A DNA stretch of 63,064 bases, filler included, from Collodictyon triciliatum (lineage: Eukaryota): the NCBI GenBank assembly GCA_043381765.1. It is 5 parts of 5 records of this genome, joined end to end, with 100 filler letters (N's around TTAATTAATTAA, not from the genome) between each part and the next. Parts side by side here need not be neighbours in the genome. Positions count along the whole stretch, not along the records: positions 1 to 17,664 come from JBHJMP010001430.1; 4 more parts are not named here. One strand, written 5' to 3'. The notes beneath the pieces were generated by a model, which saw only the letters and a program-made list of their open reading frames with translations, was not told the origin of the DNA and searched no databases. Shown one piece after another: positions 1 to 63,064 of this stretch; position 1 is the stretch's first letter, and the number at the start of each line of letters is the position of its first letter. The translations under genes and the position numbers were made by a program.

Positions 1-1513
1 CAAGAGCAGCGCATCTCCAAACCCCGAAAGAAATCCCCCCTTAAACTACCCATTCAGACTGACGTGAATATGGTTAACATAGGAGGCAACAAGGCAGTCT
101 TTGTTACTTATCCGAAAGGATACTCCAAAGCGAAGGCAACACAAGAACCAGCGCCCACCAAAGATAGTCCGTTTATCCTTTCCCAGCCTGTCGCACCGAG
201 AACCAAGGAGCAAGAGCAAACACCACAAGTCGAATCCAAGCTTGGAACTTCACACACCAATGACAGTCCGAGCAAGCAGAGCGTATGTTTCTAAAACCAC
301 AAACGCGTATCCATACTCCAGTTAAGCAAAGTCAATTGCCGGCTACGCATGTTTCGGAACCAGGGGACGGTCAAGCGCCACTTCCGATAATACCAGACAA
401 ACAACGATGTATCGCTTTTTGTCTGAATCTCCAAACAAGAATCGCAAGGAAAGTGACCCGTTGTCCCCTCAAAAGACTCATCCTGTGGAATGAAATAGGA
501 TGTAAACCCTGTCTGAGATAGACGGTTGAATGGTCTCGTTGGAATCGATTTGAGAAGTAACTGCCATGTGCGTACTTTCATCGACCTGACAACTTTATCC
601 GCTCTTCTGTCAGTCTCGAATACAACCAGAAATCGCGTTGGAGCTCAACCTCGGGTAGAATAGACTGCGTGTGAAAACACTATCTCTCTTTTGTGTTTTC
701 TTTTTCTTTCCTTCCAAAACACAAAAAATCCAACCACACAATCCGGGGTTTCCACTGTCTTGTCCACAGCTCATTTGTGTGCGATAGGCAGAGGTAATTA
801 CTCAATTCTATTATTCTCTCCATTAAATATTACAAAAATGCAAAATAATAATATCATCAGTAAATCTTATGCAATTCACCACCCACACTTTATGTAATAT
901 ATTATGATTTGTAATTTGTCTATGTGATTTAATCAAATACCTCAGTTTGATGCACCTCCTACAGAATATTCAACCCCTGCTTCCCACACAACCAATCAAC
1001 CAGTTGGAACGCCCACCTGACCAATTCGCTATCACTGATTTCTTTCCAGTGCTAGCCTCTCCACAGTAGCCTTCTCTGCCAGTCTATGTGCCGTCCTCTG
1101 TGTCCCTTCCACGCCGCGCCATCTGCTTCCATTTTCGATGGTGACCGTCTGCCCAATAATTACACCCCAACTACTTATACACCACAGGCCTTTCTCACTA
1201 TATAATCTTCCTCCACTAAAAAAAAAGAAGATAAAAAATGAAAAAGAATCCCCTCCAACTTCGGTACTTGCGTAAGTACCAAACCTTTTCTCCTCATCCC
1301 ACGCCATACATGGCCCGTCTATGCCATATCCGGCCTCTCCGCAACACGTGCTGTCTCATACGACCTTAACCCAGACCCAGCCTCAATCCTGGCCCTGTAA
1401 GGCACAGATATAGGCACATGATATTCATACTATGGTGGGTGTCCCTAAATAACTAAAAAAATAAAAAAAAATAATCCCCAACAAGTCCCAACAATCGATG
1501 AAATGTTTTTTTT

Positions 1514-3177
1514 TTGTACGCTTTAAAGGCAGTCAGAGTAGTTTCACAGGATAGCCCCACAAGTTTAAAACATCCAGATACAAGTAAAGACATGATGGTT
1601 TTGCATCTCAATGATTTTCGATTCCTTTTGTCCCGAGAAGAACGCTTTCCGTTGGTTGGATTGTCTCATTTATTATGGTACTTGGCGAAGCAAATGTTAA
1701 CAACTTATTTTAATAACATTAAGTAACATTTTGTAAAGAGGTTACTGCGCTTTATAAATAAAACAGTACCTAAGGATCAGAATATGACGGAAGCTATTAA
1801 AAAGGCAGGGTTACGAAAGTTAAAAAAAACCATCTTCAAGAAACTCGAAATACCGGAAATATACAAAGAATGGGCTACAACGCACTTGCATCATATCATT
1901 CCCAGCGATATTGTAAAAACTATCGAATATGACGCCAAAGTCAGTCCAAACAAGTACAATACCATCTCTGATTTACATGAATCGCATTTTTGAGGACATT
2001 GGAACCAACCCAGTTCAACCAATCCCTATAAGAACTAACTATACATCATGTCATATTACTCTAGATACTGCATGTTTGATAGGTATTAGTATTATCTGGA
2101 AAACCATCATTACTGAAGAATATATAAGGATGCAAAGAGACACTGTGGAATAAAATCTTTGAAATGAAGAAGAGGGTCTTTCATCAAAGAGACTACAATT
2201 TCAAATACATGATACAAACAGACGGCTTGGCGGTGTCATTACTATTTGAAAAGAAAGGTATTTCAAATTCAAAAATCCAAATACAATAAAAAAAAAACCC
2301 CCAAGAATATGTTTATATAGATGACCTTTCCGAAGAGCAGTTATCTTTATTAGCGACAAAAAAATAGTTGGAGTGGACGCAGGCAAGTTTAATTCGGTTT
2401 ACATGATGGATGAGACAGGTAAGAAATTACGTTACACGGCACACCAAAAAAGAAGTGATAGCAAATCTCTTAAAAATTACAAAATACTCTTGTGCAAGAA
2501 AAGAAGTACAATTATTCAGGGATATGCATGACACCAGATATAGAAAGTGCTGTTTCTTTTTTCCCCTGACTTTTGAAGTGAATCAGCGGTTTGAGACATT
2601 AAGAGTATCTTTTAATCGATTTAGAGACAGAACTGTGTAAACATAATTCATGCACGGTCGATTATGAAAAATTTCGAGAATATGTACCTATGACATCAAG
2701 ATACCAGATAGAATTTTCCAGATTTTATAAACACGTAACTTTTCGAAAGATGAGATGGAGACAGTATGTTGATACAAAAAGAAGTGAAGAATTGTTTATG
2801 GACCGAATCGAAAAGACGTTTGGCAAGGATGTTGTACTGGCATATGGAGACTGGAGCAGAAAATCTCCGATGAAACCATTTTATGCCAATAATCGGAAGA
2901 GGATTACGAAAAATACTATCCAAACATTTTGAAACAGTTCGTGTAGATGAATTTAGAACCTCTAAGATGTGCTGCAACTGCGAAAAAGAGCTGGAATATA
3001 TGAAACTGAAAGGAAGTTCAAAAAAGTGTGTATAGATGTCTCATATGTAAAGAATGCAATCGCTCAGAAAGCAAACAAAGTGTATTCTTGACAAGGGACT
3101 TTAACAGCGCTAATAATATACTCAAGAAAGTTCTTTTATTCCTTCAAAATATGCTTACGCCCTCCTCTAAAAAATAG
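1514..3177 (+). pseudogene. Decayed Fanzor1 (TnpB/IS200-IS605-derived RNA-guided RuvC endonuclease), 5'-truncated, with an in-frame stop and several frameshifts
   Basis: Joining frames by hand gives YLAKQMLTTYFNNIK*HFVKRLLRFINKT ... YDAKVSPNKY/LIYMNRIFE..QPIPIRTNYTSCHITLDTACLI ... LWNKIF..YMIQTDGLAVSLLF ... IVGVDAGK (RuvC-I Asp, GAC 2376-2378) ..LRYTAHQ.. NSCTVDYEKFREY ..FRKMRWRQY..RIEKTFG..VLAYGDWS..GRGLRKILSKHF..VDEFRTSKMCCNC (RuvC-II Glu 2949-2951 plus CxxC) .. CLICKEC .. TRDFNSANNI (RuvC-III Asp 3097-3099). The motif order matches Fanzor1. TAA at 1724-1726; frameshifts near 1958, 2090, 2290-2360, 2880 and 3025. Confidence 0.9.
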
Positions 3178-3182
3178 ACTGT

Positions 3183-3340
3183 CGAATCTTTCCAGGCAAC
3201 CTTCACCACTACGCAATCTTCGTGAATAAAATGGTGAGACCTTGGATACTAGCGCACCAGGTCAACCAATCGAAAGATTTGTGTATCCCTTCTGGTACAA
3301 GATATAAATGTCAAGTGTAACTAAACGGAGAAAGCAAAAA
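3183..3340 (+). ncRNA. Candidate Fanzor omegaRNA scaffold / element right end
   Basis: Starts just after the Fanzor stop. AATCTTTC (3185-3192) pairs perfectly with GAAAGATT (3272-3279). Inside it, CCAGG (3192-3196) can pair with CCTTGG (3240-3245) with one bulge, and TCACCA (3203-3208) pairs with TGGTGA (3232-3237). A further hairpin TGTA(T)CC..GGTACA lies at 3282-3299. This position is where TnpB/Fanzor guide RNAs are encoded. Boundaries are approximate. Confidence 0.5.
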
Positions 3341-3474
3341 AAAATTTTTTTGTTTCGTTTCATTTCTGATTTATCATACATTTCTCTCATAGACTTATCC
3401 GTTTACTTCTTTGCTTATTTGTTAATTATTTCTGTCAATTTGTTTATCCATTTATTTATTCATTCATTAGTTTT

Positions 3475-5753
3475 TCACAACTTCCGGCGGATGATGAACT
3501 CGGACATGACATTGAGCAATTCAGTGATCTCCTAGTTATGGCTACCTTCAGTTGTTTGACAGCACTGACTTTAAAAAACGAATATATAATTGTTTGCTGG
3601 AATTTTGCGTTTGCTTTTGACTTTTCTCTTTATTATTATTATCATTATTTGTTTGTTTGTTTGTTTGTTTGTTTGTTTGTTTGTTTGTTTCTTTGTTTGT
3701 TTCTTTGTTTGTTTGTTTGTTTGTTTGTTTGTTTGTTTGTTTGTTTGTTTGTTTCTTTGTTTCTTTGTTTCTTTGTTTGTTTCTTTGTTTGTTTCTTTGT
3801 TTGTTTATTTGTTTGTTGGTCTAGAATGTGGGCGATTGGATAATTATTTCTGTTCCAATCACTTCACAGACAAACCTTTCTGCCCATGTTGTTCAAGTGC
3901 GACTTTGGAAGATTGGAGATGCGCAGGAACGGCAAGTCAGTCTTCTTGATTGATTCATACAAATACCGCTCCGAGTAAGGAAGAGTATACCGTTGGTCGA
4001 GTCTGTACCGATGTTATGAAGGTTATGTTTTTGAGGGGGTTTGGTTGAAGAGGCGATAATTTTAAAAAAAATGAGTTAAGAATCAGCGCGGTGAATGAGA
4101 TGAAATACAAATTTCCAGTTCCATATTCTGAAGATATCATTCAATATATTATTCTTCTGGTTCATTCGCAACTTTTATCGTATAATCAAGAAAAATAAAC
4201 CATCTTGGAACATATCTAAGTTAACTAAACCCATATTTCACCCCACCTTGTACCAACTATAATCTTAACCACATCAGGAGACATGTTTGAGTTTTTTATC
4301 TGTTTGAAGGAATGCTTTTTAAAAGATTTTTGTTCTGTACGGAGCTTATGTGAATAACAGCGCGATTTATACAAAAAAAAATTCACTTGGTCGTTATGAA
4401 ATTGATTTTTCAGTCCAGTTTGATGCACAGTTTTTCGTTTACAATCATTTCACTGGTATTTTTGACACGTGTATGAAAAGCATACTAGTTTCGGAAGTGA
4501 ATCGAGACTATCTTTATCTTGCAGTGAAAAGCAGAATAAGCAAATATCCACATCATAAAGCATCGACTTGCGTAAATATTCGTAACGTTGCAGTGCAAGA
4601 GTTCCACAGTCCCAGAAGTGAAATCGAAGAAGGGACACCTGCCCATCCATCGAAAGCTAGTATGGTTCGAATGAAAAATGTTGATTATTATTTTTTAACT
4701 AAAAAAGGGAAATTAATTTATGAAAAGTGTATTTTGATACTCTATATAGCACAAAACTATTAATTCAAAAATGAATATTCAAATAATCATGATATGGAAA
4801 CTTATAACAAAAAAGAATTTCAAAACAAAGTCTCGACGGAGTGAGACTTGGACTAAGAATGAATAAATAGAAAAAAGACACTATAATTTCAGAATGAAGT
4901 AAAAAATAAACAAAAACATGAATCAATGTATTACTTTCACGGGATGGTGACATATCGTCGTTTGCAGACCAGCTGTTTCTGTATGCGATTCAGGCACATC
5001 TGTAAGGAAAAATGGTAATCAACTATTATTGAATATTTGCTTATGTTTGTTGATGTGCTTGTTTAAGATTGATGTGTTTGGAATGGAATCAAGCATCAAC
5101 TTTGCTATTTTCATCGTTTCATGACCTGAGGAAGGAAGCATATGATTAAATGGGCACCATATCCGCAGCAATTCAGGATGGTAGATGTTTTTCCTACTGT
5201 CGCTTTTCCCAGGACAGCAACTTTCACAGATATACTCTTTCCATGCAAATCGGGATACACGTCGATTGACTTGCATAAAAGAGCTGATTTTCATTTTAAG
5301 TTTTGTTTTTGTAATGCTTGTGCACTTACACTTGCGTAAATTTTTGTTTTGATTTGATTTGATTTGATTTGATTTGATTTGTTATTGGCTGACGTATTAT
5401 CATTAAAAGATGAGAAGGTTCGTAATAAAAAAAAAAAAAACAATAACCATTTAAAAAATGATGATACTTTTACTTTGACATCCCCCAGTGTAATATGATA
5501 GGGAGGATGAATAAAAACCTGAGGCTGTGGGTTGTAATTTGTTGAACAACACGGCATACTCTTCCGATTCAGACCATGCGAGATCGATCTTCCCATGGAC
5601 TTTGTAGTCTGCCAGAATATCTCTGTCTTCCGCTTCTTCCTTGGAAAGATGCGTGATTGTTTCCTGCGCATGGGCGATGTCGTCCTCCTCCAGGTCCTGG
5701 ATCATCGCAGGTGTGCGCTGTGCATTACCCTGCAGAGCGGCAAACGAGGACAT
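3475..5753 (-). CDS. RSG1: RSG1/CPLANE2-like atypical small GTPase (CPLANE ciliogenesis complex), multi-exon
   Basis: Exons give IDLAWSESEEYAVLFNKL; VKVAVLGKATVGKTSTILNCCG (P-loop); DVPESHTETAGLQTTICHHPVK; GQVSLLRFHFWDCGTLALQRYEYLRKSMLYDVDICLFCFSLQDKDSLDSLP; SPDVVKIIVGTR; TDLPFLRISNLP; EITELLNVMSEFIIRRKL*. These are collinear with RSG1 as I recall it (W-x-ES, HETTGIQTT, FRFEFWDCG, PGVVRMVIGSK, LPLLRV). GT-AG boundaries are visible. Confidence 0.8.
3648..3817. repeat. (TTTG)n microsatellite, degenerate, inside the last RSG1 intron
   Basis: Tandem TTTG/TTTC units seen directly; they produce the spurious FVCL ORFs. Confidence 0.95.
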
Positions 5754-6110
5754 GACTCAAACGAAAGGCTCGAAGAACAGGGATTCGGGTTTATCTTATG
5801 GCCGGGAAAGACCAGCGCAAGAAAACTGGTGGAGAAAGAACAAGGGAGGTATCCGCAAACCATCGCTCTTGGATGAACTTAACCGGGTTGTGCTGTGTCT
5901 GGCTGTGTTTATGTGCGCATTTTTTTAGTTTCTTTTCAGTTTTTTTTTTTTTTTTAATTCATGTTTTTTTAAGTTTTTTTATTTTTATTTTTTAGCTCCT
6001 TTCCAGTTTTTTGGTTTTCTGGTTTTTTGTTTAATGCAGAACGAACTCGACGAATGAATTCCAATGACTATTTTCTTTATTTTCCCTCCTTTGTCAATAG
6101 ATAAGGCGCG

Positions 6111-7766
6111 TCAATGCGAAGCGTGATTAACCATGCTGCTCTGCATCTGCCCCTGGACAAGAAGAGGAATCGCACAAACAAGCCAGGCCATGACGGCAAG
6201 GCGGTCAAGAACGGAGGCCATAAGTCCATGCGAGCTTTTGAAAGTGCGACAGAAGTTGGGGGCAGTAGGGATGAGCTTCGGGTAGGCGATGTAAACAGTG
6301 ATGGGTTTGAGGAGATAGAAAAGCAAAAGAATACCCGTTTTTGTGGGAATGCTCTGCGGTGCGTGATTCGAAAAAACACTCAAGTAAAAGGATGTTCCGA
6401 TAATTGAAATGATGTTGGCCTGGAACTCATACATGAGCAGGAGGCTCCATAGCGAGGTGTTCTGGTAATGCAAAGGGTGCTTCGTGATTGAGGCGATGCC
6501 AAGTAATTTCATGTAGAACTGCCGAGCATCTGGCTGCGCTCCGTGTGGGGCGAGCAGTGCGATATCCTGATGAAAACTTGCTTTTTTGTCACCAAATCGC
6601 AAAGAGAGTTTGGTGGTAATAATAATCAAGGTCAGTTGTGATAGAATCGCACAGAAAGACACAAGTGTAAACCGGGACACGGACGGAAGCGAAAGGATAA
6701 GAGCCACCTTGGTGATGTTGAAAAAACACTCTGTACTCCTTGAGCTCAGCAATACAATCTCCATATATTTCACATTCTTGGCGTATTTACTAGTGTTTTT
6801 GCTCGAAAATAAGGCCGCCAAATCCTTCAAGGCTCGTGTAACTGTGGATTTTACCCCCATAACGCAGCACGGCAAGACCAGGCCACTAACAAAGATAGAC
6901 CATATTTCGGCGAGCACAATACCTTCTGGTCTCCAAACATAGAGAGAAATAGATGCAACAACAAGGATGAAAAAAAAAATAGACATGGCAAGAACCCTGA
7001 TGACTGAGTAGAATAGTATCCGAGTAGCCCGTATCACAGACCTTCTTTTAGGACCAAGCCCTGCGGAAAGCACTCCAGGAGGATATTGATTTTGTTGCTT
7101 CTCAACGTCTTGACTTCGAGGCTCCATCGCTCTGTGATCTGCCCTGTGCTCCTCTTGCCCCACTTGTACCACACTATTCTTTGGGGAATGGAATATAACA
7201 TGAAAGAGACGATTCATAAGAAACATGATAACCCCAGAGACAAACATAGCAACGGATTGCGCAAAGGCTGCTTGCACGGAGGCATTCAAAGGATTGCTTT
7301 TGGTGATATCCTCCGTTCCCATCTTTGCGATAATAGAGTTACACACAACAACGGCAGGGATACAAGAAGTGAGTGAGACAAAGCACAAAGATGCCCAATT
7401 CTTGGATGATATACTACTCTGGAAACACAAGCTTTGCACAAGATTACATGTTACCACGCAAAGGCAAACACAAGCGCTGAAAGTTGGCATGAACAGTTCC
7501 AAAACATTGTGTAAGCCAACTACGCATGGGAGTATGCAGATGCACAGAGCAAGATCACCAAGGATACATCCAACAAACAATCTCCAAAACGACACTAGTT
7601 GAGGGCACCACAAAGGTACGACGCGACTCGATAAGCATGATTTCTGCTCAACTTCGTTTTTGTCATCGTCTGGCATGCCTCGTCCATTGACCGGGCGAGA
7701 TTCAGACTGCATACCTCGGCCAAGCACCCATCTATCGACAATCGGTATAGGAATGAATCCGTCCAT
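6111..7766 (-). CDS. Intronless multi-pass membrane protein of unknown family (551 aa)
   Basis: Long uninterrupted ORF with about 10-11 hydrophobic segments and a polar loop after the N-terminal TM cluster; no motif recognised. Confidence 0.75.
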   Translation of the reverse strand: MDGFIPIPIVDRWVLGRGMQSESRPVNGRGMPDDDKNEVEQKSCLSSRVVPLWCPQLVSFWRLFVGCILGDLALCICILPCVVGLHNVLELFMPTFSACVCLCVVTCNLVQSLCFQSSISSKNWASLCFVSLTSCIPAVVVCNSIIAKMGTEDITKSNPLNASVQAAFAQSVAMFVSGVIMFLMNRLFHVIFHSPKNSVVQVGQEEHRADHRAMEPRSQDVEKQQNQYPPGVLSAGLGPKRRSVIRATRILFYSVIRVLAMSIFFFILVVASISLYVWRPEGIVLAEIWSIFVSGLVLPCCVMGVKSTVTRALKDLAALFSSKNTSKYAKNVKYMEIVLLSSRSTECFFNITKVALILSLPSVSRFTLVSFCAILSQLTLIIITTKLSLRFGDKKASFHQDIALLAPHGAQPDARQFYMKLLGIASITKHPLHYQNTSLWSLLLMYEFQANIISIIGTSFYLSVFSNHAPQSIPTKTGILLLFYLLKPITVYIAYPKLIPTAPNFCRTFKSSHGLMASVLDRLAVMAWLVCAIPLLVQGQMQSSMVNHASH

Positions 7767-8141
7767 TTAGACAACGCCGAAGCAGGTAATAAAGCCAATA
7801 TGTGCCTACTATTGAATTGTTGGTTTGCTACAGTCAAATGAAATACAGACAGGCAGTTCCCCTGTCCTTTTTGTGTCATTATTACTATAACAAAACAAGA
7901 GCGACGGACAGCGGCACGAAGGAGTGTACCGGACAAAACTCTAACAATTATCTGGCTTGTAAATAGGTTTCGATCATTTTGTTGATCATTTACATCTTCA
8001 GTGAGTGTTTATTTGTGTTCCCCGTTCAGCTTTCTCTTCTTTTTTTTTCTTTTATGTTTTGTTTATTTATTTTATATACGTGAGTTCTTGAATTCTCTCA
8101 TATACAATGTGCGAAAAGTTAACATGTAAAGTCCTCTGGTG

Positions 8142-9822
8142 TCATACGATCTTTCTAATTAAGTTGCGTATCAGTTGGTCGAGAACACTGTGCTCATCCA
8201 TAAGTTCTTTTTTTGCAGAGCTTGCGCTGGCTAGTTGCTGAGATTTGTCTAGATTTACGAGAGTTGAGCTAAATCAGATTTGCTTTGCAAAACCTTCGAC
8301 ATCCTTCGCAGTATTAGTTATCATAATCATAATATTGTTGGTAGCACAGAAAATTGATCACAAATATCATTTTCAATTTAGTAGACCATCACACATCAAG
8401 GGATATGCAAGAAAAGTGTTATCAAGGGCATTATGGGGAAATGCAAAAAAAAAAAAAAAAAAAATACATTTCTTTTTTTTTTTTTTTTTTTCATGAGGTT
8501 CGCAATACTACGTTCAAAAATTCATGTGTAGAAAGTTCATACGCCGAACCAAGAGGGAAAGTTTGCTCTCCAATATTGTTAGTTCAGCATTTCCGAGTTG
8601 CGAGTCATCCACTTGTAAAATGAAAAGGAAATGGTGTAAACTGGGGAAGGAAAGTGAGGCAGAGAACAAATATATATACGGAATAAATTTTCAAGACGTG
8701 AATGTCCTTACTACTAAGAAGTTCCGATAATGCATCATCAGTCAAGATACCATCCCCGTATGTCAAATCACCCTCGCCTGTCACATCTGACGGACTTTTT
8801 GGTGACTGGGGTTGGGCGATGAAAGTGTCAGTATTGTCTATGAGCAAACTTGAGTCTTGTAGTTGTTGGAGCTGCTCATGCTTGCAGTTTTTCTGCACCA
8901 GATGCTTTCTCCACCAACGTTGTATGATGAAGGCACTGTAATACATCTGCACACTTTGGTTTGTCATTTTGCTCTTCCTGAATCGTATTTCCTCCTCCAT
9001 TTGGGCTCTTGTACGAAAAAAAAAAACGGCAAATTAGAAAGAATCATATGATAAATAGTAAGGAAAGATAGGAAAATTCGTTCAAATAAGTCAATTAAAT
9101 TAACCCATTTCTTGCATTTGAGTCAAAGAAGAAAATCAATATATCTACCTTTGAACCAAAAAAAGCCCTTCTTCGACCTGGATTTGTGTCCACTTTTCTC
9201 GCTCGCGCTCAGACTCCAGGTACTTTTCATACAGTATTTCGACATAATGCTTTCTTGCCAAATATCCTCGAATATGTTTTTGCAGAGTTATGGCTGCAAA
9301 CTCCTCACGAATCAAACCAGAATTCTTCTCACTATTATTTTCATCTTCCTAAATACAAGAGCCTCAGTTTTAGCATAAATCAGAACATATAAAGGTACAC
9401 ATATACAATTAAAAAAAAAAGAGACTGAAGCATCTACGTAGTGCCAGGCGAATAAAAATATTTCCCATTCTTTCTTTCATCATTTTTTTTTATTTTTTCA
9501 TTCATTTATTTTTATTCATCCGGTTTACGTCTATCACTTTTTGTTTTTAATGGCCCACTTTCATTGGCCAACATGAAGGAAACATAATTTTCTTAGCCTC
9601 GTGTGCGATGCAGAAAAAAAGTGCATGGATGCCCGGCGACTGAAGAATAAAATCATAGCAAAGCAAACGAGAGGGGAAAAGAACAGAAGAAATAAATACC
9701 CGCACAGTCTCTGGAAGAACTTCATCAGCAAGCGCCACGCTATACTTTGAAAAGAGAGCCCGGAGTTCCAGTAGCCTTTGGGCTCTGAGCTTCTCAGCCA
9801 TTTGCTGCGTTGAGTCTTCCAT
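8142..9822 (-). CDS. IQ-motif (calmodulin-binding) protein with short C-terminal coiled coil, multi-exon
   Basis: Exons: MEDSTQQMAEKLRAQRLLELRALFSK; EEFAAITLQKHIRGYLARKHY (IQ1); SAFIIQRWWRKHL (IQ2); last exon ..KKELMDEHSVLDQLIRNLIRKIV*. Internal exon structure is partly uncertain. Confidence 0.65.
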
Positions 9823-12047
9823 CTGGGGTGTCCTTTCTTCCTGTTTTTTTTCTTTTCCGACGAGCTGGAGAAGGCATAGATAACTCTTGAGCAAACTCTA
9901 ACAGGTTTTTTGGGAGTTAACGGATCATCTTTGGGCAAAGAAAAAAAAAAGAGGCGAACATATATCACCGGACATTGAGAACTTCAAATATAAATAAAAA
10001 AAATGGTTGTTTGGAGGTTGGTTCGTGCGAAACAAAAAAAACCTCCTGCTTCTTATCCACGCTTGAAAAACACAATACTTAGCGCCAGAAGCCTCAAAGT
10101 GTTCAAGCCACCGCCCCTTTTTGACCGCCAGAGGTTTCTACCTTCGGCAGCTTACTGGATATATGCGCACCAATTAGTCTAATACTCGTAACTGACAGGG
10201 AGTCATTGATGCTTACAACGACATATTCCAAAGGCTAGCTCAATCGCCCATCTTAGCTCACCTGGCTCGTTAGCATCACTGAATGTCTCCGAGCATCGTA
10301 ATTGCGGGAGCCGTAACACACCCGAAATACCCAAGATGAATGCAGTTTGTCTTTGATTATATTAACCGCTGAGGACAAGGAGAACTACATTCGCTGCAAC
10401 AAGATTGAGGAGGCCTGGCTATCTTGCGGATGGTCTTCTTGGGATGCATCATTTCGCCTTTCCATCGTGCGATATCAGTATTGATAGAATAGGGAGCGTT
10501 TTGAACTAATTTTACTTTTCTTTCATTCAAAGAGGCAGCATCGCTCCAATTTGAGTTTTAACACCCACAAATACTGGAATGAATAGCACAAAAATCGTAT
10601 TCTAATCATGTATATGTATGCACTCGGTCGATAGAAGTTCCAAGTTATGATATGTGCATAACAGTTCATGCCTACAAGAGCTGCCTTGGTGGTCGAATAT
10701 ACTAAACTTACCTATTCACCCCAGATAGATGCTTGAGTTTTAAAAATCGCCACTTTCTCAGAAATTATCGTATTACCCCGAACACAAGACTTGCTCAGGA
10801 AGCAAATTAGAGTATAACAAAACCCTTTTTCACATATTCGTTCACCATCAACGACATGATAATCAAAAAAAATTAAATACAAATGCTTCAGAACTATTTA
10901 AAATCTGCATCCGCCCAATAAAAAGTAATCCATTTTATTTATTTATTTAATTAGCGTGTCGGTTTGACTATGTTTTCAATTTTTAATCAAAAGACTCTAC
11001 AATCGCATTTTTTATGGAGTGAGTGACATCATACCCGTAAAATTGATATTTTGTTGAACTTCATTATGAGTCTAATATGCCTTTTTTTTTAATTTACTAA
11101 TGGACGATTGAAGCGCCCAATTCATTGAGATAATAATGATAAACAGCCATTGAATCATCCTAGAACAGTATCATCAAAAGTTATAAAAAAACACGATATA
11201 AATATGACTGAAGAGCGTACCAGCGATGATATAGATAGAAATCGATGATTCTATATTCGTGTCTCACAGAATATCAGAGCACATAAAAGAAACGCTATGA
11301 TGTTTGACATAAACTGGTCTCAGATTTTACTAGTTAACAGCCTTGAAAATGATGTTAGGCCTGCATGTCAAAGACATGATGATTCGAAGGTGATAAGGAG
11401 TTTATCATATGGTATACACCTTTATACTAAGTACAAGGCGGTAATAACAGCACCTTCCAGATTATTATTTCACTGTTCAGTTAAGGAGGTAATTCGGAGC
11501 CAAACCAATGGGTATTTTTATATGCTTTTGTAATTTTGGTTGTGATCGCCATCAGCATTTCGAAATTACCTTGGGGTTATACGAGATACTCGTGCATTAT
11601 TTCTTATATAGTATTGATAATCTAGGCAGTCAGCTGAACCCAGAGGTAAGTTTTCCGATATTTTTTTACATATTTCTAAAAAAAAAAAAAAAAAAACAGA
11701 ATTTCTTCAGTGTCTGGTGCTCTGCTAGTCTTTTGGAGATAACAATTATCCTGATGTGTCTTTATGTACGACATAAATTCAATCTTTTCTATATTATTGA
11801 CCTCCCAAATGCGAAGAGAATAATGCCAGTAGACACCTGATTGTTCTTCTTATGTTACCTTATTTAAATTAGGATAGCTTTGTCTTTTTGCACTTTAAGC
11901 ACACTCCATCGGCATATATGCATCCACATCTACATATAATTAAATTAATATCCCAAAAGACAGAAAATACAGTTAACAAAGGAGAATATTTCAAATATCG
12001 CATATATTCTAAAAAAAAATTGCCGAATTATGAAAAAAAATACAATT

Positions 12048-13376
12048 CTACAAAGATGGCCAAACATAGAGAAATGTGAACCTGCAGATGTTATCCAACA
12101 AGACAGAGTATTTGGTTCTGGCTGCCTCCTTCCCATGATGCTCTTCGAACTGACACCGTTCGCAATCGCATTCAAAAAAGAATGTTTCCTTCGTCGTCTT
12201 ATTATTCAAGAGCAATTAGGCAATATTATTCAATTCGTGATTTCCTACAGGTTTAAGGTCAAATAATGAAATCATAGAATTCACAAATGTGCTCAAACCT
12301 GTCTACGTTGCTCCAAATTATCACCCAATGTTACATAACTTAAGTTAATCTCGTCTCCAGCCATAATGCTTCTCGATGCATATATCTGGGACAGAACAGA
12401 AAATAAACTGAGATTGCATTCAGCTATCAAAAGAAAAAGATGGGAGTCGATAAGCAATAGGAAAGTGTGCCTTCTTACAATGACAGGGCTAAGAACCCTG
12501 CAGAATCTGATTACAAACCTCTAAAGTCGGCCCTTTGTGTGTCTTGACGATGTTCGGATTGCATGAGTGATTGAAGAAAGAGGCGTCTATGTAAACACCC
12601 CAAGCCAACATGTCCCCGCTATCATCAACACAACCGAACGCATTGCATCTCTCCCTGCACAGAAAATCCATTATTTCTGGCACTCCAATATCATATTGAT
12701 GCTTCTTAGGGACCATTTCAATAGCAGTCTTGGCGATGGTGTAAAAGTCGACGACACAGTCTGCATCTAAAACATCTCTGCATGATTGCAACAAGGAGAG
12801 GCGGGCCTCTGCGATCTCTGTGGGGTATCCCTCATTTTGCTTTCCATTCTCATGAGATAGGGAGAATGGCTGGTGCTTAAGAGCAATGCGACGGGCCATT
12901 AAGTCAATCACCATGCGTAGATAAGACCCGAGAATAGGGTGCAGGGCAAAGTCAGGGTTTCCAGCATGGGCTTCTGGGACGCGTCGAAGAGCAACGCAGG
13001 CCACGCTTGTGTGGTTCTGTGCATCCGCCTGCTTGCACTCGACGGAGCAGTAAAACACCTGTCTGCATACAACACAGCACTCTGCGTGACGGGAGCGTCG
13101 GGTGGGAAGAAGGCAGACTCGGCAGACTTGCTTGAGCCATGAATCGTGGACAGCATAGATGAATGGCGCTACGCGAAGAACAAGTTCGCCACAGGCAAAG
13201 TCTCGCGTGCTCACAACGCGTCGCCCACGATTCACGGTTTGGTCCACTCGAAGGCCGCTTGCGTGAAGAGAAGCATAGCAGTTTGTGTCTTCAACGATTC
13301 TGTGGAGGGAAGCTTCGGTCTCGCAAGGATCGGTGGTCTGGATGGTCGGCCGTGGGATGCCTTTCGCCTTTGGCAT
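12048..13376 (-). CDS. SMYD-family SET+MYND lysine methyltransferase
   Basis: N-SET RGRRVVSTRDFACGELVL; MYND CRVC..CCVVCRQVFYCSVECKQAD..H..AC; ASFFNHSCNPN; next exons IYASRSIMAGDEINLSYV..EQRRQ and post-SET FFFECDCERC. The 3' end is uncertain because there is a possible further donor at ~12081. Confidence 0.9.
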
Positions 13377-13988
13377 GAGCGCGGCTTTCAGTGGCTCTGT
13401 GGCTGCGGCTCGGGTGAGTGCGTCTGGTTTGGTTTTGTGATTGCTTGAGTCTCCTTCTTCTTTGACAGCTTATGATACCCTTTGTATTTATCTTTGTTTC
13501 CTTTGAAAAATGCGCGCCTGCCTCCAAACTTCTTTGTCTATGACTCTGGTTCTTTCGCGCCCGGTTGGCAAATGCTCCTGCCCAGCACCTTCTTCCCTCA
13601 CAGCCAACGAGGCAACGCAACAACACAACGCAGCCTGAATGATGGGCTCCAATCGGACTCCTAATCCCACTCCTAATCTCGCTGCTCCGGCCGATGGACG
13701 GAACGCATGCATTCGCCAGACTTTCTAATCCACAATCGAGACGGGAAAAACATCTGCTTACTGCTTTGGTATCTTCAAAGAGCAATAAGGAGGAACAGAG
13801 CGTGTGTCGATGTCAGGTTTATTAGCAAAAAAGAAAAAAAGAAAAAAGAAAGAAATAAAAAAAATAAAAGAAATCATGAAAAGGCTGCCATTATGCAACC
13901 CTTCCACAAACCTCGCAACTCCAACATCCTTCTTCTGCCTCTCTATCCTGGGGCGTGCGGCTCATTTCACCAGAGATACCGGTCCAGT

Positions 13989-16815
13989 TTATCGCGGACG
14001 ATATGACGAAGTCATCCCTGGTCTTCCTGTGCTCGGTTTCGATGCTGCAGCGCTTGTGGTGGATGAGAGACCGCCTTTAGAGGGTTGTTTGGTAAGCGAC
14101 GCATTCGCCGGCGGCTCGCGTGTTGTTTGCCTCTGTGTGCTTGAGTTGAACTGGGCAGCGCTCGGTGCAGGGTTTGCGCTGGGCTTTGCTTTCATGTTGA
14201 GCTTGGCGCATATTGGAATGTGTCGGTCGGCTGCATTTTCATTGAACTTGCGGCCGCAATGCTGTGGATGGGTGGTTACGTTTGTGTTTATCGTATTATG
14301 ATTGGATTATTTTTTTTCTGTTATCTGTTTTTTTTTTCTTTTCCTTTTTTCTTTTTCTTTTTTTGATTGTGGTTCATTGCAGGATACTTACAGGGCAGGC
14401 TTGCAGGCCGTCGTCGATGGGTATGGTTGTGCCAGCTGGCATGGACGGGTCGGACAAGGTCATGGGAGCCTGGCCTTTTGCAGAGCGAATAGCGTTGATG
14501 AAGGCCATATGGTCTCGCTTCCACTTGGGGATTTTTGCTGGGAGGTCGCCTTTATTCTCCGGCGCACTTTTTGCTGCCTTCTGCTCTCTCTTTTGGGCGT
14601 TCTGTTCATGAGACATAATTCCATAATCATTTACAAAATGCAATATTACAGTTTTTTTTTTTTTTTTGGATTTAGTTTCAATTAAAACATTACTATATAA
14701 TAAGTGAGGAATAGTATGGATTTGGTGAATTTATTCGATTAAAATATCCACAAAGTATGCTCTTCCTTTCTCCATTTTCCTTTTTTTTAACCATTAAATG
14801 AATCATATGACAGTGGAATATTGCAATGATTAAACAAAAAGTACTAGCAGAAAATGTTGGGAGAAAAGAAGCAAACCTTGTACAATTGAGCAGCCTCACC
14901 TTCGAGGCGATGTTTTGTCGAGTCAAATACTTTGCGCTCCTTCGTCGACACTTTGTTGCAAATCCGCTGATGAACTTTGATTCGATCTGTAGCAAACTTC
15001 CGCCCGCATATCTGACATTCTGTCGTATCTGTATTACCCCCTGCGTATGGGTCTTGGTCGTCATCAGCCTCATTACTGTAACATCAGTATTAAATAAAAT
15101 GTTATGTGCTTTTCTTTTCTTGTGCTAAAAAAAAAAAAGTAATAAATAGCATCAATTACTTTCATATATATCAGAAATGGAAAAAATACGTTTCATCCTC
15201 GTAATCATACTCTTGCGGCTCCGGCTCCGGCTGAGACCGCTGTGATGTGCGGGACGACGGGCGATATGCTTCTTCTTGCCGAGCTGCAGGCTTCTGCGGC
15301 GTGTTTCTGTTTGTATTGGGCGCTTGATTTGTTCTTGTTCCAGACGTATTTCTGCTCTGTAGCTGATAGCTTGGCTGAAAAGTGCTCTGCTCGCTATCAT
15401 CCTGGTCATCTCCCTGGTCTCCCGACTGATAAGGCTGTGCGTATTGATAGTATTGCGCTTTGTACTTTGAATCCTGCGCTTGTTGGCGTTGAGAGGGAGA
15501 CGGAGACGGAGACGGAACGCGTTGCTGAGTATTTGTGGTTGGATTTGTAGTTAGGATTTGCTTCTGTGAGCTGGACCTCTGGAGCACAGGCTGCGATGGA
15601 CCGCTAGGCTTTGAGCGAGATGCATCTCTGTCCTGCATGGACCGTTGTAACGGATCCGAGTTGTGTGGGTTGGTGGGAGCCTCATTTCCTCGGCGTGTCT
15701 CGGGCACTCTCTGCCTGTTGCGATTGGAGTCGAAGCCGTCGGGCTGGAAATTCTCCTCGTAGTCGTGTTGTGGCTGTCCGCGCTGGGTGTCTAAAATGAT
15801 TTGGTTCCAGTGATGCGGATGCACCTGATTGCTGTAGCATATAAATGATAAGTAAATGATAGTACAACAAACCGCGAGATGATGTCTGATATGCGCTTTG
15901 ATTGTAGCTAGACGCGGTGGGCTGTCGTTTTGTGTGGGGTTTCAATGAGGAGCTTTGGTCATCGTCTTCATCATCTGGGTACGACCGGAATGTGGGGGAC
16001 GGGGCTGCAGACGGCTTTGCTGCTTTGGCAGAGACTGCAAGCGGGGCAGCTTTCGATGTTTTGGATTCGGCTTCTCTTTGGGCCAGCTGGATGAATCTCT
16101 TTGGATTTGATTCGCCCTTTCCAGCAAAGAATTTCATCACTGTCTTCATCAGAGAGTAATGGTGCTCAAGAAGAAACATGAGCAGCTCTTTGCATAGGTC
16201 GTTGGACATTTTACGGATGTCGGATATGGATAGGTCTTCGTCGATGGAGCTTTCAGCCAAGTTTGTGTCATCGCCATGCGTATTTGAATGTGCTCCACGT
16301 GTGTTTGCATATGCAGATGCAGATGGATTTGGTCGGCTTGTTTGTCCCCGGGCAGAGTTTGGGGCGTATCCGTAACCATGTGTATTTGCATTTGAGTTTG
16401 AACTAGCATTTGCATTACCACTTGTGTAGCTTTGTGATGAATACGACGATTGCGGTTGCGGTTGCGGTTGCGGTTGCTTCAGCTCTGGATTGCGAGTGTT
16501 GCGAGATGCTGTTGCTGCTGTTGATGCCGCGAAAGTTCCGCCGCCGTAGTTGTGATTGTCTCGGTCGCCTCCATATGAGTTTCGGTCTTGCATCGGTGAT
16601 GAGGCCCGTTTGTAAGTGTGCGCTTCGTTCTGGTTGCTACGAAGGGTTGCTGTTGCGTTTGTGGTTGTGGTTGTGCTGCTTGGGACTGAATTTGTTTGGC
16701 GGGCAGCAAACTGGCTTTGGATTGGGCGATCCTCTTGTGGATTTGGAGCGTAGTTGTATGATGCAGCGGGTTCGGGCGAGGGTTCAGATTCGGTCCAGGT
16801 TGTCTGTTTATTTGC

Positions 16816-16897
<82 letters not shown>

Positions 16898-17270
16898 ATA
16901 TGTAAATAAATATGTAAATAAATAAATATGTAAAGATAAGTGCATAAGCGAAAAATAGAGTGAATAGATTCTTATACTTTACGGCCTCGATTCGCATTAG
17001 GAGGTGCTTCGGACTCTGCTACAATGGGTAAGTTCATCAAAAGTTGTTTGCGTTTGACCTGATATTTGCGCGGAAAAGAAAAGCAACATCGTTGTGCGAC
17101 AGACTGTCAATCAGAGAGAGTTGTGAAAGTATTGAGACTCTGGTGCAAAGGGCTGCTTCCTTACCAACTGGATGCTTTCGCTCGTCTTTCAGCGCCTTTG
17201 CTCGCTCCATCTGCTCTTTGCGTTTCTGGGCCCAGTTCTGGGCTGCTGAACTTCCTCGACTGGCGTACAT
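13989..17270 (-). CDS. ZC2HC1-like protein (two zf-C2HC_2 fingers, long Q/S/P-rich linker)
   Basis: Finger 1 CQICGRKFATDRIKVHQRICNK..RKVFDSTKHRL; conserved PKWKRDHMAFINAIRSAK; finger 2 split by an intron, LQACP/HCGRKFNENAADRHIPICAK; N-terminus MYASRGSSAAQNWAQKRKEQMERAKALK. Confidence 0.85.
16819..16930. repeat. (TAAA)n microsatellite, intronic
   Basis: Tandem TAAA seen directly. Confidence 0.95.
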
Positions 17271-17564
17271 CTGTATTCAAAGCGGCCGATCTTGTGCGGA
17301 TCGGAGGCAGCAGAGGAGTCGGTTCTCTGCTCTTTATTTCACAGGGACTGCACATGAAGAAGAGCGAAGGAAGGTGGGTGGAGTTTTTTGTAAGTGGCCC
17401 GTGTCTGATTGTTATGGGCGTGCAGCGTTTGATAAGCGTGACTCTTGCCTCGAACACAGCGATGTGTTTTTGTGCAGATTTCTTCAATGAGTAAAAAAAA
17501 AGTTTGACATTGAAAAAATTATTGGCTGATTTGTGTTGTGTTGAATGTGATTTATATTCTACCT

Positions 17565-17664
17565 GATTTTATGGATTTTATGGATTTTATGGATTTTATG
17601 GATTTTATGGATTTTATGGATTTTATGGATTTTATGGATTTTATGGATTTTATGGATTTTATGG
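17565..17664. repeat. (GATTTTATG)n 9-mer tandem repeat at a contig end
   Basis: About 11 perfect copies running into the N gap. Confidence 0.95.
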
Positions 17665-17764
17665 NNNNNNNNNNNNNNNNNNNNNNNNNNNNNNNNNNNN
17701 NNNNNNNNTTAATTAATTAANNNNNNNNNNNNNNNNNNNNNNNNNNNNNNNNNNNNNNNNNNNN
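17665..17764. other. Artificial contig spacer N-TTAATTAATTAA-N
   Basis: Six-frame-stop 12-mer at 17709-17720 flanked by N runs. Confidence 0.97.
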
Positions 17765-18720
17765 AAATAGGCAAAGGATGTCTTCCCAGCCCCGGTTTCT
17801 CCAAGAATGAGAAGAACGGACTGTTTCTTTTGCTCGAAAAACTCCCACACACGGCTCTGTGCATCAAAGTACTGTGCGCTTTTTGGGTAGGAACGACCAA
17901 AGAGTGGGATGTACTTTTCGGCGCGGTCGTGGACTGATTTTGCATCGATGAAGGACTCGCGGATCCGCTCGAGCTTTGGTTGGACAGTGATTCTTGGACT
18001 GACGAGCGCGGGTGCTGGTGCTGGTGCTGGTGCTGGTGCAGATTCAAGTACGTGTGCAGGCGTCGGGATTTCCTTTCCAGATGTCTTGGTGGATGAATGA
18101 AGGTTTGATTCGGCTGTGGTTGCAGGCATTTGGATTTCGTCCTGGGTATCATCGCCAGAGTCATGCGCAGATAGAAGCGGTGCGGAGGCGTCGGCAGATC
18201 CGTCATGCGTATCAGTCTGTGCAGGTGTGAGTATGCTGGATGGGATCCGGGGCCTTGTAGGGGAGGCCATTTGCGGCTGCGATTGGGATTGGGAGTGGGA
18301 GTGGGATTGGGAGTGGGATTGATTTTCGCCAGGGCGTGGGTGAGCCTCCTCAGCAGGCATTTTGCCGAAGCACTGACCACCTCCATCGAGAGAGGGCACC
18401 CACGAGACAACGAAGTCGGGTGAGGGACAGACATGCAGGCGAAAGTCTCTGCCGAAGCTGTGAAGGCGGCTGCGAGTCCGAGTCCGAGTGCGACGTGACT
18501 TTTCCGGAAGGCCTGCGAGCGGACAGAACAAAGCGAGTTGTGGTGGAGACGAGTGGCCGGGTGGGAAGCACACAGTGGCGGGATGGGAAGCGCCAAAAGC
18601 GTCGATCACGGTGACCCGTTCGATGCGCCTCGTCGGAGAAGTCGACACGTGAAAGCGGACCGTGTACTGATCGGTGGCGTCCGGGAACTCGTATGCTTGT
18701 GATTCAGGGAGCGGCCGCAT
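17765..18720 (-). CDS. 5' part of a NACHT/STAND P-loop NTPase (NLR-like), truncated by the contig end
   Basis: KYIPLFG..FDAQSRVWEFFEQKKQSVLLILGETGAGKTSFAY: a pre-P-loop YIPL motif and Walker A typical of NACHT-type STAND NTPases. It is preceded by a ~110-aa globular leader ending LDGGGQCFGK and a low-complexity linker. Confidence 0.7.
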
Positions 18721-18876
18721 CTTGTCGGGGCGTGGCTGTTGAGGAGGGGAGGCACGGTGTCCTGCTTGTTAGTCTGGTGTCTTTTATGCGGCTGTCGCTG
18801 TCTTTTGAGGGGGGAATCTTGTAAAGTGAAGGAACAGCTGGTTGCGAGCATAAGAGGGGTATTCTAAGTGGGCTTC

Positions 18877-19190
18877 TCTTTTTTCTCTCTTTTTTTCTCT
18901 TTTTTCTCTTTTTTTTCTCTTTTTTTTCTCTTTTTTTTCTCTTTTTTTCTCTTTTTTCTCTTTTTTTCTCTTTTTTCTCTTTTTTTCTCTTTTTTTCTCT
19001 TTTTTTCTCTTTTTTTCTCTTTTTTTCTCTTTTTTTCTCTTTTTTATCTTTTTTATCTTTTTTATCTTTTTTATCTTTTTTATCTTTTTTATCTTTTTTA
19101 TCTTTTTTATCTTTTTTATCTTTTTTATCTTTTTTACCTTTTTTTCTTTTATCTCTTTTTTCTCTTTTTTTTCTTTTATCTCTTTTTTCT
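18877..19190. repeat. Polypyrimidine tandem repeats (T6-7CTC)n and (TTTTTTATC)n
   Basis: Seen directly; they explain the K/E-rich and F/S/L-rich spurious ORFs. Confidence 0.9.
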
Positions 19191-19627
19191 CTTCGATCCG
19201 ATCAGAATATGCCTGGGATCTGCAGAATCTGATTGACCTCGTGTCAAGAAAACTTCGTGGAAAAGCAGAATGCGCTTGGAAACGCGTTTTCATGCTATCT
19301 ATAACAGATGCAAATAGTATGATATAATAAATATGGTATTAATGGAACAATTTCTTGTTCTACCATACCAACTTAGGAAGATGTCAGCATTGCTGTTTAG
19401 GTTCGAGGCGGACTGGTGGTGCTCAGGAGATTCGAATAAAATGCAGAAACAAAGGCCTTTTGCAATAGAGTCACATAGACGGAACAGTTGGGCGACGCTG
19501 ACACAGCACGCTTTCCAAGAGATGTGATGCCATTCATTTAACTTCATTTCATATTTTTTCTTTTATATAATAAATCTGTGTATCTTTATGCTTGTTGTTT
19601 GTTTGTATAAATCGGGGTAGAGCTGCC

Positions 19628-21013
19628 TCATGCTTTGATTCGCTCGAGCTTGGCACAGATTTCCTCAAAGGAAGGGCGTTTGTTCGCGTCGTTGTCCCAG
19701 CAAGCAAGAAGCAGCTCACAGAATCCATCGGGGCATCCCTGAGGCAACGGCGGCCGAACTCCACGGGCAGCGTCGTGCGCAATCTGATTTGACCAGGACA
19801 TGTGTAAGGCGTGTGTACCACGAACGTTTGGAGGAAAGAAATAAAGAAAAAGATGTAGTATGTGTCAACATAAAAAAAAGGATAATTTGAGAGTTAGAGC
19901 GATGATACATTCAATTGATACAGTGATGATGAGGGATAGGTATGAGAGTATCTGAATAAATTACACGAAGCTGGTTTGTCCCTGCAAAAGGGAGCGAGCG
20001 CGACCAGAGCTCCCACATAATCATGCTGAAGCTGTATACATCGCTCTTTGTTGTCAGCGGCTGACCAAGGAAAATGCAAGGGTCTGTACTGACGGCGCTT
20101 TCATGGTTGAGCGACTGCATGCGTGACTGTGCCTTGAGGACGCTGAATCCGTAATCGCAGACAATCGCATTCCAATCACCGGATATCTGGGACAAACCAA
20201 TCATGACAATATTAGAGAAAAAATGTATGAAGAAAGCAGGAAAGAGTTGGTAAGAAATATATATGGGGGCTTTCAGATAAGAAAATGTAAAAAGTATTCA
20301 ATATTTGTACTAATGGCGAGACACTTACTCCAATAGCTGACGTTTTCAAGTCCTCGTGCCGAATACTCGGGTCTCGCGTGTGAAGGTAATTGACGCCCAC
20401 CGCTATTTGAACAAGGATTTTGATCTTGGTGGAGGGGGTGATGTTCACTCGGTCGTCTTTTATCAACCGATCAAGCGTTCCTTTGTCGTAAAAGTTTGTA
20501 ATGTAGCAAAACCCAGGGGGGTTGACACGAGCACCAAGAATGGAGGATACATTTGAGTGGCTTAGCGACCTATGGACAGTTTATTTCACTTAACGTGTGA
20601 TTTTTATCAATTTGCGTGGATTCTTTGCATATATTTGTTTATTTGCTCATTATCTGCCCTCAATAGTTAATTCTCATTATTGTCAGTGATTATACACTCA
20701 AGATGCATGCTGGCATCAAGCTATTGCGCAACACTCACAAATAATTCCTTATTTCCGTCTCGAAGCCGATGCGCTGGGCCTCATCCATGGTCTTTCGAGT
20801 AAGCTTGCGGATCCAAACCTTGCGAGAACCCCAGCTGCCCACAAAGCGATCGGCATACCCGTCCGAGAAGACAAAGTCCTTGTAGTGGACAAGCATGGCT
20901 GGATCTTCCGTGTCACTGTGCGGGCTGCCTAAGGGCTTGCTCAGGTCGTCCAGATATACTGCGCTGTCTCCTTCTGCTCCAACAGCGTTTTGCTTTGTGC
21001 AGATTCCTCCCAT
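19628..21013 (-). CDS. N-acylated TKL-like pseudokinase, paralog A (4 exons)
   Basis: MGGICTK N-terminus; no Gly-rich loop; KVWIRKL at the VAIK position; RHEDLKTSAIG; VCDYGFS; STDPCIF in place of APE; TKSDVYSFSMIMWEL; RPPLPQGCP..LLLACWDNDANKRPSFEEI..IKA*. Confidence 0.88.
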
Positions 21014-21960
21014 CCTGGCTGTGCTTCGCGCTGTGTGCTATTTGTGCTTTGTCGGCTGCTGTGTAAGTCAGAGAAGGGATCGCCTCTTTGACTTTGATGT
21101 GGATATCGGCATGAAAAGAGAAGGGTGTGAGAACGGATCAGCTACAGATCGACAGGCTTCTGGCTACTTTAACAGCCAGAAAAAGAAAAAAAAAAAGGGG
21201 CCTGATAACTTAGGCAAAGCAAATACAATGCAAAAAAAAAACAATGACCGATGAATAAAACTGATAGCAAACGACAAACAATGGGATAAGAAATGACAAG
21301 AAAGTGAAGCAGAGGGGATCCAAACGGCAGAGTCTATCGCAGCCGCACACGGAGGTTGGCATCAGATTAGGAACAACGCACAAGGCCGCGTGGAGAGGTT
21401 GCATCGCTGTGCTTTTCTTTGATAGAAATGATGATGGCGGTTTGGTCTACTTTTCTGGAATTGTTTGCAACGGCGGCTGTTATAATGTATCTACCGAATG
21501 ATACGGTAAGACGGAGAACAGGCATATGACCACCCGCTGATAAATCAAAGTTAGATATATAATATGATATATATGAATATATATCATTTATTATTATTTA
21601 GGTATAAAATTCATATCAATCGAATCATCATATATTTTGTATTTAATTTCCAGTAATATAAAACTAATGTGGAAAATAAAACCTAGATTTCTGACAGGGC
21701 TCTTTTTTTTTTTACATGCCTTCTGTGTAGGATTTTTTAAAAATTCTTAGATCGGATGATGGAGGAGGGTTGAAACTCTTTACAAAGTTAACTATTTTGA
21801 AAAGGGTGCCAAATTGCGCGTAAGCACAGGGTTTCTCTGAACACGAGCGGGAAGGGTAGCGAAAAAGAAAAAGAACGCGGAAAAAAGAATAAAGAAAGAA
21901 AAAGGCAGGGTGGAGCAGATTTTCACACAATGTGGTGGCAAAATATTTAGGCGGCATGCA

Positions 21961-23390
21961 TCAAGATATCAAGGTCTTGAACCGCTCAACAACTACAGAG
22001 AAGTCAGGTCGCTTTGAGGCATCCGTATTCCAACACTCTGTCATTATTTTCTGATAACCCTCCGGCATATTTGTTGGGATGGGGGGCCGGATACCGCGGG
22101 CTGAGTCATGCACAATCTATTTGAAACGGGCATGCCGATTTCATATTAGACATAACAATATTTCATGCTGTTATCTTTCAAAATATTCAATCTCTAAATA
22201 TTCTCTGCTATTTGTGGCATGGAAATTGATATGAACAACGAACCCTTAGTGGATTGAGGCCTTCAAAGGGCGCTGTCCTCGTCCATACCTCCCACATGAT
22301 GACACCAAAGCTGTAGACGTCACTTTTCGTTGAAATTTGATTCCCAAGAAACAAACCAGGGTCCGTGGTGGCAGCACTCTCCTGATTCAAAGATTGCATT
22401 CTGGACAGCGCTTTGAGTGGGCTGAATCCATAATCGGAGACCAAGGTTGCCCAATCATTCATGACCTAAATGATTATTTGCAAAAAGCAATATAATAAGA
22501 CAAGATAAACAAAATAAGAACAAAAAAAAAACCTGAGTTGCCACATAAAAAGAAAAATTGGTGGTATTTTTTTAAAAGTATTTGCATAACTCAATACTCT
22601 GCAAGTATGTTAGTAAAAGATTGTATTTAATGTATCTACCCCTATGTTAACCGTCCTTAGGTCTTCGTGTCGAATCGGGTCGCTCTGGGTGTGAAGATAG
22701 TTCATACCGAGTGCGATTTGTTTCATAATTTTGAATTTATTTGCTTGAGAGATTGATATTCGATCTTCCTTCAAAACAAAGTTGAGCGACCCCTTTTCAA
22801 AGTAAGTGGTGATGTAGCAAAACCCAGGGGATTGGACTCGAGCAGCTATTATGGATGCCACATTCGGATGATTCAACACACTAAGTTTTTAACACGCCAA
22901 AGGCAATATGTATGGGCGGATATTATAATTCAAATGATTAGTCAAGCAATTTTCCACTGTGAAAAGATATAGTTTCACACAAAAAGGGTTGGTGATGTTT
23001 CATTTTAATTCAATTTCAATTCGCCTTTTATACATGATTCCGAATAGACAAAGCAAAGTTTGTCACATAATGAAAAAAAAAAAAGAAAGAGGAAGAGACC
23101 CACTGGTATTTACGGACTTCCGTCTCGAAGTCTGCTCGCTGTTGTGGATCAAGGGCTGTTTTCGTCAGGCGGTGGACTATTGCCTTTTGGCCCCGAAATA
23201 AACCCACACTTATATCTGCATAGCCGTCTGTGCGGATAAAGTCCTTCAAGAGCAAACGAAACTCGGGCTCCTCTGTCTCAGGGTGAGGCGTGCCGAAGGG
23301 CAAGTCCAAGTTGTCGAGGTAGATCGTGCTGTCTCCACCCCCAGGGCCGAGATGAGACGCGGTGTTGCTTTTTGTGCAGATTGCACCCAT
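21961..23390 (-). CDS. N-acylated TKL-like pseudokinase, paralog B (4 exons)
   Basis: MGAICTK; KAIVHRL at the VAIK position; LNHPNV; RHEDLRTVNIG; VSDYGFS; TTDPGLF; TKSDVYSFGVIMWEV; RPPIP..ECWNTDASKRPDF..LIS*. Same three intron positions as paralog A. Confidence 0.88.
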
Positions 23391-25023
23391 GACACTGAGG
23401 CAAAAGATACCTTTCACTACAGCCCCTTCACACGAGGTCAACCATAAAAAAAGAAAAAAAAAGAGAAAAAAAAAGAACTGGCAAATAGGAAGGAAGGAAG
23501 GAAGGAAGCTATAGGGCGAGGCCACAAGAACTGATTTGTGGCGCTGGCAAGAAAGTAGAGGCATTTTCGCGTTTCGTGTTTACAAGCCTCTTGGGATCAC
23601 CCGAGTGCAGTGGGTGAATCATTCAAAGTATGGTTTCCTTTTTATTTTTTTTTATCTTTCACTTCCTGTATCAAAGGCATAGTGCTAGAGGATATGTGTG
23701 GGGAAGTGGCCGAGTTGTGCCAAGCGAGAATTACCAAAGCGCCGGGTGGCATTAAACAAGAACTGACAGCCGCGATAACAGCGAGATTCCGCTCAAAAAA
23801 GGGGGAAACATAACGTTTTGCAAATATGGTATGGACAATCTGATCCGCTCTCCAACGAGGCGTAGTGGCCTTCTTTTTCCTCTTGTGTGTGAATGGGTTG
23901 GAGGGGTTCGGCCAAAGTCATTGGTTAGGAAGCGAGGCAATTTGATACAGGAAGTAGTTCTTCATATCGATTCATCTCGTTTATAAAGAAATTCACGGGT
24001 TTCTCCAGGGTTTGAATGAAGATGAGCTTTTGTGTGTTGCGGTTGTGTCACTTCATGGTTGGAAGCCTTTTGCTTTGAGGTCGGCTTTTGCTGCCTCGAT
24101 TTGCTGGCGATGTAATAGAGAATGTACTTTAGTTTGTCTGTTGATTATTATTTTTTTTTTTGGTAAGAATGAAACAACTCATATGAGAACTTTTATCACC
24201 TTTTTTAGCTCCAGTCCCGCCTCTGGGCAATCTTTGAATCTCACAAGACCATACCCAAGACTAAACAAAGAATAGCAGCCGAAGAGGATAACCAGATAGA
24301 GGGGCATCTACACAATGTGTGTGCATGGTGTCGAAACAAGGAAGAAAAAGAAAGTTGAAGCCACATGAATGATTAAACAGGCATAATTTGCTTTTGTTGA
24401 ATGGTATATATGTTGAAAATATATTGGTGTTGATTAAGTCTTAATATGAAGCATAGTTGAATGCTATCTATCGCGTTATGATCTTAACAATTGTATCACA
24501 TATTGCTGTGTTATGTTTTCCTACAAGGGGTATGTTTGATTGTTTTGCATCGTCCATAAACCTGGAGAGAGAACTCCCGAAAGTGAGGGATCGCGTCCCA
24601 GTGCGTCGGAGTCCATCCAACAAAAACAGCGAGCCAATACGACAACAGAACGCTGAGACCAGAGAAAAACCTGACTGCTCGCGACATGGAGTGATCACTG
24701 TATAATTCAAGTCCTGTTGGGAAGGGGTTTAAGTAATGAAGCTTTGTCTGTCAAGGAACAAATCCTTGTTTCGTTTGATCGCCTAGGTTTTTTTTTTTTT
24801 TTTTTGCTTATGGCTTTGTGTGTGTTTCTATTTCTCGGTTGAGTTTTCTGCTTAGATTTGTGTTTTGTTGTTTGCTTTGCCAAGTACGCTTTGCCCGGCA
24901 CCAAGACAACCACGCGCAGGTTGCGGGTATTGCAACGAGCCAAGGGCTTCTTGCTTTCGTATTACCGCTCACTCTCCTTATAGAACCGCCTTCAAGAACA
25001 AGAGCAAGAACGCTGGACTGCCA

Positions 25024-26874
25024 ATGCGCCTCCTCCTCGCCGTCCTGATCGTTGTGCTCCTGACAATATCCCACCTGCTTCTCTACAACCAGGTGGAAAT
25101 GGCTTATCGGCCAACGCACAAAGTGTCTGATGCAATAAGCGACTCAGACACACGGAGACGGCTGTCAGAATCAACCATCCAACAGAGAATCCGTGACTTT
25201 GCGCGACAAGCAACCATCCCAAGTCAAAGTTGTGTGCGGAACTGCGAGAACGGAGGTGTGATTAAAGTGCAGCTGCCTACAGAAACTTGGGCCCAACATT
25301 GTGACCATCAACAGCAACAGCAAAAACAACAGAAAAACCCAAAGCAGACCGAGGGCTTTGTGCTCTGCACTTTAAGCCAGTTTGCCATCAGCAACCCGGC
25401 CTACGAGCGCCTGATTCTTGCAAACCACACCACTACGGGCACCTGTGATGAACCTGGCTTTGTTGCGTGTCCGCTGCCCTTCCCATCCGACTGCGTAGAC
25501 CACTGCTGGAATGAGTGGACCGCATCTGTGCCTCTGGACGGACTTGTTTCCCGAGCGCACATATACAATCTTCGGCTTCTTCCTCAGCGCCCATTCCGAA
25601 TCCTCGCTTTGTATCCACCTCCAGAACAAGACATCGACACACGCATCCAACCAGTCACTAACAGCGATGTCTTTGGGTTACTTGATCTGGACCCCAACGC
25701 GGCCATGAGTGCAAATATAGGCAACCACATTCGGGTCATGTCATACTACCTTCCAAACGCTATGCGGAGAGACAGATGCAACACGGTCTACTGTGTGTAC
25801 GAGTATCCCAACAGTGACCTTGAAATACAGCCTGCTCAGCCTGGGGATATCTCACTGGCCTTTTGCCCTCTCCCCAAAGACTGGAATGGTTACTCCAGAC
25901 AGGGACGACCAAGACTTTCCCAGGAGCAAGTGCTTTTGAGAATGACGTATGACTTTGAGACTCTGAGTGAACCCTATCCTTTGCAGTTTCAGCAGGTTGT
26001 ACCCCTTTTGGGTCCAGTGGACGGGCAGGATGTCGCAAGCAACATGGATGCTGGACTTTCATTTGTCTACATGAGCATATGCGCCATGGTTCGGAAGGAG
26101 GGACCGAATCTGCTCGAGTGGCTCGAATTTCACAGGATGATGGGCTATGAGCGCTTCATTTTATACGACAACAACGACCCATCCGATCCGGACATTCTTA
26201 TGGACGAAATATTGTCAAAATACTCTGCTGGTGTAATTGTGCGGTTGAAGTGGGCATACAACCACTCCCAGACAGAAGCCCTGACCGATTGCATTCAACG
26301 CTTCCGACACACCACCGAGTGGATGACGTTTATAGACGTGGATGAGTTCATGGCACCTGCTCGCAAGTTCCGCACGGTCAGGCACGCGCTGGAAAATATG
26401 CCGGACGAAAAAAAATACATACACTCCGACTGGATGACGTTTGGTCCCTGTGGGGAGACTGCGCGTAAGGTCGGGCAACTGGTGATTGACTTATGCCGAA
26501 ACGTCACAAAGCCCACGTCATACTCTCCAAAACCTACATTCCGAATCAAACACGCCATGAGCATCCAAGGATACGGACCGCATTACATCCGCCTTTGGGC
26601 TGACCGTGCGGTGCGGACGCGGTCAAAGAGTGATTATGTTTCGGGGCACCTGCTCATATATCATTATCGTTATCGATCTTGGGAGGAGTTTGTCGCAAGG
26701 AGAAAGGGCCCAACTGCAGGCAGAGTCATGGTTTGGGATGATGATCGGTTCACTGCAGAATGGAAAAAAGCCCTGCAGTACAACAAACCAATATCCAAGA
26801 GTGCTCACAGAATAGCAAGGTTTATCCCTGCTCTCAAAAAACGTTTGCAGTCAACGAAGGGTGTTAGGAATTAA
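25024..26874 (+). CDS. Type II membrane glycosyltransferase, GT92/DUF23-like (GT-A fold), intronless
   Basis: Signal-anchor MRLLLAVLIVVLLTISHLLL; C-terminal domain SICAMVRKEGPNLLEWLEFHRMMGYERFILYDNN ... DCIQRF..EWMTFIDVDEF (DxD) ... LIYHYRYRSWEEF. The first ATG is at 25024; the ORF track start at 24865 is a non-ATG codon. Confidence 0.85.
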   Translation: MRLLLAVLIVVLLTISHLLLYNQVEMAYRPTHKVSDAISDSDTRRRLSESTIQQRIRDFARQATIPSQSCVRNCENGGVIKVQLPTETWAQHCDHQQQQQKQQKNPKQTEGFVLCTLSQFAISNPAYERLILANHTTTGTCDEPGFVACPLPFPSDCVDHCWNEWTASVPLDGLVSRAHIYNLRLLPQRPFRILALYPPPEQDIDTRIQPVTNSDVFGLLDLDPNAAMSANIGNHIRVMSYYLPNAMRRDRCNTVYCVYEYPNSDLEIQPAQPGDISLAFCPLPKDWNGYSRQGRPRLSQEQVLLRMTYDFETLSEPYPLQFQQVVPLLGPVDGQDVASNMDAGLSFVYMSICAMVRKEGPNLLEWLEFHRMMGYERFILYDNNDPSDPDILMDEILSKYSAGVIVRLKWAYNHSQTEALTDCIQRFRHTTEWMTFIDVDEFMAPARKFRTVRHALENMPDEKKYIHSDWMTFGPCGETARKVGQLVIDLCRNVTKPTSYSPKPTFRIKHAMSIQGYGPHYIRLWADRAVRTRSKSDYVSGHLLIYHYRYRSWEEFVARRKGPTAGRVMVWDDDRFTAEWKKALQYNKPISKSAHRIARFIPALKKRLQSTKGVRN

Positions 26875-27726
26875 ACTTGTTCGAATCATCTATCCTAGTT
26901 ATCTTTCCCGTGGCCCAACCAAATGGATTATTTCCATATTAATTGTTAAAAAAAATAAAGTACCAAAAAAAAACCTTCAAAATAAGACAACATCATGCAA
27001 TAGATACAAAATGCCTAGTTGTTTTTATGTGCAACGCGGTACTCGCGGATTTCATCTAGTGGTTTAGCCATGTGGATTGTCTTCCATTTACCGACAAGAT
27101 TTCCTACTCGCCCAAGAACAAGTCCAAGCAATTCAATTCCTACGAATATTCCTCTGTAGATAATCGTATTGTCGTGCTATTTTGTATGAAAGGAATGTCG
27201 TTATATGTTTCATCGAGATGTGAAAATTTATTGATATAATAGCTACCCATTTCTTTACGACCTTGTATTTCACCAGAAGAAACTTATCCAAATATCTTCG
27301 TATGTCATGTGTTTTAATATTGTGCACGAACTGGTATACTTGCTATTCATAAGGGGGATTAAGATGACAAACAAAACTTATACCTTTGACTATTGACTCG
27401 AAAATTCGTTAAATTTAGATTACTTTATTTTTATTAATATCTTAAAATTAATTTTCAGAAGACAATGTTTTCAGGGCGAGGCGCTTAATAGGGAAAATAT
27501 TTTATTGATGCTCCTTACTGGTTGTATATGAAATTTCGACCTTTTAACCCAAAACGGCGCGATTAGGTATCTCATGCTGAGTAAAAGGCTACTGAGGTAG
27601 CATGAATAAAAATTGCATCCATATAACCACATGAAAGGTTCGTACTGAAAATACATACCTTAGATTTAATATATGGTCGTTATTGGTCCTTTTATATTTA
27701 TTTCATTTTCACTTTTATTTTTAATC

Positions 27727-27870
27727 CATTATCATTATCATTATCATTATCATTATCATTATCATTATCATTATCATTATCATTATCATCATTATCATTA
27801 TCATTATCATCATCATCATTATCATTATCATCATCAATATCATTATCATTATCATCAATATCATTATCAT
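27727..27870. repeat. (CATTAT)n microsatellite
   Basis: Seen directly; explains the HY/MI ORFs. Confidence 0.95.
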
Positions 27871-30061
27871 GTAAAAAAACCCAAAATTGAGGGTAAATAC
27901 GTCACCAATCCCATGAAGCAAGGAACTAATCTCCTAAATTAAGCTTCTTTATTATAAAAAATAAGTAAGATGTGGATGCAATTGAAGAGTAAAAAAAATC
28001 AAACGAGAAGTACTACTCTGTCTTCAGAAGAGATTAAGAGTAATACGGACGCTTTTTGCTCTTTTTTAATTTTTTTTTTTAAGTTGCCCTTACAATATGA
28101 GCCCTAATTGTGAGATGCACATAACTGTATCCCGATAGAAAAAACTGGCTGATTTGGGTATCAATAAGGTGGGTAATAGACTCACCCCAAATGTACTCAA
28201 CCCAAAAGCCTTGTTATGTGGTTATAAAAAAATAGTAGCCCAATCATCATCCTCTTTACGCCAGTATCTTATGATACGTGGAGAAGTAGTGTAGTCTTGG
28301 CATGGGGAATGTTTATTGGTAATAACATAATCTTCTACCGGAAAGTAGACAGCGCAGAGCGAAGAAAATGCAGTGGGTTGGGTTAATGTCAATAGAGCAC
28401 GGACATCCACTTTTTCAGTTTTTATGGCAGCTTCCTCAAGGTTTCAGCAAACTAAACATCATCCAGTTGGAAACAAACCTTAAAAGGCTTCTCTGCGAGG
28501 TAGTGCATTCGAATGCACCCATTTACGCATTACAGTTCCGATACCTACGTAAACCTTTGAAATATATTGAAATATCATTATTATGATGAAGAGACAGTCG
28601 TGAATAGAAAAATATATGCGAGGGAAAACAGGGATGCATCACAGGACTACGTCGCATATGCAGCTATTCTGACCAAGTCATATGCACCGTTGTAAGGCAA
28701 CTTCCATAGGTGGGCTTCGTAGTGTGAGAGTGAACTATCGAGAACACGTTCTTTCGTAAAGCAGGCGTGGATTCTGGGTAATGGGTAGCCATGAACCATA
28801 TTCAACTTTCGGTCTCCGATTAGCAGGAAGTAGGCTTTCTGTTTATTTTCTTCGGGGTAGAATGTGGGGGCTTCCAGTTATTATTTGTTTGATTTTGGGG
28901 ACTCTATCGCCTCGTGTGTTAGGTGCTACACATTCTTCGCCTTATTGGTGACATTCGCAGCCCTGACCGTAGATGACGAATGTTTCATGGTTCATCACAC
29001 ATCCCCTTGGCACTCGACATATTTTAAGGCACCCACGCAGCCTCTTTTGATATTATCGTTATGGGCTCAATGTTATATATCTATTTCTGGATTTTATAAG
29101 AATAATGTTTCCAGGTGCTTGTGTGCTGCAGCCGATTTAGTATTGCGTCAGACTCTCGCAGAATATTGGGTTGGACTTCAACGCTTTTGGACGAATCCAA
29201 TGACCGCCAACATTGCGCGTCAACACCTTGTGGAGCGTTTGTGGGTAGTGAGTTTTTTTTTTTTTACTCTAAAAATCTTACCTGTTGGACCTGTCTCGAC
29301 AATCTTTCATTCAACCACCAGGCAAGTAGCTCCAAAGTAGGTGATGATGTGGGTGGGATAGAATATTCATACATATTAAAAAATGAAATAAAAGACAAAG
29401 CCCAGCCCATCGCCAAGTCTCAAGTGGGCACGTAGCAAACGAATTATTTTATATATGTACCTCTCTCACAAAAATACAGCATCACTCCCAGGGCGTCATG
29501 GATTACAATCAGGGAAATCAGTTGGTCTTCACGTGGTTTCCATCCTCCTCTCTTTATCTCTTGTTTTCTTGTTTTTTAACCACATGATTATTTTATCATC
29601 AAAGTTGTCCACTCAGGTTTTTTTATCACCTTTATTCTGACTCTTAAGTGTGGGTGGAATGCTTCTGGATTGCTGGTTGTGATATCGGAAAAAGAACTGT
29701 GCTAAAAAATCCGATAAAAAGGGAAAGGCATCGAAATGAAAAGAAAATCAAGAAGGAAAAAAGGCGAACAGGCCGTGAATTGCTTGGCTGGCGGGTATGT
29801 AGTAAAAAAAAAAAAACTCGCCAAGTGTTGAAGCATACGAGATGCTGACTTTTCCTGCCGACTTAGTGATGACCTAAATTCCAACTATAAGAATTAAAGC
29901 GATGGTGAAAAAAAAAAAAAATAAAGCAATTTTATTTATTGTAAGCTTTGATACCAGGCCGGACCCTATCACTTTAACCAGCTACATACAGAAAAGGATG
30001 TCCAATTCGTGGTTACTGATGGCCATTTTGTAAAAGAAGCAATTAAGGCTTTTTTCTTTTA

Positions 30062-30169
30062 AAAACAAACAAACAAACAAACAAACAAACAAACAAACAA
30101 ACAAACAAACAAACAAACAAACAAACAAACAAACAAACAAACAAACAAACAAACAAACAAACAAACAAA
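30062..30169. repeat. (AAAC)n microsatellite
   Basis: Seen directly. Confidence 0.95.
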
Positions 30170-30231
30170 AGAGGGCATATGTATTAAATTTGAGCTGCAT
30201 GCGAAAGTTCAAACAAACACTCATATCTTAC

Positions 30232-32589
30232 GTGTTCGTAAAGCACCGGTTTAGGAATGAGTTCATAATCAGGATTGCTCTGCTCATTCCAGCAAGGTAG
30301 AAGTGTGATGCTACGAGACGCCCTCTTTATAGTCGATTGTTCTGCTTTGTTGTGAATGCACAAGCGGCCGAGAGCAGTCAGAACAGTAATTTCAGCAGGA
30401 AGTTCTTCAATCTGCGAGAATGGAAAAATGTTTTTGAGTTCATGACAGTGGATTCACTTTAATATCATATGTGTATTTAACAAACCGGATTATCACAGAC
30501 ATCCAACTGCACGAGGCCAGATAAACGTGTTATTTCCGATGACAGTGACAACAGCTGATTTTGAGAAACATCAAGGCGAGTGAGGACTGTCAGGTTTGAT
30601 ATTTGAGCAGGTACTGATGATATCTGTAAATCGTGATTATTAAGAATAAAATTAAGAAATGATGAAATTAATGCAAACATTAAAATGATATTTAATACAA
30701 ATTATTTTCTAAAAATAAGAGTCAATGAAAAAAGGAAATAAAAGTAGCAAACTTTGTTTTTTGATAAGTCCAGGTACGACAAGTTTGTAAGAGCGAAGCA
30801 TACATCCGGGAAAGACGTAAGCTGTAAGCGAACAGTGAATTATAATACAATCAATATTGAAGTGCTAGTGGTGGTTAATATAAAGTTATTAATATATTAT
30901 TACTTCGTTTGAATGGGCGTATAGTTTCTTCAGTCCTACTAAATGCTTAAACGAATCAGGAATCTGGGAGAGCCTCATATCACCCATCCATAGCGAGGTT
31001 GCGTGTTGGATTCCATGATTGTAAGGGGTGTACCGTACATTCATATTTTGAATTTCTTCCAATTCTTGAAAAATATTAGAGGTTAATGGGTATCCAGGAT
31101 GGTCAACTTGATTTGGTTGCAGGTGGTCATTTATGAATTGGGATGCAAACGAAAGTTCTTGTTCAGAAATTGAATGGGTCGAGTAGATATCTGGCTGCTC
31201 AATCTTAGATATTATGATTCCGCTAAGCTTCAAGGCCTTCACTTTCTCAAGTAATCTTTTTGACGATTCGTCTTTCTTTTTCTGCAGATGAACCACCAAT
31301 TCAGAATAAAATAATTCCCCAACCTTCTTTTTTGAAAGATTGGAAATGCTGCCAGCGTCTTCATTTGATAATTCAACAAATGCAATTATGTCATCTGGAG
31401 ATATGTAATACGTCTCAATCATCATTCTTTCATTCAGCCTGTCTTGAATTTCTTCAAATCTTTCCCAGCTTTGGTTTGAAATCTTATCGCTCAATTTTAA
31501 AAAGCCATGCTCTCGAAGCCACTCCACAAATTCACCCTGGTACATATCAGCCAAAGGAGCATATTTAATTGGAAGTAATTCGTTCATCATTTTTTGAGAA
31601 AGCATCTGTTGGCCAGATTTCAATTCATCCAAGTATATACAGACTGGATTAAGAGATGGTCGGAGCTTGTAGTTTTGCTTCCAGCACGCTTTGATAAGGT
31701 GGTTAAGCTCACTAGTGGTTTCTTTCGGTATTTCAGGTCGTAAACCCCTGATGACGAAACCTTGTGTCTCTTTTTCATTCATAAAAGGCTCGACGCCAGA
31801 AAACATGTACCAAACGAGCATTCCCAAAGCATACACATTACTTGGTTCTCCTCGATGCCCCTGATTCACTCCATCCTCGCCATACATTTCCGGATTATCA
31901 CCATAGTGAGGCGCGCCAACAACATCATGGATTTCTGGTGCTTGCCAATTGGCAGTTCCGCCTTTGTTATAACCAAATCTCGTCGGTAATCCTGAACCGA
32001 CTTTATCTACATCACGGTGACTTACTATCCCAAAATCCACAATTTTTGCCGTTTCATCCACAATCATAACGTTGTCGGCTTTCAAATCTTCGTGATACAG
32101 GTGTTTGGAATGCATGAAATTAAGACCTTGACACAATTGTTTTGTGTAAGAAATAATTTGAGGTAATGAAGGCTTCATGTTTTTCTTCTCCAACATCGCT
32201 TTCAATGAAATACCTGCATCCTCCATAATCATATAAAAGTTGTCCTCTTTACGATGCACACCAAATATTTTGACTATATTTTCACATTCCTTGCATTCAT
32301 GTAGAAACTTGCTTTCAAAAATGAGCGATTCAATTACCTCGCTGAGGGTCTGTTTTCCCATTTGTTTGATGGTTTGAATTTTCACCACGGCTCTTTTTCC
32401 TTTGTGTGTTGTTGTGTAAACTCGCCCATATGTCCCTTTTGCGAGATACCCTGACAGTTCTATTTTTTCATCAGCCCATAGGTCTTTTAGATCTTTGTTA
32501 ATTGAATCCAGCTCAAGAGTTCCTTCAGCAGATTGTGGCTTTTTTGTCTTATTCGCTCTCTTCAGCGAGGCAAATCTCTTTGAAAATCC

Positions 32590-32684
<95 letters not shown>

Positions 32685-35300
32685 AAAGTTTACTGGTATG
32701 TAACAACATTCAATAAAATTATCACTAATCTAAAATTTGACCTGGTTTGAATAGATTGAGTAAAAATAAACCTTGTTCCATGTAGACTCTTCCTTGCTTT
32801 ACTGCATTTGCTTCCAGGTGATGGCTCATGGTACAAGCCTTCAATTCTGATTCATCTATCTTTGCCGAAGTTTGAATGTATCCGTCTAATCCATGACGTT
32901 GGCATTCAGGGCATTTAAATCGGTATGCTTTCACAAAATTTGGTCGAATCAATGATATTTGCTTGATGAAGGTTGAAAGGATATCAAAAATCCTGACGAA
33001 TCTATCGCCACTCTCATCAACCTCATTTTCGTATTTTCTAATCTTGACTGAAATGCTCTTTTGGTGGATTTGGTACAAAACAATCAAACCGTCTCCAGGA
33101 AGCAGTTGAATTTCATCTGTTCCTGTTTTGTATGAAGCATTCAAGTGTATGAACGCTACATCTCTGAAAAACTGGTCGTCATACTGTACTCCAGCTTTTA
33201 CCTCTTTTGTCAAACGAAGCGCTTGTATGATAACATTGCTTTTATCACAGAGCTGGATTTCGCCATTGGTCATTATTTCTACAGTGGTTTCAGCAATACA
33301 GTTTGACTCTGGGTTTTCATTCCATAAGGCTTTGATATTTTGGCACTCTTCCATCAGTGAGGGAAAGGCGATGCATTCTCTGTTGAATTGAATCCCAAGG
33401 CCGAAATGGTCAAAGATTCGAAGAATTGTATTGAACACATGTTCGTCTAGTTCCGCATTCAGTTCTTGTTTAATTTGGTCCTTTAACTTGCTCAACAAAA
33501 TGATGCCACTTGTGTCCTTCCCGATGCCCTTGAAACTGAAGACACAGCGGAATATGTTGATGAGAAATAGTGGGTCCAAAAATAAAATGTCCTTTGCATT
33601 TTCTAGGGATGAATACCAAACAACTGAGCCAAGGTCGTGGAGGAATTTGAGAGCACTTTCGCACCCATTTCTGTCCATACCCAGCTGCTTCTCGGCAAAA
33701 TCGTAAGTGTCTTGGATTCGTTCGTACTTAGTATATTGGCCTTTTGAATTTAGATAGTCTTTCAGCCCGATATATGTTTTTGGAACGTCCTTGTTCATGT
33801 TATCAAGCCTCATCATTCCTTTATATATCTCTTTCTTCAAATCTGATATTTTTGTTCCGCTCTTGTTGCTCACTTTTAACTCTGTATTGATGAAGATATG
33901 GCGAGCCTTTTCATCCAGTTTCTGCTCATTTTCATTTTTAATTCGCTCGATATCTTGGTGTATCTCCCGACTAAAACTAGGATTCTCGCAATCTTGGCGA
34001 GTCCCAACAATTATAATATTTGAGCCAGGTGCGAAGTCATCAAGCATTTTGACCCAGCGGCTGAGGTTATTCTTCTCCTTGCCTTGGTCGAGTCTGTAGA
34101 GAATCAAAACAAGAGCGCCTGATGATAAAAAGAACGGGTGTGTTACTTGGAACTCTTCTTGTCCCCCAAAGTCCCATATCTGCATAGATAACTTGGTCTT
34201 GAAGAATCCACTCATCATCGACTCATCAATGTCGACATGTGCAATACCGTCTGTTGCAATCCTCGGCTGGTCAATTGTACTCTTGAAAAAATTGTATTTT
34301 TGTGTAATTGATTTGATAAGGGTTGTTTTTCCTGCCTCTCCCTCGCCCAATAGCAGGAGTCTTGCTTGGGTCCATTTTACAACACCAATCATAGAGTTTT
34401 CAAGGAAATCAAAGACGGCTTCAGACCCATTTCTGAGGACGTTTTCTGGTATATTTTTGATAGGATTTGCTTGGACGTTCAGTCCATCTCGTAGCCCTTT
34501 AAGCTTGGCGATGAACGAAGGTACAATGCAAATCTAAAAAATAAAAAGATGTCGATGAATCGGGGTTTCTACTAGTAAGATGTGACTTTATGGAGATCGC
34601 TCACAAAATAAGAAAAGGAAAAGGAAAAGGAAANNNNNNNNNNNNNNNNNNNNNNNNNNNNNNNNNNNNNNNNNNNNNNNNNNNNNNNNNNNNNNNNNNN
34701 NNNNNNNNNNNNNNNNNNNNNNNNNNNNNNNNNNNNNNNNNNNNNNNNNNNNNNNNNNNNNNNNNNNNNNNNNNNTTTACTTGGCATAATAAAAAAACTC
34801 ATTTACTTGGCATGAAAGCAGGTTATGAATTGACAATGGTCAATACAATTAATCAAATATGATTTCAGTATCAAACCGTATTGTGACGGGAGTGTACGAG
34901 TAGAGCTAGGATGCTCGACCGCCAAAAGGTCTCGAAGTGAGGCGATAACCTAAACGGAAAATATATAAAAACTTTTTTTTTAAAAAAAAAAGAAGAGCGC
35001 ATATTTATCACTTATTTTAAGTAATATGTTTTGGGGAAGAAGAGAGAAATGTGAATTAATCTGAGGAAATTATCCCACCAATGGCTGCTTCGTAGAGACA
35101 GAGTTAACTACGCTAAGGGGTATCCATCCTTTCGGGTGAATGCTAGCACAGTAAATGATTCTGGTGTAGTTTGTGTTTGCAAATGGCTCGATGATATATC
35201 CACCGAATAGAGTCTCGCCTCTTACAAATCCGCTGAATTCAGGTACAGATGGATGTTGTGTTGAAATGACGGCGATGTGATACGAATTTGTCTATGGAAT
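30232..35300 (-). CDS. Roco protein: LRR cap - Roc GTPase - COR - protein kinase - SAM-like - C-terminal LRRs
   Basis: LNVQANPIKNIPENVLRNGSEAVFDFL (pre-Roc); GEGEAGKT, ATDGI, WDFGGQEEFQVTHPFF, VGTRQD, VSNK (Roc); VPKTY..ALKFLHDLGSVVWY..LDPLFL (COR); LAKGTYGRVY, AVVK, YHEDLKADN, DFG, GTANWQAPE (kinase); then LRRs such as LTNLSYLDLSKNK and LTRLDVSQNQL. Both ends are approximate: the 5' exons above 34534 are obscured by an N gap. Confidence 0.88.
32594..32681. repeat. (AG)n microsatellite in the Roco COR-kinase intron
   Basis: Seen directly. Confidence 0.95.
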
Positions 35301-35429
35301 GCGTTCTATTAATACTTCAGGCGATTGGGATGAATGGTTGGGCAATGCCTAAAGAAAACTGTAGGGAATGCCACTTATGTACTTCATATCTAGTCACCAG
35401 GCTAAAAATAAAGGAAATTCTGAAAGGAA

Positions 35430-35529
35430 NNNNNNNNNNNNNNNNNNNNNNNNNNNNNNNNNNNNNNNNNNNNTTAATTAATTAANNNNNNNNNNNNNNN
35501 NNNNNNNNNNNNNNNNNNNNNNNNNNNNN
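35430..35529. other. Artificial contig spacer N-TTAATTAATTAA-N
   Basis: 12-mer at 35474-35485 between N runs. Confidence 0.97.
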
Positions 35530-35636
35530 ACATACATACATACATACATACATACATACATACATACATACATACATACATACATACATACATACATACA
35601 TACATACATACATACACACATACACACATACACACA
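35530..35636. repeat. (ACAT)n microsatellite at a contig start
   Basis: Seen directly. Confidence 0.95.
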
Positions 35637-35927
35637 TCGTTTGTCATTGACTGTGGAAAGTGTGCAGAAATTTTTATCTTTCAAAATATTCTGTTGTCTT
35701 CCTTCTCATCAATCTCATACCCTGATATCCTTATTTCGGCTTCAAAAGAAAAACTGGTCCATCATCCCACTACCCGACAGTTTTTTGTGCAACCAATATT
35801 TTTTGAACCTTGTTAAAGATTTGTCAGATGACAATATATGTTAATAAATGTATTTGTTCAAAAAATAAAAATAAAAAAAGCTCACGAAACCAACATCTTT
35901 ACCAGATATGATATATATGAAAAATAT

Positions 35928-37814
35928 TCAATCCTTTGGCCATTCGGATTTGCTTTTAAGATAAGGAGATAGGGACAGGGATGCTGTCATCAGCAACAGA
36001 AGGACGGATTGTATGATGATTGGCCACTTCAGGTTATATTTCAATGATCTGACTATTGGGACCTCTATCCCGTACAGATACTTCTCCAGTGTTATACATG
36101 TGGATTGAGTAAATATTTCAATGGTGATTTGGATGAGAATACTGAGAACCATTTCATCCAAACCAGAGAATGTTTTGAATCTAACATAGTCTTTCGCTGG
36201 AGAGAATAGGAACAAGGTAATAGGTATTATAACTGCAGATTGTATCTCAAGCATAGAATGGTTGTATGAGCGATCCATATGATATTTCACAATTGGCTCT
36301 ACGAAATCTTTGCGTTCTCTGATTTGCTTGACTATCTCGTTGAAGTTTTGAGTTATGAAAATTGATTTGGCTTCATGTGTATAATTTTTATCCGATCGGA
36401 TGTTGCTTATGTTCCCATGGTTTTTCATTTCGTGACTACTATTAAAATTATCTACGTCGCCTGCATTTTCTGATGTGAATGGTTTTACTGCATTTGATGT
36501 CGTTGTTGCTCTGAAATTACATAGCAGAGAGTAAATCATATATCTTATAGATCCCAATATGCGAGCTCCATAAATAGTTCGTGGAATGCTGGTTATGCGG
36601 AAGCAAATTTCAGTCACAGAAGAAATCAAGCTGATACACACTGTGTCAGTTAAGTTTGGTGAACTTGTTATCATCAAGCGCAATATACATGTAGATATGG
36701 TGTTCATAATGTTCCCCGGAATCATCCGATACTTTATGTGCTCTATCGACTTGTAAATCAAGAGATTGCTTTGGTACATATGAACCGAGCTAAATAGAAA
36801 AGGCATGACCATCACCCTTCCCAATATTCGCATGTAGACTTTAGAGTCCATGAAGTAGGACAACAGGTGGTACACTGAAAAGTAATACACACACGCGTAA
36901 GCTAAGAGTCCTTTGAAGAAGCATGTAGGAGTGCCGTCCCTAGCGATGGTACGCACACGGTTATGTCTTACTCCCATCTGATCAAGTATTTCTGGTGGCA
37001 CCGAGTATTCCAACCTAATCTTTCGGAGTAAAAGGTAATAATGCGATATAAAAATTAAGTAATAAGCGAGAGAAAAATATGCTATCGGATGCATTTGATT
37101 AAGAACGAAAGCTAGCGCGTTCATGACAAAAAAAGGTATGGTAATGAAATATGCCAGCTTTCCGAATTCGTTCAATGAGAATAAATATACAAACGTCACC
37201 AAGATGGACAAGTAAGAAGACAATAAAAAAAATGATTGGGAAGCGAGGTAATGACGCAAGTAGTTTTCATGGTTGATATGAAACATCCACAAGGAACTCA
37301 ATATAATGGATATAACCACGAAAGGGAAAAAAACCAATGTTGTTGAGTGGTAAATAAGCCATAGCAAAGCTGACCAAGAATATCTGATTGACTGGTAAAT
37401 TGTTGGAGATTTTTGAGATTGAGAAGGGTCTTCTGGATTTATCTTGTTTTTTTCTTCAACTTTCATGTTATTAATAAGCCCATGTTGTATCTCAGCCTCA
37501 TTACTTATCACGCCCAAGAATGTAAAGTCAGAAGGTGAAGATTTGCTAGTCTGCAAGCTATACTTGCTTTGATTTGGATGCATGAAGAGTGGACTGGTAT
37601 GGCCCTCGCCAACCGTTGTTGAGGCAGCATTGAAGCGACCCTCCGATGAAGCATCTATGGAAGGCATATCTGCCAGGGGGATTTCTTCCAAGTTTTCAAG
37701 GTTTTGTTGAATGATCACTCCAGATCCAACGGTCTGCGAACCAACCTCGCTTCTGCCCACGATTTCGGGACAACAAGCTTCCGCGGTGTCTTCAGAGTTT
37801 GAATGTGAACTCAT
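35928..37814 (-). CDS. Intronless multi-pass membrane protein of unknown family (628 aa)
   Basis: Long ORF with a ~140-aa polar N-terminus followed by about 11-12 hydrophobic segments. Confidence 0.8.
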   Translation of the reverse strand: MSSHSNSEDTAEACCPEIVGRSEVGSQTVGSGVIIQQNLENLEEIPLADMPSIDASSEGRFNAASTTVGEGHTSPLFMHPNQSKYSLQTSKSSPSDFTFLGVISNEAEIQHGLINNMKVEEKNKINPEDPSQSQKSPTIYQSIRYSWSALLWLIYHSTTLVFFPFVVISIILSSLWMFHINHENYLRHYLASQSFFLLSSYLSILVTFVYLFSLNEFGKLAYFITIPFFVMNALAFVLNQMHPIAYFSLAYYLIFISHYYLLLRKIRLEYSVPPEILDQMGVRHNRVRTIARDGTPTCFFKGLLAYACVYYFSVYHLLSYFMDSKVYMRILGRVMVMPFLFSSVHMYQSNLLIYKSIEHIKYRMIPGNIMNTISTCILRLMITSSPNLTDTVCISLISSVTEICFRITSIPRTIYGARILGSIRYMIYSLLCNFRATTTSNAVKPFTSENAGDVDNFNSSHEMKNHGNISNIRSDKNYTHEAKSIFITQNFNEIVKQIRERKDFVEPIVKYHMDRSYNHSMLEIQSAVIIPITLFLFSPAKDYVRFKTFSGLDEMVLSILIQITIEIFTQSTCITLEKYLYGIEVPIVRSLKYNLKWPIIIQSVLLLLMTASLSLSPYLKSKSEWPKD

Positions 37815-38709
37815 CGGCTATCTGCAGAGCTAGTGGCAAGAGTAGGAATTGGAATGGGTGAGGTTGCCAGCGCGCGTGTGTGTTCTGGACGGATCGGATA
37901 ATCTGAGAACTAAACCGCGGTTTGTAGGGGTTAATTTGATCTGTGCATCCAAGCCTTGTTTTGGTTCGTCTCACCTCGTATCCTAAATCCGGCATCCCAA
38001 CAACGTATCGAAACGAATGCGAATATCACCCACATCTGCAAATTTTTATGTCAACTATACATATGTGGAAAATTGTTTACCTGAGGCGCCCTGGCTTTTT
38101 TCAAACTCCTAGGCCTTGAACCCCGCGTATATGCCGAGGCTGAAGATCTCTGGCTGGGGCAGATGTTGCAGTTGGGTGGTTTGGCCAAGTTGGGCACAGA
38201 AGGTTCTCCTAGATATGAGCTTCGTGGAACTCACACAAGGCTGGACGAGCAGAACGCATCCTACTTGGATTGGTCGCGGTAGAAGGGCTGAACGGGACAC
38301 AAGGGCAAAGGAACGTCGATGGCTGCGGTTGGCTTCTATGTTTCAAAACATAGAGGAGTTGACAAGGGATCAGGGTAAGATATTCATTGAAAAGGCTGGA
38401 AGGCACTAGGGTCCTTCTCCTTTTTTTTTTTTTTTTTTACGTATGTATTTATATTTCATGGCTGAGCACACATCATGACACACCTGTTGTATATTCCATT
38501 CATTCCTTCCCATTTATTTGTTTGTCTTCTTCTTTTTTAACCCCTACTTTTTTTAATAATTTATTTTTATTAAAGTTAATTTAATTATTTGTCATAAAAA
38601 AAACCACAATAAGCTACACCGCAGGGCTTTCTCACCTCTCTCTGAGATAATCACCACCACCAAAAAAAAAAAAAAACGCTGTAGGGAGCGGGATATTCTG
38701 TTAAGAAAT

Positions 38710-41700
38710 ATGGAAAGAGGACCGGACGACGGAGCTGGAGTTGCGCCAAGCGAGCTAACCCCGCCAACACCAGGATTCAATTACCTGACTGAAGACCCTC
38801 ATTCATCCATTCCTTTGCTGCATTCCGGCGATGGCCATGCGCCACTGAAGAGTTGTACATCTCTCTCTGCTGCTGTATTCAATTTGACCAATGCGATCCT
38901 TGGGGCTGGTGTGCTGGCTTTGCCTTTCTGCATGAAGGTAATTTTTTCAATTGACGATTTTATCTTAATTAAATGCACAAATTACAAAGGAGGGATAGAT
39001 GAGAGCCCCATCGTTCCATGTCTATGAGTCGGTTATTTGGTTGCTTATTTTGTTGATTATCTTCCTCTTAAAATATCTATCACGCATACATATATATCAT
39101 AGCATGTGATACCTATTCATTTGCTCACTTGTCCTTGAGAAAGGGGGAAAAATTGAATCCAACTAACTCGGTCTAATTTTCCTGATTCTTTTATGTAGAT
39201 TCTGGGTTTGGCATTCGGTCTATCAATGATTGCTGTGATATCAGTTATAACAAATTATTCCTTGTTTTTGCTCCATCGATGCAGTAACATCACCAAGCAA
39301 ATTTCTTACAGTCGTGTTTGTATTTATCTTGCTTTTGGTTTAGAAACGAACATATATGCTTCAAACAATGGTCTCCTTGGTTTAAAAAAAATTATGATTA
39401 TGTACTTTAAATATATTTTAAAATATCAGGTCGCCTTGAGGACATGTGGTCCATGGTTGTGCATTACTTTAGATTTTATTCAGGCGATATATAGCTTCGG
39501 AGTTCTCATCGCATATCTAATAGGTTTAAATTGTGCTTAATCCTGAATTATCAATACGTTTCACCAGGTTGATTTTCGAAGTAGTCCATTATTGATAGTC
39601 TCTCATTCGCATCTTTCATTACTGCCAGTCATTGGTGATACAGTGAAGCCTATATTCGAAGAGTTTGCTGGGTTGGATAAAGATGCTGATGGCCTCAGGA
39701 CAATTTTACTAATCATAGTGACTGTAAGAATTCAACAAGTCTTTAGTTTTTAAAAAAGTGAGGATTTTCCTGTCATTAATTCGTAATCAAATAGTACTTC
39801 ATTTTGCTTCCGTTGAGCTTGCTACCTTCCATTGATTATTTGAAGCACTCTTCGTTGGCGGCAATCATTTGTGTTTTTTTCATTGCATTTATGGTGATCG
39901 GGAAAAGTGTGGAATTCATCAAAACAAATGAAATTCGAAACATCAAACAAGTTAGGGTTCAATATCTTGTGNNNNNNNNNNNNNNNNNNNNNNNNNNNNN
40001 NNNNNNNNNNNNNNNNNNNNNNNNNNNNNNNNNNNNNNNNNNNNNNNNNNNNNNNNNNNNNNNNNNNNNNTGATATTGCCATATATATGATAACTTCAAA
40101 GCCTGAAAATATTTGTTTTTATAGTTCGATTTGAGTGTAGACTTCTTCATCGCGCTACCAATACTCCTTTTTGCATACAATTGTAGTGCTCAGGTGAACA
40201 TCTGTATTAGAGAAACGAAAAGATCGAACTCCAAAGAATTTTTGAACTTTTGTTTTATCAAATATAATGTGATGCAATTAATTTTAAATGCTTTTTCTGT
40301 TTGTATCTACCTCTTGATAATATTGTCAGATGATTCCGATCTACGGTGAACTACAGAAACCAATATCTGATGATGTAACGAATAGGCTATTACGTTATTC
40401 TTTCACTTTGTGCAATGGTATTCAGTTTTTGCGACTAGCTTAAATCACATCTTAAAAAAGTTTTGAAATATATTCTCAAGTGCTTTAAAACCCAATATTG
40501 ATTTGCTACGAATTATTAGTTGTGTACATAGCAGTGGCTTCTTTTGGTTATATTCAATTTGGAGGTGACAAGTTCTTTCAATATATGATAATACTCTGTT
40601 AAATATAGCATCGATGAATTCCTGTACTTCATTTGAACATCAGACTAAAAAAATTGTATATGCGTCATAAAAGAAAATACCCAAGACAATATACTATCAA
40701 ACTACAGAAATGACGATGCTGTTGCCGGTTTGTATTCAAATGCCAGTGATTGTGTTGTTGTTTATCCCTTCCTTAAGCTTTTATATAACTGAAAGTAAAC
40801 AAGTTTTCAGGAAGAGTTTTATTTGTAGCTATCGGTCGAATTTCTTTGAGTGCTGTCATCACTTTCTCGTATCCAATCATTTATCAACCACTGAAGCATT
40901 CGGTCGAGCATTTATATCATCTATATATGATTGGAAATCCTTTGCAAGTCCTCCAAGTAATTTTCATCTCAAAAAAAAAAAGCATACACTCTCACTGATA
41001 ACCTTGGTTGCTATGTTTGGTTCATCAAATAATTCGCAATTCATGTTTCTATTAATTTGTTTGGACTAGTGGTTTTTTTGTAAAAAAAAAAAAAAAGTTA
41101 AAATTCTTAAACTCCTGAAAAAATCATAGAAGTCTCTGGAAAATGAAGACGATCTTCACTTTCCTCCTCTCCCGAGGTATTTTGTAGTTGTGGAAGGATT
41201 TTTCATCGTCAGCCTCTCTTTATTAGTCGCTATTTTTGTTCCTAGTCTGACTCAGGTTTGGCCATAAAAGTTATTTTATGTGACTCTGACTTTTTTTTTT
41301 CCGTTTGGCCTCACCTGTGCGATAATATCCGGAAACATCACGACATATCAAAATTCCTTTTGATGTGGTGATATACTTGTCTCTTTCCTTTCTATTTTGG
41401 AAATGTGTATCTTGAGTCTAACTGTCCCCGATAATCTATCTTAAATGTGCACTCGTTTCGTAACAAGGTATTTGCTCTGACTGGTGCCATTGGCGCTCCA
41501 ACCATGTGTTACATCTTTCCAGGGTTGATGTATTTGAAGCTCATTCCAGTGGTGAGTATTGTAATTGTTTTTGTTTTTGCTTATGTTTTTGTTTTTGCTT
41601 ATGTTTTTGCTTTTGCTTTTGCTTTTGTTTTTGTTTTTGTTTTTGTTTTTGTTTTTGTTTTTATTCAGTCTTAATCTAAATTCATTAAAATTCGCACGTA

Positions 41701-41852
41701 TCTATGAAGCGACACGGTGGTAAAATATGACTTTATATTTCCTCTAGAAGGACAGAAGAGCGCGCACGTGGCCGACGGCTTTGGTGGTGTTTGGTGTGGT
41801 CTCCTTTGTGCTGTCTGTGTCTGTTTCCTTGATGAACATTGCTGGAGTGTAA
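38710..41852 (+). CDS. AAAP/Aa_trans family amino-acid transporter (SLC38/AVT-like), about 13 exons
   Basis: AVFNLTNAILGAGVLALPF; YSFGVLIAYLI; LPLSLLPSIDYLKHSS; ALPILLFAYNCSAQ; VFALTGAIGAPTMCYIFPGLMYLK; ends ..SLMNIAGV* (TAA 41850-41852). A scaffold gap at 39972-40070 lies in an intron. Confidence 0.92.
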
Positions 41853-42357
41853 CACTCGTGCCTTTATGGAGAAAAGGAGAGAATGACGATTTAAAGTACC
41901 AGATGGGGTTAAATAAATGTTGCGGATTGCATGCGGCTATTTCCACCTTTTCTTCTATTGTCACTCCTTTTGAGAGACAACCCTAACCCGACTCTTTTGT
42001 GAGGTGAGCAAAGAGACACTGTTTTCAGACATCAATCGTTACTGGTGTCATTAAGATAATTTTATTAGCGATTGTATAAGAAAAGGAGATAGAGAAGCGG
42101 GCAAGAAAGGCAGAGATAAAAGGTAAAGTATATCAATTAGCTGCGATTAAGAGACGTGAATAATGTAGGACCGAACGCAACTCATGTTTCGAACACCTTG
42201 TGTACGGAAGTTCAGGGATTAACAGCGACAGAAGCCTGGTGGATTTAAGTGGGTGGTCAAATCACCCTGCAGAAGAAGAGCACACGCAAGTGTTGATGAC
42301 TTCCTCCATCAGCATTCGCTTGCACATCGAGATAGTGCCACACACATGTGCACATCC

Positions 42358-45300
42358 CTAGTGCAATGACGCATGTGTCGGCGGGTCGTCCTCGCTCTCG
42401 TCAGGGTCACTTATCACAACCTCGACGCTGACTTCAGAAGATGTGAAAGGCAGATGGGCGTTCTCTGAGTCGCACGAGAACTGCTGCTCGGGTTGGTTCT
42501 CGAGAATCGCACCATAAGGCGTTTCTGTGCCGCCCAAATCTCCACCAAACTCGAGCGATTGCTGCCGGTTCATACGATCAAGGATAGTCTTATTTGTCCA
42601 GTCAGGCTTTTGCATGGGTATGGGTGATTCGATTAAGTCTTTTTCTCGTTTGTAGAAGATCGCTTCTTCTAACGGGACATAGGGCGAAGCGTATTCTTCT
42701 ATGCCGAAGGCTGCCTGTTGATTATCAGTCGGTATAGCGCTATCGCAGAGATTCCCCGTTATCTCCACAGAATCTTGTAATCGGGTGCGCGAAGTGCTCG
42801 TGTAAGCAAGGTCTGAAGAATCCCCAGACAAGATTTCTAGGGAAGTAAGGGGTTGACAGATAAAGGTAAAGAAAAGGGGGTAAAGGGACCGTATTTAGAA
42901 TGCGGTGTAATATTTTTTTGTTATTGTTTTTTTGTTTATGTTGTTCTATTTCTTTTTTTTTTCTTTTCCTTTTTCTTTAAAAAAAAAATGTAAATAGAGC
43001 AAGAAAAAAAAAACTCTTCGAAAAAAATCAAAATCCAGTACCACAGAGCAGCTCCAAATCAGTTGGTGAAATTGCTCCATCCTTAGCGTGTCCCATATAA
43101 CTTTCTGAACATTCGTTCCAATCTTCCATTTTTCTCTAAGCAATAATGGGGGTTGATAAGGAATGGAACGGCCCTGAAAAGGTCTTGAGATAGAATCCAA
43201 AAAAGGTAGAGATTAAGCCCTTACAGATTCCAAATCTTCGGATTGTGTCATAGAAAGGGGTGCATCTTTCTTGATTCCTCGACTGGCCAAGAGCTGAGTA
43301 TCCCAATTCATTTCTGTTGATGTGGTGATCGCTTGAGTGTTTTGGAATGCCTCGTGTGACCTTGCGTATCTCTTGGCTTCGGATAGACCAATTGATGAGG
43401 TCAACCCAAGTGTCGCACATTTAACACTACCGTCATCCTCCTCCTTGGGTAATACAAAACAATGAAGCATTTTAGGAGACAAAGTCTCTGGCTTGGCAAT
43501 CTCTTCCAGACATAAATCTCGGGTTTGTTCTGAGCGAGGAATCTATAGAGATGAATATTTTTTTTGTTCCGATCAACATATGTTTATAGAACCAAGAAGG
43601 AAATAATAAAAAAATGTACGGATTTATGACATAATATTTTGACCATAGCCTGTATGATAACGACTTACTCGATGAGTAACAGAACCTAGACATAGTTAGA
43701 CAAATACATTAATATCTCTTGCCTTAAAGACAGACAGAAAAAAAAGGATTTATAATTTTTATAAGTTCTGTATGTTAGAACCCGTTTCGCTGGATTATTA
43801 TTATAGAATCATATTAAATGATTACAAAGGAAATAAGATTACAGTAGTTTGAAATATTGATCCAAATACTTGTGGCAGGAGCACTTACTTTTTATCTTGT
43901 AGGTAACCCACATGGCTCGGCGATCAAAGCAATTTGCTGACCGGTAGGCGCGCTCCGAATGCAAAGGAGAGGAGGACATTTTGTAGCAGTGGTAGTCTGA
44001 AAAGAACTTTTGTGCGCACTGCTCTCGCACCTTCATGAGGCGATCCAAGACCGCGTTGGTGTCGGGAATGTTGGAGAAGACATATCCAGGCATGATGTAA
44101 CCGACGTATTTGTAGTCTTCTGTGGTCACCGTGACTTTGAGACGCAACATGCCTTTGCCTTCCTCGTTGATTTCTGAGACGTTGCAAAGGTATGCATTGC
44201 AGCTCGTGCTTTTGAAGCCAAACTTTTTGATCGACAGGTAGTTCTGGTCCTTGGAGTCGATGCTGGAGTGAAAGACCTTTGAGCAGAAGGCCGCGCACAG
44301 TCGCAGGCCGCAGTTGTGGAGTTGAAGAGAACAGACACACGGAGCGCGCCAAGGGCGATGGGAAGAGAACGAAAGACAGGGCGAGTGAGGAAGGAAAGAA
44401 CGGAAATCACAAGTGAGTCGAATTTAAAGGGTGGGCTCGATTCTTCTCTTTTCTTTTCTTTTTTTTCATCAAAACACCCATGCGAAAAAAAAAGTGCACG
44501 CAAGATGCTACATTTTCAGTCAAGAACGTCAAAGGCTACAAAACATAAAGGCAAGGCAATGGCCAAGCCGGCGCAAGAATAGACAACGCGTGGGCTCGTC
44601 TCGAAAATACGTAGGATAAGTGAGTTTGTCTTACGGTTGAAGCAGACTTCCCATGGCCCTTGAGCGCGTCTAGCACAACCATGCCGTCACCCGTGACCAC
44701 CTCGATGACAAAGGACAGAGCGCCGGTGACTCGGTGGAGAAAGAGGCTGAAGTTTGTGGACTTTGACTCGTAGAAGGAAAAAGGCTCTGGTGGGATGCAT
44801 GTTGTGTAGCCGTCTGCGCGGGTGTCCTTTGGGAGGATGTTGTTCATGAGCGTGTGTGTTCGCTTCACAAAGAGGTCAAACTGCCTCATGGGTCTGGAAG
44901 GCGAGTCTTGGTGGGTATGCAAAGGGCAGTGCTGTAAGAGAGGAGTATATGGTAGTGAGAACTCTGATTTTTTTTCTTTTTCTTTTGTTTGTTTGTTTGT
45001 TTGTTTGTTTGTTTGTTTGTTTGTTTGTTTGTTTGTTTGTTTGTTTGTTTGTTTGTTTGTTTGTTTGTTTGTTTGTTTGTTGAGTGACACATCGTGCAAC
45101 TAGCGAGGTTCTAAGGTCAAGTGTGGAGGAATACGAAGAGAAGGTATGGATTGGTTGAAAGGCAAGGAAGGGTCTCCACACCAGTTTCCTCGATGAAGGT
45201 AGCAAAGGAGCCGTTCTTTTGGGTCTCCTAGTGAGTAAAAATTAAGTTTTTTTTTTTTGTTATTATTAAAATAAAAGTCAAGAAAAAGGTAATCGGTGGC

Positions 45301-45700
45301 TGTAAAACCTCCCTGTTTTCTTGTTTGCCGTGGTTTTTTTCTCTCTTTCTCTCATAGAGAAACCAGACTTGAAGAGGACAGGAATATGTGGATTTTCCTA
45401 GTGCTTTCATATGTCTCTTTCTCTCTCATTCTCTCCAGCTTATGAGACTCCCTCTCCTCTTTGCCAGCCTTTCGCCTGGCCCGCGTTATTGAGTCAAACC
45501 CGGGCACATAAGGATTGACTTGGCCTGTTGCGCTCCCGCAAACAAACTCGGAGCCATTTTTCTCTCTCTGGCATGTTTCTTGGAAAATAGGACTTTTTTT
45601 CATCCTCTCTGTCTCCTGGGCGAATATTTGCAGTATGTTTTCTCCCATGTAAAATTTTCCTTCGATCGCGTAGGATTGACAAGGGAGAAAATGGCAGTGC
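42358..45700 (-). CDS. Multi-exon hypothetical protein with acidic low-complexity C-terminus
   Basis: Coding-like blocks with GT/AG edges at ~45400-45700, 44630-44890, 43900-44280, 43220-43545 and 42358-42840. No domain recognised; the start and the number of genes are uncertain. Confidence 0.5.
44984..45082. repeat. (TTTG)n microsatellite
   Basis: Seen directly. Confidence 0.95.
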
Positions 45701-46875
45701 GTGTGCCTGTTTAGATGGGTGTCTCTTGGCTTCCTTTACGCCGCATCTGATTATGCTCTTTTGTGGTGATCATGGTTTTGTCATGGTTTTACATAGTTTC
45801 TGAAAAGCTTGTCTCACTTTATTTTTGTATGCATTCTCTTCGTTTTCTATTCGTTTCTTAATCATTTTCATTTCTCTCTCTCTCTCTTATGATATCTTCC
45901 TCATTCATTTCATTCAATTTTTACATCTAAATTCTCATTTTTAATTTATCTTTCTTCGTCATCATCATCTTCATCTTCATTCTGTTAAGAACCAGCAACG
46001 TCTCTCAAAACAAGTGGATTTGTATTACTTCTAGTGCAGCAATCGATCGGAGGCCTGCAAGAAAGCGCCAGGTGTCGTGGATCCTTCTATTATTTGAATA
46101 TATAAGAAAAAATGTTACCTATGAGCTTTGCTGGTCGCACACGGACTTTTATCCCACCTTCGTCTTGTTTTCGCAAAGAAAAAGCAACCCGAGTGTACCG
46201 TACTTAGTCTGTGCCCACAGTCCAGCCATTTTTTCCCGATTTTCCTGTTGCTATGGCGCTTAAGGGGAATCTTAAGACATTTTGCACCAGAAGAAAAAAA
46301 CAGATATCCGATTTTCAATAGCACTAGAGAACCGGATGTCAAAACATAATCGCTCCCTATTCCAATTTAGGAACAATGTAAGATTCTGCACTGAAATACT
46401 TTGAATCGATTAAAGGGAAAAAAGATTCTTCACTGAAATATTGAGAAACCCTTCACACATATTTTTTTTCGATTGAAGCAATAGACGGAAAAATGCGCGA
46501 AAGAACACCCCTTTCAGGCGGCATGGTATTAAGAGAATCAACAAATTAGGACATTACATGAATGCATTGTCTTCTTCTAATATACACACATATATATTAT
46601 TAATGGTATTATTACATATTATAAAAGAGATAGAAGTTAATTATTGGCATCAATAAAATTATAATCTTATTTTCCACAAATAATTTATACTTCTGGAAAA
46701 TACACAATCAATTTTGTGGTTCTTTGGGGCTGCTGATCTGTGGAACCTCTCCCGTTCCACCACACCCAGCATCTGTAGGTATTGGCAATACAGACTCGTT
46801 TTGCCCTTCCGTCCCCACCACACAGATTTACATTTTCATTACAACTGTAGAAGGGAAGTGCTAATTCAAACGACT

Positions 46876-52362
<5,487 letters not shown>

Positions 52363-53049
52363 TACACATCCCTCTTCGATTGATTTTTTTTTCCCGCTTC
52401 TTCACCATCATCTCATTCTTCCCTCTCCCCCTTATCTCTTTTCAATAAACGCATATTTCTATTCTCGCCCCGGCACCAACCTCGCAGGGGCACACGACTG
52501 GATTAACTCCCGAGTGTCCTCGTTCCAACATCCTGAATCTCTTCTACTGGACTAATTTCGTGAATATCTGTTTCACTGCATTTAACCACACCCGATCCGG
52601 CAGCTGCTTTGTCCCTATAACAATGACGTGACCCCGATATTTCCACAATAAGAACAACCATTATGGACGCCAATTGCAATCCATGTATCTCACTCAGGCA
52701 CAAATATAGTTCATTCCCAATTTGGGCCGCCCCGGCGCTGTTGGTACTTCCAATTTGGAATGCGAGTGTGCCATGAGCTGAGGGCTGTGGCGCGCGGAAA
52801 TGCTCTGATGTGACCAAACACCCGATGGAAAGAGAGGACGGGCGAAAGCGGGGAAATCCGCGGGATGGGTCGGCAGCGCAGCAGAGCGAGCAGACGGGAG
52901 AAGAATCGGAACAAAGGCAGCGACAACAGCAGCGGCGCCGGGCCGCGTGATGAAGAGTCTTTGTCGCCAACGCACGTGGCTCTTTTGGATGGACAAATCA
53001 CGCGAGAAACAGGATGGGACAGGATAGCGCCTGATGATGCGATAGCGAG

Positions 53050-53182
53050 TGAGAAAGAGAAAAGAGAAAGAGAAAATGAAAGAGAAAGAGAAAGAGAAAG
53101 AGAAAGAGAAAGAGAAAGAGAAAGAGAAAGAGAAAGAGAAAGAGAAAGAGAAAGAGAAAGAGAAAGAGAAAGAGAAAGAGAA
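53050..53182. repeat. (AGAAAG)n repeat at a contig end
   Basis: Seen directly. Confidence 0.95.
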
Positions 53183-53282
53183 NNNNNNNNNNNNNNNNNN
53201 NNNNNNNNNNNNNNNNNNNNNNNNNNTTAATTAATTAANNNNNNNNNNNNNNNNNNNNNNNNNNNNNNNNNNNNNNNNNNNN
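53183..53282. other. Artificial contig spacer N-TTAATTAATTAA-N
   Basis: 12-mer at 53227-53238 between N runs. Confidence 0.97.
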
Positions 53283-54115
53283 CCTACTCGCGTTTGCTCT
53301 CTCCCATGCGCTCCCATCCCGCCCCTTTGTATGGCATAACCTCGCTACACTTTGAATCGAATAAAGGAAAAAAAAAATATTCCGCCCCCGTTATCCGGGA
53401 AAATCTTTCTTGGTGCACAGAGGCACCGGGCAAAGAGCCTCGTTGCAATCTTTCCGCAAAGAGACGATATATATATATGGAAATACCAAACACAATGCTG
53501 CCACACGTCAGAACGTGGCTCGCATGACACCATCAAATCCAAGTACGGCAACATTCAACGAGAGTTCATGATGGCAAACGGATACCGGTGATGCAATCCA
53601 GCCTGAAACCCATTCTTCCATTTAAGCACATTTTGAACAATGTTCCAAATATCCGCAAATAGTCATTTTCTTGGCCAGCAAGAGCATTTTACCATGAACT
53701 CTACCACGAAAAGAATTCTCAGAGTTTTTTATGGGAAACTCGGCCATCACACACCTCACGATTGAAGAAGGGCCTTTACATTTTTGAAATTTGCTCATCG
53801 CATATAAATTGAGAAAAGAATAAAGCTTTTGAGGGAATACGCAGAGGCGCTGGTATGTATTCAAATAGAAGCACCCAAACGTATTCGTTGCGGGTGGTAG
53901 AATTACACATGGAAAACGAACCCAATCCAGAGGGGAACCCCACCCATATTCAAAATCACAGCAACCGCAAAAGCGGGTCTCTTACAGATAGCAAACCAAC
54001 ACTTATGATTATCTCACGAAGTAAAAGAGGATTTTTTTTCAAATCATTTTCAAACAATAAACCCTATATTTTCTAGCCTCATTATAAAATCGCACACAGA
54101 CAAGTAAAGGGCAAG

Positions 54116-57100
54116 ATGGACACTGGAAACACATCCTGGATATTGGTATATTATGATTCACTTGCACAAAAGCATTTAAAAGTCTCTTCTTTTTGCCTCT
54201 TATGCAAAACTTTATTCCATTCACGCATTCGAAATAGCACTTTGATCCCTAATCGAAAATAGAAAAAGCTTAAAGTAAGATACATAAACGGAAAATATGT
54301 AAAAACAATAATCAAAGCTGTTGTTTTTCTAAATCCAATCCCTGCCTCTCCATGCCACACTTTCATACTTTGATATCGCGCTGCCAAATTGAATATATCT
54401 TAATACGACGCTGTCATGGGACGAAAATTAGACTTCAACGGCTTTGGTCATGCTCATGGTACCTTTCATACAACACGGAGAACATAGCCGACTCTTTCTT
54501 CAAACATAATGATAATGTTTTCATGCGAAAAACGGCGGTATAATGAGCAGATATTTTAGACTCCAGGGTTGGCTTTCTTCTACTCTGGCGCTGGTGGAAA
54601 GAAATGGGTTCTATCAACGATGATGAGCTCACTTCTATCTCTGGCGATTGTGTCTGTCCAAGTAAAGAGTTACATTCATTTATTTGTCAGACTTTATGAA
54701 ACCAGATGAATGTCTATCACTATTGATTTTTTTGGTTTCTTTTCAATAGTTTGTCAATCACTATAGATATAATTGAATGGATTTAAGTAATATACCATTT
54801 TCTTCAGTTTGATATTCCAGCATCTCAAATATTACAAAGATTTCATATATTCAATATGAAGAAAACTTTTGTAAATTCCCAGTCACAAAAAGTTTCCATA
54901 ATTTAAACAATCTTATCTATATATCTATTTTCTTGCCGTGTGCTTCGTCGGAAATGACAGTTTTTTTAATACACCCAACACTATAATGGCTCATAGTGGT
55001 TCTTTTGGGGATACTCTCTCTCCTTTGCTGAAAGTGACTCTGGCTTCATCGGGGACTTACGTAATAATTTAACTGCACCAAAATATTTTACCAGTTCTTC
55101 TGTCTGGATGACATATCCTATGCCACTTTATAACCACTTAAAATATTCGTATCTTGATTATACATAGGCTACATGGGATTGAGAGAGATTGCTGTTGGGA
55201 TACCCCATCCAAATGCGCCTACAATTCCCCATGTGGTCTACATGATATACCAATGGTATAATGTTATTTTCTTCTTATGCCCACCTAAATTCATAAAAAT
55301 TCGTTCCTCTGACCTTAACTTACCTGTCAAGCATGTTTGCGGTGGTTACACCAGCGATTGCCTTTGGCGCAGCTGTAGAACGAGCTAGACTGGTGCCGTA
55401 CATGTTATTTCTTGTTCTTTGGTCAACTCTCGTCTATGATGTAATTGCTTACTGGACCTGGGCTCCAAAAGGCTGGCTCCGAGGTCCGTATACGCTTTTT
55501 GTTAAATTGCGTGAATAATTGTATGATATAATATAATATAATAGCAACAAAAAAACATGATAAAAAGAAAAAAGTATGGGTGGCAGGCAAACTTTAAAAG
55601 TCATATCCATTTCTTTTTATCAAGATGAATTGTCTATGCCCAAAATTGATTGTTTTTTTTTTTAATGAGCCCATACTTAAATATCTAGATATGGGAGCTC
55701 TGGATTTCGCTGGTGGAACAGCTGTTCATATTTCTTCAGGCTTTGCTGGCCTGGCCTACTGCATGGTGGTTGGGCCACGTAAAGACAAGAAAGGTGCAAA
55801 CAATCCAGTTTACGTTATTCTTGGCACTGGTCTACTCTGGTTTGGATGGCTTGGATTTAATGGTTTATTTATATTCAAAAAGATCTCTTGTAACGGTTCA
55901 AAGCCGTGCATATTATTTCATCTGACATCTCCACAAGAGAGGGATACCTCCTATTAATTTTCATATATCTTTTTACATGCATTATCTATTTTTGCTTTCA
56001 GGTGGCTCCGCAGCTGCCGCAAATTCTAGAGCGGGCAATGCAGTTCTTGTTACCCACCTCACTGCTGCATGGTCAGGAATTGTATGGTTGTGTGTGGATT
56101 TAGTGATGACAGGCAAGATGAATGCGGTCGGGTTTTGTAATGGTCAGTGTCTCTTGTCTTTTGACAGTATGAAAGGAAAGCATCACTCAAAAAACTGTAT
56201 GTTCATATCTTAGCATAGTCATCAATTAGTACTGCGCTTACCATGGTCAAATAGGCGCTGTAGCGGGGCTAGTAACGGTCACACCTGCATCGGGGTACAT
56301 CGAAGCACCAAGTTGTCTTGCTTTTGGATTCTGTGGCGCAGTATGCTGTTACTTTGCGTGTAAGGCAAAGGAAAAGCTTCAATACGACGACGCCTTGGAT
56401 TGTCTCGGTGTTCACGGAGTTGGTGGTTTCGTAAGTCCTACATTGATATTATATCATTTAAGCTATATATATCCAAGACGCTGTTATTTCATGTTTGTGA
56501 TTTTTCGATTTGAATGTTAGATTGGGAACATATTGACAGGAATATTTGCGTCCGAAAATATTGTTGCGCTGGATGGTACATGCACAAGCAAACATGACGT
56601 ACCACTTTGCACCCCTGGTAATACATTATTTTTTTAAAAAGACTTTATGTAAAACGCAACAACTGTACATACTATGATGTGTTCAATTTATTTGCATTAT
56701 TGTAACATACAGATATTTTAAAGTAAATATGACGGCGTTCCATACTGATATATTGATAGGCGGCTGGGTCAATGACTACTACATCCAAGTCCCTATCCAA
56801 ATCCTTTCCTCAGTGGTCGTTGCTGTTTACTCGTTTGCTGTAACATACGTTATCCTCTGGATTCTAAACAAAATTCCGCGGTGCCATCTTCGTGCATCTG
56901 CTGAAGACGAGTTGGTTGGATTGGATATCACAGAAATAGGCCAGACTGCATGTACGTAGACTCTAATTCAACTTTTCTCAAGTCTTTTTCTTTTATTTCG
57001 CCTCGCCACTTTAACATTTATAAAGGGGTCTATATGTCTTCAAACTAAATATTTTCTATAAAATTACACTCGTCCTTATCACAGACCCCTATCTGGATGA

Positions 57101-57374
57101 TATCCAACCAATCATGCTGCCAGACTTTTTACAAGCGGACCCATGTGCATGTAAGATTCGGTCCTGGGCTTATTCGAACAGTATCGCTACTGGTGGTGCA
57201 AACAGTGAGAGTGGTGATGGGAATATTTGCTGTAATGGTAGAGGAGAGACCCAAACAACAGACGCAGGCGTGCAAAAGATAACACCTATGCTTTTCCAGG
57301 CGCGTGAATCTTCCACCTCGAGCATTCCTCGTGAACGTAATTTATTCCTTCACTATCTGTTTGTTTTAAATTGA
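54116..57374 (+). CDS. amt: Ammonium transporter, Amt/Mep (AmtB/MEP-like), about 12 exons
   Basis: Exons [10 protein letters not shown] / TSTALVMLM / [10 protein letters not shown] / [14 protein letters not shown] / [10 protein letters not shown] / [17 protein letters not shown] / [27 protein letters not shown] / [29 protein letters not shown] / [18 protein letters not shown]. Both pore histidines are present. The last exon end is uncertain. Confidence 0.95.
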
Positions 57375-59474
57375 TGATTACATACCATCCACTTGAGGAA
57401 ATCATCCTGATGAAGGAATGTATTATCAAAATCGCATACATTCCTACCGGAACAATATATCCATATCTTCTGCGATGTAGTCTTGGCCATGTTCGATCAC
57501 CACCAGCTCGTTCTTTGGATTGGTAGTCTTGACATTCCTCATGTAGTTGACAAGGTAAGCCCAGGAGAAAGGAACACTCATTCGAGTCACATTTATTTCG
57601 TGCCCGTCACTGGTGCATTACACCTGTAATATGTCGACTTATCGCCACATTCGGTAGGTGAAGTCTGACAAGGTCATCGGGCATGATATCATTTCTGCCG
57701 ATGCCGATGGCATGGTATCATATTTCGGGGCTGCTGAGGCCCAAAAAATACTGCAGAGCATTCAATAGAAAACCAACGCGATAGTAGGCCGCACCAATCT
57801 CTTCCCTTGTTATTGCTGGTTACTTAGCTTCCTCTCGCTGGGGCAGAGGTTCTCTTTTGTCAGCAGTCCACAGGGCAATCATAATACACAACCTTCCAAC
57901 GGGAATAAAACGTCTAGGGTAATAAACTGACGTAATGTCCCTTGTTCAACTGCAATTTGTGTGAACCTCCGGATTTGCGGTTTTAGGTGTACATCCTTTT
58001 GTCTGCTTTTTCATATAGCGAGACTATGTATTGATGAGCTATTTTCAACACCAAAATACTGAGGATTGAAGGGTCATTGCTTTTTCAAGCATGAACGATT
58101 TGTCCATAACAAAAATAAATGGATGTCGTCCAAATATAACGAGGTTTCGCAAAGACAAAGGAGTTCAACTTTTGGGGCGAATTTCGTGTTTATGAAAAAC
58201 AATAGCGAGCGCGTGGCCCGTCATCAGTGTATGTACGCAAGAGATGTGGATGAGAGGGAATTCCAGTAATGATGATGGCATACAGAATAACACCCCAATC
58301 ACAAATGTATTGTGCACTTGCAAGATTTACAGGAAATGCACCTTCGAAAGTCGTGTGCGCCAGAGAGAGGGCATCGTACCAGAGGGGGGTTGAGATTGTT
58401 GTTGTTGCTGCTGCTGCTGAGGTGGTGATGATGGAGAAGCTGATGAGGACGGTGGCACATGAGAATTCGGTGGAGAAGTTGCACTGCTTCCAATGGTGTT
58501 GATGCGGATAGGTGACATATCATCGACTGCTGCTTCTGTTTCTGAAGACGGGTTTGCTGGGGTGCCAGAAGTGAGAGCATCTTTGCTGTGGCCAGCTATG
58601 CTTTCATACCAGAATTCCACCATAGTGCAAACGAGATGGTCAATGTGGATGTGTGTGGTGCTATAATAGATAAGTCGATTGGTGATGGAAATATGATGAT
58701 CAATTGTGTAATGATATTATCCCGTACGTTCTTTCCTTCCGTTCGCATGTTTCGGCAATTCGCTTCATTAGAGTGACATCTGACATTTCAGGGAAACTCT
58801 TGGAAAAGTGGTTCATGACCTGGGATTTGATGAATGGTGTTTAAATCTTGAACTCTAAAAGTGTAATTAGCATTTGTTTCATTCGAAAATTCACTTACCA
58901 CAAGGTCGATTCGTGCGACAGACAAAAATTGATGATCTCTCTGGAGTTGTGTGAGAGACCCAAGGCCTCCATTTGATTGCAAAATCCACAATATAAACCT
59001 GAATTAAATACCGTTCCATAGTATGAACACGAGGAAAGAATCGACAGATAAGGTTTGACTTAAGCTATTGAGTCAACTAAGGGTAAATTCAATTATGGTT
59101 CCCAATGTACATGAATTTTAATTTCTATAATTAAAGTATCGCAGGGAGATAGAATCGGTAAAGGAAATTGAACAAGTACATCACGAAATTAAAAGCTTCT
59201 AGTCGGATAGGGTCATGCATCCCACAAAAGCGGCCAAACAAATGTGACAAAAGATCTTGTTCCTTGTAGTGATCTAAACTCCTTATCAAATTACGCAGAT
59301 GCTGGTGTGGTTCATAGCGTTTGTTAGGATTGAAGTGCATTTTTTTTTAAAAAAAAAATCTTGATGGCAAAATTATCAAAATATTTCATTATGGTAACCC
59401 CCCCCCCCCCCCCCCAAAAAAAAAATTTTTTAAGTAAAAAAAAAAAAAACAACAAAAAAAAAAAAAAAAAGAAT

Positions 59475-59574
59475 NNNNNNNNNNNNNNNNNNNNNNNNNN
59501 NNNNNNNNNNNNNNNNNNTTAATTAATTAANNNNNNNNNNNNNNNNNNNNNNNNNNNNNNNNNNNNNNNNNNNN
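59475..59574. other. Artificial contig spacer N-TTAATTAATTAA-N
   Basis: 12-mer at 59519-59530 between N runs. Confidence 0.97.
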
Positions 59575-59714
59575 AAAAACAAATGTGTTGTAAAAAAGTT
59601 TGGCGTGCTTAAAAAAAAAAAAAAAAAAAAAAAAAGATATTTTCAGGTACGCATGTCTGTGTATATGAATTGTAGAAAAGAATTTATATGGAGAGAAAGC
59701 AAAAGGCCTCATTA

Positions 59715-62682
59715 CAAGAATGACATCATCATCGCGAGCACGGCGAAGACTCTCCTCCATGTTGAGTCTCTCGCCTTCGACTCTTTCAAGTCTCTGGCTG
59801 AGCTGGTCAATTTCGTCATCCTGTGACTCAAATTCCTCACGGGCTGTCTGAAGTTTCTCCAAGAGTAATGAGAGGACAACAACCTATTTTTGGTTTCCAT
59901 CATATTGTGAATCAGGGCAGAGAAGGGTTTGATATGGGAAAATGAAGTTTGGTAGATGTGCAACATATTTCCAAATAGCGGCGGTATTATAATTCGATCG
60001 TAATTCACCTTCTCTCCAACATCTTCCTGAGCCATTTGCACTTTGCGTTGCAGAAGGCCGATTTGCTCTTCTCTGGATCTTAAGTCATCCTCGATGTGCT
60101 CGATTTGGTCGTTCTACGTATTAAAGTATCAATTATGCATCGTTTTTTTTTAAGAAAGAGAAAAGTGAAGAGCGAGTGTGCATGAGAATCCACCACAGAC
60201 ACGGTTTGGTTTCTGATTCGAGACAGTTTGATGTGTAGGTATGTCATGTTGCCAGTAAATTGTAATTTCAAATTTTGATCTCAGCACTAGGGCCACATTT
60301 CTTCAACTAGATTATTTTTTTTAAAAAAAAAACAATATTTTGATGTGTGTTTTGTGGATGTACCTTGTCTTCGAGTTCAGTCTTGACATACTTCAGTTCA
60401 CGACGAAGCTCCTCCAACTGGCGATCCTTCTCTTCAATCTCTTCAATTTTCCTTCGGATGACGTTTGCTTGGGTGCGTGAGTGCTCGTTCAAGTTGGCGA
60501 TTTCTTGGGCCTTCATGTCACTGTTTCATTTACAATGAAGGGCAAATGTTAGTGGATTCCAAAGAGACAGGTTTGTAGCTGCTTGATTATTTCTCAATAT
60601 GAAAATAGTCTGGGAGATTCGTAGTACCGGTCTGCAAGCAGCTGTTGATACTCTTTCTTAAGTTTCTCAAATTCGATTGTCCTGGAAAGGGTCTGCTCTT
60701 CAATTGATCGGCTCTTTCGACGAGACTCATTAACCTCATCATCACGAGCTGACAACTCATCAAGAATGTCCTTTTCCCGGGCTTCCATCAGTGCCAACAT
60801 ATCTCCTTCAAAAAGCTGAGTCTGTAGAAGTTGTACAAGATTCAGAAATGAAGTAAATGCAATTCAGTATCCCCAGATTATAAGTTGAGTATAGATAGGT
60901 TGGCTGTGAACTTATCAATAACAAAGATACTTAATAATTGTTGGAAGATTGTGACAGTTCAGTGCTTCCCTACCTTTGTTACAGGTGTTACAAAACGGAA
61001 CTTGCTGGGCACTTGGGATGTGTAGATCATTTCTTTGGCAACACGGAGGCGCTCGAGGTAATCTTTCTTCTCGAGCTGGAGTCTGTCAAGCTGTCGTGTC
61101 TTTTCTTCGAGGTTATTCTACGCAAACGAAAATATTTTAGAGATAGAAAAATCGAATGAATTAACAGGAATGTATGTATGTATATATATATATTGGTATC
61201 TTAACACTAATGTGGTTTATTTTCCAGCTTCGTGTGTGTAACTTTTGTTTTTTCATTCTTTTTTTTTCAGAGAAAGTCCTGCTAACCTGAAGATCGCCAA
61301 CACGGGCGCTGAGGCCCTGAAGCTTAATGTCACGGTCGCGGATTTGTTGGTCGTCGAAGCTAAGGCGGGCATCTAGTAGGTCAGCAAGCTTTGCATTACG
61401 GTCAACTGGAGCCTATTATGAAGAGAAAAATATATACTTTAAACGAGTGTTCTTGTCTGTCACTTCATAAAACATTTATTTTAAAGCTCCCAAATATCAA
61501 AAGGCCGAAAGACTGGTATAATAATTTTAACATGATTCTAGTGATGACAAGCATACATTAAAACCGCGTTGAAGCAACAAACGCAAATCGTCCAAGGAAC
61601 GGGACTGGCCGTCCATACTGGCGCGTAGCTCACGTTTCTCAGCTTCAAGCTATTTATCATTCAGAAAATAAGGTAGATGCAATAAAACATGGGCTCTTTA
61701 TAGAGAAAAAAATACAGTTTGAATCTAGAAAGAGTATTCTTCGGTCAAATGCGAAAGAATGTGAATGAATCGTGGATTATCAGAACACAACAAAAGTTGT
61801 TTTGGATTGTCTGAAGCACTCAACCTGCTGAATGCGGCTTTCCAAGTTGCGATTTTCTTCCGTTCGCCGCTTCAGCTGTTCGCCCACAACAGCCTGGTAG
61901 CTGTCAATGAGGTCATTCAAGTCGTCGCTTGGGCTTTGTGCACCGTACTAGACATAGAGATATTCTGTCAAGGAGTTGAAATAGATTCCTCGTTTGTATT
62001 TTAATTCCTGCAATTATTCTTCCTTTCGATTCGTGCAGTTTTTGTGTGTATGTTCGAGGGTGCTTATGACTTGTATTCATATACCTGATGAAGTTTTGTT
62101 TTGGCCCCGTTAATCACTTGGATCAGGATATCGTAATCGCGGCGTTGGCGGGTGCTCTCTTCTCTTTGGTCCGCCAACTCTTTTTCAAGTATGGCTATCT
62201 ATGGTCGGATATTGTGCATGATTTCATGTGATTTGATAACTGTACATGGCGGGGATATTAATCACCTAGCTCTCGTATTTTCTGAGCAGGAAACTGGATT
62301 AAGGAGGGAAAATAGGGTGTAATTACTCTCTGGTTCTTGGACGTGATTGTCTTCTGGGCGATTTCTTCCATAGCATAGAAGCATTGTCGTAACTGGAGCA
62401 GCATAAGTTATAAGTTTAATACAGAGGGAATGAAAATACTTTGGCCGCTGAAAAAATTCTGGCTTTTTTTCTTTCTTTTACTTCATTGTTTTTTGTTATG
62501 TTTTTTGTTTTTTTGTTTTCTGGTCATGGAATGAAAGGGAGAAATAAAAGAACCTGATTAATGTCTTGTGCTGTGACAAACTTCTTGTGGATGGCGCTTG
62601 CTGACTGAGTCCCGAAGCTGTTGGCGCTGCCCAACCCGCTGCCACTCATAGAGTTTCCGAGTCCTCCGCCACCGAAACTCAT
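59715..62682 (-). CDS. Long coiled-coil protein, multi-exon, 3'-truncated by the contig end
   Basis: MSFGGGGLGNSMSGSGLGS.. start; heptad exons IAILEKELADQRERE, MLALMEAREKDILDELSARDDEV, MKAQEIANLNEH..DRQLEELRRELK and EKLQTAREEFESQDDEIDQLSQRLE, with GT-AG edges. Confidence 0.75.
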
Positions 62683-62939
62683 TCTGTAAGCAGTAGAGGC
62701 TTTTCAAGGAATGTGTTTGGGGAATGAAGACAGACACGCAAGAAAGTCACATGACAAGGCAGAAATCTGCTTTTGTGGGCAAGATGGCAAAAAAAAATCT
62801 TGCAGAATGCTTTTGAAGTTGTTGTTTGACAAAAGGATGTCCGAGTTTTGGGCATTTAAGGATTTTCCTGAGTTGTGTGCGTGTAGTACTGATTCATGTT
62901 TGAGGACTGATTTTGGCGCGAGGAAGAGAGGGGTTCACT

Positions 62940-63011
62940 TTGTTTTGTTATTGTTATTGTTATTTTTTGTGTTTTGTTTTTTTGTTTTTTTTGTTTTTTT
63001 TGTTTTTTTTT

Positions 63012-63064
<53 letters not shown>
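62940..63064. repeat. T-rich low-complexity tract / poly(T)
   Basis: Seen directly. Confidence 0.9.

What the first reader, a model, noticed from the sequence alone, without database searches (positions are those of the whole stretch)
1514..3340. Hidden Fanzor1 RNA-guided nuclease element in a protist genome
Seen: a frameshifted reading frame with RuvC-I IVGVDAG, RuvC-II VDEFRTSK, two CxxC pairs, RuvC-III RDFNSA and the upstream blocks LRFINK, HITLDT, IQTDG and YGDWS. The ORF track breaks it into uninformative pieces. Established: this architecture defines Fanzor, the eukaryotic TnpB-derived OMEGA nuclease. Inference: all three catalytic residues survive, so decay may be fairly recent and intact or consensus-reconstructable copies may exist elsewhere in this genome. 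No partner transposase is visible, and the N-terminus and left end appear lost.
Basis: partly seen in the sequence, partly recalled or inferred. Interest (0 to 1): 0.85.

Follow-up and report, generated by a model that had tools for sequence, protein, structure and literature searches.

The report
Dead, truncated Fanzor1 transposon gene copy
This stretch is a broken, front-truncated copy of a Fanzor1 gene (a eukaryotic RNA-guided DNA cutter carried by jumping genes), an ordinary relic of a known kind whose closest intact relatives sit in giant-virus genomes.

Summary
Window 1485-3213 (+) aligns collinearly to residues 69-642 of a 648-aa metagenomic protein, P0002 (59.8% identity over 567 codons). 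The alignment needs 9 frameshifts and crosses 3 in-frame TAA stops. A profile of 38 intact relatives matches 8 collinear frame pieces, and only those among 1965 pieces of the window. The same profile matches the solved Spizellomyces Fanzor1 end to end at E 2e-57. The window's D (2376), E (2949) and D (3097) fall on SpuFz1 D383, E541 and D606.

The copy is dead. Its first ~68 codons and everything upstream are missing. Other copies in public runs continue with N-terminal coding sequence where the window breaks off at ~1480. Those copies and three database fragments lack at least five of the window's lesions.

Full-length relatives lie mostly on giant-virus contigs. There they sit in TA-flanked elements with inverted-repeat ends, often beside a DDE transposase. 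This Mariner-plus-Fanzor1 architecture was described in 2013. No transposase, left end or second copy is in the window. This is a new member of a known kind and of low interest.

The parts
1485..3213 (+). Fanzor1 pseudogene: homology to residues 69-642 of the 648-aa relative P0002, read through 9 frameshifts and 3 in-frame stops
   Evidence: Frameshift-aware alignment gives 567 codons with 339 identical. The frame-corrected reading scores E 1.5e-193 against profile A1, positions 74-605 of 630.
1479..1481 (+). 5' truncation point of this copy
   Evidence: Contigs of other copies (X4, two loose-end groups) stop matching the window before 1479/1481. They continue with sequence that translates like P0002 residues ~55-63. 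No piece of the window matches profile positions 1-73.
2376..2378 (+). RuvC-I aspartate codon (GAC) in IVGVDAG
   Evidence: It aligns to the invariant D of GxDPGK in A1 and to SpuFz1 D383.
2949..2951 (+). Catalytic glutamate codon (GAA) in VDEFRTSK
   Evidence: It aligns to the invariant E of A1 and to SpuFz1 E541. Piece 2874-3035 aligns to IDEFRTSSFC of PpFz1.
2970..3057 (+). Zinc-finger cysteines: CCNC (2970-2981) and CLICKEC (3037-3057), separated by the frameshift at 3027
   Evidence: Read from the sequence. These cysteines are invariant in A1. There is a weak Pfam Cas12f1-like TNB hit, E 0.0023 and 18.5 bits, below the 26.3-bit cutoff.
3097..3099 (+). RuvC-III aspartate codon (GAC) in TRDFNSA
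   Evidence: It aligns to the invariant D of A1 and to SpuFz1 D606.
1724..1726 (+). In-frame TAA, private to this copy
   Evidence: It aligns to E148 of P0002. Every laid contig covering the site reads G at 1724, giving GAA: X1 1, X2 1, X3 10, X4 9 contigs.
2125..2127 (+). In-frame TAA
   Evidence: It aligns to E281 of P0002. Its state in other copies was not listed.
2287..2289 (+). In-frame TAA in a poorly conserved linker
2876..2876 (+). One-base insertion (frameshift), an example of the 9 frameshifts
   Evidence: The base is left out in X1 (1 contig), X3 (5) and X4 (1). Fragment P0123 reads through the site in one frame.
3214..3319 (+). 3' non-coding tail of the element, with a possible degraded right terminal repeat at 3304-3317 and TA at 3318-3319
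   Evidence: Depth of other copies in X3 falls from 40 to 3.7 to 0 across bins 3209-3275, 3276-3342 and 3343-3400. The family end motif matches at edit distance 3 of 17, ending at 3319. That ties with 3 other places in the window, so it is only suggestive. Profile and covariance-model searches do not find it.

Best explanation
This is a dead, 5'-truncated copy of a Fanzor1 gene, the eukaryotic/viral TnpB-derived RNA-guided nuclease, left by a Tc1/mariner-type DNA transposon. Shown: the reading frame is homologous to Fanzor1 from residue ~69 to the C-terminus. It keeps the three catalytic acidic residues and the zinc-finger cysteines. It is interrupted by 9 frameshifts and 3 stop codons, and it lacks its start, the left end and any transposase. 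Shown for the family: intact relatives lie inside elements bounded by 24-nt terminal inverted repeats and TA dinucleotides. They occur alone (about 2.35-2.45 kb) or with a divergently oriented DDE transposase (about 3.3-4.9 kb), mostly on giant-virus contigs. Inferred from work on SpuFz1 and other Fanzors: the ancestral protein bound an omega-RNA transcribed from the element's 3' end. It cut DNA matching the guide beside a short adjacent motif, and this helped the element persist. In the window nothing of that can still work, because no protein can be made. The copy belongs to a multi-copy family, since hundreds of diverged contigs of it occur in public runs, some without the window's lesions.
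For: Motifs and frames. Collinear frameshift-aware alignment to P0002 at 59.8% identity. Eight of 1965 window pieces match profile A1, and the frame-corrected reading scores E 1.5e-193. P0002 hits Fanzor1 structures 9cer at 2.1e-28, 9cf0 at 2.7e-24 and 8gkh at 3.7e-23. Profile A1 hits 8gkh at 2e-57, 9cf0 at 3.8e-57 and 9cer at 2.2e-44. The window's own pieces hit the same entries. Catalytic residues D383/E541/D606 of SpuFz1: passages of PMC10432273. Truncation and private lesions: (T>G at 1724 in all covering contigs; one base left out at 1959, 2610 and 2876; loose ends before 1479/1481). P0123 and P0124 read through the sites at 2876 and at 2558/2611. Family architecture: 507 of 553 pattern matches in viral contigs encode relatives. 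A DDE_3+HTH neighbour occurs in 37 of 160 loci. Inverted ends occur in 61 of 112 loci, and TA precedes the left end in 58 of 60. Multi-copy status: 326 contigs laid in X3, 69 in X4, 14 in X1 and 10 in X2.
Against: Pfam gives only a sub-threshold hit for one of seven pieces. The family's conserved right-end block is not found in the window by nhmmer or by a covariance model. The 3' tail shows no unusual folding, z -0.47. The proposed right end is therefore weak. No terminal inverted repeats flank the copy. That the other copies come from the same organism is not shown. No run holds more than 12% of the sampled words, and the genome is not held. The Tc1/mariner association is shown only for relatives that are about 40% identical, not for the window's own lineage.
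Confidence: 0.93

Rival explanations
1. The gene is intact in the organism, and the frameshifts are assembly or sequencing errors.
For: All 9 frameshifts are 1-base gains or losses, the typical form of sequencing error. Other copies in runs lack several of them.
Against: Three in-frame TAA stops are substitutions, not indels. The 5' end is missing. Other genes in the same window keep open frames of 551-672 codons, so the error rate is low. X1 contigs laid at 1962-2118 and 2096-2248 show 0 gaps and 2 and 1 other letters. They therefore carry the window's frameshift near 2082, although that run may be the assembly's own source.
Confidence: 0.03
2. It is a working gene whose frame changes are introns or programmed recoding.
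For: Fanzor genes in eukaryotes often carry introns (PMC10530073, passages).
Against: The alignment to P0002 is continuous across each shift, with no extra DNA to splice out. For example...SPMK/HFMPIIG needs one base removed. Stops fall inside conserved blocks, as at NNIK*HFVKR. There is no start and no N-terminus. Other copies differ by single bases at exactly these sites.
Confidence: 0.01
3. The fragment is a remnant of an integrated giant-virus segment rather than of a transposon resident in the host genome. This does not exclude the main reading.
For: Nearly all full-length relatives recovered with DNA lie on giant-virus contigs or MAGs. Bao and Jurka note virus-derived Fanzor elements in eukaryotic contigs (PMC3627910, passages).
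Against: I compared 1021 ORFs of at least 100 aa from the 160 related loci, flanks included, with the window. Every one of the 874 matching segments lies inside 1400-3300. The neighbouring window genes are eukaryotic types: Roc-COR, protein kinase, SET/MYND and GT92. The family is present as hundreds of diverged contigs in one small run, which fits a genomic repeat better. The test is limited to the genes that happen to flank Fanzor in those loci.
Confidence: 0.1
4. It is a bacterial TnpB or a Fanzor2, for example from contamination or an IS607-type element.
For: The only Pfam family touched is the Cas12f1-like/TnpB TNB domain.
Against: The only significant PDB matches, of the pieces and of the profile, are Fanzor1 entries. 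No TnpB, Cas12 or Fanzor2 chain appears at the thresholds used. The relatives' length of about 620-650 aa and their long N-terminal half match Fanzor1. The flanks are eukaryotic.
Confidence: 0.01

Closest known systems
Fanzor1 nucleases with solved structures: Spizellomyces punctatus SpuFz1 (8gkh), Parasitella parasitica Fz1 (9cf0), Guillardia theta Fz1 (9cer)
   Same: The family profile aligns end to end at E 2e-57 to 2e-44. The same catalytic D/E/D positions are kept, including the glutamate in the D-E-x-x-T-S block (E541 of SpuFz1). The GDWS block and the zinc-finger cysteines are also shared.
   Different: The window copy is a pseudogene without its first ~68 codons. Sequence identity to the solved proteins is low. 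Of the window's own pieces, the best reaches E 5.3e-05 and the rest are weaker, 0.0034 to 0.068. No omega-RNA or TAM is known for this lineage.
Tc1/mariner-borne Fanzor1 elements of large DNA viruses and protists (PGv-1, PUl-1, PUl-4; Bao and Jurka 2013, PMC3627910)
   Same: The window's relatives sit in TA-flanked elements with terminal inverted repeats. They occur with a DDE transposase or as Fanzor-only derivatives sharing the same ends. The paper describes exactly this (passages read).
   Different: The window shows only a weak remnant of the right end. It has no left end, no transposase and no checkable TA duplication. I could not compare sequences with the named elements because they were not at hand.
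Bacterial/archaeal TnpB (IS200/IS605, IS607) and Cas12f
   Same: They share a split RuvC fold with a zinc ribbon. The only Pfam family touched is Cas12f1-like TNB.
   Different: The Pfam hits are below the curated cutoff. The protein is about 200 aa longer. The catalytic glutamate sits in the Fanzor position. No TnpB chain is matched in the PDB searches.
Fanzor2 (e.g. mimivirus ApmFz2)
   Same: Also an RNA-guided TnpB descendant found in giant viruses (abstract of PMC11832414 in the listing).
   Different: No Fanzor2 chain appears among the PDB matches. The relatives are associated with a DDE transposase and TA/TIR ends, not with IS607-type serine recombinases.

Membership tests
Fanzor1 | Full-length sequence homology to established Fanzor1 proteins | tested here: met
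   Profile A1, to which the window's frame-corrected reading scores E 1.5e-193, matches 8gkh, 9cf0 and 9cer at 2e-57 to 2e-44. Window pieces hit the same entries directly.
Fanzor1 | RuvC catalytic triad, with the glutamate in the D-E-x-x-T-S block before the zinc finger | tested here: met
   D at 2376, E at 2949 and D at 3097 align to SpuFz1 D383, E541 and D606. I derived the chain-to-protein offset of 394 by counting in the alignment, and it fits all three residues plus N385.
Fanzor1 | C4-type zinc finger between RuvC-II and RuvC-III | tested here: met
   CCNC and CLICKEC are present and these cysteines are invariant in A1. The Pfam TNB domain is only sub-threshold.
Fanzor1 | Intact open reading frame giving a ~600-650 aa protein | tested here: not met
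   There are 9 frameshifts, 3 in-frame stops, and residues 1-68 are absent. It is a pseudogene of the family, not a working member.
Fanzor1 | Omega-RNA encoded at the 3' end of the element and guide-dependent DNA cleavage | tested here: inconclusive
   Relatives have a conserved 3' non-coding block with a hairpin kept by compensatory changes, 3 of 3 pairs. The window does not match it. Folding gives z -0.47 and Rfam gives nothing. Cleavage is not testable with these tools.
Fanzor1 | Eukaryotic or eukaryotic-virus host | tested here: met
   The window carries Roc-COR, protein kinase, SET/MYND and GT92 genes and scaffold gaps. Relatives lie on giant-virus contigs. No taxon was established.
Tc1/mariner-type (TA-inserting, DDE) transposon carrying Fanzor1 | Terminal inverted repeats flanked by a TA duplication | tested here: inconclusive
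   This is met in relatives. Sixty-one of 112 loci have an inverted copy of the 24-nt right end upstream (40 with 0 mismatches). TA precedes the left end in 58 of 60; TA at the right end was imposed by my pattern. In the window there is no left end and only a weak right-end resemblance.
Tc1/mariner-type (TA-inserting, DDE) transposon carrying Fanzor1 | DDE transposase in the element | tested here: not met
   A DDE_3+HTH protein lies beside Fanzor in 37 of 160 related loci. In the window only chance-level matches appear, E 5.9 or worse. The region where it would lie is lost.
TnpB (IS200/IS605) | Pfam OrfB/TNB domains above threshold and a ~400 aa protein next to a Y1 or serine TnpA | tested here: not met
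   PF07282 scores 18.5 bits against a cutoff of 26.3. Relatives are 562-661 aa. The neighbouring transposase in relatives is of DDE type.

The most novel reading that the evidence does not exclude
The window's copy could be one decayed member of a still-active, high-copy Mariner-type Fanzor1 family living in a freshwater microbial eukaryote. That family would have been exchanged fairly recently with giant viruses. Intact natural copies with their omega-RNA would then exist in that genome and would represent an uncharacterised lineage of eukaryote-adapted RNA-guided nuclease, about 40% identical to the giant-virus forms.
Probability: 0.35. Interest if true: 0.35.

Novelty: new member of a known kind. 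Interest (0 to 1): 0.2.

Why it matters
It matters little on its own. Fanzor1 genes, their decayed copies, their presence in protists and giant viruses, and their capture by Mariner-type transposons are all in print (PMC3627910, PMC10432273, PMC10530073). The finding does show that a reader without tools can recognise a heavily frameshifted RNA-guided nuclease gene. It also flags a genome and a set of runs in which less damaged copies of a little-sampled Fanzor1 lineage could be collected. The family-level observation is a useful starting point for defining that clade's omega-RNA: hundreds of giant-virus loci share near-perfect TA-flanked inverted ends and a conserved 3' block.

Tried and rejected

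Pfam on the seven pieces gave only a sub-threshold TNB hit. The local Pfam copy lacks PF26935, the family precomputed for all relatives. I do not know its name.

A single-protein scan of viral contigs with P0002 found nothing. The alignment-based scan worked. The metagenome scan did not recover the contigs of P0001 or P0002, and its best locus is 56-59% identical to P0001. So no DNA of the closest relatives was available for comparing ends.

Terminal inverted repeats around the window copy were not found. Rfam gave no match in 1-6000 at E<=1. The folding z-score of 3150-3330 is -0.47.

The family right-end block was sought in the window with nhmmer on the whole window, nhmmer on 3150-3400 alone and covariance model R1 with filters off. 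None gave a hit at the element. The best hit anywhere, 29494-29611 at E 0.68, is not significant. The consensus end motif with up to 3 mismatches gave 0 matches. An inverted copy of the window's own putative end was not found.

Sequencing runs: no RNA holder is listed and no run holds more than 12% of the sampled words. X3 is only guessed to be RNA, so I say nothing about expression. In one search the state of the lesions at 1503, 2082, 2125, 2287, 2350 and 2493 in other copies was not listed, and 3027 is unresolved (450 and 58 rows were not shown).

The intron, recoding, assembly-error and TnpB/Fanzor2 readings were considered and rejected, as set out under the rival explanations. Supplementary tables of the Fanzor papers were closed. 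They may already list this organism's Fanzor copies.
Full report
**Observation.** The region was read directly and all stop-to-stop frames were listed.
- LRFINK in 1727-1993
- HITLDT in 1917-2153
- IQTDG in 2128-2289
- IVGVDAG in 2325-2531
- YGDWS in 2603-2932
- VDEFRTSK and CCNC in 2874-3035
- CLICKEC and RDFNSA in 3010-3177

Pfam on the seven pieces gave little. One piece touched PF07282 (Cas12f1-like TNB) at E 0.0023 and 18.5 bits, under the 26.3-bit cutoff.

**Relatives.**
- The 109-aa piece 2603-2932 found one longer protein, P0001, a 223-aa metagenome fragment with 70% identity.
- P0001 in turn found 259 proteins at E<=0.01 among 795 candidates; the 120 listed range from 404 to 664 aa, most about 620-660 aa. 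All carry a precomputed PF26935 label, which my Pfam copy does not hold and whose name I do not know.
- The closest is P0002 (648 aa).
- tblastn of seven of these proteins against the window placed every match at E<=1e-3 inside 1490-3219, so there is one copy in the 63 kb.

**Anatomy of the copy.** A frameshift-aware alignment of P0002 to window 1201-3400 (my script) gave one collinear path.
- Window 1485-3213 corresponds to residues 69-642, with 567 aligned codons and 339 identical (59.8%).
- There are 9 frameshifts, near 1503, 1958, 2082, 2350, 2493, 2558, 2611, 2876 and 3027.
- There are 3 in-frame TAA stops, at 1724, 2125 and 2287, plus TAG at 3175 close to the C-terminus.
- The shifts are single-base gains or losses with no extra DNA between the aligned residues, so they are not introns.
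- Other genes in the window keep open frames of 551-672 codons under the standard code. Neither a variant genetic code nor a generally error-ridden assembly explains the breaks.

**Statistical support.** I built an HMM from an alignment of 38 intact relatives (A1) and ran it against all 1965 six-frame pieces of at least 20 aa in the window.
- Eight pieces scored, at E 1.2e-36 to 5.4e-10. All lie in 1502-3174, in the order of the profile.
- Nothing else scored at E<=10.
- The frame-corrected reading scored E 1.5e-193 over profile positions 74-605 of 630.

**Family.**
- P0002 matches three solved Fanzor1 proteins: Guillardia theta 9cer at 2.1e-28, Parasitella parasitica 9cf0 at 2.7e-24 and Spizellomyces punctatus 8gkh at 3.7e-23. 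Nothing else matches below E 0.38.
- Profile A1 matches the same three at 2e-57, 3.8e-57 and 2.2e-44, covering SpuFz1 over profile positions 4-609. They are the only matches at E<=0.01.
- The window's own pieces point the same way. Piece 2874-3035 has PpFz1 as its only match (5.3e-05), aligned over IDEFRTSSFCPKCE.
- For piece 2603-2932 the three best matches are the three Fanzor1 entries, at 0.0034, 0.029 and 0.068.

**Catalytic residues.** Saito et al. (PMC10432273; passages read) give the metal-binding residues of SpuFz1 as D383, N385, E541 and D606.
- In the alignment the tagged chain is offset by 394. This is my count, and it fits all four residues.
- The three acidic residues align to the invariant D of GxDPGK, the E of NEFRTSK and the D of TRDxNS in the profile.
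- In the window these are D at 2376-2378, E at 2949-2951 and D at 3097-3099.
Jiang et al. speak of a rearranged RuvC site (abstract of PMC10530073).

**Truncation and other copies.** No genome is held for this window, so I used public runs.
- No run holds more than 12% of the sampled words of 1400-3400.
- Laying the contigs of four runs at 80% likeness gave 326 contigs in X3, 69 in X4, 14 in X1 and 10 in X2. Their likeness ranges from under 90% to over 99%. This is a family of many diverged copies.
- At 1724 every covering contig reads G (X1 1, X2 1, X3 10, X4 9), which turns the window's TAA into GAA, the glutamate of P0002.
- One base is left out at 1959 (X3 2, X4 1), at 2610 (X2 1, X3 3) and at 2876 (X1 1, X3 5, X4 1). 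Those are three of the window's frameshift sites.
- At 1479/1481, contigs of X4 stop matching the window. They continue upstream with sequence that translates like P0002 residues ~55-63. The window copy is therefore cut off there, while other copies go on into the N-terminal coding region.
- Depth of the X3 copies falls from 40 to 3.7 to 0 over 3209-3275, 3276-3342 and 3343-3400. This places the family's right limit near 3280-3340.
- A few contigs are nearly identical to the window: X1 at 1962-2118 and 2096-2248, and X2 at 3193-3400 running into the flank. These may be the same locus, and possibly the assembly's own source.
- The states of the other lesions were not listed.

Separately, three short database fragments of 68-84 aa are 74-86% identical to piece 2603-2932.
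- P0123 reads through the 2876 site in one frame.
- P0124 reads through the 2558 and 2611 sites in one frame.
- P0122 has a break of its own.

In all, at least 5 of the 12 lesions are absent from other copies. No complete intact copy from this organism was seen.

**What the relatives look like.** A scan of viral contigs with A1 found 553 pattern matches, of which 507 encode relatives, and 80 loci were kept. Many are giant-virus MAGs or contigs of up to 289 kb. A metagenome scan found 473 relatives among 596 matches, and again 80 were kept. Several loci in the two sets are the same contig twice, for example L001/L081 and L004/L090, so counts over the 160 loci are not all independent.
- A DDE_3 endonuclease with HTH domains lies beside the Fanzor gene in 37 of 160 loci. 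Of its 38 ORFs, 33 are upstream on the opposite strand. In the closest viral relatives it is only 70-340 nt away.
- Downstream of the ORF the loci share a conserved non-coding block ending in ...GTTTTAAATGTNCAAAGGTG-TA, after which they diverge completely. A 48-nt probe from L082 found it in 75 of 134 loci with enough downstream DNA.
- A hairpin inside the block keeps its 3 predicted pairs through compensatory changes.
- The last 24 nt recur inverted upstream in 61 of 112 loci: 40 with 0 mismatches, 13 with 1, 6 with 2, and one each with 5 and 6.
- TA precedes the left end in 58 of the 60 cases with flank. TA at the right end was part of my search pattern.
- Element lengths fall mainly at about 2.35-2.45 kb (Fanzor only) and about 3.3-4.9 kb (with transposase).

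This is the Tc1/mariner-borne Fanzor1 architecture that Bao and Jurka described in 2013, including in a giant virus and as Fanzor-only derivatives with TA duplications (PMC3627910; passages read).

**The window against that architecture.**
- No transposase is present. All 874 matching segments from the 1021 ORFs of the 160 loci fall inside 1400-3300. The DDE protein gives only chance-level hits, E 5.9 or worse.
- There are no inverted repeats around the copy.
- The conserved 3' block is not detected by nhmmer or by a covariance model with filters off.
- The tail folds no better than shuffles, z -0.47, and Rfam finds nothing.
- By eye, 3304-3319 resembles the family's terminal motif followed by TA. 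Measured, it is edit distance 3 over 17 letters, tied with three other places in the window. I call it suggestive and no more.
- The frame-corrected product is 59% identical to P0002 and only 39-42% identical to the viral proteins. A diverged end is therefore expected.

**Context.** Neighbouring open frames carry Roc plus COR-A, a protein kinase, GT92, and weak SET and MYND signals. The window also has scaffold gaps. It is eukaryotic nuclear DNA. I did not establish the taxon.

Mechanistically the copy does nothing now. By analogy with SpuFz1 and other tested Fanzors (PMC10432273, PMC10530073), its ancestor was an omega-RNA-guided nuclease riding a TA-inserting DDE transposon. That step is inferred, not shown here.

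Fanzor1 genes, their viral relatives, their Mariner carriers and their partial copies are all described. For partial copies, Saito et al. report partial Fanzor genes among the S. punctatus loci (PMC10432273). The finding is therefore a new member of a known kind, and of low interest. The open point worth a follow-up is whether less damaged or intact copies of this lineage exist in the source genome.

Noticed in passing
L001-L160 (e.g. L001:1641-4948, L015:2529-4909, L088:403-3703): The giant-virus and metagenome relatives form TA-flanked elements with near-perfect 24-nt terminal inverted repeats (CACCTTTG.ACATTTAAAACGCC...). They occur as Fanzor-only units of about 2.35-2.45 kb or with a divergent DDE_3/HTH transposase at about 3.3-4.9 kb. 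A conserved 3' non-coding block with a covarying hairpin precedes the right end and is a candidate omega-RNA scaffold.
   Followed up: partly
L027:4756-5010, L017:5985-6239, L031:3815-4069 and others: Extra solitary copies of the terminal motif lie near some viral Fanzor elements. They may be ghost or miniature derivatives, or neighbouring elements.
   Followed up: no
L037:5594-6241; L006:456-2888: Other recurrent neighbours of the viral Fanzor genes are an HNH endonuclease (5 loci) and an 811-aa protein with a DUF4379 zinc finger and a weak SIR2-like signal (18 loci).
   Followed up: no
window 29494-29611 (+): This is the best, but non-significant, match in the window to the family's right-end model: CM at 15.4 bits and E 0.68, nhmmer at E 0.77. 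It is probably chance.
   Followed up: no
window 3640-3820; also 44536-45099 and 16700-16971: Long (GTTT)n/(CTTT)n-type microsatellites lie just downstream of the element and recur elsewhere in the window.
   Followed up: no
window 30889-34533 (-): Adjacent open frames carry Roc plus COR-A (32725-34533) and a protein kinase domain (30889-32589). This looks like a ROCO-type kinase gene, possibly one gene with an intron.
   Followed up: no
window 18704-19338: A long AAG/CTT-rich low-complexity tract reads as K/E-rich repeats in several frames. Runs of N (scaffold gaps) lie near 17710-17760 and 53180-53230.
   Followed up: no
window 2558 and 2611: Two of the frameshifts (-1 and +1) lie 53 nt apart and cancel each other. 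Only the stretch between them is out of frame. Fragment P0124 from another copy has neither.
   Followed up: partly

Follow-up and report, generated by a model that had tools for sequence, protein, structure and literature searches.

The DNA analysed here (the window) is a stretch of 63,064 nucleotides, filler included, from Collodictyon triciliatum. Near its start lies a repeated unit that was delimited by contig depth in runs X2, X8, and X3: the cover rises from ~1435–1521, falls past ~3261–3348, and is almost absent over the flanks (1087–1434 and 3349–3522). The unit belongs to a repeat family whose diverged contigs number in the hundreds in two other organisms, and no second copy of it is found within the window by blastn or tblastn. 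The only inverted repeats at its edges are of low complexity and A/T composition (1451–1472 and 3344–3365).

The element reaches ~170 nt beyond the stop of the gene that it carries. This gene, a defunct member of a multi-copy family of Fanzor1-like nuclease genes (eukaryotic or giant-virus homologues of TnpB), is mapped in Table 1. The homology corresponds to residues ~80–603 of homologues of 624–634 aa, and no counterpart of the first ~80 residues was found by tblastn. Outside the 98-nt segment that is the subject of this work, the gene is interrupted by at least five frameshifts and three in-frame stops, all with no added DNA; it has no intact reading frame and is a pseudogene of the Fanzor1 family. 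A third-position GC bias is absent in the exons of the element (0.375/0.306/0.358), and the codon-position GC test has no power here.

Table 1. Coordinates of the element, the decayed gene, its lesions, and its motifs in the window.
Feature	Position	Strand	Basis
Repeated unit (element)	~1435..3340	+	contig depth, runs X2, X8, X3
Decayed Fanzor1-like (TnpB-homologue) gene	~1505..3165	+	tblastn HSPs in three frames
HSP, frame 2	1505–1957	+	tblastn
TAA stop in frame, seen in this copy only	1724..1726	+	inside frame-2 HSP
Frameshift 2 to 0, no added DNA	1957..1959	+	abutting HSPs
HSP, frame 0	1959–2087	+	tblastn
Two more frameshifts (~2087–2101, 2343–2352) and in-frame stops (2125, 2287)	2087..2352	+	P0005 and L002 HSPs
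HSP, frame 1	2098–2343	+	tblastn
HSP, frame 0	2349–2504	+	tblastn
RuvC-I motif GVDAGK, Asp codon 2376–2378	2370..2387	+	translation 2325–2531; aligns with GADPGK / GCDPGK
Purine run AAGAAAAGAAG, upstream edge of the segment; frame 0 and frame 2 (segment) meet, one base apart	2496..2506	+	sequence, translation
Candidate segment GTACAA...TTAAG, 98 nt	2506..2603	+	extra relative to 147/203 homologues
Extra T, missing in many other copies	2610..2610	+	contig depth
HSP, frame 2	2612–2881	+	tblastn
One-base insertion, frame 2 to 0 (MK-P/H-FM)	2874..2876	+	tblastn
HSP, frame 0	2877–3023	+	tblastn
DEFRTSK (2946–2966, Glu codon 2949–2951), then first zinc-finger pair CCNC (2970–2981)	2946..2981	+	translation 2874–3035
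Frameshift 0 to 1 in an A run	3022..3028	+	tblastn
HSP, frame 1	3022–3165	+	tblastn
Second zinc-finger pair C-LI-C (3037–3048), RuvC-III RDFNSANNI (3094–3120, Asp codon 3097–3099)	3037..3120	+	translation 3010–3177; aligns with TRDLNSA

The codons of the RuvC triad are all present, namely the RuvC-I aspartate, the glutamate in front of the zinc finger, and the RuvC-III aspartate. The DEFRTSK motif is aligned, via homologues, with LDEYKTSS of SpuFz1 and IDEFRTSS of PpFz1; the catalytic, "rearranged" role of its glutamate is taken from PMC10530073. The order of motifs (RuvC-I Asp, D/N-E-F/Y-x-T-S before CxxC, RuvC-III) is the same as in the solved structures of SpuFz1 (PDB 8GKH), PpFz1 (9CF0), and GtFz1 (9CER), with low identity to these proteins. 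They are the best, though weak, structural matches of the piece 2603–2932 (E of 0.0034, 0.029, and 0.068, respectively). The relative P0001 matches the same three proteins with E of 2.5e-8, 1.9e-12, and 1e-6, and the homologue P0004 with 9e-37, 7e-34, and 7e-16. The Pfam profile Cas12f1-like_TNB (PF07282) matches a 53-aa piece with an E of 0.0023 and 18.5 bits, under the cut-off of 26.3 bits. The upstream piece 2325–2531 gave no match in a protein search against longer proteins.

The lesions are partly private and partly shared with other copies. In every aligned contig that spans the stop at 1724–1726, position 1724 is G and not T. Some of the other copies differ by one base at 1959, and some at 3027/3028. 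The relative P0001 is continuous across the one-base insertion at 2874–2876, and contigs that leave out one base at 2876 account for 64 of 174.6 depth units in X2 and 20.8 of 162.7 in X8. Since most of the depth in both runs lacks this one-base difference, which would mark an unshifted frame, copies with a dead frame appear to spread in the family. All the frame changes of the gene apart from that at the 98-nt segment occur at abutting DNA, where an intron cannot account for them, and no other intron was found by tblastn.

The segment itself had been read in an earlier note as a spliceosomal intron, gained by an element that was thereby adapted to nuclear expression. The break was mapped by tblastn with 60 uninterrupted homologues of 600–710 aa (12 listed). 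Among the matches listed, the alignment passes from 2519 to 2612 of the window and from residue ~422 to 420 of the homologue; as the homologue numbering stands still, ~93–98 bases of the window are extra. The upstream frame 0 runs into a stop at 2529–2531, and a stop of the downstream frame lies at 2567–2569. The loss of Fanzor similarity at ~2505, its return at ~2604–2612, and the stops between them, as reported in the note, are thus confirmed by tblastn and translation. Removal of the segment, with the GT at 2506–2507 and the AG at 2602–2603, was computed from the window, and the join 2505^2604 gives the 34-residue peptide that had been proposed. Around the break there are 14 GT/AG pairs; the frame is retained with four of them, and of these 2506/2603 alone leaves it open with no loss of conserved residues.

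The spliced peptide had been expected to align with homologues without a gap, which is correct for the majority of them. A blastp alignment over residues −20 to +25 of the joint was obtained for 203 of 235 homologues; 147 are gapless, and the other 56 have gaps near the joint, reaching 19–20 residues. SpuFz1 has no additional residues at the site and is shorter there by four; PpFz1 shows an alignment gap of ~108 residues, but ~40 residues downstream of the segment site.

The comparison with host introns, in contrast, does not bear out the resemblance in size and AAG acceptor that had been claimed. The nine host introns, a small sample inferred from the continuity of Pfam profiles and including two uncertain cases, are 112–277 nt long (the candidate has 98 nt). 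Eight of the nine acceptors are CAG or TAG, one, less certain, is GAG, and none is AAG. At donor position +6, eight have T and the ninth, less certain, has A (GTTAAA); the candidate begins with GTACAA. The eight host introns with a CAG or TAG acceptor have T-rich 3' ends; in the candidate, the T-rich tract is followed by three other AGs before the proposed acceptor. The GC content of the segment (0.378) resembles that of the exons of the element (0.34–0.36) and overlaps that of the host introns (0.24–0.37).

The segment is found across the family: it is present in P0146, P0001, P0002, P0152, and P0154, as well as in contigs of the other runs. In all three relatives that span the site (P0002, P0152, and P0154) it is in frame and free of stops, with 36, 36, and 35 codons, respectively; only P0002 counts as an unbiased sample, because it served as the query that retrieved the other two. 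P0146 and P0001, for which only downstream sequence served as the query, also have an open segment in the downstream frame (34 and 29 codons, respectively). The reading frames of these two begin with Met within the first 2–4 codons of the segment, which suggests that in them, too, what lies upstream has a different frame or a stop; P0001 is otherwise intact, with 223 codons. Counted from the upstream-edge Tyr codon through the final Ser, the length is 35 codons both in the type of P0152 and P0002 and in the type of the window and P0146, and the two types align ungapped with 9 of 35 residues identical and five more conservatively replaced. The residue identity of the segment between lineages is ~26–30%. 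Within lineages, the counted conservation is 64% in the segment and 78–86% in the flanks for P0002 and P0152, and ~60% and 77%, respectively, for the window and P0146.

Our preferred explanation, to which we hold tentatively and at somewhat less than even probability, is that the segment is a lineage-specific, fast-evolving coding linker, broken in this copy by single-base indels. An insertion of ~105 bases (35–36 codons) would have occurred in this lineage of the family, in the linker between the lysine/arginine-rich helix that follows RuvC-I and the next helix, a site at which homologues often vary in length. It would be, or would once have been, translated as a fast-evolving and probably disordered linker, presumably also in the active copies of the family. 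Ahead of the common Tyr, an Arg codon of P0152 corresponds to only two bases, AG, in the window, so the loss of one base in the purine run at 2505/2506 would create the "GT"; a second one-base loss may lie at ~2561–2574, and the extra T at 2610 would be the third indel. The intron-like appearance of this copy would then result from single-base indels that shift the segment out of frame. In favor of a linker, the segment lengths of the relatives differ by a whole codon, and the site is variable in length, with indels nearby in 56 of the 203 homologues. Against it, the segment holds three frame breaks in ~105 bases, compared with eight in ~1570 bases of the rest of the gene; such clustering has a chance of ~0.02 under even decay (Poisson estimate), though each of the three is located within or next to a homopolymer run. 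Removal of the GT...AG segment also restores the exact spacing of 147 of the 203 homologues, and conservation is lower in the segment than in its flanks; both points also speak against a linker.

The segment could instead be an intron, the translated linker being at least as likely; the evidence for an intron at 2506..2603 points in both directions. This reading, which we place second and consider possible but clearly short of probable, holds that a genuine spliceosomal intron, in phase 1 and with the donor GT at 2506, makes up the whole segment or the two-thirds at its 5' side, and that this Fanzor lineage gained it after the split from the uninterrupted genes of giant-virus type. The open joint and ancestral spacing after GT-AG removal are in line with it, and so are the density of single-base indels in the segment, its presence in every close relative seen, and the lack of terminal inverted repeats or target duplication; these marks of an independent insertion had been named in the earlier note as evidence against an intron, and none is found at the segment.

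An intron would also agree with the difference between the upstream and downstream frames, which is observed in the window and can be deduced for P0146, P0001, and the contigs of X2 and X8. Four contigs of X2 and seven of X8 cover position 2503, and no indel at 2501–2506 is listed among the 12 best-supported of 84 indels, so the frame jump seems common to the window and these contigs. Within the gene body, the bin 2479–2565 has the least depth of all in X8 and close to the least in X2, which marks the 5' half of the segment as its most diverged part, again as expected of an intron; one X8 contig of 271 nt bridges 2479–2746.

Several observations weigh against splicing. The open frames of P0002, P0152, P0154, P0146, and P0001 have a probability of ~1e-3 by chance (estimated at ~0.07 stops per random codon for this base composition), and the relatives' lengths vary by whole codons. 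At the homologous place P0002 has His-Tyr, for which no choice of codons gives GT, so a donor is impossible there. One base is left out at 2610 in 53.5 of 64 depth units in X2, 84.2 of 160.7 in X8, and 0 of 5.65 in X3, and the AG at 2602–2603 is in frame only through this extra T. By frame arithmetic, copies without it would need the AG at 2604–2605 (an intron of 100 nt) or at 2577–2578 (73 nt); the latter directly follows the T-rich tract 2549–2574 and would leave the last 8–10 codons of the segment coding. An AAG or GAG acceptor, A at +6, the intervening AGs, a size below that of the sampled host introns, and the lack of any other intron in the gene count against it as well. The exact joint 2505^2604 is not among the 15 joints listed for contigs of X1, X2, X8, and X3 at 80% likeness. 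Two nearby joints, 2501 to 2611 in one X2 contig (shorter side 25 letters, intervening letters undefined) and 2501 to 2568 in one X3 contig, were considered as splicing and rejected; they were taken as alignments broken by divergence.

The purine run at the upstream edge offers a further, very improbable explanation, by which programmed −1 ribosomal frameshifting or polymerase slippage on a run of seven A (2497–2503) joins the frames in the subfamily of the window, the segment is translated with the C-terminal half, and the P0002 subfamily represents the fused form. Position 2503 is A in 32 of 45 depth units in X2 and in 74 of 74 in X8, giving G-A7-G in those copies. At this run the step from the upstream to the downstream frame is exactly −1, and a −1 shift yields by count the number of residues of the in-frame P0152. 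Frameshifting would account for the long-term open frame of the segment together with the common frame jump, including that of the otherwise intact P0001; the same facts, however, fit a plain one-base deletion in a homopolymer, and for P0001 and P0146 the jump is deduced only from the starts of called ORFs. The zero-frame heptamer, G-AAA-AAA, exists in the other copies only and does not follow the canonical X-XXY-YYZ. No stable fold was detected in 2470–2625 or 2506–2603 (z-scores of +0.52 and +0.76 relative to shuffles), which also argues against a stimulatory structure downstream.

Transposase genes of the IS1/IS3 type use programmed −1 frameshifting on A-rich slippery runs. The gene described here is like them in that overlapping frames, one base apart, meet at an A run in a mobile-element gene with fused forms among related elements; it differs in the lack of a canonical heptamer and of a stimulatory fold, in its eukaryotic host, and in coding for a nuclease and not a transposase. 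We know of no TnpB or Fanzor gene that depends on frameshifting; if real, this would be the first recoding signal in such a gene and would provide a means of dosing the nuclease.

The least probable explanation is a private and independent insertion into this copy (a small transposon or MITE) or an assembly artefact. A 16-nt imperfect inverted repeat (2476–2491 and 2601–2616, 88% complementary) brackets the region, and the three bases AAG stand at both edges of the segment. Such an insertion is already contradicted by the presence of the segment in the five relatives and in contigs of other runs; moreover, its own ends have no terminal inverted repeats, and the 98 nt have no second copy within the window. 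The inverted repeat was treated as a chance match, because its left arm is conserved coding sequence (KNYKILL) and not inserted DNA. An internal duplication was likewise considered as the source of the segment: frame 1 of 2578–2625 resembles the downstream FETV-V-EFR (E of 0.045), but part of this match is downstream coding sequence in the wrong frame, and it was dismissed as chance.

According to Jiang et al. (Sci Adv 2023, PMC10530073), Fanzor genes have acquired introns, with densities that can reach those of host genes, which favors the intron reading in general. Fanzor1c of Chlamydomonas reinhardtii, described in the same work, is like the present element a multi-copy gene of a TnpB-homologue nuclease in a eukaryotic genome. 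In contrast to intron-bearing Fanzor1 genes, the gene in the window has a candidate intron only, relatives that translate the segment in frame, no other intron, and a decayed frame. If the segment is an intron, it would be one more case of a published pattern, intron gain by Fanzor genes after settling in eukaryotes (PMC10530073), and would help to date how long Fanzors of a giant-virus-like lineage have resided in this group of hosts. A coding linker would show no more than a tolerance of this inter-motif region of Fanzor1 for ~35 additional residues. As Fanzor introns are already published, there is little new under either reading. Under both, the copy is dead, an ordinary decayed repeat that gives no proof of nuclear adaptation; being a pseudogene, it is not "adapted to nuclear expression" as had been suggested. 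That it is no fresh viral or bacterial insertion holds true, for other reasons, namely its heavy decay and the diverged repeat family. A frame-restoring GT...AG pair in a decayed repeat is weak evidence of an intron, and in one contig a chance GT...AG skip of 96 bases (2258–2353) runs across conserved coding sequence.

The closest full-length relatives found are uninterrupted Fanzor-like ORFs from 80 loci (L001–L080) on metagenome contigs of lake and marine origin, collinear with the gene over residues ~80–603. They are 46–53% identical to P0001, and all loci that a search of metagenomes with P0001 yielded fall within this range. A viral scan with P0002 and a genome scan with P0001 alone gave no match, and no viral or genome contig matched a degenerate DNA pattern based on the conserved stretch FRKMRWRQYV. 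In 60 of the 80 loci the gene is a single open frame of 599–710 codons with no insert at the site. The flanks of four of the 80 were examined and contain an unsplit RNA polymerase Rpb1, MutS domain V, minor capsid P11, rhodopsins, and DUF5767/DUF5871; to judge from this gene content, the contigs look like those of giant viruses. The neighbours of P0002 in the ESM Atlas are mostly clusters of Nucleocytoviricota, Mucoromycota, and Zoopagomycota.

The Fanzor/TnpB-related nuclease gene of the window has decayed; it belongs to a multi-copy, Fanzor1-like family that carries an insert of its own, ~35 codons long. On the gene, Pfam gave a weak Cas12f1-like TNB match alone, to one piece, and HMMER retrieved 810 relatives with the 109-residue piece from 2603-2932 (1.84 billion representatives searched). 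Among proteins of solved structure the top matches were the Fanzor1 proteins SpuFz1, PpFz1 and GtFz1, with the window piece, P0001 (a close relative, 70% identity to the window) and P0004 (a full-length homologue) as queries. In the window gene one can read the Asp residues of RuvC-I and RuvC-III, the Glu preceding the zinc finger and two CxxC pairs. A scan found 416 relatives of P0001 on metagenome contigs, and 60 of the 80 loci kept from these carry a single uninterrupted frame of 599-710 codons. The uninterrupted relatives most likely sit in giant viruses, since four long homologue contigs carry flanking genes for unsplit Rpb1, MutS domain V, minor capsid P11, rhodopsins and giant-virus DUFs. 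In two long lake contigs that look like giant-virus DNA, microbial-type rhodopsin genes (L058:10646-11383 and L029:1291-2142) lie 1-8 kb from the Fanzor-like ORF; in L058, a DDE_3 transposase ORF lies 1.5 kb upstream of that ORF.

Comparison with uninterrupted homologues (tblastn) divides the gene into seven collinear pieces in alternating frames. No intron can account for the three in-frame stops or for the frame changes outside the segment discussed below, and the window copy is dead. The stretch at ~1435-3340 is a repeat family in the contigs of four public runs (364, 337, 93 and 19 contigs of X2, X8, X3 and X1, respectively, aligned to the window at 80% likeness). The stop at 1724 is private to the window copy, all covering contigs having G there, while the extra base at 2876 is missing from only 37% (X2) and 13% (X8) of the depth, and this defect may be common to other copies. 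The earlier note was right that the element is not a fresh insertion, because of this decay and copy number and not because of an intron.

Features of the window (positions along the joined stretch)
Feature	Position	Strand	Remark
Fanzor/TnpB-related nuclease gene	~1505-3165	+	
Frame changes at abutting or overlapping DNA	~1957-1959, 2087-2101, 2343-2352, 2876, 3022-3028	+	tblastn
In-frame stops	1724, 2125, 2287	+	tblastn
Two tandem tyrosine-kinase-like protein kinase genes	19631-20580 and 21964-22888	-	
Ammonium transporter gene, at least 5 exons	55297-56956	+	Pfam PF00909, profile positions 91-398
Inferred host introns	20187-20328, 19784-19964, 22466-22639, 22117-22243, 38938-39198, 55863-56001, 56143-56254		142, 181, 174, 127, 261, 139, 112 nt; two less certain besides

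The break from 2519 to 2612 is the only one (tblastn) with extra DNA while the homologue residue count stays put. The earlier note proposed a 98-nt spliceosomal intron here (2506-2603), and its core observation of extra DNA, GT-AG ends and a frame-restoring joint is confirmed: the GT at 2506 and the AG at 2602-2603 are real in the window, the join computed from the window sequence reproduces its peptide, and of 14 GT/AG pairs near the break 2506/2603 alone keeps an open frame without loss of conserved residues. The expected gap-free alignment of the spliced peptide was found for 147 of the 203 homologues (out of 235) whose alignments span the joint; the other 56 have indels within -20 to +25 residues of it.

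The segment is carried by all close relatives, and one 271-nt X8 contig bridges 2479-2746; other copies do not lack it, and it has neither terminal inverted repeats nor a target duplication, so that neither of these two outcomes, which the earlier note named as refuting an intron, was seen. That it is a private insertion or an artefact is highly improbable. Queries made of downstream sequence alone retrieved P0146 (75% identity to the window where the two match) and P0001; each begins with a Met no more than a few codons into the segment, which is open in the downstream frame (34 and 29 codons, respectively). In P0002 (60% identity to the window) and its relatives P0152 and P0154, a single frame covers the upstream part, the segment and the downstream part, with the segment read as 36, 36 and 35 codons and zero stops.

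We tentatively read the insert as a translated linker, which it could well be; that the segment is an intron is possible but doubtful, and the gap between these rough likelihoods is smaller than the uncertainty of each. Every relative in which this can be assessed has the segment in frame and stop-free, which is hard to obtain by chance in an intron, since lineages share only ~26-30% identity here and random codons of the same composition give a stop ~7 times in 100. Relatives differ in length by whole codons (both subfamilies have 35 from a shared Tyr to the last Ser), the indels in 56 homologues, along with a gap of ~108 residues in the alignment of PpFz1 slightly further on, mark the site as prone to length change, and the His-Tyr of P0002 at the place of the window's GT rules out a GT there. 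Where P0152 has an Arg codon the window has two bases, and these lie in a purine run; the loss of a single base there would break the frame and make the GT at once. Among the best 12 of 84 indels, however, no well-supported one in this run separates the window from covering X2 and X8 contigs. The T at 2610 is missing in 53.5 of 64 depth (X2) and 84.2 of 160.7 (X8), putting the 2603 acceptor out of frame there; such copies would instead allow an in-frame intron of 73 nt (2506-2578, ending directly behind a T-rich tract) or 100 nt (2506-2605). An intron also agrees with the three frame breaks in the segment's 105 bases versus eight in the other ~1570, with its lowest conservation and coverage within the gene (chiefly the 5' half), and with upstream and downstream frames that differ in the window and, judging by ORF starts, also in P0146 and in P0001, which is intact otherwise. 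That Fanzor genes can contain introns is well documented (PMC10530073).

A further point against an intron is that the candidate's signals and size are unlike those of the host sample, nine introns inferred through the continuity of Pfam profile coordinates. The two less certain ones measure 277 and 169 nt. The claimed match in size and AAG acceptor did not hold, the candidate having 98 nt and AAG against 112-277 nt and no AAG. Host acceptors are CAG or TAG in eight cases and GAG in one. Donor position +6 is T in eight of nine (GTAAGT, GTAATT, GTAGAT, GTTCGT, GTTTAT, GTCAGT, GTTATT, with +3 to +5 variable) and A in the less certain 169-nt intron (GTTAAA); in this small sample, T at +6 may be a lineage-specific donor rule. 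The candidate starts with GTACAA, and three further AGs come after its T-rich tract and before the proposed acceptor. How easily GT...AG pairs arise in the repeat is seen from a useful control, a 96-base skip at 2258-2353 in one X2 contig (GTATTT...TTATTAG, shifted by 2); the skipped stretch codes for homologue-conserved residues (YVYIDDLSEEQL), and the skip therefore reflects either a variant with a deletion or GT-AG ends met by chance.

Ribosomal or polymerase slippage at the A run (recoding) could also join the frames, whose offset is exactly one base at a run reading G-A7-G in most other copies, and would accommodate the facts for linker and intron alike. It is very unlikely: plain homopolymer deletion accounts for the same facts, the heptamer is non-canonical and no stable fold follows the run.

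The window is eukaryotic nuclear DNA, with scaffold gaps, microsatellites and multi-exon host genes, an amino-acid transporter gene among them. Both tandem kinase genes have two or more introns, whose positions in the kinase domain correspond (after profile positions ~137-143 and ~212). Two long open frames (566 and 602 codons) at 30892-34533 (-) appear, by eye, to combine a kinase motif with the P-loop of a Ras-like GTPase in a ROCO/LRRK-like layout. A separate, very abundant repeat lies at 1000-1086 (depth 1173 in X2, 1468 in X8), and past 1064-1069 contigs from three runs part from the window. Just past the 3' end of the element there is a long (TTTG)n/(TTTC)n microsatellite (3640-3810), which tetranucleotide arrays at 44.9-45.1 kb resemble.
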